A DNA stretch of 64,000 nucleotides from a virus (taxonomy: Duplodnaviria > Caudoviricetes), in IMG/VR virus record IMGVR_UViG_3300021400_000552, positions 32,001 through 96,000 of that record. One strand, given 5' to 3'. The position numbers were made by a program, and so were the translations under genes. Positions 1 to 64,000 of the stretch are shown piece after piece. Under the pieces are notes generated by a model, which made no database searches, had not been told where the DNA came from, and saw only the letters and a program-made list of their open reading frames with translations. The first letter of the stretch is position 1. Each line of letters begins with the position of its first letter.

Positions 1-516
1 AAAATTTAGAAAAGTATTATATTGAGAAAAATCATTTGACAAATCCAAACTATGGTTATAATTGTACGTCTGGCGGTGATGCGCCAGCATATAAAGTTGG
101 ACGACCAGTGATTTATAATAATCATATATATAAATCACTTAAAGACTTTTGTAATACATTCTCACTAAGCACTAGAACAGTTGGGTCGTGGCTTACAGAG
201 GGTGTACCAATGGACCCGAATTATTATGATCGAGGATTGCGATATGTTGATCAGGATCGCGAAATTATTCGAGGAAAACGCTCGTTTAAGCGTAAAGTAA
301 TATGCGATGGTGTGATATATGATTCATTACGTGATTTTTGTAGGCAACATAATATTAACAGTGGAATATCACATTGGTTAAGTGGAAATAAGGGTATGCC
401 AATATATTGGTATAATAAAGGATTGAGGTATCTAGATCAGGACTTCAATGAAATTAAACAAGCTAAGAAAGATGCAAATAATAAGTGGATGTAGCGAGTT
501 CACTTTAACGTTCTAG
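1..516 (+). mobile_element. 3' portion of a group I intron interrupting the tape-measure gene (core lies upstream of window)
   Basis: Terminal hairpin AAGTGGAT-GTAGCGA-GTTCACTT followed by TAACGTTCTAG resembles the P9.2/3' end of the nrdD intron in this window (CGTAGAAAGTAGCGAATCTACGTGAACATTATG). It ends in G516. The TMP frame reopens immediately after it in mid-motif (DTVGTALKTMSMRLRG). Confidence 0.75.
3..494 (+). CDS. GIY-YIG homing endonuclease, 5'-truncated by window edge (intron-encoded)
   Basis: The frame is open from base 3: NLEKYYIEKNHLTNPNYGYNCTSGG is the typical end of a GIY-YIG catalytic domain (E...GYN..GG). Two NUMOD1/HTH-like repeats follow (VIYNNHIYKSLKDFC..WL..GLRYVDQD and VICDGVIYDSLRDFC..WL..GLRYLDQD). 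Confidence 0.8.
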   Translation, partial: NLEKYYIEKNHLTNPNYGYNCTSGGDAPAYKVGRPVIYNNHIYKSLKDFCNTFSLSTRTVGSWLTEGVPMDPNYYDRGLRYVDQDREIIRGKRSFKRKVICDGVIYDSLRDFCRQHNINSGISHWLSGNKGMPIYWYNKGLRYLDQDFNEIKQAKKDANNKWM

Positions 517-3500
517 GATACAGTAGGTACGGCTTTAAAAACCATGAGTATGCGGCTTAGAGGTTCTAAGACGGATGTAGAGTCGGCGGGTCTTGATGCC
601 GAAGGTATGGCAACGTCTGTATCTAAACTTCGTGATGAGATAATGAGTTTGTCTGGCGTTGATATAATGCTGGATGATAATACTTTTAAGTCCTCTTACG
701 ATATTCTTATGGGTATTGGAGAGGTTTGGGATGGCCTAACAGATGTTAATAGGGCAAATATTACTGAATTATTATTTGGAAAAAGGCAAGCTAACATTGG
801 TACGGCTATTCTGCAAAATTATGAGCGTGCTCAAGAAATACTTGAAACATCACAAAATTCCGAAGGTAGTGCACTTCGCGAAAATGAAGTATACCTAAAT
901 TCTTTACAAGGTCATATTGATAAATTGCAAGCAAAATGGGAAACATTTTCTGTTGCGCTTGCTGATTCATCTGGCTTAAAGGCATTAATTAACCTCGGTG
1001 GTAGAGTTATTGATACCTTTACCGGAATGACAAATGTTTTTGGCAGCGCGACAATGGTGTTAACCCCCCTCATTGCGGCAATGTCAAAAACTTCAAATTC
1101 TGGATTATTTAAAACTTATAATAAGTTAGTCAATGCAGAAACCGGCGCGGTTGAGGAACGTGTTGGAACAGCTTGGACGGCAAATCGAGAAGAAAAAATA
1201 ACTCGTACAGCGCAAGCACGAACAGCACATGCAGAAGACATGCGCCATATTAACAACGTTGCGTCCTATATGGATTCATACTCCAAGGGAGACAAGTCGC
1301 AAGAAAGTTGGTTAAAAACCCAAGAAAAAATTAATGCCGAAATGGAAGGCATGGGTAAAGAGGCCAGAGTTGCCGCCAATTCTATGATGCAGTATGGCGA
1401 TGACATGGACAAAGTGAACAATATTGGCAAAACATTCGACAAAGATGGTCAGAAACGAGTTGCCAATCTTGAAAAACAAAATAAAGGGTTTACGGGATTT
1501 GCAAAATCAACAACCGCCATGTTTGGTAACATCGGTGCATCTCTTGCTATAGGGGCTGGCATAACAGGTGCCATGGAAATTATTAGTGCTTTAGATCAAA
1601 GTATGAAAATTTCAGATGGTGCTAGAAAAGATGCCATGGAGCAAACGATTGACACATATAATAAATCTACAGAAAGCGCAGCTGAAAACAAAAAGACGAT
1701 TCAATCATTAGCGTCTGAATATAGAACACTTGCACAAGGTGTTGATTCTCAGGGACGCAATGTAAGCTTAACTGCGGATGAATTTGCGCGATACAATGAG
1801 ATAGTCGATCAATTAGTATCCATCTCCCCTTCCCTAATTCGCGGGTATAATAAAGAGGGTCACGCGATTATTGATCGCAATAATGCGATTAAGGATGCTA
1901 TAGATTTACAAGATGAATATGCAAAGGCGGCAACTAGCCGATATACATCTAATGAATCTATGCGTGACATTATAAATGGTGCACGTATAAACGTTGACGA
2001 TGCTTTAAAGGATTCGCGCTCATCTAGTGTTGAACTTGGTAAAGCTATTGGCTTGGATGCGCGTGAGCGTGGAACAATTACGTCTGAACGCGACTTGCGT
2101 AACGACGAAATAACAATTAAGCATGCTAAAGAGATTGATGATGCGCTCGGCCATGAGGTAGACCTACAGCACGCCTCTTCAGCGGAACTTGATGAGATAT
2201 TAGCAAAGCGCGGTGAAATATTAAAAAATACAGAGAAGCAAGCAAAAGCGGATGGTTTGTCCGCAGAGCAAACTCAAAATCGTGTAGATAAAGCCACCGA
2301 GGCTTTAAACACTTTAAGTGCAAATCAAATGGAGGTTGATTCTGCAACTCAACCTATATTGGATGCGCTTCAGGTTTATGCGTCTCAAATTAATGATGAT
2401 ACTGGTAAGTCTATCGTTGATGGATTACCAGAAGCCATGCAAGATGGTTATAATGCCGGACTAAAGGCAATTGCACAAAAAGCTGCAACAGACGATACTT
2501 TTGGTGAAGGACAAGCTAAAACCGCCGCAATGAATCTTGTGGATGAAATGAGCGCAGTATATAATTCTCCAGAATATCGTGAGATTATGTCAAAGGTTGA
2601 AGCGGCGCAAGATGAATTTATGAATAGCGATCGTAATAGGGCCGCTATGGAAAAATATAAAACACAGGTAGCTGGTTTGCAGGATCAGTTACAGGCCCTA
2701 GCCTCTCAATACGAGGGAACGAACGCTGCAATGTTTGAAGGTCTTAGCCAAATGGCTATCGACGTTGGAAATTTTGGACAAGATAATATTCTTTCGCTTG
2801 CGAACGCCTTTAATCCTCTTAAAGATAAAATTGATGAGGCGCGTGATGCTAAATCCAGATTTGACGATGCTATGTCTGGTGGCGATTACAACACCGCTAT
2901 TAACGCGCAAAAAGAAATATATGACGCGATGACAGAGGGCACCAATGACGAAGGCAATGGCACAATGGCCTTTTGGACTGGTGCTGAGGAAATTCTTGGC
3001 AAGGGAACCCTTCGAGACCTTGGATATGATATCGACTCCGTAAAAACAAAATTGCAAGAATGGGCGCCAGCAATGAAAGATACGGAAGCTGGAACGGACG
3101 CTTTATTTGATCAATTTGCAAAATATCGTGATACATTAAACGAAATTGATGGTGTTAATATTGCCGAGGATGGTTCATGGGATATTCCGGCTGAAAAATA
3201 TGCTGAGGTAGCACGCCAACTTGGTATTAGCGAAGATCTGCTGGTGTCTATGGTTGACAATGCTCGTCATTGGGCAGATGTTAAATTGTGGGATAGTCCA
3301 GAAAAAGCCGTTTCAGCAATTAAAGATATGGAGTCTACATATACAGATGCGGAAGGTAAAGCCTATGCATTTTATGACACTGTAGAATCTGAAGCACACC
3401 AAGCTGGACTATCTGGACAAGAGCTTACTGATTATATGTCTGAAATTGGTAAGCAAGTAGAATTAATAGACTTACAAAAGCTTGACTTTGATGCCGGGAC

Positions 3501-6500
3501 AGAAAAGGGTAAGAAAAATATTAAAGAAGTTGCCGATCAACTTATTGGTATGAATTCGGCCCTTGATAAGAACGGCAAGTTAGACCTTACTGGAACAACT
3601 GCAATGTTCAAGCAGATGGGCAAATCTGCTGATGAAACAACTCACGCACTTGAACAATTTGACGCTGCTGGTCTCTTAGATACGAGCGGCTATGATATGA
3701 GCGAATTTGGCGGTGATTTGAGTCAATTTGTTGCACAAGCCTTTGGCGAACTTGATACGAATAATCCGTTTGCGAATATGGAATCGTCTGTTGATAGTAT
3801 GGCGACCTCCATTAATAATCTTGTAGCAACGTTAGGTGGTGTTCCTGAAGATTGGTTGCACATAGATGGTCAATTAGCCAAAATTGATGAAGCCACATCT
3901 AAGGGTCGAAAAATGACCGATGAAGAGTATGAAGGTGCGCGTAAGACTTGGCAAGAAGAGCGACAGCATCAGGGACAGATTCTTCAGAATTCTAATGATC
4001 CCAATCAACGCAGACAGGCGTCTGCTAATATTGAAAGACTTAATAAAAGTGGACAAGCGCTTGAGAAACAGGCATATCAAAATGGTTTAACTACTGAAGC
4101 AGAATTTGAAAAACGTATGCATGGCGCTGGTGCAGATGGTCGTGCCGTACAATATGAAGAAGATGCTACTGCGATTCGTGACTTATCAAGCGCACTGAAA
4201 GAGGCCAGTCAAGATGGAGCAGAACTGGGTACTTCTGCTGAACAAGCGGGCAATAAATTACATGATATTGGCACCGATACTTCTGTTGCAACAGCATTTC
4301 AGAATGTCGAACGAGCTGCTCAGCAAGCAGATATGTCCGTTGCTGATTATATTCAATCTCTATCAAGTGGTAAAGATGAAGCAAATCAGCTAAATGATGC
4401 CTATATGGACTATTTGTCAGCTCGCCAAGATGAATATAGTTCTATGTTGCCAGAAGGGACTGGGCAAGTTTCGATCGAGGTTACGGCCGATGTGTCACAA
4501 TTTGAATCCTCGCTAGATGAAATTGAGGGGTTAAGTGGCGAGCAACACGAGGCTGTTATAAAAGGGGTTGTGGAATTTGAGCAATCTGGTGGTAGTAATT
4601 TAGAAGAATTAACATCTGCACTACAACAATTGCCTCCAGAAGTGCGAACAAATGTTATTGCCCAATTAAAGGAGTCTGGAAATCAAAGCCTTGTTGACTA
4701 TGCTGAAACATTAGATGAATTACCACCAGATGTTGTTACAAATGCGACTGTAGAAACATTGGTGAATTATCTGACAGGTAGTCAGGAGCCGCCAGAGGAT
4801 GGTAGTGCATCTGTCGGTTATGATAATGTAAGTGGTCAAGAACCACCGGAAGATGAATCAGCGTCTATCGCCTATGATACGATTAGCGATCAGGTCCCTC
4901 CAGAAGAAAAGACGGCGCCAGTAAAATATACGTGGGGCGGACAGGACGAGGCACAGCAAAGTACCACCACAGTTCAATATGATAATAGCGGCGCACCAAC
5001 ACTAAACGGAACGGCAAATTATACAACAACTTTTGATACAACAGAAGCGCCACCGCTTCCTGGTTTAGTTACTTATACTGGTGATTATAGCTCCCTAGTG
5101 GCTCCCACGTTACCCGGTACAGCCGTATATTCGACATCCGGGTTGCCGACAATAGCTCCTACAATCCACGGTACGGCAATTTATACAAAAAAGTTTGAAT
5201 ATAAAGGATCCGACAATCGTAGACGTGCATTGTCATCTGGAACCAGTGATAGAAGGCGTTTTCATTCTGCGGCTAGTGGTAAACTTGGTCCAACGGGACA
5301 TGGCGGCCTTACACTTACAGGCGAACTTGGTCCAGAATTAGTTTGGTTGCCAGATGATAACGCTTCGTTTTTAACTGGTTTGAGTGGCCCACAGATACAA
5401 GATCTTCCGGCTAACGCGGTAGTCTGGCCATATGAAGAAACCAAACGAATTTTTGGTGGAACGTTGCCACCTGGAGTGCTTACTAATCGTCACAGTATGG
5501 GGCGTTACGCAGCCTCTCATCTGGGTTCTTCCGCAAAAGGCTCTAATTACAAATTCGGTTCTGTAAAATCTGGAAAGAAAAAGAAGGGTTGGAGCGATTA
5601 TACGGATAAATGGGATTATAAATACGACCTCGAAAGTATTAGCGAGCAGGCATACTATAATGGTCTTCTTCGTATTTATAATAAACGTAAAAGCAAACTA
5701 AGCGGTAAGGAGAAACGTACTGCAAGGAAAGCAATCCATGATGCTTATACTGAACTATTAGAGGCCCAATCTAGTAGTTGGGAAGATGCTGTTGATATCG
5801 GCACTATGTCAGAGGCGACATACTATGGTAAATTAACAGCACAAACTAAACGGTATAGTAAAGGTAAATATGGCAAGCAAACAAAGGCGTATAGAGACCA
5901 TCTAAAGGAGCTTCATGATGCATATAATGATATGGTTGAGGCTCAGGCGGATAGTCTTGATCATAGTTTAGCCATGGGCGGCTTAGATGAAGCTGGTTAT
6001 TATCGTAGGCTTGTTGGTGTAGCAAATAAATATGCGCGTCCTCCTAAGAATGCCGGAAAGTTCACAAAAGAGTATAGAGAATATCAAGAAAAATTAAAAG
6101 AAGCAGCAGACGCAGTATATGATCGTGAGAAACGCGAGATTGATTTTATGCTCGGATTAGGTGTGGGCAAAAATGGTGGAAGATATACTGCGGTAAATGC
6201 TTATAGAGATTTGCAAGCGTATATTCGTAAGGCTATCAATGGTGTTGTAACAAGTAATACAAATACGCGCAAGTTAACGAGTGCCAACTATGTTAGAAAC
6301 TTTCTTTATACTGGAACAAGTAATAGGCGACAACCCATTCCTTCAATGGCTAGAGGTGGTCGGCTTGGACCAAATGGTCGTGGCGGACTTACGTTAACAG
6401 GTGAGTTGGGGCCAGAATTAGTTTGGTTACCAGACGAAAGTGTATCATTCGTTGTTGGTGTAGGCGGCCCTGAGATGGTCAATCTCCCATCTAATGCTGT

Positions 6501-9408
6501 TGTTTGGCCAAATGATGAAACACAACAAATTTTTGGCGATACTATAGATTCGAGTTATTTAGAACCAAACGATGTATTATCAATAGAAGATTTGGAATGG
6601 CTTGAAGAAGTGTTCGGTTCTGGAGCAAATGGTATTAACTATTTCGGTTCCGCATCTTTTGGTAAAAGAAGAAAGTCGTCATCATCTGGCAGATCAAGGA
6701 GTTCGGGATCATCATCAAGTCGTAAGAGAAGAACAAGGAAACGTAGAAGCAGTAAATCTGGTGGAAACTCATCAAATAAGAAAAAGAAAAAGGCTAAAAA
6801 TACTATAGGTCTTGCAACTAGTAAAAAGACTGCTAAAACTCCTAGGGTATATAACCCATTTCGTAAAAAATCCACTAGCAAAAAGAAGAGTTCTGGTAAA
6901 AAGAGCTCATCTCCTACTACGTGGGATATGATGACGGAAGAACAACGTCAACAGGTATTGCAGGATTTGAAGGATGCAAGGCAAGAGGCTTACGATTACT
7001 TAGCTGATACATCTGAAAGAACGCTCAATAATTCTTTAGTTGATAACTGGGGTGCTCTAAATAACTACATTAAAGAAGCCCTATCTAATTTGAACCAGCT
7101 TAACAGTATTGAGGATTATGATAAAATTATTGATGCTCGTCAAGATGTGGTAAATAATTTCTTTAGTAATTTGAACGAAAAATTTGATGATGTTAAGGAA
7201 AAAATTTCTGATAATGATTTGTTTGGTACTTGGGGAGTTGATGAATCGCCAATTACTTTATTGACAGATTATAGGCAACAATTGGTGTCTATATATGCTG
7301 CCAATAAAAATGCTTTAGAAAAAGATACAGACGCAGCTAAGCAATATTTGGCATTGTTAAAAGAGGTGGATCGTGAATTAAAAAATGCTCAAAAGGAAAC
7401 GAAAAATCAGTTTGATGATATTTTCAAACTTGTTGAGCAATTAATTCGGAGAGAAAAACAGGATCTGATAGATGCCCTTGACAAGCAAAAGGATAAATAT
7501 GATGACATCATATCAAAGAAAAAAGAAAGTTTAAGGCTTACAGAAGATGAGCTTAGCTATCAAGATGATCTTACTGATTATGCTAAAGAAGAGACAAAAT
7601 TGCGTCAAAAGATCTCTGCCCTTTCACGTGATGATTCGCGTGAAGCAAAGGCTCAAATGGCAGATTATCAAGAGCAATTAAGCGATCTCTTAGATGAGCG
7701 TAATCGCGCTGTGCGACAAGAAACAATATCGCGTACAAATGATAATCTTGATAAACAACAAGAAAAATATGATGAATTTGTGGACAAATTAAAAGAGACG
7801 ATTCAGGACTTTCTTGATAATCAAGAGCTTGTTAATTCTGCAGTATATGATGCTATTGATAATCGTGAGACTAACAATTTATTACAACGTCTTTATGATT
7901 ACAATGCAGAATACGGAGACGGTCTACTCCAAACTGTTGAAGAATGGCAAATGGATTTGGCCGACGTATTGGCTGCAATGCCAAAAGATATTGTAAGTAG
8001 TATTGAAGCAGTACACGCTGAACTTATTAACGTCGTTGGTTATGGTGATGATAGTCATCTCGGTCGCTATACTGATACAATCACATCTTTTAATCATACA
8101 TTTATTGATGCGTTTGTGAGCGCATCTGATGCTTTGTCTCAAAAGTATTATAAGGAAGGCGAGATGATTGACACTCTTATTGAAAAGTACAGTAAGCTAA
8201 TCAATAAGATGGATGATTTAATTAACGGTAAAATAAGCGACGGTAAGCCAACTGGAAATGAAGCTGAAATGCGTCAACGTATGGCAAATGTTATAACGGC
8301 GCATGAAGATATGAGGACTAGTAAAGATGCTGTCGCAGAAGCTAAAGCTGCAGCAAAGTCAGCACAAGAAAAGGCGGCAAGCGCTGATGATAATGTCACG
8401 GCAAAGCAGAACGCAGTCAACAAAGCGCAGGCATCTGCTGCCGCTGCGAAAAAGGCTGTGAATGATGCTACAACGACAATTACAAAGCTTAAGGCGCAAG
8501 TAGAGACTAACAAAAAGACTCAAGCGAGCAAGCAAGCGGTAGTAAACAAGGCGCAGGCAAATTATAATAGCGCAAAGAGTGCGAAGACTGCGGCAGCAAA
8601 AACAGTTACGTCTTTAAAAAAGCAGGTTAAAGAAGCTGAGGACACATTAGCCGCCGCAAAGAAAAAAGGCGGCAATGCAGCCATCCAGAAAGCAGAAAGT
8701 GCGCTTAAAAAGGTGAAGTCTAAGCTAACTACTGCTCAAGCCACCCTTAAGAATGCAAATGCAAGACTTACAAATGCAAGCTCGAACTTAAAGACAGCTC
8801 AACAAGCATTAGCAACAGCCAAAACAAACACTGCCAAATCTCAAAAGCTTGTGGTCGATAATGTTACTGCATTAAAAGCGAAAAATACCACATTGGCTAA
8901 TGCCAATAAAGCACTTACTAATGCGAAGGCTGCATTGGTCCAGGCGCAAAATAATGCTAAAACATATCATGATGCAGCAAGCACAGCGAACGCAGAACTT
9001 GAAACAGCTGAAGCGAATTTCCAAGAGGCAAATGAATATTTCCAGGCATTAATGAACCAACCATTTGACAACGCGTCTCAATATAGTGTTTTGCAAAATC
9101 AAGGCGCGGTTTTATCACCTACAATACAAGCACAACTTGTGGCGGATGGTACTGCGTCATCTGCGTTGCAAGATACTCTGAACAACCTTGCATCTAGTAT
9201 TGATAATAGCATACAAAACAATACAAATAGTGCGCAAACATTTAACTTCGCGTTTGATATGCCATTTAATGTTGGCGGTGATATGGATGCGTCAACACGC
9301 GCTCAATTAGAGTCTGAAATTACAAATGCGGTATATGCTGGAATTAATAATGCTCTTAGAGCATATGGATTATCTACTAGTGCATCATCAAATGCATTGA
9401 AAAATTAA
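517..9408 (+). CDS. Phage tail tape measure protein, 3' exon
   Basis: Begins DTVGTALKTMSMRLRGSK..GLDAEGMA..SKLR..FKSSYDIL..LFGKRQAN, a motif typical of SPbeta-like TMPs. Long helical Ala/Gln/Glu-rich body with two GELGPELV blocks. Lies upstream of the distal tail gene. The ATG at 544 lacks an RBS and is internal. Confidence 0.9.
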   Translation, partial: DTVGTALKTMSMRLRGSKTDVESAGLDAEGMATSVSKLRDEIMSLSGVDIMLDDNTFKSSYDILMGIGEVWDGLTDVNRANITELLFGKRQANIGTAILQNYERAQEILETSQNSEGSALRENEVYLNSLQGHIDKLQAKWETFSVALADSSGLKALINLGGRVIDTFTGMTNVFGSATMVLTPLIAAMSKTSNSGLFKTYNKLVNAETGAVEERVGTAWTANREEKITRTAQARTAHAEDMRHINNVASYMDSYSKGDKSQESWLKTQEKINAEMEGMGKEARVAANSMMQYGDDMDKVNNIGKTFDKDGQKRVANLEKQNKGFTGFAKSTTAMFGNIGASLAIGAGITGAMEIISALDQSMKISDGARKDAMEQTIDTYNKSTESAAENKKTIQSLASEYRTLAQGVDSQGRNVSLTADEFARYNEIVDQLVSISPSLIRGYNKEGHAIIDRNNAIKDAIDLQDEYAKAATSRYTSNESMRDIINGARINVDDALKDSRSSSVELGKAIGLDARERGTITSERDLRNDEITIKHAKEIDDALGHEVDLQHASSAELDEILAKRGEILKNTEKQAKADGLSAEQTQNRVDKATEALNTLSANQMEVDSATQPILDALQVYASQINDDTGKSIVDGLPEAMQDGYNAGLKAIAQKAATDDTFGEGQAKTAAMNLVDEMSAVYNSPEYREIMSKVEAAQDEFMNSDRNRAAMEKYKTQVAGLQDQLQALASQYEGTNAAMFEGLSQMAIDVGNFGQDNILSLANAFNPLKDKIDEARDAKSRFDDAMSGGDYNTAINAQKEIYDAMTEGTNDEGNGTMAFWTGAEEILGKGTLRDLGYDIDSVKTKLQEWAPAMKDTEAGTDALFDQFAKYRDTLNEIDGVNIAEDGSWDIPAEKYAEVARQLGISEDLLVSMVDNARHWADVKLWDSPEKAVSAIKDMESTYTDAEGKAYAFYDTVESEAHQAGLSGQELTDYMSEIGKQVELIDLQKLDFDAGTEKGKKNIKEVADQLIGMNSALDKNGKLDLTGTTAMFKQMGKSADETTHALEQFDAAGLLDTSGYDMSEFGGDLSQFVAQAFGELDTNNPFANMESSVDSMATSINNLVATLGGVPEDWLHIDGQLAKIDEATSKGRKMTDEEYEGARKTWQEERQHQGQILQNSNDPNQRRQASANIERLNKSGQALEKQAYQNGLTTEAEFEKRMHGAGADGRAVQYEEDATAIRDLSSALKEASQDGAELGTSAEQAGNKLHDIGTDTSVATAFQNVERAAQQADMSVADYIQSLSSGKDEANQLNDAYMDYLSARQDEYSSMLPEGTGQVSIEVTADVSQFESSLDEIEGLSGEQHEAVIKGVVEFEQSGGSNLEELTSALQQLPPEVRTNVIAQLKESGNQSLVDYAETLDELPPDVVTNATVETLVNYLTGSQEPPEDGSASVGYDNVSGQEPPEDESASIAYDTISDQVPPEEKTAPVKYTWGGQDEAQQSTTTVQYDNSGAPTLNGTANYTTTFDTTEAPPLPGLVTYTGDYSSLVAPTLPGTAVYSTSGLPTIAPTIHGTAIYTKKFEYKGSDNRRRALSSGTSDRRRFHSAASGKLGPTGHGGLTLTGELGPELVWLPDDNASFLTGLSGPQIQDLPANAVVWPYEETKRIFGGTLPPGVLTNRHSMGRYAASHLGSSAKGSNYKFGSVKSGKKKKGWSDYTDKWDYKYDLESISEQAYYNGLLRIYNKRKSKLSGKEKRTARKAIHDAYTELLEAQSSSWEDAVDIGTMSEATYYGKLTAQTKRYSKGKYGKQTKAYRDHLKELHDAYNDMVEAQADSLDHSLAMGGLDEAGYYRRLVGVANKYARPPKNAGKFTKEYREYQEKLKEAADAVYDREKREIDFMLGLGVGKNGGRYTAVNAYRDLQAYIRKAINGVVTSNTNTRKLTSANYVRNFLYTGTSNRRQPIPSMARGGRLGPNGRGGLTLTGELGPELVWLPDESVSFVVGVGGPEMVNLPSNAVVWPNDETQQIFGDTIDSSYLEPNDVLSIEDLEWLEEVFGSGANGINYFGSASFGKRRKSSSSGRSRSSGSSSSRKRRTRKRRSSKSGGNSSNKKKKKAKNTIGLATSKKTAKTPRVYNPFRKKSTSKKKSSGKKSSSPTTWDMMTEEQRQQVLQDLKDARQEAYDYLADTSERTLNNSLVDNWGALNNYIKEALSNLNQLNSIEDYDKIIDARQDVVNNFFSNLNEKFDDVKEKISDNDLFGTWGVDESPITLLTDYRQQLVSIYAANKNALEKDTDAAKQYLALLKEVDRELKNAQKETKNQFDDIFKLVEQLIRREKQDLIDALDKQKDKYDDIISKKKESLRLTEDELSYQDDLTDYAKEETKLRQKISALSRDDSREAKAQMADYQEQLSDLLDERNRAVRQETISRTNDNLDKQQEKYDEFVDKLKETIQDFLDNQELVNSAVYDAIDNRETNNLLQRLYDYNAEYGDGLLQTVEEWQMDLADVLAAMPKDIVSSIEAVHAELINVVGYGDDSHLGRYTDTITSFNHTFIDAFVSASDALSQKYYKEGEMIDTLIEKYSKLINKMDDLINGKISDGKPTGNEAEMRQRMANVITAHEDMRTSKDAVAEAKAAAKSAQEKAASADDNVTAKQNAVNKAQASAAAAKKAVNDATTTITKLKAQVETNKKTQASKQAVVNKAQANYNSAKSAKTAAAKTVTSLKKQVKEAEDTLAAAKKKGGNAAIQKAESALKKVKSKLTTAQATLKNANARLTNASSNLKTAQQALATAKTNTAKSQKLVVDNVTALKAKNTTLANANKALTNAKAALVQAQNNAKTYHDAASTANAELETAEANFQEANEYFQALMNQPFDNASQYSVLQNQGAVLSPTIQAQLVADGTASSALQDTLNNLASSIDNSIQNNTNSAQTFNFAFDMPFNVGGDMDASTRAQLESEITNAVYAGINNALRAYGLSTSASSNALKN

Positions 9409-9422
9409 TAGTTATTTTTTTT

Positions 9423-9454
9423 GTAGGGCGAGGCATCTACCCCGCCCTACTTTT
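9423..9454 (+). terminator. Rho-independent terminator after TMP
   Basis: GTAGGGCG...CGCCCTAC stem followed by TTTT. Confidence 0.7.
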
Positions 9455-9477
9455 GATATTTAAAGAGAGGAAAATTT

Positions 9478-10350
9478 ATGTTTAAGGAATTAGCCTTTTC
9501 TTTTGATGGCGTTCCATGTGACAAATATGGCCTGATGATTTATTTTATTGATGATTCATCAAATCGTGAGCTTAGTTTGGGCACGGACGTAACGATGATA
9601 GAGGATCGACTCTCCAAGCGTATTGATCCGATCTCATATGGTGTTAATATGAATCAGAGCTTGAGTTTTCCTCTAACATTTGGTAGTACAAGCACATTAA
9701 CTGAGGATGAAGTGGATGCCATTTTAGAATGGCTCACTGGACATCAACAATATAAATGGCTTGAACTATATGATTATGAAAATTACTGTGACCCAGAGAC
9801 GAAACAGCCAGCGATAGATAAGACGCCACAGTATAAACAAATACGAACACGATATCGTTGTCATATTAATCAAGTACAAACGGAATATATTAATGGTCTT
9901 CCATTCGCCTTTTCTGCTACTGTAGAATGTGACGGGCCATTTGGATATGTTTATCCCCCTTCTGAATTTATTTATAGCGCAGGTAATTCTAGTTCGACTG
10001 TAACGCTTGATAATTTGAGTTCGTACAATGGATATCTCTATCCGCAAATGAGACTGGAATTTAGCGGTGAAGTAAAAAAACTTTCAATTGTTAATATAAC
10101 TGATAATAATCGCGAATTCTCTATCGATGCTTCTGAAATGGAAAATGGTTTACAAAATATGATTGTAAGCATTGATAATCAGAACGGCATTATTGTCGTG
10201 GAGAATCGCACTAATATAAACTTATATCCATATTTTAACAAAAAATTCTTTCGCCTTGTGAAAGGTGAAAATGAATTAAAATTTAATACTGATAATGGTA
10301 ACTGCACTATCGTACTATCGTGCGAATGGCGGCGGAAAGTGAGTGATTAA
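9478..10350 (+). CDS. Distal tail protein (Dit-like)
   Basis: F.FDG..C..YG N-terminus, EWLTGHQQYKWL, CDGPFGY, YLYP, FNKKFFRLVKGENEL. Directly after the TMP, with an RBS GAGAGG. Confidence 0.8.
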   Translation: MFKELAFSFDGVPCDKYGLMIYFIDDSSNRELSLGTDVTMIEDRLSKRIDPISYGVNMNQSLSFPLTFGSTSTLTEDEVDAILEWLTGHQQYKWLELYDYENYCDPETKQPAIDKTPQYKQIRTRYRCHINQVQTEYINGLPFAFSATVECDGPFGYVYPPSEFIYSAGNSSSTVTLDNLSSYNGYLYPQMRLEFSGEVKKLSIVNITDNNREFSIDASEMENGLQNMIVSIDNQNGIIVVENRTNINLYPYFNKKFFRLVKGENELKFNTDNGNCTIVLSCEWRRKVSD

Positions 10351-10352
10351 AT

Positions 10353-13300
10353 ATGATTATTAATTTCTCGTCTATTCAGCGAGATTATTATGGCAATATA
10401 GAAGAGCCAGTGGTCACATTAAAAACGCCGCATGGTGCGGTGATATCAACGATACCGGCAAATTGCATCAATATGACATGTCGTTATAATGATGTGTCTG
10501 AGGTTACTTTCGACGTCCCAGGATACATTGAAGGTGTGAAAACACATGCATATGATGACATACAGGGGTTGCGACTGGTTGAAATTGGTGATTTTGGCGA
10601 TTTTGTATTAGTCAATCCAGTAAAAGAGGACGAAGATGGCATTAAAGAGGTTAAGCATTGTACGGCTTATTCATTAGAATATGTGTTCAATTACAAACAA
10701 GTGGACCTTGGAAGTGGTACGTATAATTTTTGTAATCCTCTAGATAATACGGATACAATTATGGGAATGCTCGTAGAGGCAGTACCAGATTGGAGCATTG
10801 GTGATGTCGATGAAGCATTGATAGGACGTTGGCGTACATTTGAACAGACAGACGATAATTGGTATTCATTTATGATGAATGACCTACAAAAGGCTTATAA
10901 CTGTTTGTTTATTTTTGATACTAAAAATAAGCGGATTAACGCTATCAATGTTTCTCGTGAGAATGAAAATTTACCTATATATTTATCATATCATAATTTG
11001 TTAAAGAGCGTGACAGTTACGGAACTATCGGAAGATGTGGTTACCGCATTGTCTGGTTACGGATCTGGCGATGATATGAATATCCGTGATGTTAATCCAA
11101 ATGGTACGACTAAGATTTATAATTTGGATTTCTTTATTGCACGCGGTGATTTACCAAGTGATTTAGCTGATAGGTGGCGTGAATATAAGGCGAAACTTGA
11201 GACTCAGCAAGTGGTATATTCTGGATTACAAATAGCATACAATGATCGATTAGCGCAATTATTAGCAGCGCAGGCTAATGTGTATGCGTTACAAACAGAT
11301 TACGATGCACTTGACACAACTTTGAAAACGAATCAGGAAGTGGCGTTACAGGCACAAACAGATTCGGAACGAGAGATTATAGACACTATAATAGCGGAAC
11401 TTAAAAATGAGGTGGCGCAGAAAGAACGCGCACTGATTGCAGCAAAGAAAGAAATCGCAGATGAAGATGGTAGCGGTCTAGAAAGAGACGTGGAAGAATT
11501 ACAACAACAACTTATGGATGTTGTTGAGGAGTGTAAACTTGATAACTTTTTCACTGTAGATGAGCTTGAAATTCTTTCGCAATATTTTATTGAGGATTCT
11601 ATCACAGAAGATTCTTTTGTTTTATCTGAATATGGCGCTGCCTTCGCTGACAATTTATATGCAAATCTTGATGAAAGTGCTTCAGCTCAAATTCAAGTTA
11701 CAAATTCTAAGGTGTATGCAACCGACGCCTTTGCTCTTATTGAAGATATAGAAGGTATGGATTTAGACGCCAGCCTACAACAACAGCTTATTGATCAACT
11801 TAATGATGATAAAGATAAAAGTTCGTTGGAAATGCGTGGTGGCACACTTACATTCTCATATTATGAAACCACGGATTACGGGCTGGAACAGCATACCCTG
11901 AGTGGTGATATTGTTAGTGTAGATTTTCAATATAACCTAAAAAATCTTTCTTCATATGTGGATGAAAATTCGCCGGATATGACGAAGAAGGATTATTTTA
12001 TACTAACTGCTGATTTAGCCAATGGTTCAGCGGATGACGCCCCCTACCCTTCTATGCGTTTGGCAATGGATGGATTTATTGGGAATCCAACACCGTCATC
12101 TACCGATACTACATTAGATATACATTTTAAAAATTTAACATACACTTGTACGGCATCTGTGACAGAGTTGCAAAAACAAGGCGTGCTAAAAGAGCTATAT
12201 GATTATACTAAAGACGAATTAAAGAAGCTTTCAGAACCGTCATATGAATTTAGCGTGGATTCTGCTAATTTTTTATTTGCAGAAAAATTCGAGCCATTTA
12301 AGGATGCGCTTAAACTTGGCAGTACAATTAATCTGGTTATAGATCAAGAAGAAGAAGAGGTTCTTGAGCCAATTCTTATAGAGGTTAATTTTGATTTTGA
12401 AGATCAAACTCGTTTACAACTAACTTTTAGTGATAAGTATAAGTCTTCTTCACATCAATTTAAGTTGGCTGATTTAATACAGGAAGCTACGCATTCCGCG
12501 CGTAGTGTTAGTTTAAACAAGGCATCATATTCATCATATAAGGATAGTGATGCGAGTTCTCAAGTGCGGCAGATGAAAGAGTCTGCCTTAGATGTCTCAA
12601 AAAATAAGATTATCAATGCAACAAATCAAAACCTTGAGTGGAATGAATCTGGTATTTTTCTACGTAAAAATGACGCTACTGGTTCTCCGCAACCACAGCA
12701 AATTGGTTTGATTAATGATGCGATCGTTTTCACAAAAGACGATTGGGACACTATTGAAATGGCTATTGGTGCGATTTACGATCAAAATACTGGACTTGGT
12801 TATGGAATCGCGGCACCATCTATTTATGGTACCTTAATTGCTGGTGAAAATCTTGTTATTGAAAATACTGTGCTTAGTGAAGACGGCACAGAGATTTTAA
12901 AACAATTTAAGGTAGATGCAACGGGTGCATGGTTGAATAACTCATCGCTTGTGCTCGCTAGTGATAATGGCGGGAAAATGTTTATTGATCCAGATTATGG
13001 ATTTGCAGCAGGAAATGCTGATCTTTATGAACTGGATGGTAATACAGTAATTCCAAGTTTTATAGATCCAGAAGATGGCAGCATTATCATGGATGAAGCG
13101 GAGTTGATTCATACTGCATCTGGTTCATATTACTATGTGCCTAAAAATGCGAATTTTTACTTCGATATCAAAACTGGTAATGCATATTTTGCTGGGGATA
13201 TTAATGGTAAAAATATATTAGCAGAAACCATTAATGGCATGGCTATTACACAGAACACACTTGATGGTTCAGCTATTATCAATGGCACAGTTGACGCTGG

Positions 13301-16300
13301 CGCCAAATTAACAGGTGATGTTGATGCGGATCAGCTATATAAAAATGTAGTCGCAGCTGTTAATCAATATGTTGATACACAATTGGCTAATCAAGATCCG
13401 ATAACAGCAATTAATAATAAAGTTATTCAGAACTTAAGTGCGGTTAATTTTACTGCAAATAAAATAGTTGCAGATGAATTATCTGCGGCGGCTATGGATG
13501 CTGTAAAAGCTGAAATTGGCACTCTTGATGCCGATACAATCATTTTGGATACCCCTACGGCCAAAATGATTATTGACCCTAAATATGGTATGGCGGCAGG
13601 CAATGCAAATTTATTTACGGTTGATAGTGAGGGAAATGTAACCCCATCTTTTACTGATTTAAGTGGTAATATTATTATCGATCCAAATACTGGTGCCCCG
13701 CGTAACTCTACCCTATTCTTTGATATTAAAACTGGTAAAACTTATTTTACTGGTGAAATTAGTGCATCTCAGATTACATCTGGTGATATATCATCTGATC
13801 GAATTAAGACTAATGTTATTAATGCTGTAAATGCATCAATTGGTACAGCTACTATTGACGCAGCGAAAATTGGTGATTTATCAGCGGATAAGATTACGTC
13901 TGGCGATATTGATGCGGATAGAATCAAGACAAATGTAATATCCGCTATTAACGCAGATTTAACTAGTGCTACTATCAATACAGCGCATATACCAAATCTT
14001 GATGCAAGTAAAATTACCACTGGCACTTTAAGTGCTGATGTTATTGACACAGAATCTCTACTTGCTGATTCTGCGACTATTGATGCATTAAAAGCTAAAG
14101 ATGCAACTATTGAGGGCAATATTACAGCCGCAACTGGTAGAATTGATACGCTTGAATCTACTGCTCTTACAGCTGATTCTGCGGTAATTACTAATTTACA
14201 GGCTGCCGATGCAACAATAACAGGCAGATTAGATGCGGCTGAGGGAAATATTACAACATTAACAGCAGATAATGCTACGATTAATGGCAAAATTACTGCG
14301 GCTGAAGGTCGCATTGACACTCTTGAAACTACGGCTTTAACTGCAGATTCCGCTGTTATTACAAATTTACAGGCAGCTGATGCAACTATAACTGGTAGGC
14401 TTGATGCGGCTGAAGGCAATATTACAAATTTAACTGCCAATAAAGCAGATATTACGGATTTAAATGCTGCAACTGCAGATATTAATTTATTGAAAGCAAA
14501 TAAGGCAGATATTGACCTTGCAAACGTTAATAACGCATGGATCACTAATGGAGTTATTAAAGACGCTGCTATTTCTGATGCTCAAATTATTGGTGTGTCA
14601 GCTAATAAACTTACAGCAGGAACAATCGACGCTAATAAGATCACAGTCGCCAACTTGAACGCAAAGAACCTTGTAGTTGAAACTATTAACGGACAGGCTA
14701 TTCTTGGCGGGTCTTATAATGCTGTTGACAAAACGTCCGCTGGCTATGCATCAAAGGTTCCTGCTACTGAAGGCTGGTATGAGATCGTTGACGGCGCATT
14801 TGTTAAGTCATCTGACACTTCAGTACACAACAATAAAACCTATTACACGCTTGGTCAGACAAGCGTTACAACCACAGATTATGTTGATGATATTGTTGAC
14901 GGGCTCAACGATCGTATTGACGGGGCTATTCAAACATACACAACTGATGTGGTACCAACACTCAATAATTATCCGGCAGAAGATTGGACTACAACTAAAT
15001 TGCTTGACGAGCATGTTGGTGATGTTTGTTATGTTGTTAACGCAGCATCGCAAGCTGACGGATATTGTTATAGATTTACTAAGGCTCAAGATAACAATTA
15101 CTCTTGGACTTTAATTAAAGACTCCGATGTAACAAAAGCATTGCAGGATTTAATTACAGCACAAGGCGATATATCTGGGTTAAAGTCATTTGAGACACAA
15201 ACAACGTCTTGGATGAATAACACTGATGACGAATTAACAAGTATTAAATCTCGTACATCCACACTAGAAACTAACATGGATACAAAGGTGGATACGACTA
15301 CGTTTAATACATTAAGTCAGACTGTTGATGAAAACTCGTCGTCGATTACGACACTTACGACAACGGTTAATGGGAAAGCAGACAGCTCTATTGTCACTAC
15401 CCTATCTAATACTGTCAACACTGTAAGTCAAAAGGCTAATCAAAATGAATCTGATATTCGCACTTTAACTCAAACCGTAACTGATAATGAAACAGATATT
15501 GAGCAGAAGTATAGTAATGTCACGCAAGATTTAAATGGATTTAAAACTACGGTTGGTAATACATATACTAAAGTAGCTGATTTAGTAAACAATCAGACCG
15601 ATTATTATATGTTAACAACCTCTAATGAATCTGTTGAAAATGCAAAAGAGCGATATGTAAAAACTACATTTGGCGTAGTAGCAAGCTTCGATGATGGTGT
15701 TGATAGGCCCATGAAATCGTTACAGATGGATCTCACACCCAAGCAAGACCTACACGGATACGACAGCCCGTGGATTGGTGGTTCGGGGAAGAATAAGTTA
15801 GACCAATCCGCATATACATGGCTCGATGCTACATCATATAGCAACGGAGTGTTTACCGCAGAAACACGAACCCCATTCAATTCTGCTATGGTGCGGTTAT
15901 ATAAGAATGGCGAAGTAGTAAGCACAATCAACAAAGCACCAACAGAGGGCAGTAGGGTATCCATGAATGTTACAGTGGATGACACTTGGGATGCTTGCTT
16001 TATCGGTTATCGAATGGGAGGAGCGAGCAACATTGGTGGATTGTTTAACAAGCCGATTGTAGCAGACGGAACTTATACAGTTTCTTTTATGGTAGATAAA
16101 CTTCCGTCAACAAGCGTCTATGGTAAATTCTCAAACATTCAATTTGAGAGTGGCTCAACTGCAACGTCCTACGAACCCTACTCCAACGTTTGCCCCATCA
16201 GCGGATGGGATGAAGTGGAGACGCAGAGGACGGGCGTAAATGTGTGGGGCGGTGTCACAATGGCGAACGGCATCAAAAACGCCATACCACAAGCCGTGTT

Positions 16301-19300
16301 GGATACCGATGCAAAGACCATATCGTATGCGAGTGGGTATGCTTTACCAAACTCCGTCTTCACAAGTGGCGTACCATTCAAGGCGAATACGCAATACACG
16401 CTCATATTAAAATTCTCCAACACCAAAGCGAGAACAAATGTGAGAGTGGTGTACACCGATGGAACAAATCAATTCATTCCGACTTCGGCAACGGGCTTAC
16501 AGACAATCACATTCACTTCCACGGCAAACAAGACCATTGACTACATCGGCGGACTTAATAGTGATGGCGCGTCGGTGTTCTACTACGAAGAGTGCGGAGT
16601 GTTCGAGGGCGTTCTGACCGCAGACCAATTTGAACCATATCAGAGCGAATCCTACACCACCCCACTCCCCACCACAGTATACGGTGGGACGGTTGATGTG
16701 GTCAACGGGACGCTGACGGTGGATAGGGCGATGGTGGACTTGGGGACGCTGTCGGCTGGCTATAACTCGACATGGCAATGTTGGTATCTTGCAAGCGGAA
16801 TCAGCGGTGCAAAGGTTGTTGGCTCAAACAATAATGCGCCGAGTGCGATTTCTGACAGAATGACAGCAGTTAAGGCAAGTGGTTATACATCATCACATAG
16901 TACAGGCACATTCTCGCAGAACACAAGTGGAGCATGGTTTTTCGACAACGGAAGTGAAACACAACTTAATGGCACTCTCGTCTACGAACTCGCCACACCA
17001 CAAACCATCCAACTCACCCCACAGCAGATACAGACTCTCCTCGGACGCAACAACGTGTGGAGCGATGGCGGGGTTGAGGTTAGAGTAAAATACGTCGCTG
17101 AAAAAGACGCAGAATGGACTATCACCCTACTCTACCCTACTGAAGAAAGCCCATATGTTTGGTGGAAACATCGTACAAATTTCTCAAATAGTGATGATTA
17201 TTATGAGAGTGATCCTACGATATTTAATTCCTATCCAGAGGATTTAAGCAACAGAATATCCAACGTAGAAACATCTTACGTCAAAACGTCTACTTTTAAT
17301 GTCACAACAGATGAAATACGTGGCGAGGTATCTTCTTTAGAAACTACCACTAAGTCATATACAGATGGCAAGATTTCACAAGAAGTCACAGATCGTAACT
17401 CTGCAATACAACAAAGTGCAAATAATATTACAAGCACTGTATCGCAAACATATGCGACTAAAGATACTGTTAATGGAATTAGTAATAGAGTCACAAGTGC
17501 CGAATCATCCATCACTCAAAATGCAAATAACATTGCCTTAAAGGTAAGTCAAGATGGTGTGATTGCATCTATTAATGCATCACCAGAATCAGTTACAATT
17601 AATGCAAATCGTGTCAATATTGCTGGTGCGGCTATCTTTAGTCAGTACACTAAAACGGCTGATCTCGATGATACTATTTCCGATCTTGGATATGCACAAA
17701 CATCAGATACTGTTGCTGATGCACAACGGATATATATATCGAAGAGCGCCACTGGTTCGTACACTGGTCCAACAACATGGGTAACTTCTACTACTTATAC
17801 GGCAGATGTTTGGACTACCAAACGTCCCGCATACGATTCCAAACATCCCTATTTATACACATGCATACAGAAAAAGACTGTGGATGGCACGATAACGTGC
17901 ACGCCTGTGTTGCTTGATGACACCACCACTATTATTGACGGTGGAAAAATTATTACCGGTTCTGTATCAACAAGCCAGCTCGCTACAGATGCTGTTAAGT
18001 CGTCAAATTATGTTGCTGCAGATAGTGATCTCCCCTACTCTTCCGACGGAACATTTCTTGATCTGAGTAGTGGTAATATCTATTCTCCGAATTTTGGCGT
18101 TATTAATAGTGCTGTATTGGATGAACATGGAGATGTTGTATTGCAGCCAGGTGCTTATTTGAATGGTGAAATCGTTGCTACATCTGGTATGATTGGCGAT
18201 GACGAAAATACGTCATGGGAAATTGGTGCATTTACAGATTACAATGCAGACACTTATGGTTCACTTATATCTCATGGTAAAGCGTTCATACAATCTGGCA
18301 AATGGATGTTGAGCGAAGACTTATTTGATACGCGCTGGTACGCTCTTGATGGATCTACTGGCGGGCAAAAGATCACATACCCATATGACGCATCTGTATA
18401 CTGGGATTTTGGTTTACACGCCCCAGACGTGGTTAAAACAAGCAATAGAACAACGTTAGATGACTCATTTTTATATATACGTAAGCATGCTTCAACTATC
18501 CCATCGATTGAATCTGAATGGGATTATGTATTTCGAATTGATAAATCTGGCATGGTTTATATAAATGGCCAATCTTTAGATGATAAATATGCATCCAAAA
18601 CTGACGTTGGTAGTGATTATTTGCCAAAAACTGGCGGTACGATTACGGGCAATTTAACTGTTACCGGAACAATTACCGGAACGGCTAGCAATGCCGCGAA
18701 GACAACCGGCACTTTATCAATTAACGGCAAGACATTTAATGGCTCCGCTGATGTGAATGTCGGAACACTTGGTGTTGCGTACGGTGGTACGGGAGAAACG
18801 ACGCTAAATGCTGCAGCGAATAGTTTGATCAACTCTCTAGGCGCAGGTACTGCAACAACTATTACTGATAATGTTGACATTATTACTCGCGACACTGGTA
18901 CATCTAATAATTACTATCGTAGAAAAGCTACTGTTCTTTGGAATTATATTAATGGTAAACTAACATCCGCAGATACCTATATGCCTAAATCTGGCGGCAC
19001 GTTCACTGGCGACGTAACATTTAACGGCGAAACCACATTCAACTCCCCTGTTTCCATAAATGACGAATTATATGCAGATAGTGTTAATGCCGGGAATTTG
19101 ATTGTCAGTGGCGCCGGACGGTTTACGAATGGTTTATATGGTGATTTGATTGGTAATGTATCTGGTAATGTTACTGGTGATCTTACAGGTAATGTAACTG
19201 GTAATGTTTCTGGTTATGCTAGAAAAGTTTTAGATGCCGGAAATAATACATCTGAAATCACATTTGCATATTCTAAGCAAGGTCTAACAACAGCGTCATG

Positions 19301-22300
19301 GCTTGCAGCATGGAATGGTTATGAATTACGGGCTATTTCTCCTACGGTTGTCAAGGGTTTGATGTCGTTATCTAAGTCAGATGTGGGCCTTGATAATGTA
19401 GAGAATACCATAGATGCAAATAAGCGTGTTAAGGGTGCGAATATCACTACAGAGCTTAATTCTGTCGCTAAATACTCAGACACATCTGGTACGTTTGCAG
19501 ATTCTGGGATTTATATTGACGATAATAATAATCTAGTGATTGGCGCTACTGACGCATCAAATAACGTTACTCATACCGGAAACCTTAAAATAGGTGTGAG
19601 AAATGACAGTTATGGATTGATGCCATATGCAAACAACTGGAATACTATTGGCGCATCCAATATGCGGTGGTATCACATTTGGGGGAGCACTATTCACGCT
19701 ACTCATGGTGATATTACAAATTGGTGGTCTAATAATAATATTGGCTCACCTGTAACATCAGGTGCAGCGGCTACTAAGGGTAAGTTTAATTTATATAATA
19801 TTTGTGCTGTTGGTGGAACACAGACTAAAACATCAATTGAGGCAAATGACGCAACGAATAGTAATATCTCACTCATTTTGCCGTCTGAATCAGGTACGTT
19901 AGCTCTGACAAAGAACTATCAACCGTATGTTCATTATTCTACGACGGCTGCTAATGACACGATGGCGTCGAAGTATTATAAAATAAAAATTAACTCTACA
20001 CAGGCTTGGATGTTAAGCTTCGTTGTAAGGTTATATCATTATTATTCTGCCTATGATTTACAAATTAGTGGTTATAACTATGGTTCAAGTCATTGGTATT
20101 CGCCAGATGTCGTAATGCTGGGTTCTAATACAACTGGGGCAATCGACGTAACGTTTGGGTATGATGGTGACTATCAACTATGGGTGTCTATTCCGGCTAG
20201 TGCATATACTGGATTGGACATTACTAATGTTACAAATGGATATTTCCAAGTGGATAATCTGGAAGGTTTGTTTACGATAACATTAGAAGATAGCCAACCA
20301 ACTACTGTTCAAACAACCAAAACGGCTTATCGCCCGTGGTATCGTAATGAAACAGTAACTAATGCTACTAATGCCACTAATGCGACAAATGCATCTAAGG
20401 TTAATAACCATACTGTAAATGCTGATGTACCGTCTGGCGCGAAGTTTACAGATACAACGTATGTAGTGGCGACAAATACAGCTGATGGCCTAATGTCCGC
20501 CGACGATAAGAAGAAGCTTGATCAGATTAACGTTTCTGATATTGGTCGTGTTGATGCCAATACGATTGTTGGCGAGAAAGATATTAAAGTTACTATTTCA
20601 TCTGGTATTGCTACAGTCGGTCACGCTAATACAGCTATTACGGCTGGTACGGCAAGTGGCACTTCAAGCGCTACCAATTTGGCATTTGGCGCAACAGTTA
20701 CTTTACCATCTGTAACATATGACGCTTATGGTCATATTACAGCAGCAAGTACAACATCGTTTAAACTCCCAGCTGCACCTACAAGTGTAAGTGGTAATGC
20801 TGGTACTGCAACGCAATTTAGTTCTGCGGCAAGCGTAACGTTAACTGGTGATACAACTGGTTCCGCAAGTAGCGTTAAAGGGTGGTCGTTAACTACGAAG
20901 ACTGATCGCCTATCCACTGTCAGTGATAATCGTAGCGTTGCAACAACGCCAAATGAATATAAAAATAAATTTATATTCCAAGGGCTAAAAAATAATAGTA
21001 CTATTGGCAGTCCGTCTACCTCTACATACTCCTATTTGTTTGGACTACGTGGTTGGAGTGATAATTCTGGTGGCAATGCGCATGAACTAGCATTTAATGA
21101 TGCTGGCATTTATCGTCGTCAAGGTGCAACAGATTCATGGAATAATTGGGAACAATTGCTTGATTCTGGTAATTATACTGACTACACTGTGAAAAAAGAC
21201 GGCACTGGTGCTACTGGTGATTGGGATATCAATATCAGTGGTAATGCCGCTACAGCCAGTAAAATGGCTATTTTGGAGACTAAATCGTATAGCAATATTA
21301 TCGGTGCAACGACAGCAGATGCAGACACTCATTTCTACTTTGCAAAAATACAACCTGAAAGCTATAGTGCTAGATGGCGCATTAAATATAAAATTAGTGC
21401 AACTATGAATGGTCAACCAGAAGGTGCGGCATATTCTATAGTCGAGATTGAGGGTATGCGCAATACTTATGGTGTTTATCGCACATATAATATGCATACG
21501 AATAGCGGTTATCGACCGTATTATTACCATACACTTTATTTCGCAAGAGATACTGGTATTAATAATGGATATGGTCATGCGTTAGGTGTAAGTCTATTGT
21601 ATTCGTATGGCTCAGCCACAACTGCTAACGCTCGACATTTCGACATTGAGGTTTATGAATGTGAGGGATGTACTCTTACATTTTTAGATAATATGGTAAC
21701 ATATGCGGATTGGCCAGGTAATGGATCGACTAATTATTATAGCAGAAGTAATTTCGATGGTTCAACATATGGTTGGACGCAGGCTGGTGACAGGAATGAT
21801 GTTAATTATCAACAAAGAATTTATTATACTAGCAGTATAGCTGCCGAAGCTATTTATAGATATCAGTTATTATTGCGTGATAGAGATCAGCATTTAATAC
21901 CTGTTAGCTCTGCTAATAATACTTTCGCCATTGGAAAAACATATTCATCTAAACCATTTGATCCATTTGGGGAGATTTATTATTATTACAGTTCTGGTTC
22001 TGTATCAGCTAATGGCAATGTTGGTAATTCTACACTTTATAGACAATTTTTAGTAGATTTGCGTTATGCATTTGATTTAGACGCATCTTCATCTCATGAA
22101 TTGGTTGCCAGAAAACCTGTTTATCTTACAGCAACGCCACAGGCTGATGGCACTGCAATTTTGACAAAGCTTAATAATAGCACTATTGGGCCTTTGACAC
22201 AGAACCTGCCAACATCAGATGATGGATTAATTTACATTTATCTTGGACAGGCATATGAAGACTCACACCCATATAGATTAGAGCTGTCACTACATCATCC

Positions 22301-22892
22301 TGTGTTTTGGTATAAAGATGGTAGTGTAAAACAATATGCCCCATTTGCATCTAAAGCGTTAACCGCTGTAACGGCTACATCTGCTGCGAGTGCAGCCAGT
22401 GCTACAAATGCCACAAATGCTACAAATGCAACAAATCTATTAGCGCATAGTAATAACGAGGTCTTTATTGGTGCAAATAGCGCAACGGCCGGATCATCCA
22501 CTAATGATAGCGTGTGGATTAACTATCGAGATGTTTATAATGGTTCTACCTCTAACAATGCCACGAAAGTAACAGATTACTATTTTGGCAATAGAAAAGG
22601 TAATACTACGGATGTTGAGGTTCATGCGGCTACATTTGCCGGAGCTTTGTCTGGCAATGCAACAAGTGCTACCGCTATTAGTAGCAGCACGTTTACAGCG
22701 GCATCTGCATCTGATGTAGATAGATACATGTGGATGTCATGGAACGATAATGGCGGTAGACCATGTTATTCTGCTGATGTGACATATAATACAAGCACGA
22801 AGATCTTAAAAACTCCAAAATTACAAATGGAAAATTGGAATGTGTCAGAAGATACTGTAACTAAAGCACTAGTCTTTAAGTTTGTAGGCTAA
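10353..22892 (+). CDS. Large tail tip/tail fibre protein (Tal/central fibre with fused fibre modules), 4179 aa
   Basis: N-terminal prophage-tail-like domain (VTALSGYG..DMNIRDVNPNGT..IYNLDFF), coiled coils, beta-helix/fibre repeats (KITSGDI, ATITGRLDAAEGNIT x2, GNVTGDLTGNVTG, NATNATNAT). Follows Dit. Confidence 0.85.
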   Translation: MIINFSSIQRDYYGNIEEPVVTLKTPHGAVISTIPANCINMTCRYNDVSEVTFDVPGYIEGVKTHAYDDIQGLRLVEIGDFGDFVLVNPVKEDEDGIKEVKHCTAYSLEYVFNYKQVDLGSGTYNFCNPLDNTDTIMGMLVEAVPDWSIGDVDEALIGRWRTFEQTDDNWYSFMMNDLQKAYNCLFIFDTKNKRINAINVSRENENLPIYLSYHNLLKSVTVTELSEDVVTALSGYGSGDDMNIRDVNPNGTTKIYNLDFFIARGDLPSDLADRWREYKAKLETQQVVYSGLQIAYNDRLAQLLAAQANVYALQTDYDALDTTLKTNQEVALQAQTDSEREIIDTIIAELKNEVAQKERALIAAKKEIADEDGSGLERDVEELQQQLMDVVEECKLDNFFTVDELEILSQYFIEDSITEDSFVLSEYGAAFADNLYANLDESASAQIQVTNSKVYATDAFALIEDIEGMDLDASLQQQLIDQLNDDKDKSSLEMRGGTLTFSYYETTDYGLEQHTLSGDIVSVDFQYNLKNLSSYVDENSPDMTKKDYFILTADLANGSADDAPYPSMRLAMDGFIGNPTPSSTDTTLDIHFKNLTYTCTASVTELQKQGVLKELYDYTKDELKKLSEPSYEFSVDSANFLFAEKFEPFKDALKLGSTINLVIDQEEEEVLEPILIEVNFDFEDQTRLQLTFSDKYKSSSHQFKLADLIQEATHSARSVSLNKASYSSYKDSDASSQVRQMKESALDVSKNKIINATNQNLEWNESGIFLRKNDATGSPQPQQIGLINDAIVFTKDDWDTIEMAIGAIYDQNTGLGYGIAAPSIYGTLIAGENLVIENTVLSEDGTEILKQFKVDATGAWLNNSSLVLASDNGGKMFIDPDYGFAAGNADLYELDGNTVIPSFIDPEDGSIIMDEAELIHTASGSYYYVPKNANFYFDIKTGNAYFAGDINGKNILAETINGMAITQNTLDGSAIINGTVDAGAKLTGDVDADQLYKNVVAAVNQYVDTQLANQDPITAINNKVIQNLSAVNFTANKIVADELSAAAMDAVKAEIGTLDADTIILDTPTAKMIIDPKYGMAAGNANLFTVDSEGNVTPSFTDLSGNIIIDPNTGAPRNSTLFFDIKTGKTYFTGEISASQITSGDISSDRIKTNVINAVNASIGTATIDAAKIGDLSADKITSGDIDADRIKTNVISAINADLTSATINTAHIPNLDASKITTGTLSADVIDTESLLADSATIDALKAKDATIEGNITAATGRIDTLESTALTADSAVITNLQAADATITGRLDAAEGNITTLTADNATINGKITAAEGRIDTLETTALTADSAVITNLQAADATITGRLDAAEGNITNLTANKADITDLNAATADINLLKANKADIDLANVNNAWITNGVIKDAAISDAQIIGVSANKLTAGTIDANKITVANLNAKNLVVETINGQAILGGSYNAVDKTSAGYASKVPATEGWYEIVDGAFVKSSDTSVHNNKTYYTLGQTSVTTTDYVDDIVDGLNDRIDGAIQTYTTDVVPTLNNYPAEDWTTTKLLDEHVGDVCYVVNAASQADGYCYRFTKAQDNNYSWTLIKDSDVTKALQDLITAQGDISGLKSFETQTTSWMNNTDDELTSIKSRTSTLETNMDTKVDTTTFNTLSQTVDENSSSITTLTTTVNGKADSSIVTTLSNTVNTVSQKANQNESDIRTLTQTVTDNETDIEQKYSNVTQDLNGFKTTVGNTYTKVADLVNNQTDYYMLTTSNESVENAKERYVKTTFGVVASFDDGVDRPMKSLQMDLTPKQDLHGYDSPWIGGSGKNKLDQSAYTWLDATSYSNGVFTAETRTPFNSAMVRLYKNGEVVSTINKAPTEGSRVSMNVTVDDTWDACFIGYRMGGASNIGGLFNKPIVADGTYTVSFMVDKLPSTSVYGKFSNIQFESGSTATSYEPYSNVCPISGWDEVETQRTGVNVWGGVTMANGIKNAIPQAVLDTDAKTISYASGYALPNSVFTSGVPFKANTQYTLILKFSNTKARTNVRVVYTDGTNQFIPTSATGLQTITFTSTANKTIDYIGGLNSDGASVFYYEECGVFEGVLTADQFEPYQSESYTTPLPTTVYGGTVDVVNGTLTVDRAMVDLGTLSAGYNSTWQCWYLASGISGAKVVGSNNNAPSAISDRMTAVKASGYTSSHSTGTFSQNTSGAWFFDNGSETQLNGTLVYELATPQTIQLTPQQIQTLLGRNNVWSDGGVEVRVKYVAEKDAEWTITLLYPTEESPYVWWKHRTNFSNSDDYYESDPTIFNSYPEDLSNRISNVETSYVKTSTFNVTTDEIRGEVSSLETTTKSYTDGKISQEVTDRNSAIQQSANNITSTVSQTYATKDTVNGISNRVTSAESSITQNANNIALKVSQDGVIASINASPESVTINANRVNIAGAAIFSQYTKTADLDDTISDLGYAQTSDTVADAQRIYISKSATGSYTGPTTWVTSTTYTADVWTTKRPAYDSKHPYLYTCIQKKTVDGTITCTPVLLDDTTTIIDGGKIITGSVSTSQLATDAVKSSNYVAADSDLPYSSDGTFLDLSSGNIYSPNFGVINSAVLDEHGDVVLQPGAYLNGEIVATSGMIGDDENTSWEIGAFTDYNADTYGSLISHGKAFIQSGKWMLSEDLFDTRWYALDGSTGGQKITYPYDASVYWDFGLHAPDVVKTSNRTTLDDSFLYIRKHASTIPSIESEWDYVFRIDKSGMVYINGQSLDDKYASKTDVGSDYLPKTGGTITGNLTVTGTITGTASNAAKTTGTLSINGKTFNGSADVNVGTLGVAYGGTGETTLNAAANSLINSLGAGTATTITDNVDIITRDTGTSNNYYRRKATVLWNYINGKLTSADTYMPKSGGTFTGDVTFNGETTFNSPVSINDELYADSVNAGNLIVSGAGRFTNGLYGDLIGNVSGNVTGDLTGNVTGNVSGYARKVLDAGNNTSEITFAYSKQGLTTASWLAAWNGYELRAISPTVVKGLMSLSKSDVGLDNVENTIDANKRVKGANITTELNSVAKYSDTSGTFADSGIYIDDNNNLVIGATDASNNVTHTGNLKIGVRNDSYGLMPYANNWNTIGASNMRWYHIWGSTIHATHGDITNWWSNNNIGSPVTSGAAATKGKFNLYNICAVGGTQTKTSIEANDATNSNISLILPSESGTLALTKNYQPYVHYSTTAANDTMASKYYKIKINSTQAWMLSFVVRLYHYYSAYDLQISGYNYGSSHWYSPDVVMLGSNTTGAIDVTFGYDGDYQLWVSIPASAYTGLDITNVTNGYFQVDNLEGLFTITLEDSQPTTVQTTKTAYRPWYRNETVTNATNATNATNASKVNNHTVNADVPSGAKFTDTTYVVATNTADGLMSADDKKKLDQINVSDIGRVDANTIVGEKDIKVTISSGIATVGHANTAITAGTASGTSSATNLAFGATVTLPSVTYDAYGHITAASTTSFKLPAAPTSVSGNAGTATQFSSAASVTLTGDTTGSASSVKGWSLTTKTDRLSTVSDNRSVATTPNEYKNKFIFQGLKNNSTIGSPSTSTYSYLFGLRGWSDNSGGNAHELAFNDAGIYRRQGATDSWNNWEQLLDSGNYTDYTVKKDGTGATGDWDINISGNAATASKMAILETKSYSNIIGATTADADTHFYFAKIQPESYSARWRIKYKISATMNGQPEGAAYSIVEIEGMRNTYGVYRTYNMHTNSGYRPYYYHTLYFARDTGINNGYGHALGVSLLYSYGSATTANARHFDIEVYECEGCTLTFLDNMVTYADWPGNGSTNYYSRSNFDGSTYGWTQAGDRNDVNYQQRIYYTSSIAAEAIYRYQLLLRDRDQHLIPVSSANNTFAIGKTYSSKPFDPFGEIYYYYSSGSVSANGNVGNSTLYRQFLVDLRYAFDLDASSSHELVARKPVYLTATPQADGTAILTKLNNSTIGPLTQNLPTSDDGLIYIYLGQAYEDSHPYRLELSLHHPVFWYKDGSVKQYAPFASKALTAVTATSAASAASATNATNATNATNLLAHSNNEVFIGANSATAGSSTNDSVWINYRDVYNGSTSNNATKVTDYYFGNRKGNTTDVEVHAATFAGALSGNATSATAISSSTFTAASASDVDRYMWMSWNDNGGRPCYSADVTYNTSTKILKTPKLQMENWNVSEDTVTKALVFKFVG
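14104..14440 (+). repeat. In-frame tandem duplication (~59 aa unit) in tail protein
   Basis: GRIDTLE(S/T)TALTADSAVITNLQAADATITGRLDAAEGNIT occurs twice, nearly identical in protein. Confidence 0.8.
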
Positions 22893-22906
22893 TAAATTAA
22901 TGTTAT

Positions 22907-22940
22907 GGGTGTCAAAGTCAGATTTGGCACCCTTTTATTT
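22907..22940 (+). terminator. Rho-independent terminator
   Basis: GGGTGTCAAA-GTCAGA-TTTGGCACCC followed by TTTTATTT. Confidence 0.75.
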
Positions 22941-22961
22941 ATATATGGAGGTAACAATAGG

Positions 22962-24641
22962 ATGAGTTTACAGGTTTGGTTGCCTCTATGTGGTAACTTA
23001 ACACAACAAGGAATAAGTAATATTGAAGCCACGAATCACAATACTGTTGTTAATGATTATGGTAAAATCGGAAAATGTATGGAATTCACAGCTGATAATA
23101 GCTATATTGAATTGCCAGTAACAGATTTAACTCAAATGTCTGGTGCATTTTCAATTGTTTTGTGGGTAAAAATATTATCATGGAATACCAATTACGCAAC
23201 ATTAATAAATGCTTGGGATGTAAGTTATTCATGGAAGAATTTGATATTTTCATTATTAAGATATAGTGGTCAAAATCGACTTTGTTTTAATATCGCAGAT
23301 GGCCATGCATATACAGCGGGTGGCTGTATTACAGATGAATTGGAATTAGACACTTGGTACAATTTTGCATGTATTTATGAACCTGGCGTTACTAAGCTAT
23401 ATCAAGATGGAACTTTAGTGAGTTCTTATAGCACCTCCGTTGTTCCAGATTTTTCAAAGATTACTAGTTGTAAACTTGGTCAAACAATGAACGGATTTTA
23501 CCAAGCTAATTGCTTGATGAATGATGTTCGTTTATATGATCACGCTTTAACAGAAAAAGAAGTCAAAGAAATTAGTCGTGGATTGGTTTTACATTATCCG
23601 TTGAATGATAGATATGTTGAGCCAACAAAAAATATGCTTCCAATAGAAAAACAAAATTTTGTAGTTAATGGTAAAGCAGATGCTGGATATTATAATGTCA
23701 CCACATCTGAGAGTGGGGCTTATACATTGAGCGCCTATATTAAGCGTGAGACAAAAGATGATGAGTGGAGCGCCCCTCGTTTCTCTATGCAGATAAAATA
23801 TACTGATGGCAATACGACATACAATTATACGGCGTTCAATAATATTCCAAAGGATGGAAAGTTCCATTACTATGAGTTGACAACCATATCTAATCCGAAT
23901 AAAACCGTACAATCAGTGTATGGATGGATGCTAGATCATAGTAGTCCTACAACGACAAAATATGTAGAGGTATGTAATGCGCAATTAGAAAATAAAGATC
24001 ATGCTACTGCATATACGTCATCAGAACGTAAATCTTCTGATATATTAGTGCATGATATAAGCGGCTTTTCAAACAACGGCACCGTTACTGGCGCGCTGAG
24101 TACGTCCAGTGATACGGTTAGATATAAGGCGAGTACGTATTTTAATGGCTCAAGCTATGCGCTTACTGATAGTGGTTCTTTTTCATGGTTTGATTTTGAT
24201 AAGTGTACTCTGTCTGTATGGATGAAACCTACTACCACGCCCTCCTCATGGGCGGGAACTTTTGGCATAGCGCATAATAATTCAAGTGGAAATAAATCCT
24301 TTGTTATCGGTAATTATGGCGGAAAGTTTACAATGCAAAGTGCTAATGGTGGCTGGGTAAATATTCAGTCTGTAAATTTACCAATCAATGAATGGCATCA
24401 TTGTGCGGCTACTCTTGATGGGACAACAATTAAAATGTATTTCGATGGTGAACTAGTGAATACTTATACAATAAACTGGGGAACCACCACAGTAGCTTCA
24501 GATACAAGGGTGCAAGTTGGCGTTGATTTACCGGGCTCAGATGAAATTTATCAAGGTTATTATTCTGATGCGAGAATTTATACAATTGCCCTCTCTGCCA
24601 ACGATATTCAAGAACTATACGCAATGGGGGTGAGTGAATGA
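22962..24641 (+). CDS. LamG/concanavalin-like tail adhesin, paralog 1
   Basis: Start moved to ATG 22962 (GGAGGT RBS; the upstream ATG lies at the start of the terminator). Two LamG domains (WYNFACIY..MNDVRLYDHALT; WHHCAATLDG..YSDARIY..LS..DI.ELY) flank a CBM-like domain. Confidence 0.8.
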   Translation: MSLQVWLPLCGNLTQQGISNIEATNHNTVVNDYGKIGKCMEFTADNSYIELPVTDLTQMSGAFSIVLWVKILSWNTNYATLINAWDVSYSWKNLIFSLLRYSGQNRLCFNIADGHAYTAGGCITDELELDTWYNFACIYEPGVTKLYQDGTLVSSYSTSVVPDFSKITSCKLGQTMNGFYQANCLMNDVRLYDHALTEKEVKEISRGLVLHYPLNDRYVEPTKNMLPIEKQNFVVNGKADAGYYNVTTSESGAYTLSAYIKRETKDDEWSAPRFSMQIKYTDGNTTYNYTAFNNIPKDGKFHYYELTTISNPNKTVQSVYGWMLDHSSPTTTKYVEVCNAQLENKDHATAYTSSERKSSDILVHDISGFSNNGTVTGALSTSSDTVRYKASTYFNGSSYALTDSGSFSWFDFDKCTLSVWMKPTTTPSSWAGTFGIAHNNSSGNKSFVIGNYGGKFTMQSANGGWVNIQSVNLPINEWHHCAATLDGTTIKMYFDGELVNTYTINWGTTTVASDTRVQVGVDLPGSDEIYQGYYSDARIYTIALSANDIQELYAMGVSE

Positions 24642-26746
24642 GTTTACAAGTTTGGCTACCGTTAACTGGGAATCTACATAATCAAGGATTAAGCGAAATT
24701 ACATATACTGGCACTCCCACTTTTAAATCGGTTGGTAAAATTGGTGCAAAATCTTATGATCTTAATTACAGAACAACTATTACATGTCCAGATTTGACGA
24801 ATAAATCTCGCTTTACTATTGCGTTTTGGGCAAAGGTAAATACAGATACGTCACTTACTACTAATTGGGTTGATGTAATAGGTTTTACTGATAAACATTC
24901 TAATGGAACTACTGGACAGCTACGTTGGGAAACTTGTTATGCCAATTCATCAACACGTGGTATTAGTGGCCACGATAATGCCATATACGCAACAACCAAT
25001 GGTCCAAATGGAAGTCCAACCACCAAAGACACATGGCATCATATTGTGTGTGTTGTTGGTGATGATGTACGTGAGTACAGAAATGGTAAATTAACGGGAA
25101 CATATACGGCGAATGGCGGAACATTAACAGGGGTATTTTGGCTTGGTGAAGCTGGCAAGGTTAATGGTGAGATCAATGATGTACGGATTTATGATGAATG
25201 CCTTGATCCGCTGGAAGTTAAACGGTTATCCCAGGGTCTAGTCCTCCACTACCCTCTTAATAATAACGGTCTGGGAGGTACAAACCTATTAAATAATCCG
25301 ACCAAATTTACAGCTGGTGGGGCCGCATCTGGAAATACAAAAACCGTTCTTGATGATGGAATAGTACAAGTAGTTGCAGCATCTGGTAATTCAAACTGGG
25401 TGCGTTTTGCTGATTCTGATACCACATTGCCGCTCACTAAGGGTGACACATTTACATTTTCGATACGAATACGTAGTGATGATTCAACGAAAAATCCAAC
25501 CGTATATTTTAATGATGGCCTTGGTTATTTTACTATGCAAGGACAAATGTCCAAAGAATGGACAACCATTTACTATACTGGTACATGGAGCATTGACAAG
25601 TTAAATACGATGATCCACTTAGGCTTCAGCTCAGCTCCTGGCACATATTATATACAAAGCTTTAAGTTGGAACGAGGAAATAAGCCGACACCTTTCATTG
25701 ATAATGTTGTATTTGAAAAGAGTGGTTTAATAGTAAGTAATTGGGGATCCGCAGAGGGTTCTAGGCTGGAGTTTAGGTATTTAGATACTGGCACTTCTTT
25801 TCACATTCAAAGTGGCGAAAAATTAATGGTATCTTTTGATTTTAAGATGATAATTAATACCGCCCCATCTAGTGGTAGTGCTCCATACTTTATTATGTAT
25901 AATTCGAATTATCGTGGACCGCATGGCAATTGGACGTATGTGAATTTTAATACAGAACTTGCTGGTACTTATGCTGTTGGTGATGTTATTGAAAAACGTA
26001 TTAATAAAATAGTTACAGTTGGTGCACTAAATCCTGGCACTAGAGCTACTGATGGTATTGAGTTTTATTCAAATTATGGTTCTAATAACTGGTATGAGAT
26101 AAAAAATTTAAAAATAGAACGATATAACGATATTGAATATGATGTAAGCGGATATGGAAGGAATAGTACACTTTCTCAAAACATACAAACAGTTTCTAAT
26201 TCTCCACGCTATTTAACAAGCACATATTTTAATGGTTCAGCATATATTCAAGCTGATCCCCTGCCCTCAGAAGTTAAAACCATAAGTTGTTGGGTGAAAA
26301 CAGATAAACCATCAACAAATCAGTTTTATTGGTGCGATACTGGAACGGCAATGTGCCTTGCTACGTATAACGGCCATGGCACTGTGATAACTTATTACAA
26401 GCAAGGTGGTCAAGGTGCGGGTAGTAAATGTACACTGAGTGGATCTAAGTGGAATAGTAATGGGTGGAATCATTTCGTCGTTATTGATACTGGTAATGGA
26501 ACTAGAGATGTTTATTGCAATGGTGAAAAGCTAACGCCCACATCAAACGATTGGTATGGAACTGTCGGATCTAAATTAGTTATAGGAAATCGAGGATCTG
26601 GCGCCGTTCCGTTATATGGATATGTTTCAGATTTTCGTGCTTACGCTACACAATTATCCCCCGACGACATCAAAGCACTATATGAGAACTCCGCATACAT
26701 TGCGACAGACGGAACAGCTTATGCGTATGAGTTTGTGGAGGAATAA
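24638..26746 (+). CDS. LamG/concanavalin-like tail adhesin, paralog 2
   Basis: Same MSLQVWLPL start, DVRIYD..GLVLHYPLN junction and C-terminal LamG (GYVSDFRAYATQLS). ATGA overlap with paralog 1. Confidence 0.8.
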   Translation: MSLQVWLPLTGNLHNQGLSEITYTGTPTFKSVGKIGAKSYDLNYRTTITCPDLTNKSRFTIAFWAKVNTDTSLTTNWVDVIGFTDKHSNGTTGQLRWETCYANSSTRGISGHDNAIYATTNGPNGSPTTKDTWHHIVCVVGDDVREYRNGKLTGTYTANGGTLTGVFWLGEAGKVNGEINDVRIYDECLDPLEVKRLSQGLVLHYPLNNNGLGGTNLLNNPTKFTAGGAASGNTKTVLDDGIVQVVAASGNSNWVRFADSDTTLPLTKGDTFTFSIRIRSDDSTKNPTVYFNDGLGYFTMQGQMSKEWTTIYYTGTWSIDKLNTMIHLGFSSAPGTYYIQSFKLERGNKPTPFIDNVVFEKSGLIVSNWGSAEGSRLEFRYLDTGTSFHIQSGEKLMVSFDFKMIINTAPSSGSAPYFIMYNSNYRGPHGNWTYVNFNTELAGTYAVGDVIEKRINKIVTVGALNPGTRATDGIEFYSNYGSNNWYEIKNLKIERYNDIEYDVSGYGRNSTLSQNIQTVSNSPRYLTSTYFNGSAYIQADPLPSEVKTISCWVKTDKPSTNQFYWCDTGTAMCLATYNGHGTVITYYKQGGQGAGSKCTLSGSKWNSNGWNHFVVIDTGNGTRDVYCNGEKLTPTSNDWYGTVGSKLVIGNRGSGAVPLYGYVSDFRAYATQLSPDDIKALYENSAYIATDGTAYAYEFVEE

Positions 26747-26749
26747 GAT

Positions 26750-27322
26750 ATGAGCAATATATTTTTAAGCGAAACGATACAATCATACGCAAAAACTCCT
26801 AACGCGCGTGGGCATGGCGAATATGTTTTTCACAATGGATACTGGGCTATGGATATAGAACCGGCAACTTTTTATAAGGGTAGTGATGAAGTAAAAGATG
26901 CTCATGTATTAAGCGAAGAATTTATTCCAAATATGCGATATGTATTTGACATATGGGTTGATGTGGACGCAATTATATATAACGATATTAATCGACCCGC
27001 TGGTTTAAGGATTTTTTATACAGATGGCTCATCTGATAGCTCATCATTAATAACTACTGGTAGTCATGATCCGGCTACTGGATATCAGCATTTGTTTTAT
27101 GTGTCACCATCAAATAAATCAGTAGATTATCTTACTGTATATTATTGGTCGTCATCATATGTATATTATCGAGCAGATTCATATATTTGCCCACTTGACG
27201 AAATCCAACTACATCAAACTGGAGTTTTAAATACTCAAAATATAACAGAATCATTAACCAGAGCTAAAGACTGCAAAATTATACATGGCAATATATCGCC
27301 CACAGAAATTATTGAATTATAA
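26750..27322 (+). CDS. Tail-associated hypothetical protein (CBM-like)
   Basis: GGAGG RBS. Shares a YTDG...S.NK.V motif with domains in the neighbouring tail proteins. Confidence 0.6.
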   Translation: MSNIFLSETIQSYAKTPNARGHGEYVFHNGYWAMDIEPATFYKGSDEVKDAHVLSEEFIPNMRYVFDIWVDVDAIIYNDINRPAGLRIFYTDGSSDSSSLITTGSHDPATGYQHLFYVSPSNKSVDYLTVYYWSSSYVYYRADSYICPLDEIQLHQTGVLNTQNITESLTRAKDCKIIHGNISPTEIIEL

Positions 27323-27332
27323 AGGAGATAAT

Positions 27333-28208
27333 ATGTCACGAATTATTGTTAAAATTAATAACACAACCGAGTTTACGCTGGTTGAATGGGATGCGACCGG
27401 GTTTGTATCAAATCCGCAATTTAAAATTGCGTCTGACGACCTCGCCAGTGTAAAGAACGCGTTTTCTGAAATCGAGAAAATTCAGGTGTTCCAGGATGAA
27501 CATCTTGCTGCCGAGACGACACAATATGATACATATGATGCGATACAATATCTCGGCACGGTATTTAGCCCATCAATGGATCGGTTTGTTGAGTGCCTAC
27601 AGGTTAGTCTTAAAAAGACAAGCCTTGTGGAACAGGTAGAGAGATTAACAGCTGAAATCTTTCCAGTAACCGATTTTGATGCTATGACAACAGAGCAATA
27701 CAGGACATGGCTTCTGAATAAGATTGCTGAAGATTGTCAAAACGATGTATATGCTGGCACAAGCGTACAGATTTCGACTGGTGTAAAGCATTTTAGATAT
27801 ACCATGGAAGATCAGCAGAATCTCGGCAGTATTGTTGCTCTGCTGATGAGCGTGCCGGAACTCCCGGCTATGCCCTATCATGCGGATGGCGAATTTTGTT
27901 ACTTAATGTCAAAAGCTGATATTTTGTTAGTATATTTGACACTACACATGAGACTGCTGGCAATTACTACGCGGTGCAATCATATGAATATGTGGATCAA
28001 GAGTATTCAGACTAAAGAAGAATTAATGAATATTGATTACTCTACTCCACTTCCGCAAGAATATCAGGATCAGGTAGATGCTATCATGGCGCGCGCAATC
28101 GAGATGGAAGAACTGTTGATTGCACATTATCTGCCAGTACAGGACGATGATGGATCGGGTACGGACCCTGTTGAGGAGCCGACAGAAAATGAAAACGGTA
28201 CTGAGTAG
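27333..28208 (+). CDS. Tail fibre-associated protein, DUF4376-like C-terminus
   Basis: Start at ATG 27333 after AAAGGAG. Contains C..D.YAG..V......HF.YT.EDQQNL..YHADGE.C. Confidence 0.6.
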   Translation: MSRIIVKINNTTEFTLVEWDATGFVSNPQFKIASDDLASVKNAFSEIEKIQVFQDEHLAAETTQYDTYDAIQYLGTVFSPSMDRFVECLQVSLKKTSLVEQVERLTAEIFPVTDFDAMTTEQYRTWLLNKIAEDCQNDVYAGTSVQISTGVKHFRYTMEDQQNLGSIVALLMSVPELPAMPYHADGEFCYLMSKADILLVYLTLHMRLLAITTRCNHMNMWIKSIQTKEELMNIDYSTPLPQEYQDQVDAIMARAIEMEELLIAHYLPVQDDDGSGTDPVEEPTENENGTE

Positions 28209-28650
28209 GCTACTACAAGTAGCTTTTATTTTTATATTTAGTGGAACTGCTTATGTTTTGCTTGAAATGTTATGTCGTGGTTATAGCCACATAACAATGT
28301 GGGTGCTGGGCGGCATATGCGGCGTAATCATTGCGCTAGTTAATAATGACATATTTTTAAGTAGTAAAACGCCATTTGAGATTCAAGTGGCGTTTTGTGC
28401 TACTTGTTGCGTTCTTGGCGAATACATATTTGGCATTATTTTTAACCGCGATTTTACCATATGGGATTACCGCGAGATACCCGGCACTTTTGCTGATGGA
28501 CAATTAAATATATTTTTTATACTGCTTTGGATTGTAATATGTATATTTGCGATCCCACTACTTGACTGGATCGAATATAAGCTGCTTGATGGCAGGCGAC
28601 CAGTTTATAGATTTTTATGCTTAAAGCGAAAAGGAGAACAACAATTATGA
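28189..28650 (+). CDS. Membrane protein, putative ABC-transporter permease CmpB/TMEM229-like
   Basis: Start at ATG 28189 after GAGGAG. Four hydrophobic segments with Y..LE..RGYSH.TM..LGG.C, EY.FG.I.N, IWDY, N/GQ motifs. Confidence 0.65.
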   Translation: MKTVLSRLLQVAFIFIFSGTAYVLLEMLCRGYSHITMWVLGGICGVIIALVNNDIFLSSKTPFEIQVAFCATCCVLGEYIFGIIFNRDFTIWDYREIPGTFADGQLNIFFILLWIVICIFAIPLLDWIEYKLLDGRRPVYRFLCLKRKGEQQL

Positions 28651-29147
28651 AGAAAACTATTATCAATATCGCAGCTGTAAACGTTATCTCTTGGTACAAC
28701 AACGATGCTACACAGACAAAGCTTAAGAAACTGCCGCTTAAAATGCAGTGGACAATGCGCAAAAACATGAAGGCGCTGGAACCGCTGGCAAAAGAGTTTG
28801 GCGATTTTAGAGATGAGCTTATTCAGAAGAGAAACGAGGAATGGTTTGTTGAAGGTAATGGTAAGTGCGAAAAGGTGACTCGCAAAGATGAAAATGGCGT
28901 CGATCAAGAACTGTTACAGATTCTGCCGGAATGTCAAGATGAGTTTGCCGAATATGAACAGGAATTAAACGTGCAACTGAGTGAAATTGCAGCGGAGGAA
29001 AATACGGTGGAGATTACACCGATTGATCTTGAGCAATTTGTTGATGTTGCTGATGAATATAACACGGGTATCGATATGGACGACCTTGATATTATTAGTG
29101 TTTTTGAGGCCGTTGAGGAAGTCGAAGCTGAGATCGTAGAGGGCTAA
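28647..29147 (+). CDS. Hypothetical acidic phage protein (DUF1617-like)
   Basis: Start at ATG 28647 after AAAGGAG. LP.K.QW..RKN.K.L..L..EF motif. Confidence 0.6.
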   Translation: MKKTIINIAAVNVISWYNNDATQTKLKKLPLKMQWTMRKNMKALEPLAKEFGDFRDELIQKRNEEWFVEGNGKCEKVTRKDENGVDQELLQILPECQDEFAEYEQELNVQLSEIAAEENTVEITPIDLEQFVDVADEYNTGIDMDDLDIISVFEAVEEVEAEIVEG

Positions 29148-29167
29148 ATATCGCCCTCTTTCTTTTT
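29138..29167 (+). terminator. Rho-independent terminator
   Basis: AGAGGGC-TAAATATC-GCCCTCT followed by TTCTTTTT. Confidence 0.7.
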
Positions 29168-29185
29168 GAAGGAAGGTGAATTTAT

Positions 29186-32100
29186 TTGGCAATTCTTAAT
29201 AGTTTAAGCGTAAATGGCTCAAGCAGGTTTTTAAATAAGGCTTGGTTCAACGACGTAAGTATTGGCGGCACACTATCAACTGCCGCCATTACAGCCGCGT
29301 CATTAACAAGTACCGGGACATTAAATGTAACTGGTACATCTACATTGGGGACTGTAACTTCTGGCCAAATTACCTCATCTGGCAGAATTTATGGCACTGG
29401 TTTTGGTACTGATGGTACGATGATAATTAAGCCACAAAGTAATAATGAATTTAACTTTGGTGGTACGAATACATCGTCAACAATTTATTTTGGATATAGG
29501 GCGCTTGATAGCAAGCCAATACCTACTAAATTTGTCTTTGGTGGATCTGGTGGCAGTGCCAATCTAACCGCTGGCAGTGCAACACTATCTGGCACATTAT
29601 CAGCGGCCACTGGCAATATCACCACTATTAACTCGTCTAATATTTACTCACAAAATGCATCTATTTCCGGCAGATTGCGGGCTACGGAATATGATCTGCA
29701 AGTAGCGCAAAATACTGGCGGCGCATTAACAGTCGCCCCTACCCTACGTATTGACGATTCTATGACAGCTACAACGCTCACGCGGGATAGCAGCAACAAT
29801 ATTACATTGCGGGTAACACATTCCAGTATTACTAAAGCAGATATTGGCGGCATTACATGGGCCACTGGCTGTAAGGTAAAAGTCAGCTTAGATGTAAATG
29901 GTAAACCGACTGGCACTATGGACGGCACAATTACAGCATTAAATACTAGCTCCCACTTTATTGAGGTGAAAGTTTCTGGTGGAGATGCTGCGAACTTAGA
30001 TGTCGCGAATAAGAGTATTTCGCATTTAGCCATTATGGTGTACGAACTTGCCAATGGCAATCCAGTTGGAATACAAATTAATTGTTACGATGTTCGTAAC
30101 TCATCTCCGGCCATTCGTATTTATGGTGGTACATCTACAACGCCGACAGCTATGCTTGGCAAACTTGATAGTAGCGCTAATAGCGGTGGCGCGGGATTGC
30201 CTCAGGTTAACGGATCTTATCCATCTGGTTGGGGCATGTATACATCAAATGGATATTTTACGGGTGTTATTGTCAGCGAATCTGGGAAAATTGGTGGTTG
30301 GACCATTGGAACTAATTCAATATACTCCGGCAATGCCACCCCAGGCGCGTCTGCATCAACTATGGTTGTCTCTACAGGAACAGCGTCGACTAACAATATT
30401 GGCGGCGGCGGCACAACAAGTAAGACGTGGATGCTGTCGGCTGGAACTGGATTCGGCGTAACTACAGCCGGGGCGCTTTATTCTAACTCTGGTTATATTG
30501 CCGGATGGAAAATTGAATCGAATGATTTAGTAAATGGGACGTGGGGCTCAGATAATTCGGTTATGTTATGCACAGGGTCGGCCACAGCGAAATCCATTGG
30601 TGGATCAGAGTCAACAGTTAATGGATGGGTTATTACAGCAGGATCTAAGTTTGGTGTTACTAAAACTGGGGCGTTATATGCTAATAGTGCTACAATTACT
30701 GGCGTTATTAAAGCAGACACTGGCCGTATTGGTGGTACTTCTGGTTGGACCATTGCGTCACAACAAATTAGTAATGGGACGATCGGTGCTGATGACAGCA
30801 TGTTCTTATCCACTAAGAATCTTGCTGGGACTGTTGCTGGGAAAGCACTCACTACAACCGCCCCATCTTGGCGCTTAACAGTCGGTAGTAATTTTGGTGT
30901 TACAAATACTGGTGTTGTTTATGCGAATAGCGCCCAAATTTCTGGTAATCTTTCCGCGACTAATGGCTTCACCGTTGCTCAGGATAATAAGACGTTGACC
31001 TCGATTACAACGAACGGGATGATTGTGTATGATGGAGTTGGTACAGCAGATAGTAATGTTGTAGCGAAATTTACCGGCAATGATACACAAATTGGGAAAG
31101 CTACCAGTCAACACACTATAATTAATACAGATGGACAATTTTTTTATGGACCAGATAAAGTTTTACTTGGACAGATTGCAGCGGGCAATATCACTAAAGA
31201 ACTAGTAACGTATACAAATGAGAAGATGTCTAATTTTGACATTTTACAATTTGATATAAGCGCTTCAAATACTGAGGTAACAAAAGTAAAATATCCGTTC
31301 ATTGTGCCGTGTAATAAAAGAAATAAAATTTATTTACCATATAAATGTGATTATATTACAATTTCTTTATATAACTATAGTGGGCAGACTGAATTAACTG
31401 ATCAACGTATTAATGCTGGGGGTAGTGCAGATATTTCTTATCAAAGTTACATTTATCTTAACGAAGACGGTGACTACATCAGTTTTAACAATTTAGAGGA
31501 TGCAGGAAATTATGGTGGAGATGGTTATAGTTATTTGTTAACAGGTGATATAGGGATTATATATGATGGTATGCAGAATCCAGCAATTATGAATGTTCCA
31601 TTTTTACATTCTGAGGCTAGAGCAGATGGTGATGAGTCAGATTATGTACTAAATAACATTCCACATCCATCGGTTTGTTTAAATGACAGTAATGGTGACG
31701 TATTAGCTTGGGAATATGGAATATCTGATGTAACTTATACAGCATCACGATATATTCAATTTACAACTCATGGAGTAACTTTTAAAATTGACGAACGTTT
31801 ATATTCGGTTGAAACGACACTAAATAAAACAGAATGGGTGGCATATTGGATATCACAAGGGGGCGATGAGAATGATATACCTTATCCCGCCAGTTTTAAA
31901 CTATATTATGTTCCAGTTAGTTGTTTGTATTTTACAGGAACAATTCAAGCATATGAACATCAACCGTCTCCATTTATAAGTTTTTCTTCTTATAGTAATA
32001 CGACAAATTTTGGTAAATATTCTTTTGCAAACGGAGATCAGGTATATACTACTAATGATTATGCTGCTGTTTTTGGGGAATATAATGAAAATAGAAAAAA

Positions 32101-33031
32101 CTCAATTTTTGAAATAGGTACTGGATCAGCAACAGCGCGAAGAAATGCTTTTACAATAGATAAATATGGTAGTGTTGAAATTTGTATGAATGAGTATGGA
32201 TCTAATCAATTTTTAATAAAAAGACGTAGTGCTTTTGAGCCATATAATACGGATAATCTTGTTACCGTTGACCCAGAAGATGGCACTGTGGATATATTTG
32301 GGGAACTGAATGTAGGTGGATTAACTGTTAAAGGTATTGAAAATTCCATTGCTCTAACTGCAAATTGGGATGGTTGTTTACGAGCTTATGACTTAGTAGC
32401 TAAATCGAGGGCAACCTCGTATGATGAATATTCTTATCGTTACCATTATTCTATTAATGACAAAACTGGTCAAATAGTTGGTGCTATTGGAAATCATACA
32501 TATGTTAATGGTAGTCTTGGCTCTTTTTTAACTAGTCGAAGGCTAGTTAATAATAAAGAAAAAATAAACACGATTTCAGTTAATATTGATAATAACGGTG
32601 ACGCATTTTATGGCGTTACCGATCCACGTGCTTTTTGTACGGCCTTAAATTTAGGACAAATATTGAGTCATGAGCCGGATGCTGTTTCTTGTGCTACTGG
32701 AAAATATATGCAAATAGCTTATTTAACATTAACACCTGGTACATGGTTAATAAATGGTTCTGGATATTTTCCATATGTTAATACTACAGGTGTTCGTAGA
32801 ATATATACAACTCTTGCGACCTCTGGTTATAATAATGTAACGACTGGGCCAGAATCGATGGGTAATCAATTATATGACCAAGAACCTGTAACTGGCTCCT
32901 ATGTAACATTTTTACATATTAGTAAACCTATTACAGTTACTTCTAATACAACCATTCGTTTAATTGGTTGGCAAAATAGTGGTAGTGCTATATCAGTTGT
33001 AGGTCGTTTATATGCCGCACGATTGGCTTAA
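29186..33031 (+). CDS. Tail fibre / receptor-binding protein
   Basis: TTG start after GAAGGTGA. Gly/Ser/Thr-rich, with three GxIGGWxI...FGVT..G.LY repeats, IFEIG.G...RRNAF motif and C-terminal LTPGTWLI gp53-like tip. Confidence 0.8.
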   Translation: MAILNSLSVNGSSRFLNKAWFNDVSIGGTLSTAAITAASLTSTGTLNVTGTSTLGTVTSGQITSSGRIYGTGFGTDGTMIIKPQSNNEFNFGGTNTSSTIYFGYRALDSKPIPTKFVFGGSGGSANLTAGSATLSGTLSAATGNITTINSSNIYSQNASISGRLRATEYDLQVAQNTGGALTVAPTLRIDDSMTATTLTRDSSNNITLRVTHSSITKADIGGITWATGCKVKVSLDVNGKPTGTMDGTITALNTSSHFIEVKVSGGDAANLDVANKSISHLAIMVYELANGNPVGIQINCYDVRNSSPAIRIYGGTSTTPTAMLGKLDSSANSGGAGLPQVNGSYPSGWGMYTSNGYFTGVIVSESGKIGGWTIGTNSIYSGNATPGASASTMVVSTGTASTNNIGGGGTTSKTWMLSAGTGFGVTTAGALYSNSGYIAGWKIESNDLVNGTWGSDNSVMLCTGSATAKSIGGSESTVNGWVITAGSKFGVTKTGALYANSATITGVIKADTGRIGGTSGWTIASQQISNGTIGADDSMFLSTKNLAGTVAGKALTTTAPSWRLTVGSNFGVTNTGVVYANSAQISGNLSATNGFTVAQDNKTLTSITTNGMIVYDGVGTADSNVVAKFTGNDTQIGKATSQHTIINTDGQFFYGPDKVLLGQIAAGNITKELVTYTNEKMSNFDILQFDISASNTEVTKVKYPFIVPCNKRNKIYLPYKCDYITISLYNYSGQTELTDQRINAGGSADISYQSYIYLNEDGDYISFNNLEDAGNYGGDGYSYLLTGDIGIIYDGMQNPAIMNVPFLHSEARADGDESDYVLNNIPHPSVCLNDSNGDVLAWEYGISDVTYTASRYIQFTTHGVTFKIDERLYSVETTLNKTEWVAYWISQGGDENDIPYPASFKLYYVPVSCLYFTGTIQAYEHQPSPFISFSSYSNTTNFGKYSFANGDQVYTTNDYAAVFGEYNENRKNSIFEIGTGSATARRNAFTIDKYGSVEICMNEYGSNQFLIKRRSAFEPYNTDNLVTVDPEDGTVDIFGELNVGGLTVKGIENSIALTANWDGCLRAYDLVAKSRATSYDEYSYRYHYSINDKTGQIVGAIGNHTYVNGSLGSFLTSRRLVNNKEKINTISVNIDNNGDAFYGVTDPRAFCTALNLGQILSHEPDAVSCATGKYMQIAYLTLTPGTWLINGSGYFPYVNTTGVRRIYTTLATSGYNNVTTGPESMGNQLYDQEPVTGSYVTFLHISKPITVTSNTTIRLIGWQNSGSAISVVGRLYAARLA

Positions 33032-33051
33032 ATTCGATAAATTTAACTCAG

Positions 33052-33084
33052 GCGTCACCAACGCGATGGCGCTTTTTTTATTTT
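33052..33084 (+). terminator. Rho-independent terminator
   Basis: GCGTCA...TGGCGC stem followed by TTTTTTTATTTT. Confidence 0.6.
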
Positions 33085-33116
33085 AAATTCAATCATACTA
33101 ATAGGAGGAATAACTT

Positions 33117-33419
33117 ATGAACTTTGGAACAAAACTGAGAACAGTATTAGTAATTGCAACTTCACTCAATACTGCCGTAATGGCGACCGATCTCACTGAT
33201 TTCGCCAACCCTACTCTCGATTCCATCTACAAAATTGTCTCCATTGTTCTCAACTTTATCATCGTGGCAATTGCTGCTTACTTCAACAATGATTTCTCTG
33301 AAGAAGCATGTAAGCATACTGGCGCAATGAGACTTGAAAAACAACAGGCAAAAGGTATCTTTGACGGTGAAAATTTCACCGATGAAGGCGCGCCTATTGA
33401 CGAGGAGGATGATGAGTAA
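33117..33419 (+). CDS. Holin (SPP1-like)
   Basis: GT.LRT.L, two hydrophobic segments, YFNNDFSEEA motif, acidic tail. AGGAGG RBS. Precedes the endolysin. Confidence 0.8.
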   Translation: MNFGTKLRTVLVIATSLNTAVMATDLTDFANPTLDSIYKIVSIVLNFIIVAIAAYFNNDFSEEACKHTGAMRLEKQQAKGIFDGENFTDEGAPIDEEDDE

Positions 33420-35686
33420 TGGGATATATTACATATGAACAAGCCGATTCTCGTTGGGGAAGAAAAAATTATAATGGCTCTTCCTCAATGGCTACGGCTG
33501 GCTGTGGGCCAACATCAGTTGCAATGCTTGCATATGCCGTGGATGGCAAAACGACCCCGTGGGATGTTGCTAGATATATGCAAAAACACGGTTATGCGAT
33601 ACGTAATAATGGTACTGCATGGGCAGGCATTCCAGCAGCAATGAAAGCGTTCGGATTAACTGATGTTAAGAACGTAGCCAAAATGGAAGACGTTTGGAAA
33701 TATATGAGTAATGGGTATTGCGCTGTGTTTCTGTTTCGTGGCGGCAGCCGAGGCGGGGTGACTTGGACTTCGTCGGGCCATTATGTGGCTGTTACAGATT
33801 ATAAAGCAAAAAACGGAAAGCATTATTTATTTACTCGCGATTCAGGCGGAAGGAATCATACGGGCTGGTATGCATATGAAACAACTATGCGTGGATTAAT
33901 CCCGCAAATTTGGGTTGGCAAAGTACCAGAAGGGAAATCCAAACCTAAACCTCCGGCACCAGCGCCAAAACCCGCCATAGCCAAACCAACTAGCGTGCCA
34001 ACATTACCATCTCGCGGATATTTTAAGAGAGGAGACGTGGGATCTGGAGTTGCTCATTTACAAAAGATTTTATTGTATCTTAAATTTAGTGTTGGCGATG
34101 CCGGAGCTGATGGCGATTATGGTGGAGGCACAGCCAGTGCTGTAATAGCTTTTCAGAGGAAATATGGACTAAGTGTTGATGGTGAATGGGGTAAGCAATG
34201 TAACGATAAAGCTAGTGAATTACTTGGAATTAAAAAAAAGACTCCTACCCCAACTAAAACAACTCCAAAATGTATAGATGTTTCTGATCATCAAGGAAAA
34301 ATTAATTGGAAAAAAGTAAAAGCTTCGGGTATTAATTATGCTATTATTCGCGCAGGATATGGAAATAATAATATAGATTCACGTTTTGTTGAAAATATCA
34401 AAGGTGCGATTGCTGCAGGAGTCAAAGTTGGTGTTTATTGGTTCAGTTATGCTTATACTATCGCAATGGCGACTAATGAAGCACGCTGTGTGGTCAAGGC
34501 GATCCAACCGTATAGAACGCATATTGAACTTGGCGTGTGGTTTGACTATGAATATGATAGCGATAATTATGCTAAAAAGAAGACTGGCGCAAAACCATCT
34601 GCTTCTTTATTAACAAATATGCACAAGGCTTTTTGTGATACGGTAAGGGCATCTGGATATAAGGCTGGGTTTTATTATAATTATGATTATAAAAAGAACC
34701 GTTTAAATATGGACGCCCTTAGAGGATATTATCATTGGTATGCACTCTATACGAATGAAAAGCAAACAAATATTGGCATGCAGCAATATTCAAGTGACGG
34801 AAAAGTCTCTGGCATCTCCGGCAATGTTGACATGAACTGGATTATAAACGACTCTTTTATGGGTGTGCCAAAAGATTTATCAAAGGTGACAAAATCGGAC
34901 ACTCCATCTAAACCTGTAGCAACAGCGAAGCCGATTGCAACGACGGCAAAAGCTTATACGGGTAAGTTGCCAAGTCTGTCCAATCTTGCACCGGACATTA
35001 TTGCTCAAAAGGCAAGAGAGCTTGCTTGGCCATATGGCACGAAAGCTAGTAAATATAAATATCCTTCGGGATCTCCGACGGCGGCTTTTAAAATGGCTCT
35101 TAACAAAGCATATCCAAATCGTAGTGCGTGGAGTGATCGCCCGAAGAAGGGAGCGTCTTGCGATGTATTTGTCGGGACTGTTGTTCGCGTGTCTGGTCAT
35201 GACACGTCATTCCCTCGCGGGCTATCCGATGTTCCAGGGCATGTTAAGAAAAAGCCAAATGCGTGGGAGGTGATTAGTCGCCCAAAGAAGAGCGAATTGA
35301 AGGCTGGCGATATTGTCATGTGGGAAACGTCATCTGCCGGACATATTTTTGTTTATACTGGCAATTTGCACGAGGCTGAAGCAAATCATAATGGTAGAAA
35401 ATATGGGCATATTTCTAAATTATACATTCCATCAAGGCCAAAGTATTATATGGCTTTTAGACCAATTGGCGGTAGAGAGTATCTTAAAAAAGGAGACGAA
35501 TCCGTGCAAGTTGGTTATATGCAGAATTTCTTAAATTGGTGTCTTAAGATTTCGCTGAAACCAGATAATGATTTTGGGCAAAAGACTGAAGATGCAGTAA
35601 TAGATTATCAAAAGAAATATGGCTTAATGCCGGATGGTATATTTGGCATAGAGTGTCTTGAAAAAGCAAAGACTATCAAAATTTAA
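33419..35686 (+). CDS. Multidomain endolysin: C39-like peptidase + PG-binding + GH25 muramidase + CHAP/NlpC-like + PG-binding
   Basis: YEQADSRWG..GCGPTS..GHYV; GD.GSGVAHLQ..DGDYG..T..AV.AFQ..DG; IDVSDHQG.INW..IIRAGYG..FDYE; SCDVFV..GDIV..GHI; GD....V...Q..DFG.KT..AV.DYQ..DG.FG. Confidence 0.9.
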   Translation: MGYITYEQADSRWGRKNYNGSSSMATAGCGPTSVAMLAYAVDGKTTPWDVARYMQKHGYAIRNNGTAWAGIPAAMKAFGLTDVKNVAKMEDVWKYMSNGYCAVFLFRGGSRGGVTWTSSGHYVAVTDYKAKNGKHYLFTRDSGGRNHTGWYAYETTMRGLIPQIWVGKVPEGKSKPKPPAPAPKPAIAKPTSVPTLPSRGYFKRGDVGSGVAHLQKILLYLKFSVGDAGADGDYGGGTASAVIAFQRKYGLSVDGEWGKQCNDKASELLGIKKKTPTPTKTTPKCIDVSDHQGKINWKKVKASGINYAIIRAGYGNNNIDSRFVENIKGAIAAGVKVGVYWFSYAYTIAMATNEARCVVKAIQPYRTHIELGVWFDYEYDSDNYAKKKTGAKPSASLLTNMHKAFCDTVRASGYKAGFYYNYDYKKNRLNMDALRGYYHWYALYTNEKQTNIGMQQYSSDGKVSGISGNVDMNWIINDSFMGVPKDLSKVTKSDTPSKPVATAKPIATTAKAYTGKLPSLSNLAPDIIAQKARELAWPYGTKASKYKYPSGSPTAAFKMALNKAYPNRSAWSDRPKKGASCDVFVGTVVRVSGHDTSFPRGLSDVPGHVKKKPNAWEVISRPKKSELKAGDIVMWETSSAGHIFVYTGNLHEAEANHNGRKYGHISKLYIPSRPKYYMAFRPIGGREYLKKGDESVQVGYMQNFLNWCLKISLKPDNDFGQKTEDAVIDYQKKYGLMPDGIFGIECLEKAKTIKI

Positions 35687-35693
35687 TTTATAT

Positions 35694-35726
35694 AGGGTGG
35701 CCACTTATGGCCACCCTTATTTTTTT
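35694..35726. terminator. Terminator between convergent endolysin and integrase
   Basis: Perfect 10-bp stem AGGGTGGCCA-CTTA-TGGCCACCCT followed by TATTTTTTT. Confidence 0.85.
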
Positions 35727-35731
35727 ACATT

Positions 35732-36895
35732 TTAAATTTGCGGTAAATTTACTGCTTGTGTTTTAAGTTTGTTAGAAATGGTAACATACGTGTTAAGCGT
35801 AACATTGATGCTACTGTGTCCCAATAATTCAGATATTATTTTTGGTTCTAAACCTTGTTCAAAAAGCGATGTTGCAAAAGTGTGTCGCAAACAATGCGCG
35901 CCCACACCCTTCATGTCTTCCGTGATATCTGCAGCTTTACAGATTCTATTAAATGTTTTTGTTAACTCTAATGGTGGCAATATTGTATTGCGTGTGGTTG
36001 TTATAATTAGCTTCGTATTATCAAACATGTGTGACATAATAGATAACATTTGAAAAGCTGTGTCATTGAGTGGTACATAACGTCCAGAATTCCACTTTGT
36101 TTCATTATCTCTGATTACAACCTTGTATTTCCCGTCTATTTTAATTGATGCGGCGCTATTTCTGACTCTGATATATTTTTCCTCGATATTAACATCTTCA
36201 TAGCTTAGAGCGCACATTTCAGACTCTCTGAGCCCTGTTTGCATCATGAATACCAGGGCTGGTCCATAACGATATACATATGAGCCATTTTTATATTTCC
36301 GCAAGGCTTCGTCTGTAAATCTTTTACGCTCATTGTTATACATGTCGTTTCGTAAATAACGTGGTTCAGCTGGTTTAGTTTGAAATTTGTTTTGCGCTAT
36401 CATGTTTACTGCCAGCATTGGATTTTCATTTGGCAATATATCTGCGCGTGCGATGGCGTATTTGTAGCATGCCGTGAAAGCATCGTATATTTTCTTAACT
36501 GATGAATACGACAAACCATTGTTTTGGGCGTCTGCGAGTCTTTGCTGAATTAGGTCGCTGGTTAAATTTTTAAATTGCGTCTTTGTATAAAATGGTTTGA
36601 TGTGCGTATTAATTGTACTTTCTAATCTTCGAAAACTCGTTTCGCTGATTGATATTTGCTTGTATTTTAGGAATTGATCAAAATAGTCGGGCACTTTAAT
36701 GTTAGATGTAACGAGATTTCCGCCGCCTTTTTCTCGTTGAAATTCTTCTTGTAGCGATTTTAATACTCTTTTTGCTTCTGCTTTGTTATTTGTTTTGCGA
36801 CTTTTGTCGCGTCCATTTTGCCTAAGACGCACTAAGTAACCGCCGTTTTCTAGCGGTGTAATACTTCCAGATCCCTTTTTTCTGCGTTGTGCCAT
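35732..36895 (-). CDS. int: Tyrosine recombinase (phage integrase)
   Basis: N-terminal arm-binding domain RRKKGSGSI, TGLRESE.CAL, TK, HCLRHTFAT, LLGHSS..VT.NTY. GGAGG RBS. Confidence 0.95.
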   Translation of the reverse strand: MAQRRKKGSGSITPLENGGYLVRLRQNGRDKSRKTNNKAEAKRVLKSLQEEFQREKGGGNLVTSNIKVPDYFDQFLKYKQISISETSFRRLESTINTHIKPFYTKTQFKNLTSDLIQQRLADAQNNGLSYSSVKKIYDAFTACYKYAIARADILPNENPMLAVNMIAQNKFQTKPAEPRYLRNDMYNNERKRFTDEALRKYKNGSYVYRYGPALVFMMQTGLRESEMCALSYEDVNIEEKYIRVRNSAASIKIDGKYKVVIRDNETKWNSGRYVPLNDTAFQMLSIMSHMFDNTKLIITTTRNTILPPLELTKTFNRICKAADITEDMKGVGAHCLRHTFATSLFEQGLEPKIISELLGHSSINVTLNTYVTISNKLKTQAVNLPQI

Positions 36896-36923
36896 GTGAT
36901 ATTTACCTCCAAATGCATTATGT

Positions 36924-36950
36924 ATTATATCACATGTATCTTTGAGTCAA
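36924..36950 (-). promoter_or_regulatory. Integrase promoter (extended -10)
   Basis: Minus strand TTGACT-N15-TATAAT with TGTG.TATAAT extended -10, upstream of the int RBS. Confidence 0.55.
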
Positions 36951-36982
36951 CACCCCTATGACACCCCTATCCACACCCCTAT
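36950..36982. repeat. Three direct repeats ACACCCCTAT, likely integrase arm-type sites
   Basis: ACACCCCTAT at 36950, 36961 and 36973, between int and the att core. Confidence 0.7.
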
Positions 36983-37056
36983 TGTTGTGCTACGCGAACG
37001 TTTAATTTCCAATGTTTCCCATTTTATATATAATGTGTCATTTGGGGACGATATAT

Positions 37057-37095
37057 AAAAATAACCCCGAACTATTGATTTTTCAACGTTCGGGG
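37057..37095 (-). terminator. Terminator downstream of tRNA 3' half
   Basis: CCCCGAAC...GTTCGGGG stem followed by TTATTTTT on the minus strand. Confidence 0.7.
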
Positions 37096-37106
37096 CTTGT
37101 TTCTTG

Positions 37107-37155
37107 TGGAGGCGACACCCGGATTTGAACCGGGGAATAAAGGTTTTGCAGACCT
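37107..37155 (-). other. attP core: 3' half of tRNA-Cys(GCA), not a complete tRNA
   Basis: Minus strand AGGTCTGCAAAACCTTTATTCCCCGGTTCAAATCCGGGTGTCGCCTCCA gives the anticodon arm (GCA), T arm, acceptor 3' strand and CCA. No matching GGCGACA 5' strand or D arm upstream. Adjacent to int. Confidence 0.9.
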
Positions 37156-37277
37156 AGTGGCTACAATGCTATAGCCTAGTGTTTGCAATATTTGAGTCGC
37201 TTAACACGTCTTTTGTTGACGTATTATTGACGTATGTGTTTGGTGAAAACTCGCCTCTCTTCCCAAACGCCTTATGT

Positions 37278-37307
37278 AGTATACACTTTACTGCCATCTA
37301 TTGTCAA
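37278..37307 (-). promoter_or_regulatory. sigmaA-type promoter facing into attP
   Basis: Minus strand TTGACA-N18-TATACT. Confidence 0.6.
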
Positions 37308-37314
37308 CCCTGTT

Positions 37315-37626
37315 TTATTCGATCTCCAATTTCTTTTTAAATTCTTTTGATTTACCAATCATTTGCGCCATACACATTGTCCAATATTTTACATCTTCCG
37401 CTGCCTTTTGGACATCTTCTAAATATTTATCAAGCGATTCTGCCTTACTAAGTCTCGCCTCGCGTGCCATAAGCGCGCGTAAAAGATTATCGATATGGGT
37501 ATAATACCCTATGTAATCCAATACTGGTTCACCATCTTTATCTTTTCTACCAGTATCTTGTGCGAGAGTATACTGACGAGAATCTGATGAAATAATATAC
37601 TCACCATTACATACTTTCACTTTCAA
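37315..37626 (-). CDS. Hypothetical phage protein (DUF5405-like)
   Basis: Y.I.SD.RQY.L...GYY motif; last gene of the minus-strand operon. Confidence 0.55.
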   Translation of the reverse strand: MKVKVCNGEYIISSDSRQYTLAQDTGRKDKDGEPVLDYIGYYTHIDNLLRALMAREARLSKAESLDKYLEDVQKAAEDVKYWTMCMAQMIGKSKEFKKKLEIE

Positions 37627-38134
37627 TTTGATCGTACCTCCATTTTAATATACCAGATTTTAAGTTCGCAATAATAAAATCTACATCTACCTGTCTAAGA
37701 CCTGGACCATTACGTAAACTATTTTGATCTTGCGTACAAAACCAATAATTACCTAAGTGATGTTTTTCCCAGTTAAAATCTTCATCATCTAATATTAAGA
37801 TCCTATTAATATCACGGCGATTTTTTAAGTAAGCAATCACTTCTTTGGCACGCAGATACCACTCATAAGACGGCGTTTCATCTGATATCTTTAAATCATA
37901 TTCTTCAAGCTTCTTTTCTAAATACCGTCCAAGCTCTGTAATTTTTTCCTTATTGCCACTCATCCATTCAGAGCGCCAAGTTGATGTTAACACCAACTCA
38001 GCACTCATTGCATTGACTAGTTGTTTTAAGAGAGCCACCTTTTGACTTTCAATGCCTCGACATCCACAAATTGTATCCGTTGTTTCGTCACTATTTAATA
38101 CGCCGTCAATATCTAAAAATATGATTGTTCTCAT
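37607..38134 (-). CDS. HAD phosphatase (Swiss-Army-knife RNA repair-like)
   Basis: IIFLDIDGVLNS, LVLTSTWR, TP....R..E, ILDD. Confidence 0.8.
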   Translation of the reverse strand: MRTIIFLDIDGVLNSDETTDTICGCRGIESQKVALLKQLVNAMSAELVLTSTWRSEWMSGNKEKITELGRYLEKKLEEYDLKISDETPSYEWYLRAKEVIAYLKNRRDINRILILDDEDFNWEKHHLGNYWFCTQDQNSLRNGPGLRQVDVDFIIANLKSGILKWRYDQIESESM

Positions 38135-38544
38135 GGCAGCATCCTTTGTAAGTCGTGTAGATCGCGTTTTTCTTTTTTATGATTTGACATTTCGTCGGTA
38201 TCCCAACAGTATGTACGCAGTTGACGATGAAAGGAATTTCCTAAAAATCTTTTTGCAATACAATATAAGATGCCTTTTTCTGGATCATATTCTTCGCCCT
38301 GGACGCACTTAACTACGGTTTTTGTGCCATCTTGCCAAAAGACTATGGTCGCTGGATCATGATAAATTACTTTCTTAATTTCATTTGGTTTGCCTATATT
38401 AAATGTTGCCAATAAATAGCGTTCTTTGCTTGCAGAATCGTATCCCCAGATTTTTGTATTATTTTCCACTACTACCAAGCGCCCCCTCTCCGCGTTCTGT
38501 ATGCGCATATTTTTCCGCAAACTCAATCTTGCTAATTTGTTCAA
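38131..38544 (-). CDS. Conserved phage hypothetical protein (start uncertain)
   Basis: IKKVIYHDPATIVFWQDGTKTVVKC..YDPEKG motif, common in Firmicute phages. Confidence 0.65.
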   Translation of the reverse strand: MNKLARLSLRKNMRIQNAERGRLVVVENNTKIWGYDSASKERYLLATFNIGKPNEIKKVIYHDPATIVFWQDGTKTVVKCVQGEEYDPEKGILYCIAKRFLGNSFHRQLRTYCWDTDEMSNHKKEKRDLHDLQRMLP

Positions 38545-39169
38545 TACTTAATTTCGGTACTGGCAAGAACAATGCCTGGCAAATCGCTTTTTCATAAGGA
38601 TAAATTCTAATGCTTTCAGCTTCATGTCGCGCCTTAAATTCATCTATCCACACGTCTTTAACGATTGCAATGGTATAATCATTGTGATTTGTTATCGGGA
38701 CAAACCATTCGCCACGATAACTTGCATCGATGATACCAGCACGCTGCCCAAGACCACGAGTCCCGGTAGAACCACGCTCTTTAAGTACGGCGACGTAATC
38801 ATTAGCGAATGCGCTTGCAATACCAGTCGGAATCATCGTTGTTTGATGTGGTCTTATAATAAGCCAATTGTCTTCAAATGATGCGTAAATATCATACCCA
38901 GCATCCCCATCTTTTTTACATGGTAGTTTCGCCTCATTGTTTAGTAACTTAAATTTTATGGTTTTGCGATCAATTTTGTCCCTTGCATATACGATGCAGA
39001 TAACGGCCCATAATACGATAACAATTACATCACAAACCATACACAGTAAATTTTTGTCTTCAACGGCCTTATCAAAAATGCCGAGCCAAATAATGAATAA
39101 AAAGCAAAAGATTACAGTATAATTCCACACTATCTCTCTTTTAATTGAGTTTTTTTTCTTTGTCATCAT
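38459..39169 (-). CDS. dut: Trimeric dUTPase with N-terminal two-helix membrane anchor
   Basis: All five motifs: DAGYD, RGS.G, GIIDASYRGE, AICQ, RGEGALGSSG. N-terminal ~65 aa has two hydrophobic stretches. Confidence 0.9.
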   Translation of the reverse strand: MMTKKKNSIKREIVWNYTVIFCFLFIIWLGIFDKAVEDKNLLCMVCDVIVIVLWAVICIVYARDKIDRKTIKFKLLNNEAKLPCKKDGDAGYDIYASFEDNWLIIRPHQTTMIPTGIASAFANDYVAVLKERGSTGTRGLGQRAGIIDASYRGEWFVPITNHNDYTIAIVKDVWIDEFKARHEAESIRIYPYEKAICQALFLPVPKLSIEQISKIEFAEKYAHTERGEGALGSSGK

Positions 39170-39375
39170 ATATTTTCCTCTCGATATTTTTTATCATTAG
39201 CATCGTATAACATGTCGCCATTATTTAATCTGTATATCCCATTTCCGTTTGTGGAATCTATTTTTAACGATTTTATTTCAGCAAGATGATTAAGATATTG
39301 GCGAACCTCCTCTAATTCGGCACGTGATGCGTTACGCATTAATTTTTCAATTTTTAGTAGTAATTTTTCTCTCAT
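39166..39375 (-). CDS. Hypothetical protein
   Basis: Tightly packed in the operon, overlapping dut start. Confidence 0.5.
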   Translation of the reverse strand: MREKLLLKIEKLMRNASRAELEEVRQYLNHLAEIKSLKIDSTNGNGIYRLNNGDMLYDANDKKYREENI

Positions 39376-39378
39376 TTT

Positions 39379-39600
39379 TTATTCCATCCGCTTTGCAACT
39401 TCCATTAATGTTTCTAGGACAAGGAGTTTGCCATTTCTGTTTAATTCTTTTTCCTCACACCACTTTTTAAAATGGTTATCCCAGTTAATTGATTCATCCT
39501 CTTGTTTGTAGCGACGTTCCGTTCCAATGATGTATCCAAATGCCCACATCGCTATCATCATAATGGCTGCTATCACCACATATAAAAATACTTGACCCAT
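39379..39600 (-). CDS. Small membrane protein
   Basis: N-terminal TM helix; AGGTGA RBS. Confidence 0.6.
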   Translation of the reverse strand: MGQVFLYVVIAAIMMIAMWAFGYIIGTERRYKQEDESINWDNHFKKWCEEKELNRNGKLLVLETLMEVAKRME

Positions 39601-39609
39601 TTATATAAC

Positions 39610-40131
39610 TCACCTACTATATAAAATAATTGTTTTATTATTTAAGGTACTCTGAACATCGATCACTCTTTGATTTGAACTACCCCTAAACGGTAATGTA
39701 ATGTTGCGATTTTCAGATTCAAATTTGCCATCGATTAGAACATTTGTATTTGACAAAACTGTTTGTAGATATACATTTTGTCGCGCTTCTTGCATTAAGT
39801 ATTCAAATTCATATCCAGTCCAGATAAATATTAAAATGTTTGGATATTTTTGTTTGACTTTAGAAATGAGTCGTGTAGTAAATTCAAGATTTTCTTCGCA
39901 CAATGGCTCGCCACCAAGGACAGACAAATTGCGCTGTATGCCATTTTCAGCAATAGCGGAATCTATAAGCTCCAAAAGATCATCTTCGTCTATTTCATTA
40001 CCGCCATCAAAATCCCAAGTTTGTGGGTTATGGCATCCGGGGCATCGAAAGCGACACCCCTGACACCAATAACTCACACAAACGTCATATCCATTTACCA
40101 CATCGTTACGAATAATGCCTGCATATTTCAT
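39610..40131 (-). CDS. nrdG: Anaerobic ribonucleotide reductase activating radical-SAM protein
   Basis: D.VNG, GC.FRCPGCHN, LGGEP, WTGY, DG.F, FRGSSNQR. Confidence 0.95.
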   Translation of the reverse strand: MKYAGIIRNDVVNGYDVCVSYWCQGCRFRCPGCHNPQTWDFDGGNEIDEDDLLELIDSAIAENGIQRNLSVLGGEPLCEENLEFTTRLISKVKQKYPNILIFIWTGYEFEYLMQEARQNVYLQTVLSNTNVLIDGKFESENRNITLPFRGSSNQRVIDVQSTLNNKTIILYSR

Positions 40132-41415
40132 TGATGTTTCACTCTCATATTTACTTCCTGTTGTTTACCCTTATTAAAAGCTGTTGTGTAATTACCTGTT
40201 AAATATCCAGTTACCCTACGTAATTGTTGAATATCGTGACTCCCACACATTGGGCATGTGTCATTAAATTCGCCAGTAAAGCCACATTTTAAGCATGTAT
40301 CATTTGGCACGTTAACCGCAAAGTACGGAATGTCATGATCCATGGCATAGTTAACGATCGTTTCTAACGCCTTTGTATTGTTTTTTACTCCGCCATCAAG
40401 TTCCACATATGTAATACATCCAGCAGAACTGTATCCAGTTAGTTGTGATTCAATATCAATTTTTTCGAATGGACTTATATTTTTCCAAACGGGAACATGC
40501 ATTGAATTTGTAAAAAAGTCTTTATCGCTAATATTTTTAATTTCTCCATATGATTCTTTAAATTTTCGCATTGCTGTATAGCAAAGATTTTCTGCAGGTG
40601 TAAAATACACGCCAAAATTCAATTTGTATTTTTGTTTAAATTCGGCGCATCTTTGCTTGAATAGTTCTTCAATACGTTTTGCAAGTTCCATTCCGCGTTC
40701 ATCCGTGTGGTCACAGCCAATTAGGATCTGTAATGTTTCTGCCAATCCAAGTTGCCCAATGGCCAGCGTTCCATGTTTCAAGGCACTACGAATTCCCTCT
40801 TCTGGGACATACCCCGCCATAGTTCCGTTTTGATACATGAAAGTGGCCGCTTCTGGTGGTTGTGCACATATCCATTCAAATCTTTCAATAAGAGAATCTT
40901 TGGCTTCTTGGATCTTTGTGTCTAATAAATCGATAAATTGATCGACATCCTTATTCCCAATATCGCCATCTACCTCCATTGCTAAAGTTGGCATAATAAT
41001 TGTTGTTGGGCAGATATTTCCACGACCATCTTTTAACTGACCGAAACCGTTAATATCAAGACCATTTGCCGTTCTGCAGCCCATGGTGCTAAAGAATGTT
41101 CTTGGATCATTTACATCGTATCCAGCGTTTCCGCTCCAATCTACGTTCGCATAGTTTGGATATAGCCGCTTTGATGTTGATTCTAATGCCAGTTGGAACA
41201 GATCGTAATTTGGATCGCCCGGTTTGCGATTAACGCCATTCATACACTGGAATATTCCACATGGAAAGATTGGTGTTTTATGAAGTTTACCGATACCAGC
41301 AATAGATACATCAAGTAATGCTTTTGTAATAAGTCTGCCTTCCGGCAACGTACATGTGCCGTAATTAATTGAAGAGAATGGCAACTGATTACCCGACCTA
41401 GATTGTAATGTATTC
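40128..41415 (-). CDS. nrdD: Anaerobic (class III) ribonucleotide reductase, exon 2
   Basis: After splicing reads (L)NTLQSRSGNQLPFSSINYG. Contains MGCR, PAENLC, CxxC..CPxC and the RRVTGYL glycyl-radical motif. Confidence 0.95.
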
Positions 41416-42360
41416 CATAATGTTCACGTAGATTCGCTACTTTCTACGCAGTTCTCTTATGAACTTCTGCATATCACTATGCAGATCAGACTATATCTTC
41501 ACCCTCGAATATATGAGGGGGCTATCTTTTCCATGCGCTTGCATGTACTCCATATTTGGATAGTCGTTAGACATTTATACATTATTTATTAATTATATCG
41601 AAAATGATAACCATGAGTGCTTTTATGCCTGCCTTTGCAACAGGCGCAAATTGCCGTTGCGTATATATTTAATTGTCTACCACATTCTTGTATAGATGGG
41701 TACACCTTATCTGTTTCGTAACAATAAACTTTCTTTTTTTCATGTGAATCTGAAATCTTTTTTCTTGTTGCCATACTTGGACTTTTGTGTGGTTTGTTTT
41801 TCTTTGCAGCTGATATATTTTTTCGATGCTCTGTTGATAATTTTTTGCCCTTTTGTGCCATACTGATTTTCTTTTTCTTTTCTTCAGAACATATTTTTCC
41901 TAAGCCATTTTTATTACCACGCATTATTTGTGACATATATTGTCTTATTTCCAACGGCATAGATGGAGCTGTGCCACCCTCCATAATATTATATCCAAAT
42001 GCCTTATCTTGAGTTTTATACTCACGTATAAGTCGTTTTTCTAATTCACAAGCCTCTTCTTTAGACAAATTTGATTTAATAATTTCGTGTTCAAAATTAC
42101 TCCACCCATATTTATTTATAGCGTTAAAAAAGTATGGTGAACTTCGATATTTGATTCCATTTAGGCCACATCTTTCCTCTAATGTGCGTTTTGTGATTCC
42201 TATATATTGTTTATTGTTAAGTTTATTGATATGTCTATATACGCAATATTTATCACTCATAATTAAATAATGTAATTTAGTACGGTATTGTCTCAGTGAG
42301 ATGTTCACCGTTTAGATAGCTATGTTCCCAATATTACTATTGGGTCGCCCAAATATTTAT
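41416..42360 (-). mobile_element. Group IA2 self-splicing intron in nrdD (945 nt)
   Basis: Core CTAAACGGTGAAC..AGACAATACCGTACTAAAT, AAATGTCTAACGACTATCC, GAAGATATAGTCTGATCTGCATAGTGATATGCAG, ending GAACATTATG. The IGS UAUUUGGG pairs with the ligated junction CCU|GAAUA. Splicing restores YHNLNTLQSR. Confidence 0.95.
41589..42260 (-). CDS. Intron-encoded GIY-YIG homing endonuclease
   Basis: Probable start ATG 42260. CVY..N.KQYIG.T, GYN..GG, NUMOD3 repeats (SEEKKKKIS, STEHRKNIS, ATRKKIS) and a NUMOD1 HTH. Confidence 0.9.
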   Translation of the reverse strand: MSDKYCVYRHINKLNNKQYIGITKRTLEERCGLNGIKYRSSPYFFNAINKYGWSNFEHEIIKSNLSKEEACELEKRLIREYKTQDKAFGYNIMEGGTAPSMPLEIRQYMSQIMRGNKNGLGKICSEEKKKKISMAQKGKKLSTEHRKNISAAKKNKPHKSPSMATRKKISDSHEKKKVYCYETDKVYPSIQECGRQLNIYATAICACCKGRHKSTHGYHFRYN

Positions 42361-43253
42361 AGGTTATGATACATTCCCTCGACGGCCTGGTACGCTTCTC
42401 TCATCGTCATATCTAATGCATACTTATATACCTCCGGCATATCTTTATAAAATTCCGCCTCAATAGATAGGTCTGCCGGATCACAACTTAATGCGATTTC
42501 ATCTATTTTTTCTAAATACTTGGCGCCATCTTTATAATGTTTATAAAACGATTTCCTCACATATGGAACCATAGAATGATCCAGATGTGTTGCGCTCACG
42601 CCTCCAAACTGTTGCAAACTTTGAATCTGGAATAATACAGCTACTAATTGCATCGCAGTGCTGATAGACTGTGCTGGTCTTACATCTGTCTGTCGCGTTT
42701 CAAATCCGTTTGCCAACAAATCATCGATAGGCACCGACAAACAATTGTGATCACCGAGTGCATAATGTCCAAGATCGTGAATATATACCATGTTATTAAC
42801 ATGATTATCTCTTGTAGTCTGAGACACTAATTCGTTCAACGCATAAGCTTTTAACACACTTTCTGCCGTTTCACCCATACGACCACCAAATGATTTTTCA
42901 TCTACATTTGCATTCTGATTTTGTACATTACTGGCTTGTGCTTTTTCACGCACAATGTTCATAATATCGCTACGCATTTCTCGTCTACGTGTACGTTGAT
43001 CGCGATATAAAATATATGCTTTTGCTACATCTTTACGATTGCTGGCCATTAATTTTTTTTCGACGATATCTTGTATTTCTTCGACCGTCATATCTTTGTT
43101 CATAGATTTGACATAGCGCGCAATTGTTTGCGCCTTTAACTTTGCAGCCGAAGTTAATTCTCCATCAACCTCCAAAAAGGCTTTTGTAATGGCAGAAATT
43201 ATCTTCGTAATATCAAAATCATCTTTGCGGCCATCTCTTTTAGTCACAATCAT
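42361..43253 (-). CDS. nrdD: Anaerobic ribonucleotide reductase, exon 1 (ATP cone)
   Basis: KRDGR...FD..KI ATP cone, NANVDE, IHDL, NC, Q.GG. Ends ..EGMYHNC(T) at the intron. Spliced product 726 aa. Confidence 0.95.
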
Positions 43254-43833
43254 CTAATTCTTCCTCACTTTCAAGCCACGCCAGTGTCGTGACGTAATCG
43301 TATATTTCCTTCCATGTTTTTGCTCTAATCGCACCAATCCCAGTTTCGTCACACCATTGATTATGTGGACGATCAAATAAGATTTTGGCGCAACCAGATT
43401 TCATCGAACATAAATTCGCTGGGTTATCATCGATTAAGATGTCGACATCTATGATGTGTTTTGCAGATGTCAGTACAATGCTCTGTTCATCAATAAATGG
43501 GAAATGATTTAATAATCTGCGTATCTTCGCTGGGGCAGTATCTGGATAGGTTGCTGTTACGATATACACATCAATATCATCATGTTCATTAATTAGTTTC
43601 CATAAATATGTAATCGATCCATCTACAGCACCAACAGTTCGCCAAAACAGATTTTCATGTAATATATTGAAAAATGAATCTCTGTTTCCCTTGTGAATAT
43701 ATTGAGCAATATCCCACGATTTTATGTCGTCCGGCACTACATTGTCTCCAGTTAATTCATTATGTCTGATTAACCAGGCATCTGTTGTGTTAAGCAAAAC
43801 GTCGTCAACATCAATTCCTATTCTAATTGTCAC
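43240..43833 (-). CDS. 5'(3')-deoxyribonucleotidase (NT5C HAD family)
   Basis: IGIDVDDVL, YIVTA, K...D.LIDD.P.N, F..PHN. Confidence 0.85.
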   Translation of the reverse strand: MTIRIGIDVDDVLLNTTDAWLIRHNELTGDNVVPDDIKSWDIAQYIHKGNRDSFFNILHENLFWRTVGAVDGSITYLWKLINEHDDIDVYIVTATYPDTAPAKIRRLLNHFPFIDEQSIVLTSAKHIIDVDILIDDNPANLCSMKSGCAKILFDRPHNQWCDETGIGAIRAKTWKEIYDYVTTLAWLESEEELDDCD

Positions 43834-43837
43834 TCCA

Positions 43838-44416
43838 TCACCTCCCTTCGGCGCTCATTCTCTCGTCTAATGCCGCATTAGTCATTGTACGCAACAACGT
43901 AGCCGCCTTGTGCACATTTGCCACAACTACTGGCAACACATCGTTCGCATCAACATGTGTTGGAATTTTATTTTCAACGTCGCGAAACTTTTTTTTATCA
44001 TTACGCAAACGTCTCTTGATGTTATAATCGCTATCTCCCCGTTCTCTCATACGTTCCTTACATGTCTTCACACTTGCGTCAAGATAGATAGGTATTACCA
44101 TTTTAGGACCTTTATATAAATGCTTAAAATAATCATATCCGTCTGGATCAATAACATAAACATCAGCATCGTTGACCTGATCTACCGTAGCACAATATTT
44201 ATATCCGTCAAACTCTGTATATGCACAAATCCCAGACAATCGATTAAATTCATCTTCTGAAACAAAGATGTGCCCAGTCTCATTTTCACTACGTTTCGGC
44301 CGCGTTGTATAGCTTTGCAGCACACGCCAATTAAAACCTCTTTGTAGTTCATTACACACACTTGTTTTCCCACTACCAGATTTTCCAATTAATAAAACTA
44401 TAGCCTCTTTTGCCAA
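43838..44416 (-). CDS. gmk: Guanylate kinase-like
   Basis: GKSGSGKT, SYTTRPKR.NE..H.F, Y.Y, VIDP.G, RM.ERGD. Confidence 0.85.
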   Translation of the reverse strand: MAKEAIVLLIGKSGSGKTSVCNELQRGFNWRVLQSYTTRPKRSENETGHIFVSEDEFNRLSGICAYTEFDGYKYCATVDQVNDADVYVIDPDGYDYFKHLYKGPKMVIPIYLDASVKTCKERMRERGDSDYNIKRRLRNDKKKFRDVENKIPTHVDANDVLPVVVANVHKAATLLRTMTNAALDERMSAEGR

Positions 44417-44418
44417 AT

Positions 44419-44709
44419 CTATACCTCCAATATGTCATGTTTGTTGTACATCATAATAATTGGAGCATTTCCATCATGATTCATATATGGTATGGCTCGT
44501 GCCGTGTTATAACTTATAAATTCATTGGCATCCTCATACGTCATACCATCATCTCTCATCAGCTCCCATACCATATCTTCCCAATTATATATTACGCGAT
44601 CGTCGTGCGATAACCCGATGATTGATTGATCGAACGATGGATTATCTAATACAACCACGCTGTCTCCACAAAGTTCCGCTATATTTGCGCGTATTTTTTG
44701 ATCAATCAT
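44419..44709 (-). CDS. Conserved phage hypothetical protein
   Basis: Start at ATG 44709 after AAGGAG. FD.SIIG..D.R.IY..M...GMT.EDA.EFISYN motif. Confidence 0.65.
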   Translation of the reverse strand: MIDQKIRANIAELCGDSVVVLDNPSFDQSIIGLSHDDRVIYNWEDMVWELMRDDGMTYEDANEFISYNTARAIPYMNHDGNAPIIMMYNKHDILEV

Positions 44710-45316
44710 TAAGAAAAATCTCCTTAAAATATGGCAAACGTTTAATCCAGGCACAAATTTCATGCCACTCTTTTAGACGATGATTTTTTCTAGATTGATA
44801 GATGTTGTATAGAACCTCATAGTTTGTGTGCCATGTAAATCGATAATTGTAACTTTGTGGTAGTAGCTGCCTCATTGCGCGAAAATAATCATAGTCGCCA
44901 GTCTCAATGTATTGCTGACGTAAGTAATTAATCTGTGCAATAATTGCAAGCCACAGCTTTTTATTTGTGCAACCATTTTCATCTATCGTAAAATCATCAA
45001 GTGAAAAATCCTTAGATGCTCCCTTATGCTGCAATGAACATGAATTGCGAGTTGTACCGATCTTATATGTATCCAATTCATTGGTAATATAGTTGGGAGC
45101 TTCGATATCCGTCCATACATCAATCATCCTCGCAAATTTACGATGATCTGTTCCGGCTTTTGCGAGTTTACTCATAAGGGCTAAATCAGCCTCACCTATC
45201 TTAAATTCTTTGTTTGCATTATAATAACTATCACTTTTACCCCATGATTCATGCGGATTTCGCATCCCGCGAATAGCGGGAGCGAAACCAGCAACGCTTG
45301 TATTGTATATTCTCAA
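44702..45316 (-). CDS. ThyX/Thy1-fold phage protein
   Basis: AIRGMRNP.ESW.KSD, H.KF.R.I, LPQSY, NY..L.NIY..R..HRL.EW. Sits in the nucleotide cluster but lacks the canonical RHRx7S motif. Confidence 0.6.
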   Translation of the reverse strand: MRIYNTSVAGFAPAIRGMRNPHESWGKSDSYYNANKEFKIGEADLALMSKLAKAGTDHRKFARMIDVWTDIEAPNYITNELDTYKIGTTRNSCSLQHKGASKDFSLDDFTIDENGCTNKKLWLAIIAQINYLRQQYIETGDYDYFRAMRQLLPQSYNYRFTWHTNYEVLYNIYQSRKNHRLKEWHEICAWIKRLPYFKEIFLND

Positions 45317-45499
45317 CTACTCCTCCCCATTGACAGTATCCGCTTCACTGTCTTTGCCTTCATCAGTTTGCGGCATAGCAATCGCTTCAATTTGAGCTAA
45401 TAAACGTATGCTGTCTACCAAGTAAATACTGCTTTCGCCCTTAGTTTCAACCTTCATCAAATTCTGACGAATTGTCGTCAATGCCTCTAATAACGTCAT
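45317..45499 (-). CDS. Hypothetical protein
   Basis: RBS GGGAG; operon packing. Confidence 0.55.
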   Translation of the reverse strand: MTLLEALTTIRQNLMKVETKGESSIYLVDSIRLLAQIEAIAMPQTDEGKDSEADTVNGEE

Positions 45500-45980
45500 T
45501 TAACTTACTCCCTTCAGTAGCCTTTATAAAATCTGCAAAACACGATGCACAGTCAGTAACCTCAACGCCAAAAAATCGTGCTAAGTATTGGATAAATATT
45601 TGATTTGACTCAATAGCCAAGTTCAACAACGAATCATCATCATCGGATGAAAGCCAGGATTCCCATGCGCACATATTTGTAATTGCGAGATGTTTTACCA
45701 TACACCATAATTCTTTGTCCCCGTCTTCAAAAAGTGCATATGCCGCAAGCATGAGCTGCCGTCTTAATTGGGCCAATTCCATGAGGTCAGAGCGATATTC
45801 TTGCGCCTTTTGTGCAAGCTCTAATCCCGCGTTTGGGTCATCTTGATTATAAAATCCGTGCTTGAGATCAGATGTGGTCTTTTCAAAGATAGTTTTAAGA
45901 TGCATCTCGGCACAGGCTGCGTTAGCAAATGCTCTAACTAAGTCTTCTGCTGTGCCGCTGTTGCTATATGTATTATTCAT
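45447..45980 (-). CDS. Conserved helical phage protein with C-terminal CxxC
   Basis: E.HLKT..EK, RR.LM, WC.VKH, DCASCF. Confidence 0.6.
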   Translation of the reverse strand: MNNTYSNSGTAEDLVRAFANAACAEMHLKTIFEKTTSDLKHGFYNQDDPNAGLELAQKAQEYRSDLMELAQLRRQLMLAAYALFEDGDKELWCMVKHLAITNMCAWESWLSSDDDDSLLNLAIESNQIFIQYLARFFGVEVTDCASCFADFIKATEGSKLNDVIRGIDDNSSEFDEG

Positions 45981-45992
45981 GTGGCCGTTATC

Positions 45993-46283
45993 CTATTCGT
46001 AATTTAATTCAAAGTTATCTATATACTTATTGTTTGCGTATATCAATCTCGCTGGTTTCGATATCGTATCTCCATTCTGTAGATTGATTAACCGTTCCCC
46101 TCGGAAAACAGCTTTCATTGGTCTTGCATCTTGAGCTATTTGATTAACAACTTCCTGGCATTGCATAATGATAATTTGATATGGCGCAGATAAATGTTGT
46201 GACCCAACAACTTGATCCCCTACGGTAATTTCCGCGTCTATATCAAACATTGATATGTTGCCGCCAAAACTAAAATTAATCAT
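45993..46283 (-). CDS. Hypothetical protein
   Basis: Operon packing. Confidence 0.5.
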   Translation of the reverse strand: MINFSFGGNISMFDIDAEITVGDQVVGSQHLSAPYQIIIMQCQEVVNQIAQDARPMKAVFRGERLINLQNGDTISKPARLIYANNKYIDNFELNYE

Positions 46284-46289
46284 CTTCGT

Positions 46290-46493
46290 TTACCCGTGAT
46301 ATATATCTTGCAGATGGTGTGATGCGAATAGTGTGCGTAAAACAATTATTAATTCTGTAGCAGTGTCCTTAATATACTTGTGATCGTCTTCAATATCATA
46401 TACTGCATCTTCCACCGCAGAGATATATTTGTTTAAGTGTGTTATTTCATCCTTATGTAATGTAATATCATTACAGCTATCACTCATAATCAT
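46290..46493 (-). CDS. Hypothetical protein
   Basis: GGGAGG RBS. Confidence 0.55.
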   Translation of the reverse strand: MIMSDSCNDITLHKDEITHLNKYISAVEDAVYDIEDDHKYIKDTATELIIVLRTLFASHHLQDIYHG

Positions 46494-46506
46494 CCTCCCA
46501 TTTTGG

Positions 46507-46692
46507 TTATTCCTTAAATTCGCGTTCTTTTTGACGCACGATATAATCCAAGACGCACGCTAGCACATACCCGTTGCGTGCCATTGTATTAGTATCTGGT
46601 GCTTCCCACACTGGAACACAATAATTTTCAAGGATATCATCTATCTCTTCATACGAAAACGCGTACATAGTATTTTGTTTACACATATTCAT
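46507..46692 (-). CDS. Hypothetical protein
   Basis: GGAGG RBS before ATG near 46692; shares MARxGYxLA with the upstream ORF. Confidence 0.5.
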   Translation of the reverse strand: MNMCKQNTMYAFSYEEIDDILENYCVPVWEAPDTNTMARNGYVLACVLDYIVRQKEREFKE

Positions 46693-47002
46693 CGTCCTCC
46701 GCAGCAATAATGCCATGCATAATTTTGTTTAGCACTTCATTTAAATCGTGCCCCTGTGTGTAGATACTTGCACTCACCGGCTCCATCACTTCATCGTCAT
46801 CGTCACAATCTTGAGATTTACATGAACAATTGTCACGCTGTTCATTATCCCATTGATTAATAACTTTCATCGTGATAACCGTATCGATCATAACTGCAAG
46901 CTGATATCCCATCCTTGCCATCTTTTGATTGTCAAATGTGTTTAAGATTAATTCAACCTGTGCGCGAAGCATATCCACTTCTTTGTCAGTTAATGTAATC
47001 AT
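46679..47002 (-). CDS. Hypothetical protein
   Basis: GAGGTGG RBS; ATGA overlap with MTase. Confidence 0.55.
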   Translation of the reverse strand: MITLTDKEVDMLRAQVELILNTFDNQKMARMGYQLAVMIDTVITMKVINQWDNEQRDNCSCKSQDCDDDDEVMEPVSASIYTQGHDLNEVLNKIMHGIIAAEDDEYV

Positions 47003-47709
47003 TGTTTTGCCACCTCAATTCTTTGTTTTGCTATTTCAAAATATTCCGGGTTTATTTCAATTCCAATAAATTTTCTTTTGAGATTTGATGCCGCCACTCC
47101 GGTCGACCCTCCGCCCATACAATTATCCAAGACTGTATCTCCAATATCTGTATATGTATTGATGAGATATTCAAGTAATGCTACCGGCTTTTGAGTCGGA
47201 TGCACTTTGTCCTTATCGCGATTAAACTGAATAATATCGATTGGGTACCGCTTACCATTATTATTCGTAGTCACTCTATGATAATCTCCATAGTTATTGC
47301 TGTCAGAGTGTTGTTGAATAGTATATGGCTTGAAGCCAGTTCGCATTTGTGGGTGATAAGTTGGTAATTTTTTATAAAAAACACATATATTTTCATGTAT
47401 TTTCATTGGCATTTTCTTTGCGTTTAAGAACCCGGTGCCCATTTCTTTTTGCCAAATCCATTCGTATCTAAACATCTTTAAGTTGCTATTTACTAATACG
47501 GCTGTAAATGGCATTTGACTAAACAAAACGATTGCGCCATGATCTTTAATTATTCTGTTATATTGTTCCCACAATGCTTCTAGCGGAATGACTGAATCCC
47601 ATTTATTTTGTGTTGTACCATAAGGAAGATCGCATAAGATAAGGTCGATGGATTTCGACGGAATATCATCCATGATTTCCAGGCAGTCGCCTTGCCTTAA
47701 TTCAATCAT
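46999..47709 (-). CDS. Orphan DNA methyltransferase (N6A/N4C, beta class)
   Basis: GDCLE..DLILCDLPYG, WIW.K, HPTQKP, LDNCMGGGSTG, FIGIE. Start ATG 47709. Confidence 0.9.
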   Translation of the reverse strand: MIELRQGDCLEIMDDIPSKSIDLILCDLPYGTTQNKWDSVIPLEALWEQYNRIIKDHGAIVLFSQMPFTAVLVNSNLKMFRYEWIWQKEMGTGFLNAKKMPMKIHENICVFYKKLPTYHPQMRTGFKPYTIQQHSDSNNYGDYHRVTTNNNGKRYPIDIIQFNRDKDKVHPTQKPVALLEYLINTYTDIGDTVLDNCMGGGSTGVAASNLKRKFIGIEINPEYFEIAKQRIEVAKQ

Positions 47710-48241
47710 TTTATTTTCTCTCGCAACCAATATATAAAGGTGCTGTAGATCCAAAGTGCTGATTGACTAGAATCTGGCATGAACACGACTTCTAGATTGT
47801 AACGATGATTAAATGCGTGAAGAGTGGCTAAATAGGACTTCGGGCTGTAATCAGAACGATAATTGCCATTAATAATGTCATTGTATGTACTATTTTCAAT
47901 AAGTAAATATTTTTTGCCGTTAAAAGTTGCCATCTCTTCTTCGAATCGAGTACGATGCTGTGTTAGATTGCCAGCCAATTCGTCAAGTGACGCCTTGCGT
48001 TCAATGGCGATTTCCTTGTCAAATCGTAGTTCTCGCTCGATATTAAGTTGCTGATCAGCTGGAATATAAAATGAATAATCACAGTTATCAAGTTTTTTCT
48101 TTTTATAGGGAATATGCTTTTGATCAAGCCAATTCGTGATATTTTTATTAACCTTTTCTCTTGTATCTATCAATATTCCGATAGAACCGAGCAACTTTTT
48201 CTTTTCTGTTTCTGTATAGTAATAGTTGTTTAAAATTCCAT
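47706..48241 (-). CDS. ERCC4-domain nuclease (putative resolvase); 5' end has a 1-nt frameshift
   Basis: IDTRE, L...DYS, IERK.SLDEL.GN, RF..E, L.IE. The RBS-linked ATG at 48241 is out of frame by one base. Confidence 0.75.
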
Positions 48242-48290
48242 AATCACCCCTTTTGTATGCTGCGTAAGACGCGATTTAAGCGATTTTATT

Positions 48291-48470
48291 TTAGTGAGTC
48301 GATAAATTAGTTGGCCTTTCAATTTCAATATATTCAATTGAATCCAAATTATATAATCCGATCCACTGTTTTTCATAAATGACGATAAAATATTTTCCAT
48401 CATACTTATAATCGGTATAATCCGACGTATTATAATGTGCCATATCACCGTTCTTAAATACAATTTCAAT
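48291..48470 (-). CDS. Small hypothetical protein
   Basis: AGGTGG RBS; IEIVFKNG..DY.YDG.YF..YNLD.I motif; start approximate. Confidence 0.55.
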   Translation of the reverse strand: MEIVFKNGDMAHYNTSDYTDYKYDGKYFIVIYEKQWIGLYNLDSIEYIEIERPTNLSTH

Positions 48471-48486
48471 CATTCTCTCACCACCT

Positions 48487-51400
48487 TTATGATTCAACTT
48501 TGCGCCAACGTTTTAAGATTGTTTCCAGTTCATCAATTTGTATCCATTGATCATCTTGTTTCTTCCATTTACGTTCATCGCTGGCACTTAGCGTTAATAT
48601 AATGTCGTTCTTCTGTATAGGATTTTGTTCAAAGGCTTTGCCTTTTATCTTGACTGTCTCAGTCTCTCCAGTTTTGAGGCGATATAATTCTACGATTCTG
48701 TTGTAATACTTATCATTAATATCAACGACAAATGCTAATTTTGCATCAGCATTAGGCTTTATAGTTTCGATGTATCCAAGATATTCTCTTTGATACTTCA
48801 TCTTATCAACAATGCTAGTTTGGCGTTCTTTCCCATCGTCCAAGGCTCTGATCAGTTTCATAGAATCGTCAATTTTGAACATTTTTTCGGTTTCCATAAA
48901 ACCTAAATTTGATAGAATTTTTTGTTCGTTTTTGTTGACATTTTGCTTCGAAATTTGCTTTCTTTCATGCCATTTTGTCAACAATTTATTCTGATATAAT
49001 AACTTTTTTGGACTTCCGAACTCTGAAAAAAAATCAAGTTTGATTAATATATCTAATTGATCAGATTGCACAGACGTTTCAGCGTGAATCGCCTCTAGCA
49101 GCTCATAAAAGTCACTATACTCTCTCTTACCAAGTTCAAACAATTCGTTTGAGATTTTGCGATTTAAATTCTTTACAGATGCCAACCCTTTATAAATTGT
49201 GTTTGTGGCTTTATCATAAGTATACTCCGGCCTTGAATGTCTAAATTTGATGGATGATAATGTTAGTCCAAAATAGTCAAGTTCTTTTGCCAATCTGCGC
49301 GTCTTGTCTTCTTTCTTCTCATAAATATTGAATACCTCTGTGTAATATTCGATTGGGTAATGTGATTTTAGGTAGGCGCAATATAGACAATCAAGTGCAT
49401 ATGCCGTTCCATGCGGACTATTAAAGCCATACGCCATCATACTCTGCATATCTTCCCAAATATCATCAAACCCATCAATAGAACCTGTTTGCTTGATCCA
49501 ACCTTCTCTCAACCTATCGGTGAGATTATCAAAGTCGCTTTGTTTAATTTTCTTTTTTGAGATTTTCTTGATTAACCCAATAGATTCCGCTGGTCCAACA
49601 CCAAGCCATTCGAAATATTGCATCAAGTTTTCTTGAAATAAGACGAAATGATTAGTCGATTCCAAGATATGGTCAAGGTCTTTAGACCCGGTAGTGTATG
49701 GTTTACGATGAATAAAGTCATCCCTGAACGAATTAAATGATGGGCGAATACATGCAACGAATTGTGCCAGTTCTTCAAGTGTCTGTGGTTTATATTCCAT
49801 TACGAGGCTAGTTGCCCATTCGCCATCTACTTGATTCAATGTTGATGTAATTCCATTTGCAAACAGGTCCCAAACTTTATCGTCCAATGAATTGATGAGT
49901 TCGCGAACGCTCATTATAGGTTGATTAATCGATTTAAAAATCTTATTTATAATGTCCCATACCGTGACGATTAAGTAATCATTTTTTAAATATTTATATT
50001 CATCGGCTTCATCGGATGTTATTAGCGCACACAACACACCTTTGGCGCCTCCAATACGAAACACTCCTATTTCCTCCCGTATATCTCCGTTAAATAACAG
50101 ATGCGCACACGGATGTGGGGAGCATGATACGATAGTACCAATATACTTTTGGGCCTCATCAATAAGATCTGACCACTCAGGATCATCTCGATATTTGTCA
50201 ATGTGCATGGCTATCGAATTTGTGAGCGCATATGGTATTCCTCGCGCCCTACATGTATTTCGCACAGCTTCTGATTCTTTTAGTGTTCCGTATGCAATCA
50301 TGGGATAGCATCCATGTTCGCCAAGCAAGTCCTTACTAGCCTTGACGAAAGGCTCCTGCTCAATGATATTATAATCAATATCCGGCATAGCTTTATTTTC
50401 AAGCAATCTGGCTGTTGACATGAATCGTTCGCTGTAGATTGGTAAATTTATTGCTAACCTATCAATTTCAGTCATTCCTAATACTTTATTGATTAAAAAT
50501 GCACCACCAGAGCCTCGGCCACTACGAGTTAATACGCCACCGTATTCGTCGATCGCTCTGTGCATTAATTTGTAGTTAAGCAGGAAGTAATCATCACTAT
50601 GGACGGCGCTAGTTTCTTTGATTACTTGAAATTCCTTTGCTATTTCTTTTCGATATTGATCAATCTTTTCATCTGGAATGCAATCCTCGCGACACATAAC
50701 TGGAAATCTTTTAGCAATGATTTTTTTGAGATCGTTTAATTTAACACTTTCATCCGTATTTGGTGGATATATAGATGGCATTTTAACGTCTTGGTTCAGA
50801 ATAATATCTTCACAATCGTCAAAAATTAGAGTCTGTTCAATACTAGATGCTATATCTCGCTCACTTAATATGCCTTGATTTCTGAATCTATTAAATAACT
50901 CTTCGTAAGATGGATAGTCCAGCATAAAGGCATCTTCGTCGCTATACCCTTCACCTTTACGTTTTCCGGCTATCAGCTCATCTCTATCATTTTTCTGCTC
51001 TGGAAAAATATAATGACTATCATTGGCTGCTATCAGATACAATCCATATTTACTGGAAAATAGATACGCCTTCGCGTTCAGTTCCTTTTGTACATCGACG
51101 TTATGCGATTGAACCTCAAGCATGACGTTCTTTCCGTATTTTTCCACTAAAGGTTCAAATATTTGCGATACCACATCGTCGTCTCGAATGATTCCGGCAA
51201 TACACGCTGTTGTTATGAATAACTCATTGGGCTGAAAGTTCTCAAGCAAATCATTCATAAAAAATCTTGGTCGATAATAATAACCATCCTCATGAGCGTG
51301 TGAACTTGCCAAATTTAACTTTTTCCGAGCTGCATTGGTAGTTGGAATGAGGATAATGTGATAATTACGCCTATCTTTCTCCAATGGATCTGGTACGATG

Positions 51401-51618
51401 TAACCTTCAATTCCGAATTTACAATGAATACCTCGTTGCCGACACAGTGTATTGGCCTCGAATATATCTCCGCCAGAACCGTGATTTGTTGTGAAATATG
51501 TATCCGCACCAAGTTCTTGGATACGATCTAAATAATCAACACATTTGGCATGACTATCAGTTGTCATCAATGATGACATATGATCATGTTTGTGGTAATT
51601 GTTATATCTTTGCTTCAT
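48487..51618 (-). CDS. dnaE: DNA polymerase III alpha subunit (phage DnaE)
   Basis: PHP domain (YHKHDHMS, TNHG, NDSHY), GRGSG, MPDID, HPCA, K.D.L, YGFNSPH..AY..YLK.HYP. Start ATG 51618 after AAAGGA. Confidence 0.95.
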   Translation of the reverse strand: MKQRYNNYHKHDHMSSLMTTDSHAKCVDYLDRIQELGADTYFTTNHGSGGDIFEANTLCRQRGIHCKFGIEGYIVPDPLEKDRRNYHIILIPTTNAARKKLNLASSHAHEDGYYYRPRFFMNDLLENFQPNELFITTACIAGIIRDDDVVSQIFEPLVEKYGKNVMLEVQSHNVDVQKELNAKAYLFSSKYGLYLIAANDSHYIFPEQKNDRDELIAGKRKGEGYSDEDAFMLDYPSYEELFNRFRNQGILSERDIASSIEQTLIFDDCEDIILNQDVKMPSIYPPNTDESVKLNDLKKIIAKRFPVMCREDCIPDEKIDQYRKEIAKEFQVIKETSAVHSDDYFLLNYKLMHRAIDEYGGVLTRSGRGSGGAFLINKVLGMTEIDRLAINLPIYSERFMSTARLLENKAMPDIDYNIIEQEPFVKASKDLLGEHGCYPMIAYGTLKESEAVRNTCRARGIPYALTNSIAMHIDKYRDDPEWSDLIDEAQKYIGTIVSCSPHPCAHLLFNGDIREEIGVFRIGGAKGVLCALITSDEADEYKYLKNDYLIVTVWDIINKIFKSINQPIMSVRELINSLDDKVWDLFANGITSTLNQVDGEWATSLVMEYKPQTLEELAQFVACIRPSFNSFRDDFIHRKPYTTGSKDLDHILESTNHFVLFQENLMQYFEWLGVGPAESIGLIKKISKKKIKQSDFDNLTDRLREGWIKQTGSIDGFDDIWEDMQSMMAYGFNSPHGTAYALDCLYCAYLKSHYPIEYYTEVFNIYEKKEDKTRRLAKELDYFGLTLSSIKFRHSRPEYTYDKATNTIYKGLASVKNLNRKISNELFELGKREYSDFYELLEAIHAETSVQSDQLDILIKLDFFSEFGSPKKLLYQNKLLTKWHERKQISKQNVNKNEQKILSNLGFMETEKMFKIDDSMKLIRALDDGKERQTSIVDKMKYQREYLGYIETIKPNADAKLAFVVDINDKYYNRIVELYRLKTGETETVKIKGKAFEQNPIQKNDIILTLSASDERKWKKQDDQWIQIDELETILKRWRKVES

Positions 51619-51775
51619 AGTAATGTAGTCCTTTAGCTTTGAATTCTCTAGGCATAGGTCTAGTACCAAGAAACCAACGATTTATAACTCGTCCATAATT
51701 ACTAACCCGATACCTTTCTTCATATCCACGAACATCTCTCCATTTTTCATGAGTATTCTTTGGAGTATCACTCAC
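51602..51775 (-). pseudogene. NUMOD4 homing-endonuclease remnant (57 aa, not in ORF track)
   Basis: VSDTPKNTHEKWRDVRGYEERYRVSNYGRVINRWFLGTRPMPREFKAKGLHYYEAKI: a NUMOD4 motif fused directly to an HE C-terminal tail, with no nuclease domain. Confidence 0.7.
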
Positions 51776-52884
51776 AGAAATGACTCCAAATCTTCACTCA
51801 TTAATCTCTTCTGTTCTAGAAAATCCGCAAAATGTTTACAATGTTTACTATGACCGCATAGCGCAGAACAAAAGAAATAGTCATCAACTTCTCGTCCATT
51901 CTTTGTAAATTTGGTAAATGACCGTGGTTCCCATTGATCTACGTCATCATTGCTACGTTGATTAAACTGCGTTATCATATTTTCAATCCATTCCTTACAC
52001 TCCTCTCTAGTCTTATCATTGAGCGGATACTCAACAATGCAAGGTGTGATTAAATAATTCTCTCTGACTGAAGCCGGAAGACCATCCAGCGAATTTGTCG
52101 TAAGAGCCATATCAACAAGCATTTCAATTTCGATATCATCATAATCATTCTCTATCAGATCCTGTCTAATATATGGTTCAAGCTCCTGAACTAATTTGCG
52201 ACGATTAATATTTTTTACAATTTTAGTTTTGCATTTTGAATTAATTCGCGCCTTCCCCATAAAGATTACGGTTACATATTTTAAGAAATACCAAGCGATT
52301 TTCTTTACTCGTTTGCCGTTTTGTTCAGCAGCTAATGCATATATTAGTAATTGTTTAGCATGTTCATCCAAATCGTTCCCGCTATACATGCTACTAGTTT
52401 TCCAGTCATATATAGAAATTTGATCTTTATCTACTTGATCGTGCTCAATTAAATCTATGTAACCTTGAATAAACGTATCTTCATTAATTTTATATAAGAA
52501 AAATTCCTCCGTATTAAATGTCCCCTTTGGTGGGATGAAATTTTTTGCAAAATGCCTCATATCCGCCATCCAATTATCTTGAATAGTGTTATTACCTTTG
52601 CGATCTTTGGGGAAAGATAACCCAAGTAGTTCTGCCTGTTCAAAGCTATCATCGACAATGTCTGGTAAACTTCTTACATGCATCTTGCCCTGCATAATAG
52701 CTTCTAATGCATCATGTATATTGCCACCAAGAACACCATATATATTATTTTCACCGCGGCAATGCTTTACATATGTTAAATAAGCGGCATATGGACAATT
52801 TTCCATAGTAGATAATTTGGAAAACGAATATACGTTTTTACCGTCCTTGAACAATTGCTGCAAGGTTTCATTTTCTGCTCTCAC
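51772..52884 (-). CDS. PD-(D/E)xK exonuclease (RecB/AddB/Cas4-like)
   Basis: YSFSKL...CPY, G..IH..LE, GYIDLI, IYDWKT, QL.IY, C-terminal C..LC.....C. Confidence 0.85.
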   Translation of the reverse strand: MRAENETLQQLFKDGKNVYSFSKLSTMENCPYAAYLTYVKHCRGENNIYGVLGGNIHDALEAIMQGKMHVRSLPDIVDDSFEQAELLGLSFPKDRKGNNTIQDNWMADMRHFAKNFIPPKGTFNTEEFFLYKINEDTFIQGYIDLIEHDQVDKDQISIYDWKTSSMYSGNDLDEHAKQLLIYALAAEQNGKRVKKIAWYFLKYVTVIFMGKARINSKCKTKIVKNINRRKLVQELEPYIRQDLIENDYDDIEIEMLVDMALTTNSLDGLPASVRENYLITPCIVEYPLNDKTREECKEWIENMITQFNQRSNDDVDQWEPRSFTKFTKNGREVDDYFFCSALCGHSKHCKHFADFLEQKRLMSEDLESFL

Positions 52885-52886
52885 AC

Positions 52887-53939
52887 CTATTGTTCATCAC
52901 CTCCAAGCCATATAACTTTATTTTGTAATAACTTTTGAAATGTTTCTTTACCAAGATCCGTCGGGGAGCACTTGCTCCCCTTCGGCATCAACTCATGTTC
53001 TCTGTCGAAAATGTATCCGACATTTAAATGATATATATGATTTCGCATTTGCAGCTTATTTGCTGCATCGCGAAGTATTGATTCGTCAAGCCCTTCGTCA
53101 AAAGCTACGATTATTCTGTTAATGCTGGCGCAATTACTTTTTAATATTTTCGCTTGCACATCCGACACTGTATTTGTACATGTCGCTAATCCGAAATTAA
53201 ACCCCATTGAATCCATTTGCATCACAGATTTTTCACTCTCTACAAGAACGCATCCAGCTCCTTGCTCTATAGATCGGATATTATTAGCATATCCGAATAA
53301 TGTTAGACTACGCGGACATGGAATGATTGGCAACCAACGTTCGCTATAGTCACATACAGAACTATTCATGCGGCCCATTAATCCTATTAGATTTCCATAA
53401 ATATCTCGTTGCGGGATAATAATTCTTCCAGAATCCGCGTCATAACCAAGCTCATATTTGACTTGAGATGCGAAATCAATACCGTCCTTATAAAACAACA
53501 TATTGGTTCTGATTCCGCCATATTCTGCTAACGTATTTTCTGGTAAGATGCTTAAATTTGCTTCAGGTGATTCTTTATCTTTAAGAATGTCACGCCAAAA
53601 CCCATCAAATGGAAGTTTAATTGTGCAATCTTGGTAGCCATTGTCTTTAAGATTTAATTTACGCCCAATCCACTCCAGTGCGTAACGAAAGCCTAACTTC
53701 CTACGATCCATAACTAACGATACGATGGATCCTTTTGCACCGGTTGAAAAACATTTATAAAACAATGTTTTTGTGTTTATACACACGGATGTCGGGTTGT
53801 GCCCATCTTTCCTTGAACAGCGAATTTCATTTCGCCGCTCATTATATGCAATATTGCACATCCCAAGCTCTTCGAGGATTGTAACGATGTCGTCGACATT
53901 GTTGCGTAGATGTTCGTTTATTTTAATAACGCTGTACAC
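52887..53939 (-). CDS. DNA primase (DnaG-like)
   Basis: N-terminal zinc-ribbon-like region, RIIIP.RD..G.L.G..GR, TOPRIM VESEKS...AFDEG, K.SPTD. Confidence 0.8.
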   Translation of the reverse strand: MYSVIKINEHLRNNVDDIVTILEELGMCNIAYNERRNEIRCSRKDGHNPTSVCINTKTLFYKCFSTGAKGSIVSLVMDRRKLGFRYALEWIGRKLNLKDNGYQDCTIKLPFDGFWRDILKDKESPEANLSILPENTLAEYGGIRTNMLFYKDGIDFASQVKYELGYDADSGRIIIPQRDIYGNLIGLMGRMNSSVCDYSERWLPIIPCPRSLTLFGYANNIRSIEQGAGCVLVESEKSVMQMDSMGFNFGLATCTNTVSDVQAKILKSNCASINRIIVAFDEGLDESILRDAANKLQMRNHIYHLNVGYIFDREHELMPKGSKCSPTDLGKETFQKLLQNKVIWLGGDEQ

Positions 53940-53943
53940 CTAC

Positions 53944-55422
53944 TCACCCCTTTCGAGAATAACCATCGAAATCTACGTGTGTATATCCGACTTCTTTCAT
54001 CGTATTGTAATCCATATTGCGCTCATATATTATTGGCGGTCCAATACTTCCGAATCTGTTTTTGGGCGTGAATAAGATAACATAATCCTTTTCTGGGTCA
54101 AGTGGTATCTCGCGTGTCTTCCTTTCGTAATTGACCCCAACATCCTCGTAGGCGAAAGCTTTGATTTTGTTATTTTCCAGTTCCGATTTGCTAACTGATC
54201 GGAACATTACAACTTGCGTTGCTGTTTCAGCAATGGCACGTGATTTACCAACGCAAGACAGGTCTAAGTATCTCCTACTCATACTATCCGATGATAGTTG
54301 TGCTGTAGCGACGATAGCAACGTCGCATTTTTTGGCCAGCAAAAAAAGTTGTTTTGCTACTTCACTGAATTCTGCCCAGGCTCTGTCTGTAGATTCAACC
54401 GTAGGCTTTAGCGTGTCAAAAATAAACAATGTGTATTTCTGTTTGCTATATTTTTTGATGATCTTTTGTACATTTCCGATGGAATAGTCACGCGTCTCAA
54501 CCATACAAATGTTGCCTGGTTGGCTTGCGATCCAATCCTGTCCTTGTTGCATTATGTCTAATTGTTCAGCAGTATAACCTCCCTCAATAAACTTTGATCG
54601 ATTTATAATGCGAGATCCTAATGTGTGACACACCACGGTGGACAGTATCATTTGCCTGAATTCAGAAACGTCTTGTTCATTAGCGATTATACAGACATTC
54701 TCTCCGTTTTGAATTGCCGGTAAAATATAGAATAAGATAGCTGATGTTGTTTTACCGTTACCGATATGAGCCATGTGAAGAAGCAAATTTTTCTTGTGAA
54801 CACCCATCAGCCTATCATTTAGAAGATTGAAACCAATTGGGGTTCCTTTCATGAACCCTGTGTCCCATTGTTTTATGTATGATGCGTATCCTTGAGACAA
54901 ATCTTCGGCTTGCATTCTATCGACATTTGATATACAGGTCTCATCAACAAGCCTTTCTACCTCGTCGTATAGTTGTTCGGAGTTTAGTGATTGATAATAT
55001 GTCAGGCTATCTATTACGTTGAAACCGTTCTGATGAAGACGAATCAACATGTTAGATTTAATTAATTCATCATAGTAGCCGTCGATGTTGTCTGTTTGGA
55101 TGGTGTCTAATATTTCTGCGACCGTATAGTAACCGCCACGTGTTTCGAATTCTTCACGCAACTTTTCACGATCCACTAAATAACTTGCTATTGCCATATT
55201 GTCTATGACATCAAAACCTAAATCGTGTACACCACACAAGATTTTGAAATATATTTTTCCATCTTCTGACAACAAATCGTCATCGTTGATTAGTGGAGCG
55301 TAATCTTCGTATAGTAGCGGATCTTTCCATAGTGAGAATACTAGATTGCATTCAATCGCGCCCCTGTTTTTAAGTAATTGCTTTGGGATTGACGAACCTC
55401 TAGCGACTCTCCTTGCAGCCAT
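53944..55422 (-). CDS. dnaB: Replicative helicase (DnaB-like)
   Basis: Walker A-like AHIGNGKTT, ANE, IFDT, TAQL, KNRFG. Confidence 0.8.
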   Translation of the reverse strand: MAARRVARGSSIPKQLLKNRGAIECNLVFSLWKDPLLYEDYAPLINDDDLLSEDGKIYFKILCGVHDLGFDVIDNMAIASYLVDREKLREEFETRGGYYTVAEILDTIQTDNIDGYYDELIKSNMLIRLHQNGFNVIDSLTYYQSLNSEQLYDEVERLVDETCISNVDRMQAEDLSQGYASYIKQWDTGFMKGTPIGFNLLNDRLMGVHKKNLLLHMAHIGNGKTTSAILFYILPAIQNGENVCIIANEQDVSEFRQMILSTVVCHTLGSRIINRSKFIEGGYTAEQLDIMQQGQDWIASQPGNICMVETRDYSIGNVQKIIKKYSKQKYTLFIFDTLKPTVESTDRAWAEFSEVAKQLFLLAKKCDVAIVATAQLSSDSMSRRYLDLSCVGKSRAIAETATQVVMFRSVSKSELENNKIKAFAYEDVGVNYERKTREIPLDPEKDYVILFTPKNRFGSIGPPIIYERNMDYNTMKEVGYTHVDFDGYSRKG

Positions 55423-55425
55423 TTG

Positions 55426-56514
55426 TTATGCCAGTAACTCAATAAGGTTTTCGAGAACTTCGATTGGCATGTCGGGGTCTTTGATATTAGAACATCCAGT
55501 ATCTAGAATCATTTTCTTAAATTTCTGTTTAACGTCTTTATCTGCACCCGGCAATTTTTTTGAAATTTGATCAACATAGTTCGATCTTAAATTTTCTTTA
55601 GCCGCCTTAGCTTTTTCTTCCTCCTCTTTCTTCTTAGCGACCTCTGCTTTTCTTTTAGCCTCAGCCTCCTCTTCGGCCTTAAGCTTTTTAAGATCAACAT
55701 CTCCATCCATTGACCCCCTAACACCTTGTTCAAAGGCGTCAAGGAATTCACGTGGCGAAAGATGAATCTTTTCTGGGAGGTTAGAAAAACGACTGCCTGC
55801 GTCTACTTCTGATGTGCCACGCAGATACACAACTCTATCTTCATTGACAATTTTTCCATTTACAATATCTCTATCCATGACGCCAACCATCACCATCTGA
55901 GCTGCATCTGCAATTTTTGTGTAAATGTTGCCTTGTAAATTGTTGGTAATCTGTTCGTACTTTTCACCAGTTTTGAGATCAGTTTTTTCTTTATTTTTTG
56001 TATGACACAGATAGAAAACGGCCAAACCAGCCATTCTCAATCTATTTTCCTGCTCCCTCATTAAAGAAATCAGCCTATCAACGCCTCTTGCAAAACCGCC
56101 AAAGGCATCATTTAAGCTCTTACATACCGTACCTTTTTCACGCTTATGTTGCTTTAAAACTTCTTCTGTGCAGACATCCACCATTGTATCCAATGTATCG
56201 AAACATACACCTTTAATGCCGTACTCGTTATTATTTTCTACAATATCATCTACAATCTGCACAAAACCACGAAGATCAGTGTCTTCATCGTATGGGGCGT
56301 CCCACTTCTGTGCAACTTCGACTTGGATCCCATCTAATGCATGATAGCCTTCTTCATTACCGAACGAGATCAGCAATCCTCTTGTGTCGTCGCCCCATGC
56401 TTCTCTAACCAGGTCGCGCCAGAATGTGGTCTTGCCAAACTTTCGTTCTGCAAGGAATATATATGGTGGATAGCTGCAGAGGTCTGCTTTAACTTTATTA
56501 ATCTTGAATCCCAT
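55426..56514 (-). CDS. AAA ATPase (Sak4/AAA_24-like recombination protein)
   Basis: KFGKTT, E.GY.A, FDT.D, GGF.RG, HTK.K, AGSRF. Confidence 0.75.
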   Translation of the reverse strand: MGFKINKVKADLCSYPPYIFLAERKFGKTTFWRDLVREAWGDDTRGLLISFGNEEGYHALDGIQVEVAQKWDAPYDEDTDLRGFVQIVDDIVENNNEYGIKGVCFDTLDTMVDVCTEEVLKQHKREKGTVCKSLNDAFGGFARGVDRLISLMREQENRLRMAGLAVFYLCHTKNKEKTDLKTGEKYEQITNNLQGNIYTKIADAAQMVMVGVMDRDIVNGKIVNEDRVVYLRGTSEVDAGSRFSNLPEKIHLSPREFLDAFEQGVRGSMDGDVDLKKLKAEEEAEAKRKAEVAKKKEEEEKAKAAKENLRSNYVDQISKKLPGADKDVKQKFKKMILDTGCSNIKDPDMPIEVLENLIELLA

Positions 56515-56526
56515 TTATCCTCCTTT

Positions 56527-57591
56527 CTAGCCAAGTAAATCTTCCAGTGTGGTGTCTGATAATTCGTCATCATCATCCGATTCGTCAATTACTTCCTCAA
56601 TTTTGACTGGAGTTTCAGTCGGAGAGTATACCTGCTCCTGCAACTCATCCATAGTGTAGCCGGCGTCGACAGGTCCATCAGAGAATTCGCCATTAAGCAT
56701 CTGCTTAAAGAATCGGAATTCATAGATGTTCTCACCAATTGCACTTGCAAAATCTTCTGGCTTCGCAATACCACACTCGATCTGTTGTTTCTGACGATCT
56801 GTAAGCATATCTGGGTCGAAATCCTGTGTTTCTACGCCGCGAATTACCTTGCAATCCCATGGCAGATGAATGATATCCTTATCTTTAATATCAATATCCA
56901 TCAAAAGCATCTTTGCGTACTTCTGATGTTGTTCACTATCATCGAATTTACTTACATCCAAGACAACTCTCTGTGGAACGAATTTCTCACCTTCATCTTT
57001 GTTGATGTACTGTTTAATATATCCATCTACAATGATACGCTTCTTGTCTTTAAATTCGGATTTGTCAATACATTCCTTGTTATAATACAGATCAAGCTTC
57101 AAATGCAGAGAATTCCGCTCTGCGGTGGATGCACGAACAGTTTCAACCTCAAATTTGTCAAACATCTCACCCTTCCAAAATGACCTACTATATCTGCCGC
57201 TGCAGAAAATTTTACCGCTATATGTAGTGAGTTTTTCCTCTAAATATTCAATAAAATCATACTTTGATAGAAAATGTTTTTCTCCTTCATCAAATTCCGC
57301 AGTAAATAATCTGTAATTTGGAATATCGGAAATAATATCGCTATCAAATCGACTGTCCCATGGAACCTCGATCTGATTTCCATCTTTATCATATGACATA
57401 ATTGTGTCATACTTGACACCAAAACCCTCAACCCACATTGAGTTGTTGCGGCTTTCTTTTACGCCAAACCTAATTGACGCCATATCCGTGTCTTTGTTCG
57501 CACCTCCTTTCCACTTTCTGACAAATGAATCATTGCTCTTTTTTGAGATAATCGGTTCACCAACAAAACTAAATCTTGCTATGTACGCCAA
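56527..57591 (-). CDS. Single-stranded DNA-binding protein-like
   Basis: OB-like N-terminus (RFSFVG), strongly acidic C-terminus, upstream of the AAA ATPase/helicase as in SPbeta-like phages. TTG start after GGGAG. Confidence 0.6.
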   Translation of the reverse strand: MAYIARFSFVGEPIISKKSNDSFVRKWKGGANKDTDMASIRFGVKESRNNSMWVEGFGVKYDTIMSYDKDGNQIEVPWDSRFDSDIISDIPNYRLFTAEFDEGEKHFLSKYDFIEYLEEKLTTYSGKIFCSGRYSRSFWKGEMFDKFEVETVRASTAERNSLHLKLDLYYNKECIDKSEFKDKKRIIVDGYIKQYINKDEGEKFVPQRVVLDVSKFDDSEQHQKYAKMLLMDIDIKDKDIIHLPWDCKVIRGVETQDFDPDMLTDRQKQQIECGIAKPEDFASAIGENIYEFRFFKQMLNGEFSDGPVDAGYTMDELQEQVYSPTETPVKIEEVIDESDDDDELSDTTLEDLLG

Positions 57592-57614
57592 AACACTATT
57601 CTCCCTTCTAATAA

Positions 57615-58004
57615 TTATTCTAAAACTTCTATGTAGTCGCTAATATGAATAGTGAAACCTTGCTCAAACTCATTGTTTCTTTGTAGATAATTTTCATCAT
57701 TGTTATTTGGATCGTCATCCCATGGAACGCTCCACTGACATTTTTTGCCATTTTCGAAAATTACATCTACCCATGAAATATCACGAGCTCGGCACAATCT
57801 ATTAAAAATATCTGGACTACGATAGATTTCCTTATCAAAAAAAATATGTGTGCTATACGGGATATGATCAAACACATCAGCCATTGGCCATTTCGTACGT
57901 TCAACGCCCATTGCCTCAATATACTTCCTTGGAACAACAATCTGTTCCAAATTTTCAAATGTAATAACGATATGTTTAATCTTTGTTAAGTTGAAATAAT
58001 CCAT
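57615..58004 (-). CDS. Hypothetical phage protein
   Basis: I.FEN.E..DI..V...VPW...N.LQ motif; AGGGGA RBS. Confidence 0.6.
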   Translation of the reverse strand: MDYFNLTKIKHIVITFENLEQIVVPRKYIEAMGVERTKWPMADVFDHIPYSTHIFFDKEIYRSPDIFNRLCRARDISWVDVIFENGKKCQWSVPWDDDPNNNDENYLQRNNEFEQGFTIHISDYIEVLE

Positions 58005-58028
58005 TACAAATCCCCTATGTTTGTTACA

Positions 58029-58190
58029 TCAATATCTTTTATTCTTTTTGTTATGTAACATTACAGATGCCGCATACTGTGCTTCCATATTTCCAGAAGC
58101 TGCCTTCGCTAGTAAAATATCCCCAATAGACGCTGTAGAACGCCTATATGGACGCTGTGATTGTTTTAACTTTGACTTACTAGATTTCAA
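58029..58190 (-). CDS. Small basic protein (53 aa, not in ORF track)
   Basis: GAGGTGG RBS then TTG: MKSSKSKLKQSQRPYRRSTASIGDILLAKAASGNMEAQYAASVMLHNKKNKRY. Confidence 0.55.
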   Translation of the reverse strand: MKSSKSKLKQSQRPYRRSTASIGDILLAKAASGNMEAQYAASVMLHNKKNKRY

Positions 58191-58237
58191 TTTACCACCT
58201 CACTTGTTATATTTTATATTTAATGTATTTAAAAAAA

Positions 58238-59155
58238 TTAACTATTCCATAATTCTATAAAGCGATAAAATTGCTCTCTTTTTGTTTTTGTTAATCTATC
58301 CCCATTGAAACAATATTCCAGTATGTGTGCACGATCACTATTTGCCGAATGATGCTGGTAGAAATCATATAATTTACCCATATAATATATGTCTTTCAGT
58401 TTGAGCCGCAATCCACGCATATTATAAATCACCATCATGTTCTGTCGGCGTATTTCTCCTGGTGCATTTCTCCCATTATCAATCAAATATTGATTTAACG
58501 GCAAAACCTCTTGCATATTTGCATGTTGATAACAATAATTACGACATGTTGCAACCTTTGCAATTAAATCTGAAAATTCGTCATATACGATCACAATCCT
58601 ATCGTTTGTGATAATTGCAATATTTTGTTCCGTTATTTTTACATTATCGACAGTTAAGGAAATTGCTTCATTTGGGGAAAACCCTTGATATATCAACATA
58701 GCATACGCTGTTGCAATTTCATCGATTGATAGTTCATCCGAATATTCTACGCGCTTGGTAAGTCTAGACCGTAATTTGATTGTAAATTCTTGTGGGGTAT
58801 AAAAAATTTCGATATTACTGCACTGCAAAAAAATCTTTTTAAGATCTACATTTTCTTCAACATATGCTTTAGCATAAGGCTGCAATAGGCCCTGGTTTAA
58901 CGCCCATCTTTTATAATCTTTAATGTCATAATATCTTGTGCGAAAAGTCATAAATGACGATATGTTGCTTTTCTTTATTACTTCTGGTAGTAAAATATCA
59001 AAAGGAATATCGTAAATGTCTGTATCATGTTTGCTTTCGCATTCGAAAAGAATGTCAAAAATTCTTTGTGCATTCCTTCTTTTCGCATCGCTCTCCAACG
59101 ATTTACAATAGCTCAGTTTGACATCTTGGTTATATATTTTTGCATTACTCGCCAT
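58238..59155 (-). CDS. Catalytically degenerate integrase-fold protein (MrpR/YopR-like repressor)
   Basis: YN...K..Y N-terminus, E....D.YD, LIYQGF...EAISL...NV (box I without Arg), DIYYMG in place of HxLRHS. Start ATG 59155 after GAGGTG. Confidence 0.6.
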   Translation of the reverse strand: MASNAKIYNQDVKLSYCKSLESDAKRRNAQRIFDILFECESKHDTDIYDIPFDILLPEVIKKSNISSFMTFRTRYYDIKDYKRWALNQGLLQPYAKAYVEENVDLKKIFLQCSNIEIFYTPQEFTIKLRSRLTKRVEYSDELSIDEIATAYAMLIYQGFSPNEAISLTVDNVKITEQNIAIITNDRIVIVYDEFSDLIAKVATCRNYCYQHANMQEVLPLNQYLIDNGRNAPGEIRRQNMMVIYNMRGLRLKLKDIYYMGKLYDFYQHHSANSDRAHILEYCFNGDRLTKTKREQFYRFIELWNS

Positions 59156-59189
59156 CAATACACCTCGTGCGTAACTTCGATTTAATCGC

Positions 59190-59219
59190 ATTTTATATGT
59201 ATCGATGGCCGCTTGTCAA
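59190..59219 (-). promoter_or_regulatory. sigmaA-type promoter of MrpR-like gene
   Basis: Minus strand TTGACA-N18-TAAAAT. Confidence 0.65.
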
Positions 59220-59228
59220 TGGCAAATC

Positions 59229-59639
59229 TTAAGTAACGTAAGTACGTATACTTTTTAATTGTTCCATAGATAAATATTGAATCAGTGGGATGCTGATCAT
59301 GCTTGCGATGGATATTTGCTCCATGTATTCTTTCGGTAAATGCCCCATATAGCAACGTATGCTATCTTTATCGATGGTGCAGACTGATTCACATTGCACA
59401 ACGCTATCTTTAGTAAGCCCGGCTACTCCAGCCGGTATTTTAACATGTGTTGGAAGGCTAGATTTTTTACATCTGCTTGTTAACGGAAAAACTTGTACCG
59501 TTGGGCTATGATAGTTCCCAATATTATTTTGCACTATCACGGCCGGTCTAATCCCTCTTTGAACATGACCCTTGCCATTTAATTCAACCCATACCAAATC
59601 TCCTAACTTAACACTGTTCTTATTCACCTTGACCACCAT
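59229..59639 (-). CDS. mazF: PemK/MazF family endoribonuclease
   Basis: GD..W..L...G.VQ.G.RPAVIVQN.IGN..SPT....LTS..K..LPTHV..GL.KDS....E...IDK, collinear with Firmicute MazF. Catalytic Arg and Thr are retained. Confidence 0.9.
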   Translation of the reverse strand: MVVKVNKNSVKLGDLVWVELNGKGHVQRGIRPAVIVQNNIGNYHSPTVQVFPLTSRCKKSSLPTHVKIPAGVAGLTKDSVVQCESVCTIDKDSIRCYMGHLPKEYMEQISIASMISIPLIQYLSMEQLKSIRTYVT

Positions 59640-59719
59640 ATACCCTTATATAGTTATATTTTATTTTCATATGTATTATACTATATAAATAGCGGTTTAT
59701 TGTCCCCTTTTATAGAAAA

Positions 59720-60001
59720 TTATATCTTTTTTGCATTAAAAGTATAAATGTTATTTTGGTGATCTGTAATGGTGATTAGGTCTCGATTAAATGGCAGTTC
59801 TTCTATACTGAAATTTAATAATGAATCAAGGACACACACACTGTCGCCACTATTAGACGTTAATATAAGATGACCGTAACGATCAAGTTCAACATATGTG
59901 TATGTGTTCGTAAACTGCATTGTGATATGATCATTGATATAATATTCCTGATGATAGGTTAGTGACTGATATTTCTTTAGAACGTCATATAGTTTTTCCA
60001 T
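59720..60001 (-). CDS. Hypothetical protein under LexA-box promoter
   Basis: GGAG RBS; downstream of the SOS-box promoter. Confidence 0.6.
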   Translation of the reverse strand: MEKLYDVLKKYQSLTYHQEYYINDHITMQFTNTYTYVELDRYGHLILTSNSGDSVCVLDSLLNFSIEELPFNRDLITITDHQNNIYTFNAKKI

Positions 60002-60036
60002 TATCGCGTCTCCGATATTGTGCTGCTGATGAAAAA

Positions 60037-60065
60037 ATTATATTACGAACGTGTGTTCTCGTCAA
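60037..60065 (-). promoter_or_regulatory. sigmaA promoter with LexA (Cheo/SOS) box in the spacer
   Basis: TTGACG-N17-TATAAT. The spacer contains CGAACGTGTGTTCT (60046-60059), a 13/14 match to the Bacillus consensus CGAACRNRYGTTYG. Confidence 0.75.
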
Positions 60066-60084
60066 GATTTGTGGCCTGCAGTTG

Positions 60085-60399
60085 CTAATAGGCGGTAAGT
60101 ATCTGCCCTATTTTCTTGTTTTTCCAAGTATTTAATTCTTTTCGAGTACGGAACATATTTGGCATATCGTTAAAATCATATACACCGAAATCCCTAAGTA
60201 TAGCTATTGTCATATGTATATCTGTCTGCTCCGGCGGTAAATTTAAGATGTCTTCTGGCTGACAAGAAATATCTGTAACACAGTGAGAGCGCCCAAGTTT
60301 AACAACCCCCTTATGTTTCTCTCGGCATTCTGAAGAACAGAATATTTGCCTTTTTGAATACGGCTCAAATGTCGTACCGCAAATCGGACATTTATTCAT
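60085..60399 (-). CDS. Zinc-finger hypothetical protein
   Basis: CPICG..F......FCSSEC; GAGGGGG RBS before ATG 60399. Confidence 0.6.
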   Translation of the reverse strand: MNKCPICGTTFEPYSKRQIFCSSECREKHKGVVKLGRSHCVTDISCQPEDILNLPPEQTDIHMTIAILRDFGVYDFNDMPNMFRTRKELNTWKNKKIGQILTAY

Positions 60400-60610
60400 T
60401 GCGATCAACCCCCTCATCATATCGTTTGAGTATTTCATTTGTTACCATAATATGCGTATGTCCATTTAACATATAATTTTCGTGAATATAATCATGTGCA
60501 ATCGTATACAACTGCTTTTTACTCATTTTCGATTTGTACTTTTTCAAATAATCTTCAAGCCCCATCTTCCTGACTTCAGATGCGACGATTTTGTGTGAAT
60601 TATTGCCCAT
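60392..60610 (-). CDS. Hypothetical protein
   Basis: GAGGTG RBS. Confidence 0.55.
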   Translation of the reverse strand: MGNNSHKIVASEVRKMGLEDYLKKYKSKMSKKQLYTIAHDYIHENYMLNGHTHIMVTNEILKRYDEGVDRNE

Positions 60611-60619
60611 ATATCACCT

Positions 60620-60811
60620 CTATTTAATATTTGATAATATCTTAATGTACATTTCTGCAGCCTTTGTATCACCAACGAGCATTGCCTGTCTCACCTTTTC
60701 CTGATAAAACTCTTTGTCTCTTTTCTTTTTTCTACTTTGTACAACAAAAAGTGTACCCCAAATACCACCAATTACAAAAAACTGAACAATACTCGCACTA
60801 ATCATTATCAC
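60620..60811 (-). CDS. Small membrane protein
   Basis: N-terminal TM helix followed by a basic cluster. Confidence 0.5.
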   Translation of the reverse strand: MIMISASIVQFFVIGGIWGTLFVVQSRKKKRDKEFYQEKVRQAMLVGDTKAAEMYIKILSNIK

Positions 60812-61222
60812 TCACCCCTTCTTATATTCGTCTTTTACAAATCTCTTCACTTCGCCTAAAAAATTATACTTATCAGACACTAAATACTTGAACGCAGTTT
60901 CATCCTCCATCATCTTTTGAGCAATGGCAATATAACTTAACTCCCAAATATTACATTCTGCCATACCAGGAAAACAATTCCGAATTTCTTCAATGACCTT
61001 ATCCTGATCATAAGTATCAATTAACCGCGATTTATTTCCGTCATATTTGTTTATTTGTAGTGGCACATTATAATTGCCGCGATGGTATTCTTCATTTTTT
61101 AATTCTTGAGCATTTGATTCAATGCCACTTGCCACCACACTTCCAAATATCATTCCTATTCCTGCTAAAAATCTAAGCGGCGTCGACGGATCTCTACCTT
61201 CGCTCACTTTATTCACCCCCAT
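60812..61222 (-). CDS. Hypothetical protein with N-terminal hydrophobic segment
   Basis: Operon packing; FLAGIGMIFGSVVASG. Confidence 0.5.
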   Translation of the reverse strand: MGVNKVSEGRDPSTPLRFLAGIGMIFGSVVASGIESNAQELKNEEYHRGNYNVPLQINKYDGNKSRLIDTYDQDKVIEEIRNCFPGMAECNIWELSYIAIAQKMMEDETAFKYLVSDKYNFLGEVKRFVKDEYKKG

Positions 61223-61271
61223 TCAAATCACTTATTTATTTCACTTAGAATTATTATAACTCTTCTTTTGC

Positions 61272-61481
61272 TCACAATGAGCGACCGCTTCTGTAATTTC
61301 CAATTAAAATACCACTATTAATTTCACTTTTATCATTTACAATCTCTACTCCCGCCTCTACCATACGCCGTTTGTATTCCGGGTACGACCAGATATCATC
61401 GTAACGAGTCAACCAATAATCAAATAACTCCGACTCCGTACAGGCTATTATTTTGTTATTAACAACTATCATTTTCCCCAA
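61272..61481 (-). CDS. Hypothetical protein
   Basis: GAGG RBS; overlap with the neighbouring gene. Confidence 0.5.
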   Translation of the reverse strand: MGKMIVVNNKIIACTESELFDYWLTRYDDIWSYPEYKRRMVEAGVEIVNDKSEINSGILIGNYRSGRSL

Positions 61482-61708
61482 CTATCCTCAAAATCATCTA
61501 ACATTTTTTGCGCAACTATTCTATCAGACTCATGAGCTTCTTCGTATTTTGCAACAACTCGTAATGCTTTTATCAATACAGACATTTCTAAATTGGTTAG
61601 TGACAATTCCCACGATTTAATAACATAATCGTTGAAATCTTCGTTCCACATCTCTTTTCTTACCAGATGCATTCTATTTCCTTTCCCCATAACTACAAAA
61701 ATCTTCAT
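61469..61708 (-). CDS. Hypothetical protein
   Basis: Operon packing. Confidence 0.45.
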   Translation of the reverse strand: MKIFVVMGKGNRMHLVRKEMWNEDFNDYVIKSWELSLTNLEMSVLIKALRVVAKYEEAHESDRIVAQKMLDDFEDSWGK

Positions 61709-61750
61709 CTTGCCACGCTCAATACTTGGATTTCGTTTGCAACCTTTCGT

Positions 61751-62029
61751 TCATGCTTTACCATCATCTATGCGCCCAACGTGGCAATATCCATCTGGCC
61801 TGGTTTCCCAATGGTAATAGTCACAAATATATCCTTGATCGCATGGAATCTGATTACCGGTATCATAGTAATACATACAATCTTTACATCGGACCACAGA
61901 TTCTGTGTCTTCTACTTGCTTTAGGGATTCGATTGCCATGTTGAGTGCTTTCCTGTAGGTTCCCGATAGACTATCATGGTGAAGCCTCATGTCATCCCGT
62001 ATCATTTTGATTGCTTCTTCATTCGTCAT
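61751..62029 (-). CDS. Small Cys-rich phage protein (VVRCKDC family)
   Basis: MTNEEAI.. N-terminus; VVRCKDC..C..DGYC..G.R. Confidence 0.7.
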   Translation of the reverse strand: MTNEEAIKMIRDDMRLHHDSLSGTYRKALNMAIESLKQVEDTESVVRCKDCMYYYDTGNQIPCDQGYICDYYHWETRPDGYCHVGRIDDGKA

Positions 62030-62241
62030 GCTTCACCATCCTCTCTGCGCTCTCCGTAGGAACAAAAGTCAGCCGCACTCGGTCTGATTCCATCGTCCGC
62101 AAATTCCATGCACCGTCCATCTGCTATCATGTGTTTGCACTCTCCGCATCTGACTATCTCGCTACGAATAATATCCGCCCGTGTTTCCGCATCTGCGTTT
62201 GCAAAGTCTTCGTCGCTTATTTGTACAATAAATGTTCTCAT
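62026..62241 (-). CDS. Small Cys-rich phage protein (VVRCKDC family)
   Basis: IVRCGEC..C..DFCSYGERR. Confidence 0.7.
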   Translation of the reverse strand: MRTFIVQISDEDFANADAETRADIIRSEIVRCGECKHMIADGRCMEFADDGIRPSAADFCSYGERREDGEA

Positions 62242-62519
62242 GCTTCGCCTTCCTCTCTGCGCAATCCATCAGCGCAATAGTATGTGTCCTCCATGTAACC
62301 ACGGTGTATCGAACACCACAGCCGTCCTGTGTATTCGTCTCTCTCCCTTGTCCGTATGCAGTCCTTGCATCTAACAACCGGGACGCAGGATTCCAGAACC
62401 ATCCGCAGTTCATCACAGGCTGACCATCCGAGATACACATCGTTTTCACCTTTGAGGATGGCGAGATACCGTTGTTGCCTGTCACGCACTATTTCTTCCC
62501 ATGTTTTCATTGTCACCAC
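62238..62519 (-). CDS. Small Cys-rich phage protein (VVRCKDC family)
   Basis: VVRCKDC..C..YYCADG.RR. Confidence 0.7.
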   Translation of the reverse strand: MVTMKTWEEIVRDRQQRYLAILKGENDVYLGWSACDELRMVLESCVPVVRCKDCIRTRERDEYTGRLWCSIHRGYMEDTYYCADGLRREEGEA

Positions 62520-62521
62520 CT

Positions 62522-63160
62522 CTACTTGAAATCTTTGTACTTGATTTTCACAATGATTCGCTTTCCCCTACGGTCTCTCAGTTCCACCTTCGGTCTGCCT
62601 ACCACACCTTCCATATCTGCTGTCCCGATAGTTGACTTCGGATGACCTTTGATATATTCAACGCCGTCGTCAAGTGTCCCCTCCAAGACGATTGGGACAA
62701 CATCTACTCCGAACGTCTTGGCTATATCCTCTACAGAATCTCTTCTTAAGTACATGTCGTCTCTTGGGGCGTATACGTCGAAAAGGATGAAGTCTACTCC
62801 GTTGGGGATGTATGATCCACCCTTCTGGATCTTCGCCCCGTATCCCTCACCGAACAGCACTACTTCCATGTCGCCAAATTTCTGCTCGAACAATTGCTCG
62901 TTCTCATCGCCACCGAACAGATCGTTCAGCCTGTCCAGAAGAAATGTCGGAATCTGCGCCTTCGCTGTCCTTCCTTGAATGTGGATCTTGTGTCCGTCCC
63001 AATAGATCCCGATGTTGGTTCCATCGATCTTCTCTGTAAACTGCCACTTGATGTCTTTTAAGGACTCCACCGTTGCGTCCCGGAACACCCCCGGCATTAA
63101 CTTCTTCGACCCCTCAAGATCTCTCTGATATAATGTCTCTATCTTGTGATACTCATACAT
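62522..63160 (-). CDS. ATP-dependent RNA ligase (Rnl2-like nucleotidyltransferase domain)
   Basis: Y.KI, TEKIDGTN, LFGEGYG, F.LFDV, VVP, EGVV.R, KIK. Confidence 0.85.
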   Translation of the reverse strand: MYEYHKIETLYQRDLEGSKKLMPGVFRDATVESLKDIKWQFTEKIDGTNIGIYWDGHKIHIQGRTAKAQIPTFLLDRLNDLFGGDENEQLFEQKFGDMEVVLFGEGYGAKIQKGGSYIPNGVDFILFDVYAPRDDMYLRRDSVEDIAKTFGVDVVPIVLEGTLDDGVEYIKGHPKSTIGTADMEGVVGRPKVELRDRRGKRIIVKIKYKDFK

Positions 63161-63318
63161 TCTTCTTCCCTCTCATCCTCTCGCTTTAATCTCCGTTTTG
63201 CGATTCGTCTATTCTGCTTCTTCGCTTTGCTCCACCCGTGATGGTTGTTCGCCCAACAAGCGAACCGTCTTGCGAATCTGTCTTCTTCCGTGAGCCGTTT
63301 GAGTCTGCTTCTGCTCAT
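63139..63318 (-). CDS. Small basic protein (59 aa, not in ORF track)
   Basis: MSRSRLKRLTEEDRFARRFACWANNHHGWSKAKKQNRRIAKRRLK...; starts at an ATGA junction. Confidence 0.6.
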   Translation of the reverse strand: MSRSRLKRLTEEDRFARRFACWANNHHGWSKAKKQNRRIAKRRLKREDEREEECMSITR

Positions 63319-63515
63319 GCTTCACCATCCACTTCGAAAGATTCGCCATTGACCCTGTTCATTAAGTCCAATCCCCCAATGATATAGGCGAGTTGTGCAG
63401 TATGTTCCATAGCGTCCATACGCTCTATTTCGTCATCACTCATTAGGGCGTCCCTCAGATTGATCAGACGAATCAACGCTTCGCCCTGTTGCCTTGCAGT
63501 AATTATCTTCATCAC
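63315..63515 (-). CDS. Hypothetical protein
   Basis: Junction overlap at both ends; ends DGEA. Confidence 0.6.
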   Translation of the reverse strand: MMKIITARQQGEALIRLINLRDALMSDDEIERMDAMEHTAQLAYIIGGLDLMNRVNGESFEVDGEA

Positions 63516-63937
63516 TCACCATCCTCTCTAACCATCCTCGCTCCGCACCGAGAACAGTATTTCTGACATTTCTCAAATCGCCCTGCTCCGCATTGGTCAC
63601 ATTCGTAATGCCATTTAGTTACGTTTGGCGTTTCTTGGTCTATCACCTTTACCCACTTCCCAGTTTTCGGCTTTGCTATCTTGTCGACTATCTCATTGAC
63701 TATCTCATTGACTTTCTCATTGACCAAATCTTCCATATCGTCTCGGTCTATTCTGATTTGTGCAATGCACTTGGTCTTCGGCTCTGCTGATGGGACTTCT
63801 TCGATAACCCTGTTTTTCTTTTCCTTTTTTGCTTTTTCTCGCTCCCACGCTTTCAATGCTTCACACCGCCTTGCCGACACGCACATATCGTAACAATCAT
63901 AACTTGGTTCGATTCCTACGTTTGTACACCCAATCAT
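63512..63937 (-). CDS. Phage protein with C-terminal zinc ribbon
   Basis: KTGKW..YECDQCG...YCSRCGARM. Confidence 0.7.
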   Translation of the reverse strand: MIGCTNVGIEPSYDCYDMCVSARRCEALKAWEREKAKKEKKNRVIEEVPSAEPKTKCIAQIRIDRDDMEDLVNEKVNEIVNEIVDKIAKPKTGKWVKVIDQETPNVTKWHYECDQCGAGRFEKCQKYCSRCGARMVREDGE

Positions 63938-64000
63938 TCCTCACCTCTCATTATCGCTCCACACGCCGGGCAATATGGCGATTTCCACTCGTTGCCCCAC
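63934..64000 (-). CDS. Partial zinc-ribbon phage protein (3' end)
   Basis: ..SPYCPACGAIMRGEE*; ATGA overlap with the next gene. Confidence 0.55.
   Translation of the reverse strand, partial: WGNEWKSPYCPACGAIMRGEE

Follow-up and report, generated by a model that had tools for sequence, protein, structure and literature searches.

Our analysis suggests that three adjacent genes of a large phage, coding for an acidic 93-aa protein, a MazF endoribonuclease and a 305-aa integrase-fold protein, form an immunity and induction module, in which a SroF/MrpR-type repressor would be counteracted by an SOS-induced 93-aa antirepressor and would itself control a pro-lysogeny MazF; we hold this reading with moderate confidence. 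An earlier note on this DNA had presented the locus as the best candidate for an undescribed system. The core of the module, however, matches the published LexA-Sar-SroF switch (bioRxiv 10.1101/2025.11.27.690993), so that the new part is narrower than claimed. What is new here is a phage-borne MazF within an SPbeta-type immunity module and a family of small proteins without detectable similarity to Sar.

The window, i.e. the whole stretch of 64,000 nucleotides that was analysed, is part of a 115-kb viral record estimated to be about 65% complete. It was recovered from an animal gut metagenome and belongs to a large, temperate phage of the SPbeta type. Kinship with SPbeta is seen in the YonO RNA polymerase, which is 41% identical over its full length, and the phage encodes PolIII alpha, an integrase and a second tyrosine recombinase. 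The genuine 387-aa integrase indicates that the phage is temperate. Searching the record, about 65% complete as it is, by tblastn with AimR, YopM-Q and YopS-U of SPbeta gave no match at the sensitivity of BLAST, and with SroE/YopQ, YopM and AimR not found in this incomplete record the circuit appears to differ from that of SPbeta. Comparison of the region and of the repressor with cultured phages gave no match by blastn and tblastn, and a related-locus search of IMG/VR and GTDB genomes returned no relative.

The three genes are found together in the window and in 11 further contigs, which are the contigs of every informative relative found. The order of the genes is constant, with mazF lying between the SOS-box gene and the repressor gene in all contigs, while the identity of the repressors among these contigs ranges from 61% down to 21%. 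As judged from sequence, the three-gene set is conserved across a clade of uncultured phages, and the possibility that the pairing of mazF with the repressor gene is not conserved, which the earlier note had named as a refutation, therefore falls away. All elements of the earlier description were found again on the minus strand, at the positions given there, and the features of the region are listed in Table 1.

Table 1. Features of the three-gene module and of its surroundings, with positions in the window
Feature	Position	Strand	Remarks
Tyrosine integrase, 387 aa	35732..36895	-	PF00589 3.7e-25, SAM-like N-terminal domain, phrog_1 2e-53
HAD_SAK_2, RNA-repair-type gene	37607-38134		
Replication block	48487..58004	-	129-aa and 354-aa unknowns, Sak4-like AAA_24, DnaB, primase, PD-(D/E)XK nuclease, PolIII alpha
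53-aa basic protein	58029..58190	-	contains RPY(R/K)R; opens the replication block
Repeat ATATAAAATATAAC, candidate operator	58206..58219	-	just 5' of the 53-aa ORF; common with the mazF promoter
305-aa SroF/MrpR/YopR-family integrase-fold protein, candidate master repressor	58238..59155	-	Pfam, profile and AF2
Own promoter of the repressor gene	59190..59219	-	TTGACA-18-TAAAAT, 11/12 versus consensus; conserved TACAT abuts the -10
MazF/PemK endoribonuclease	59229..59639	-	ORF start ATG 59639; likely start by homology GTG 59627, 132 aa
Own promoter region of mazF	59653..59680	-	-10 TATAAT 59680-59675, then 7 nt, repeat AAAATAAAATATAAC at 59667-59653
93-aa acidic protein, candidate SOS-induced antirepressor	59720..60001	-	pI 5.1; downstream of the LexA-box promoter
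SOS-controlled promoter (predicted)	60037..60065	-	TTGACG 60065-60060, 17-nt spacer, TATAAT 60042-60037
LexA (Cheo) box GAACACACGTTC	60047-60058		within the promoter spacer; perfect GAAC-N4-GTTC, Bacillota type
RNA ligase, RNA-repair-type gene	62522-63160		

The 305-aa protein is a genuine integrase-fold member of the SroF/MrpR/YopR family. It scores 36.7 bits with PF22822 (MrpR_N_CB; cut-off 27 bits) and 40.7 bits in a six-frame search. A profile of 32 family sequences matched the PDB entries 9rd5 (1.6e-13), YopR (2e-11) and MrpR (3e-10), and its matches to SroF, YopR and MrpR cover positions 1-281 of 302, which includes both domains; PDB searches with the single sequence or with a four-sequence profile gave no match. 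Aligning the family with YopR of SPbeta by hhalign yielded 96.4%. The AF2 model of the repressor has a pLDDT of 93.7 (a single-sequence AF2 model of the 317-aa ORF was unusable, with a pLDDT of 35), and both Foldseek and VIA-align placed SroF, YopR and MrpR first. By VIA-align it reached Z 17.5 (rmsd 5.6, 280 aligned) to DNA-bound SroF of phi3T (9rd5_H); the Z values for YopR, MrpR and 9rgl were 14.4-15.1, followed by XerA/Cre at about 10-11 (10.9). The integrase fold and the kinship with MrpR that had been proposed for this protein are thus borne out, SroF, YopR and MrpR ranking above Cre and Xer.

The recombinase active site has probably been lost from this protein. There is no PF00589 match at E values up to 0.1, the catalytic Arg of box I aligns to Ser160 in an hhalign alignment of low probability, and the catalytic domain of the 32 family members contains no invariant Arg, His or Tyr; MrpR retains three of the seven catalytic residues of the recombinases. 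The Gly equivalent to G136 of MrpR, the heat-sensitive c2 position, is nearly invariant in the family, and the most conserved stretch among close relatives are the last ~25 residues, which lie beyond the part aligned with YopR. The gene has the separate promoter that had been seen earlier, and TTGAC(A/T) followed by TACAT immediately before an AT-rich -10-like element is found in all ten loci (10/10), the latter reading ATAAAAT in six.

The promoter upstream of the 93-aa gene matches the consensus in 11 of 12 positions, is the top promoter-like site within 57500-60700 and carries the perfect LexA box in its spacer, in agreement with the first description. Perfect GAAC-N4-GTTC boxes occur three times in the 115-kb record versus 1.5 expected, so the box alone is not rare. 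A LexA box inside the spacer of a consensus-type promoter is, however, present at the sequence level in 8/8 diverged loci with DNA, a placement far above chance. The SOS box is real and conserved as a sequence element, and host LexA may be expected to act on it. No terminator was found between the 93-aa gene, mazF and the repressor gene, so that the SOS response would raise transcription of the repressor gene too, which counts against the explanation preferred here.

The 93-aa ORF had been described as an unknown, and it remained without match in Pfam, PHROG, PADLOC, NCBIfam and a PDB profile search; Pfam detects no DNA-binding domain in it. All of its homologues in a profile search lie within the same trio, so that occurrence does not separate a partner of MazF from a partner of the repressor. 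As far as sequence comparison can tell, the divergence of the small protein follows that of the repressor and not that of MazF: within the clade the small proteins are on average 28% identical, the repressors 33% and the MazF proteins 54%, and the partial correlation between small protein and repressor given MazF is 0.76 versus 0.25 between small protein and MazF given the repressor, both calculated from 28 non-independent pairs of which two close pairs dominate. The small protein is acidic in seven of eight loci. Its position before the toxin gene, as is usual for antitoxins, and its size fit a MazE-like role as well.

The known switch provides the closest comparison. SPbeta and phi3T are induced by Sar, a small LexA-controlled antirepressor whose gene lies one ORF away from sroF (Chmielowska et al., bioRxiv 10.1101/2025.11.27.690993, 2025 preprint). 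SroF corresponds to MrpR and YopR (PDB 9RD5, 9RGL, 8A0A, 8BJ6), Sar of SPbeta is YopT (PDB 2DLB), and Sar proteins are phage-specific, form an intertwined-dimer fold and share <20% identity between phi3T Sar and YopT (bioRxiv 10.1101/2025.11.27.690993). Both systems have a repressor of the same integrase-fold family and a small gene with a LexA box that is separated from the repressor gene by one ORF and read in the same direction, and in our clade the small protein and the repressor are both fast-diverging, as expected of phage-specific pairs. In contrast to SPbeta, the small gene lies upstream of the repressor gene instead of downstream, the intervening ORF is mazF instead of the HTH gene yopS, the repressor gene is a single gene with a promoter of its own instead of being the last of the six-gene sro operon, and SroE/YopQ, YopM and AimR are missing from the incomplete record.

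The 93-aa protein itself has no detectable similarity to Sar/YopT and probably a different fold. Its family aligns to YopT of SPbeta with an hhalign probability of 0.2%, and its PDB profile search matched neither 2DLB nor the Sar chain of 9RGL; as phi3T Sar and YopT are themselves <20% identical, the missing similarity to YopT is compatible with a common fold. A confident model of it in the ESM Atlas (pTM 0.75) has no named relative; the structural neighbours of the model are unnamed or PH-like/ChuX-like, and these look unlike the fold of four strands and three helices given in the description of Sar. Since the combination of LexA box, small protein and integrase-fold repressor matches LexA-Sar-SroF, antirepressor becomes the favoured role of the 93-aa protein, and by analogy it is most likely a functional counterpart of Sar/YopT without detectable homology. 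The earlier note had left the choice between antitoxin and antirepressor; with the LexA-Sar-SroF precedent the second is now the leading one and an antitoxin of MazF has become less likely.

LexA-controlled antirepressors are also known from other temperate phages, namely Tum of coliphage 186, the Gifsy phages and N15. These systems share the logic of coupling a non-cleavable repressor to the SOS response via a small LexA-repressed protein, whereas the fold of their repressors and the family of their antirepressors are unrelated to those found here, and to our knowledge none of them has a nuclease in the module.

The second gene of the trio encodes a MazF (PF02452 3e-25, 89 bits versus a cut-off of 23.1 bits; phrog_1936 8e-31) whose best solved relative is EndoA of B. 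subtilis (4.5e-21, about 41% identical). The catalytic Arg25 and Thr48 of EndoA are aligned in the phage protein, and the residues R27 and T50 are invariant across the clade. Neither MazE/AbrB nor RHH (RHH_1) families occur anywhere in the 115-kb record, and an adjacent antitoxin with an AbrB or RHH DNA-binding domain, as expected of a mazEF-type pair, is found neither among the neighbours of mazF nor in the record as a whole. A MazF with its catalytic residues and without a recognizable MazE had been noticed before, and we find that it always adjoins the repressor gene. A phrase search of a literature library found no mention of phage-encoded MazF. In cultured phages MazF is accompanied neither by this small protein nor by an MrpR-like neighbour: the Psychrobacillus phage Perkons was rejected as a cultured counterpart, as the 328-aa ORF near its mazF is not MrpR-like, and so was the MazF of a Coprococcus phage, as its gene context differs.

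The mazF gene is preceded by a -10 element of its own, and the sequence TGnTATAAT is kept in the loci L003, L004, L005, L007, L012 and L017, so that mazF is not driven by the LexA promoter alone. The 12-mer ATAAAATATAAC of this promoter region recurs at 58206, in the leader of the replication operon. A different exact 12-mer repeat stands at the same two positions in L005 and a different exact 16-mer repeat in L014; three lineages thus have exact repeats common to the mazF promoter and to the stretch behind the repressor gene, with three different sequences. The 53-aa basic ORF and the replication genes follow as stated earlier, and in the relatives small ORFs homologous to it also follow the repressor gene. 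These lineage-specific repeats suggest candidate repressor operators, by which mazF may be silenced in lysogens; they could also be promoter elements instead. As its promoter repeat also stands in the leader of the replication operon, mazF has the look of an early gene under repressor control, and the earlier idea that it is simply wired to the SOS response had to be revised.

A link between MazF and lysogeny is known from phi3T. Host MazF promotes phi3T lysogeny, and the products of the sro operon and of the arbitrium system tune MazF (Zamora-Caballero et al. 2024, PMC10769878); MazF activity favours lysogeny while the messages of the sro operon are spared (Guler et al. preprint 10.1101/2023.04.27.537455). 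In both cases an EndoA-type MazF is tied to an SPbeta-type repressor locus. However, MazF is phage-encoded with its own promoter here and host-encoded there, and no counterpart of MazE, AimX, YosL or phi3T_93/YopM was recognized here. Sparing of the repressor message is a weak trend here and presupposes the motif UACAU, which was assumed for the phage enzyme from its about 41% identity to MazF of B. subtilis. The repressor genes of the five closest loci contain 2 sites versus 7.7 expected and those of nine loci 9 versus 13-15 expected, there is no genome-wide avoidance (1.40 per kb in phage genes versus 1.42 expected), and the first replication genes are enriched in the motif. We infer that MazF either favours lysogeny as an RNase, in the manner of host MazF in phi3T, or serves in early host shut-off.

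In the mechanism that we prefer, the 305-aa repressor, having probably lost the recombinase active site and made from its own strong promoter, would keep the prophage silent, while host LexA would sit in the spacer of the promoter further upstream. Once DNA damage has removed LexA, the 93-aa protein would be made, and, like Sar of phi3T and SPbeta, it most likely inactivates the repressor by binding to it. The mazF gene would be a repressor-controlled early gene, off in lysogens and on upon infection and induction; if mazF is silent in lysogens an antitoxin would be unnecessary, which would explain the missing MazE. Upon infection MazF probably cuts messages while the repressor builds up, creating a bias towards lysogeny, and the repressor, once accumulated, would turn mazF off. 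A more far-reaching version, which we consider possible but doubtful, is that this clade has internalised the MazF step, with the repressor replacing the antitoxin, the RNase acting in a self-limiting pro-lysogeny pulse and the 93-aa protein of a new family inactivating the repressor and perhaps MazF. If this were true, the TACAT at the repressor promoter in all ten loci would allow MazF to act on read-through transcripts alone, sparing repressor messages initiated at that promoter.

Three other explanations have to be weighed against this mechanism. The 93-aa protein and MazF might constitute a LexA-controlled type II toxin-antitoxin pair of a non-canonical kind, serving as an addiction, abortive-infection or superinfection-exclusion cassette, with the repressor being inactivated otherwise. 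LexA-regulated operons of this kind exist in E. coli, e.g. dinJ-yafQ and yafNO, and an antitoxin-sized ORF followed by the toxin at a distance of 80-95 nt, the two being invariably together, the MazE-like acidity of the small protein and the absence of any other antitoxin from the record would all fit. Furthermore, mazF genes are common in phages (89 phage records), where the annotation treats them as 'growth inhibitor' morons. Common to our locus and to canonical mazEF (ndoAI-ndoA) are the PemK/MazF fold, the catalytic residues and the antitoxin-sized upstream ORF; in contrast to the canonical operons, there is no AbrB/RHH antitoxin, the upstream ORF is 80-95 nt and a promoter away, and control would be by LexA instead of autoregulation. 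The conserved promoter of mazF itself is the main difficulty, as in the LexA-bound state it would yield toxin without antitoxin unless mazF is otherwise silenced. Moreover, the small protein has no Pfam DNA-binding domain and diverges with the repressor while MazF stays conserved, MazF of cultured phages occurs without the small protein or an MrpR-like neighbour, and SroF-type repressors are known to require an SOS-induced antirepressor. We therefore regard a toxin-antitoxin pair as unlikely.

Somewhat less probable still is that MazF is an early lytic nuclease for host shut-off and takeover without a role in the lysis-lysogeny decision, its position reflecting the organisation of early genes only. 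The repeat shared with the replication-operon leader makes mazF look co-regulated with early lytic genes, the SOS promoter would read through into mazF, as no terminator intervenes, and genes of the RNA-repair type are present (RNA ligase, HAD_SAK_2). If the motif is UACAU, however, the enzyme would attack early messages of the phage itself, given that its genes are undepleted and the first replication genes enriched. In phi3T, MazF activity favours lysogeny and not lysis, and the strict position of mazF in every contig, flanked by the SOS gene on one side and the repressor gene on the other, would be left unexplained. Finally, it is very improbable that MazF has its protein antitoxin in the MrpR-like protein, the two forming a higBA-like pair with the toxin gene first, and that MazF would be released when the SOS-induced small protein titrates the repressor, because, despite the adjacency of the two genes in all contigs and the conserved end of the repressor beyond the YopR-aligned part, MazF is far more conserved than the repressor and the conserved C-terminal helices belong to the recombinase fold in the model.

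The connection between MazF and lysogeny in phi3T and SPbeta relies on a toxin-antitoxin system of the host and is still debated as a domesticated defence. That the phages of this clade carry MazF themselves, and invariably between the gene under SOS control and the repressor gene, speaks for MazF activity as an integral, selected part of this type of switch rather than a peculiarity of Bacillus. The small proteins would represent a second, unrelated-looking family of LexA-controlled proteins beside SroF-type repressors; antirepressors of this sort are hard to spot by sequence. Being a compact module of three genes and three promoters, the switch lends itself to reconstruction and testing in a Bacillota laboratory host.

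A small ORF of 92-104 aa, followed by a MazF of 131-146 aa and an MrpR-like protein of 294-320 aa, can be found in every relative contig reaching far enough upstream, which confirms the conserved mazF and mrpR-like pairing for which the earlier note had proposed a synteny survey. In detail, the trio is present in the relatives' loci L003 and L004 (45% repressor identity), L005 (36%), the P0007 contig (38%), L007 (30%), L012 and the P0017 contig (26-29%), L014 (21%) and L017, L018 and L019. The contig of L013 begins within the module and still shows the mazF-repressor pair; the contigs of L006 and L011 begin too near the repressor gene to be informative. Twelve contigs were found with P0047, among them assemblies of 134-167 kb from human gut samples. 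Upstream DNA was available for eight loci, and 8/8 have one promoter layout ahead of the small ORF: TTGAC(A/G/T), then 17-18 nt of spacer and TATAAT, with a GAAC-N4-GTT(C/T) box beginning 1-3 nt past the -35. TGnTATAAT precedes mazF in five relatives, and TTGAC(A/T)...TACAT, followed by an AT-rich -10-like element, stands ahead of the repressor gene in 10/10 loci. The module is real and strongly conserved; its mechanism is inferred.

The elements claimed earlier for the phage itself also held (table): a promoter with a LexA box in its spacer, a 93-aa protein without a match in any library searched, a MazF with catalytic Arg and Thr, a separate promoter for the 305-aa gene, and a basic 53-aa ORF ahead of the replication genes. 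Both MazF residues align with those of B. subtilis EndoA and are invariant in the relatives; MazF is under purifying selection. No MazE-like gene was found adjacent to mazF or anywhere in the record. Since no minus-strand terminator-like hairpin was found between the three trio genes, the SOS promoter probably transcribes through all of them. The 53-aa protein is conserved in relatives (48-56 aa, with an RPY(R/K)R motif), its counterpart in L003 being uncalled.

Features of the module and its genome (window coordinates unless prefixed; L009 and L010 are other stretches of the same phage record with their own coordinates)
Feature	Position	Strand	Remark
SOS-type promoter TTGACG-17-TATAAT	60065-60037	-	LexA box GAACACACGTTC inside spacer
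93-aa ORF	60001-59720	-	first gene behind the LexA-box promoter
Gap, 93-aa ORF to mazF	80 nt	-	holds TATAAT -10 element
Repeat ATAAAATATAAC	59653-59667		7-8 nt past mazF -10
mazF	59639/59627-59229	-	PF02452, 3e-25; ~41% identity to B. subtilis EndoA
Repressor gene promoter TTGACA-18-TAAAAT	59219-59190	-	
TACAT and adjacent -10	59190-59202		
305-aa protein gene	59155-58238	-	
Repeat ATAAAATATAAC	58206-58219		just before 53-aa ORF
53-aa basic ORF	58029-58190	-	heads replication block; replication genes follow
Looser repeat copy	70868	-	two mismatches; past -10 of another early gene
Near-identical repeat copy	L009:1136	+	one mismatch in 14-mer; past -10 of small recombinase gene, same distance
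154-aa ORF	L009:491-955	-	no family match
Second LexA box CGAACAAATGTTC	L009:981-992		perfect; ~12 nt upstream of ribosome-binding site of 154-aa ORF
Second tyrosine recombinase, 260 aa	L009:1171-1953		near left end of record
YonO-type single-subunit RNA polymerase, 899 aa	L009:4984-7683	+	41% identity to SPbeta YonO, full length
Full-length tyrosine integrase	35732-36895	-	supports temperate phage
HAD_SAK_2 'Swiss Army Knife RNA repair' domain protein	37607-38134	-	
NrdD (anaerobic ribonucleotide reductase), two ORFs	42357-43253, 40128-41384	-	region 40128-43253
GIY-YIG / I-HmuI-like homing endonuclease gene	41589-42308		between the NrdD ORFs
RNA ligase (phrog_548)	62522-63160	-	
Reverse transcriptase (RVT_1), ThiF-family E1-like gene, unknown proteins	L010:11468-16381	-	adjoining
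ArdA-like antirestriction protein	L010:18198-19001		

By profile and predicted fold, the 305-aa protein is a member of the SroF/MrpR/YopR family, the SPbeta-group master repressor that has lost its recombinase function (PMC10516654). It scores above the Pfam cut-off for MrpR_N_CB. An exhaustive search yielded 35 relatives, and a profile of 32 of these sequences matches phi3T SroF (1.6e-13), YopR (~2e-11) and MrpR (3e-10) across both domains; SPbeta YopR aligned to the family with 96.4% probability (hhalign). The comparison with MrpR that had been suggested for this gene thus gave a family match by profile and also by fold: for the AF2 model built on the family alignment (pLDDT 93.7), SroF, MrpR and YopR took the top Foldseek ranks, and the VIA-align Z was 17.5 to DNA-bound SroF versus ~10-11 to Cre, XerA and XerH. 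In addition, a near-invariant Gly of the family aligns with MrpR G136, the site of the heat-sensitive c2 mutation. Of the earlier description as an integrase fold without catalytic residues, the fold stands; for the residues, no Phage_integrase domain was matched, a weak alignment puts Ser at the box-I Arg position, and the family's catalytic domain has no invariant Arg, His or Tyr. MrpR itself retains 3/7 recombinase catalytic residues (PMC10516654).

Induction of phi3T and SPbeta requires Sar (phi3T_99, YopT), a small protein which is encoded one ORF from sroF, is LexA-repressed via an SOS box, binds SroF at nanomolar affinity and mimics the operator of SroF; each phage has its own Sar-SroF pair, and BLAST does not detect the pairs between phages (bioRxiv 10.1101/2025.11.27.690993). 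The SPbeta gene order is yopR, yopS (on the opposite strand), yopT. The 93-aa protein is the predicted counterpart of Sar, which it resembles in position, size, LexA control and charge (7/8 loci have a pI of 4.5-5.1). Homology to Sar was not detectable, and because the neighbours of its Atlas model (pTM 0.75) are solely unnamed or PH-like/ChuX-like, we term it an analogue. Mean identity is low for the fast-evolving small protein (28%) and repressor (33%) and higher for the conserved MazF (54%); once MazF is controlled for, small-protein divergence also follows that of the repressor (partial r 0.76, versus 0.25 with MazF when the repressor is controlled for, over 28 dependent pairs dominated by two close pairs). 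Both points weakly favour the repressor, rather than MazF, as its partner. All small-protein homologues found sit within the trio, which leaves phylogenetic profiles unable to tell one role from the other.

The source is an IMG/VR virus record of 115,675 bp, with an estimated completeness of 65%, whose bases 32001-96000 form the window; the sample was an animal gut metagenome. Late genes lie on the plus strand until ~35.7 kb of the window, and the early genes occupy the minus strand between that point and the record's far end. The YonO-type RNA polymerase places the phage among SPbeta-like phages; it encodes a replisome of the PolIII alpha type and, judged by its integrase, is probably temperate. 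The 154-aa ORF behind the second LexA box is divergent from the 260-aa recombinase gene; SOS may control this ORF as a second gene, and its product is perhaps an excision factor. The homing endonuclease gene separating the two NrdD ORFs suggests an intron. The reverse transcriptase cluster and the ArdA-like gene lie elsewhere in the record.

Repressor and SOS logic make up a new instance of the published phi3T/SPbeta switch. There, however, host MazEF is relied on, whereas here MazF is phage-borne, the repressor gene is solitary (SroE and YopM were not found, nor was an sro operon), and the small protein, without detectable Sar similarity, is encoded upstream of the repressor. No arbitrium genes were found in the incomplete record. 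Phage MazF genes are in themselves common: the cultured-phage collection has 89 such records, with contexts other than the present module. We found no paper describing MazF within an SroF-type module.

TACAT, the B. subtilis-type MazF site in DNA form, lies directly next to the repressor-promoter -10 in 10/10 loci (window, L003-L005, L007, L011-L014, L017). It would occur in read-through RNAs from the SOS or mazF promoter and not in those initiated at the repressor promoter; equally possibly, it may be a mere promoter element. An RNA ligase and an RNA-repair domain protein accompany the RNase toxin in this phage, and RNA-ligase-like genes are found near the module in relatives too.

The repeat past the mazF -10 recurs before the 53-aa ORF; in the form A(A/T)A(T/C)AAAATATAAC it also lies 7-8 nt past TATAAT at the small-recombinase and early-ORF promoters. 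A different exact 12-mer occupies the same two positions in L005 and a different exact 16-mer in L014; in L003 and L004 the window's motif sits in two places, the promoter of the repressor gene and the stretch ahead of the small basic ORF. As the positions are conserved while the sequence shifts with lineage, as expected of the operators of a diverging repressor, the repeats are candidate repressor operators. Operators at its promoter would make mazF part of the repressor regulon; mazF would then be silent in a lysogen and expressed upon infection or induction, a clue to how a lysogen might tolerate MazF. In phi3T, host MazF favours lysogeny (PMC10769878); AimX and YosL inhibit it, phi3T_93/YopM frees it from MazE, and sro operon messages are reportedly spared (PMC10769878; 10.1101/2023.04.27.537455). 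A count of presumed MazF cut sites (UACAU) favours neither of two readings of a repressor-controlled mazF: by analogy with phi3T, it would fit a self-limiting RNase pulse favouring lysogeny, and it would fit early host shut-off equally well.
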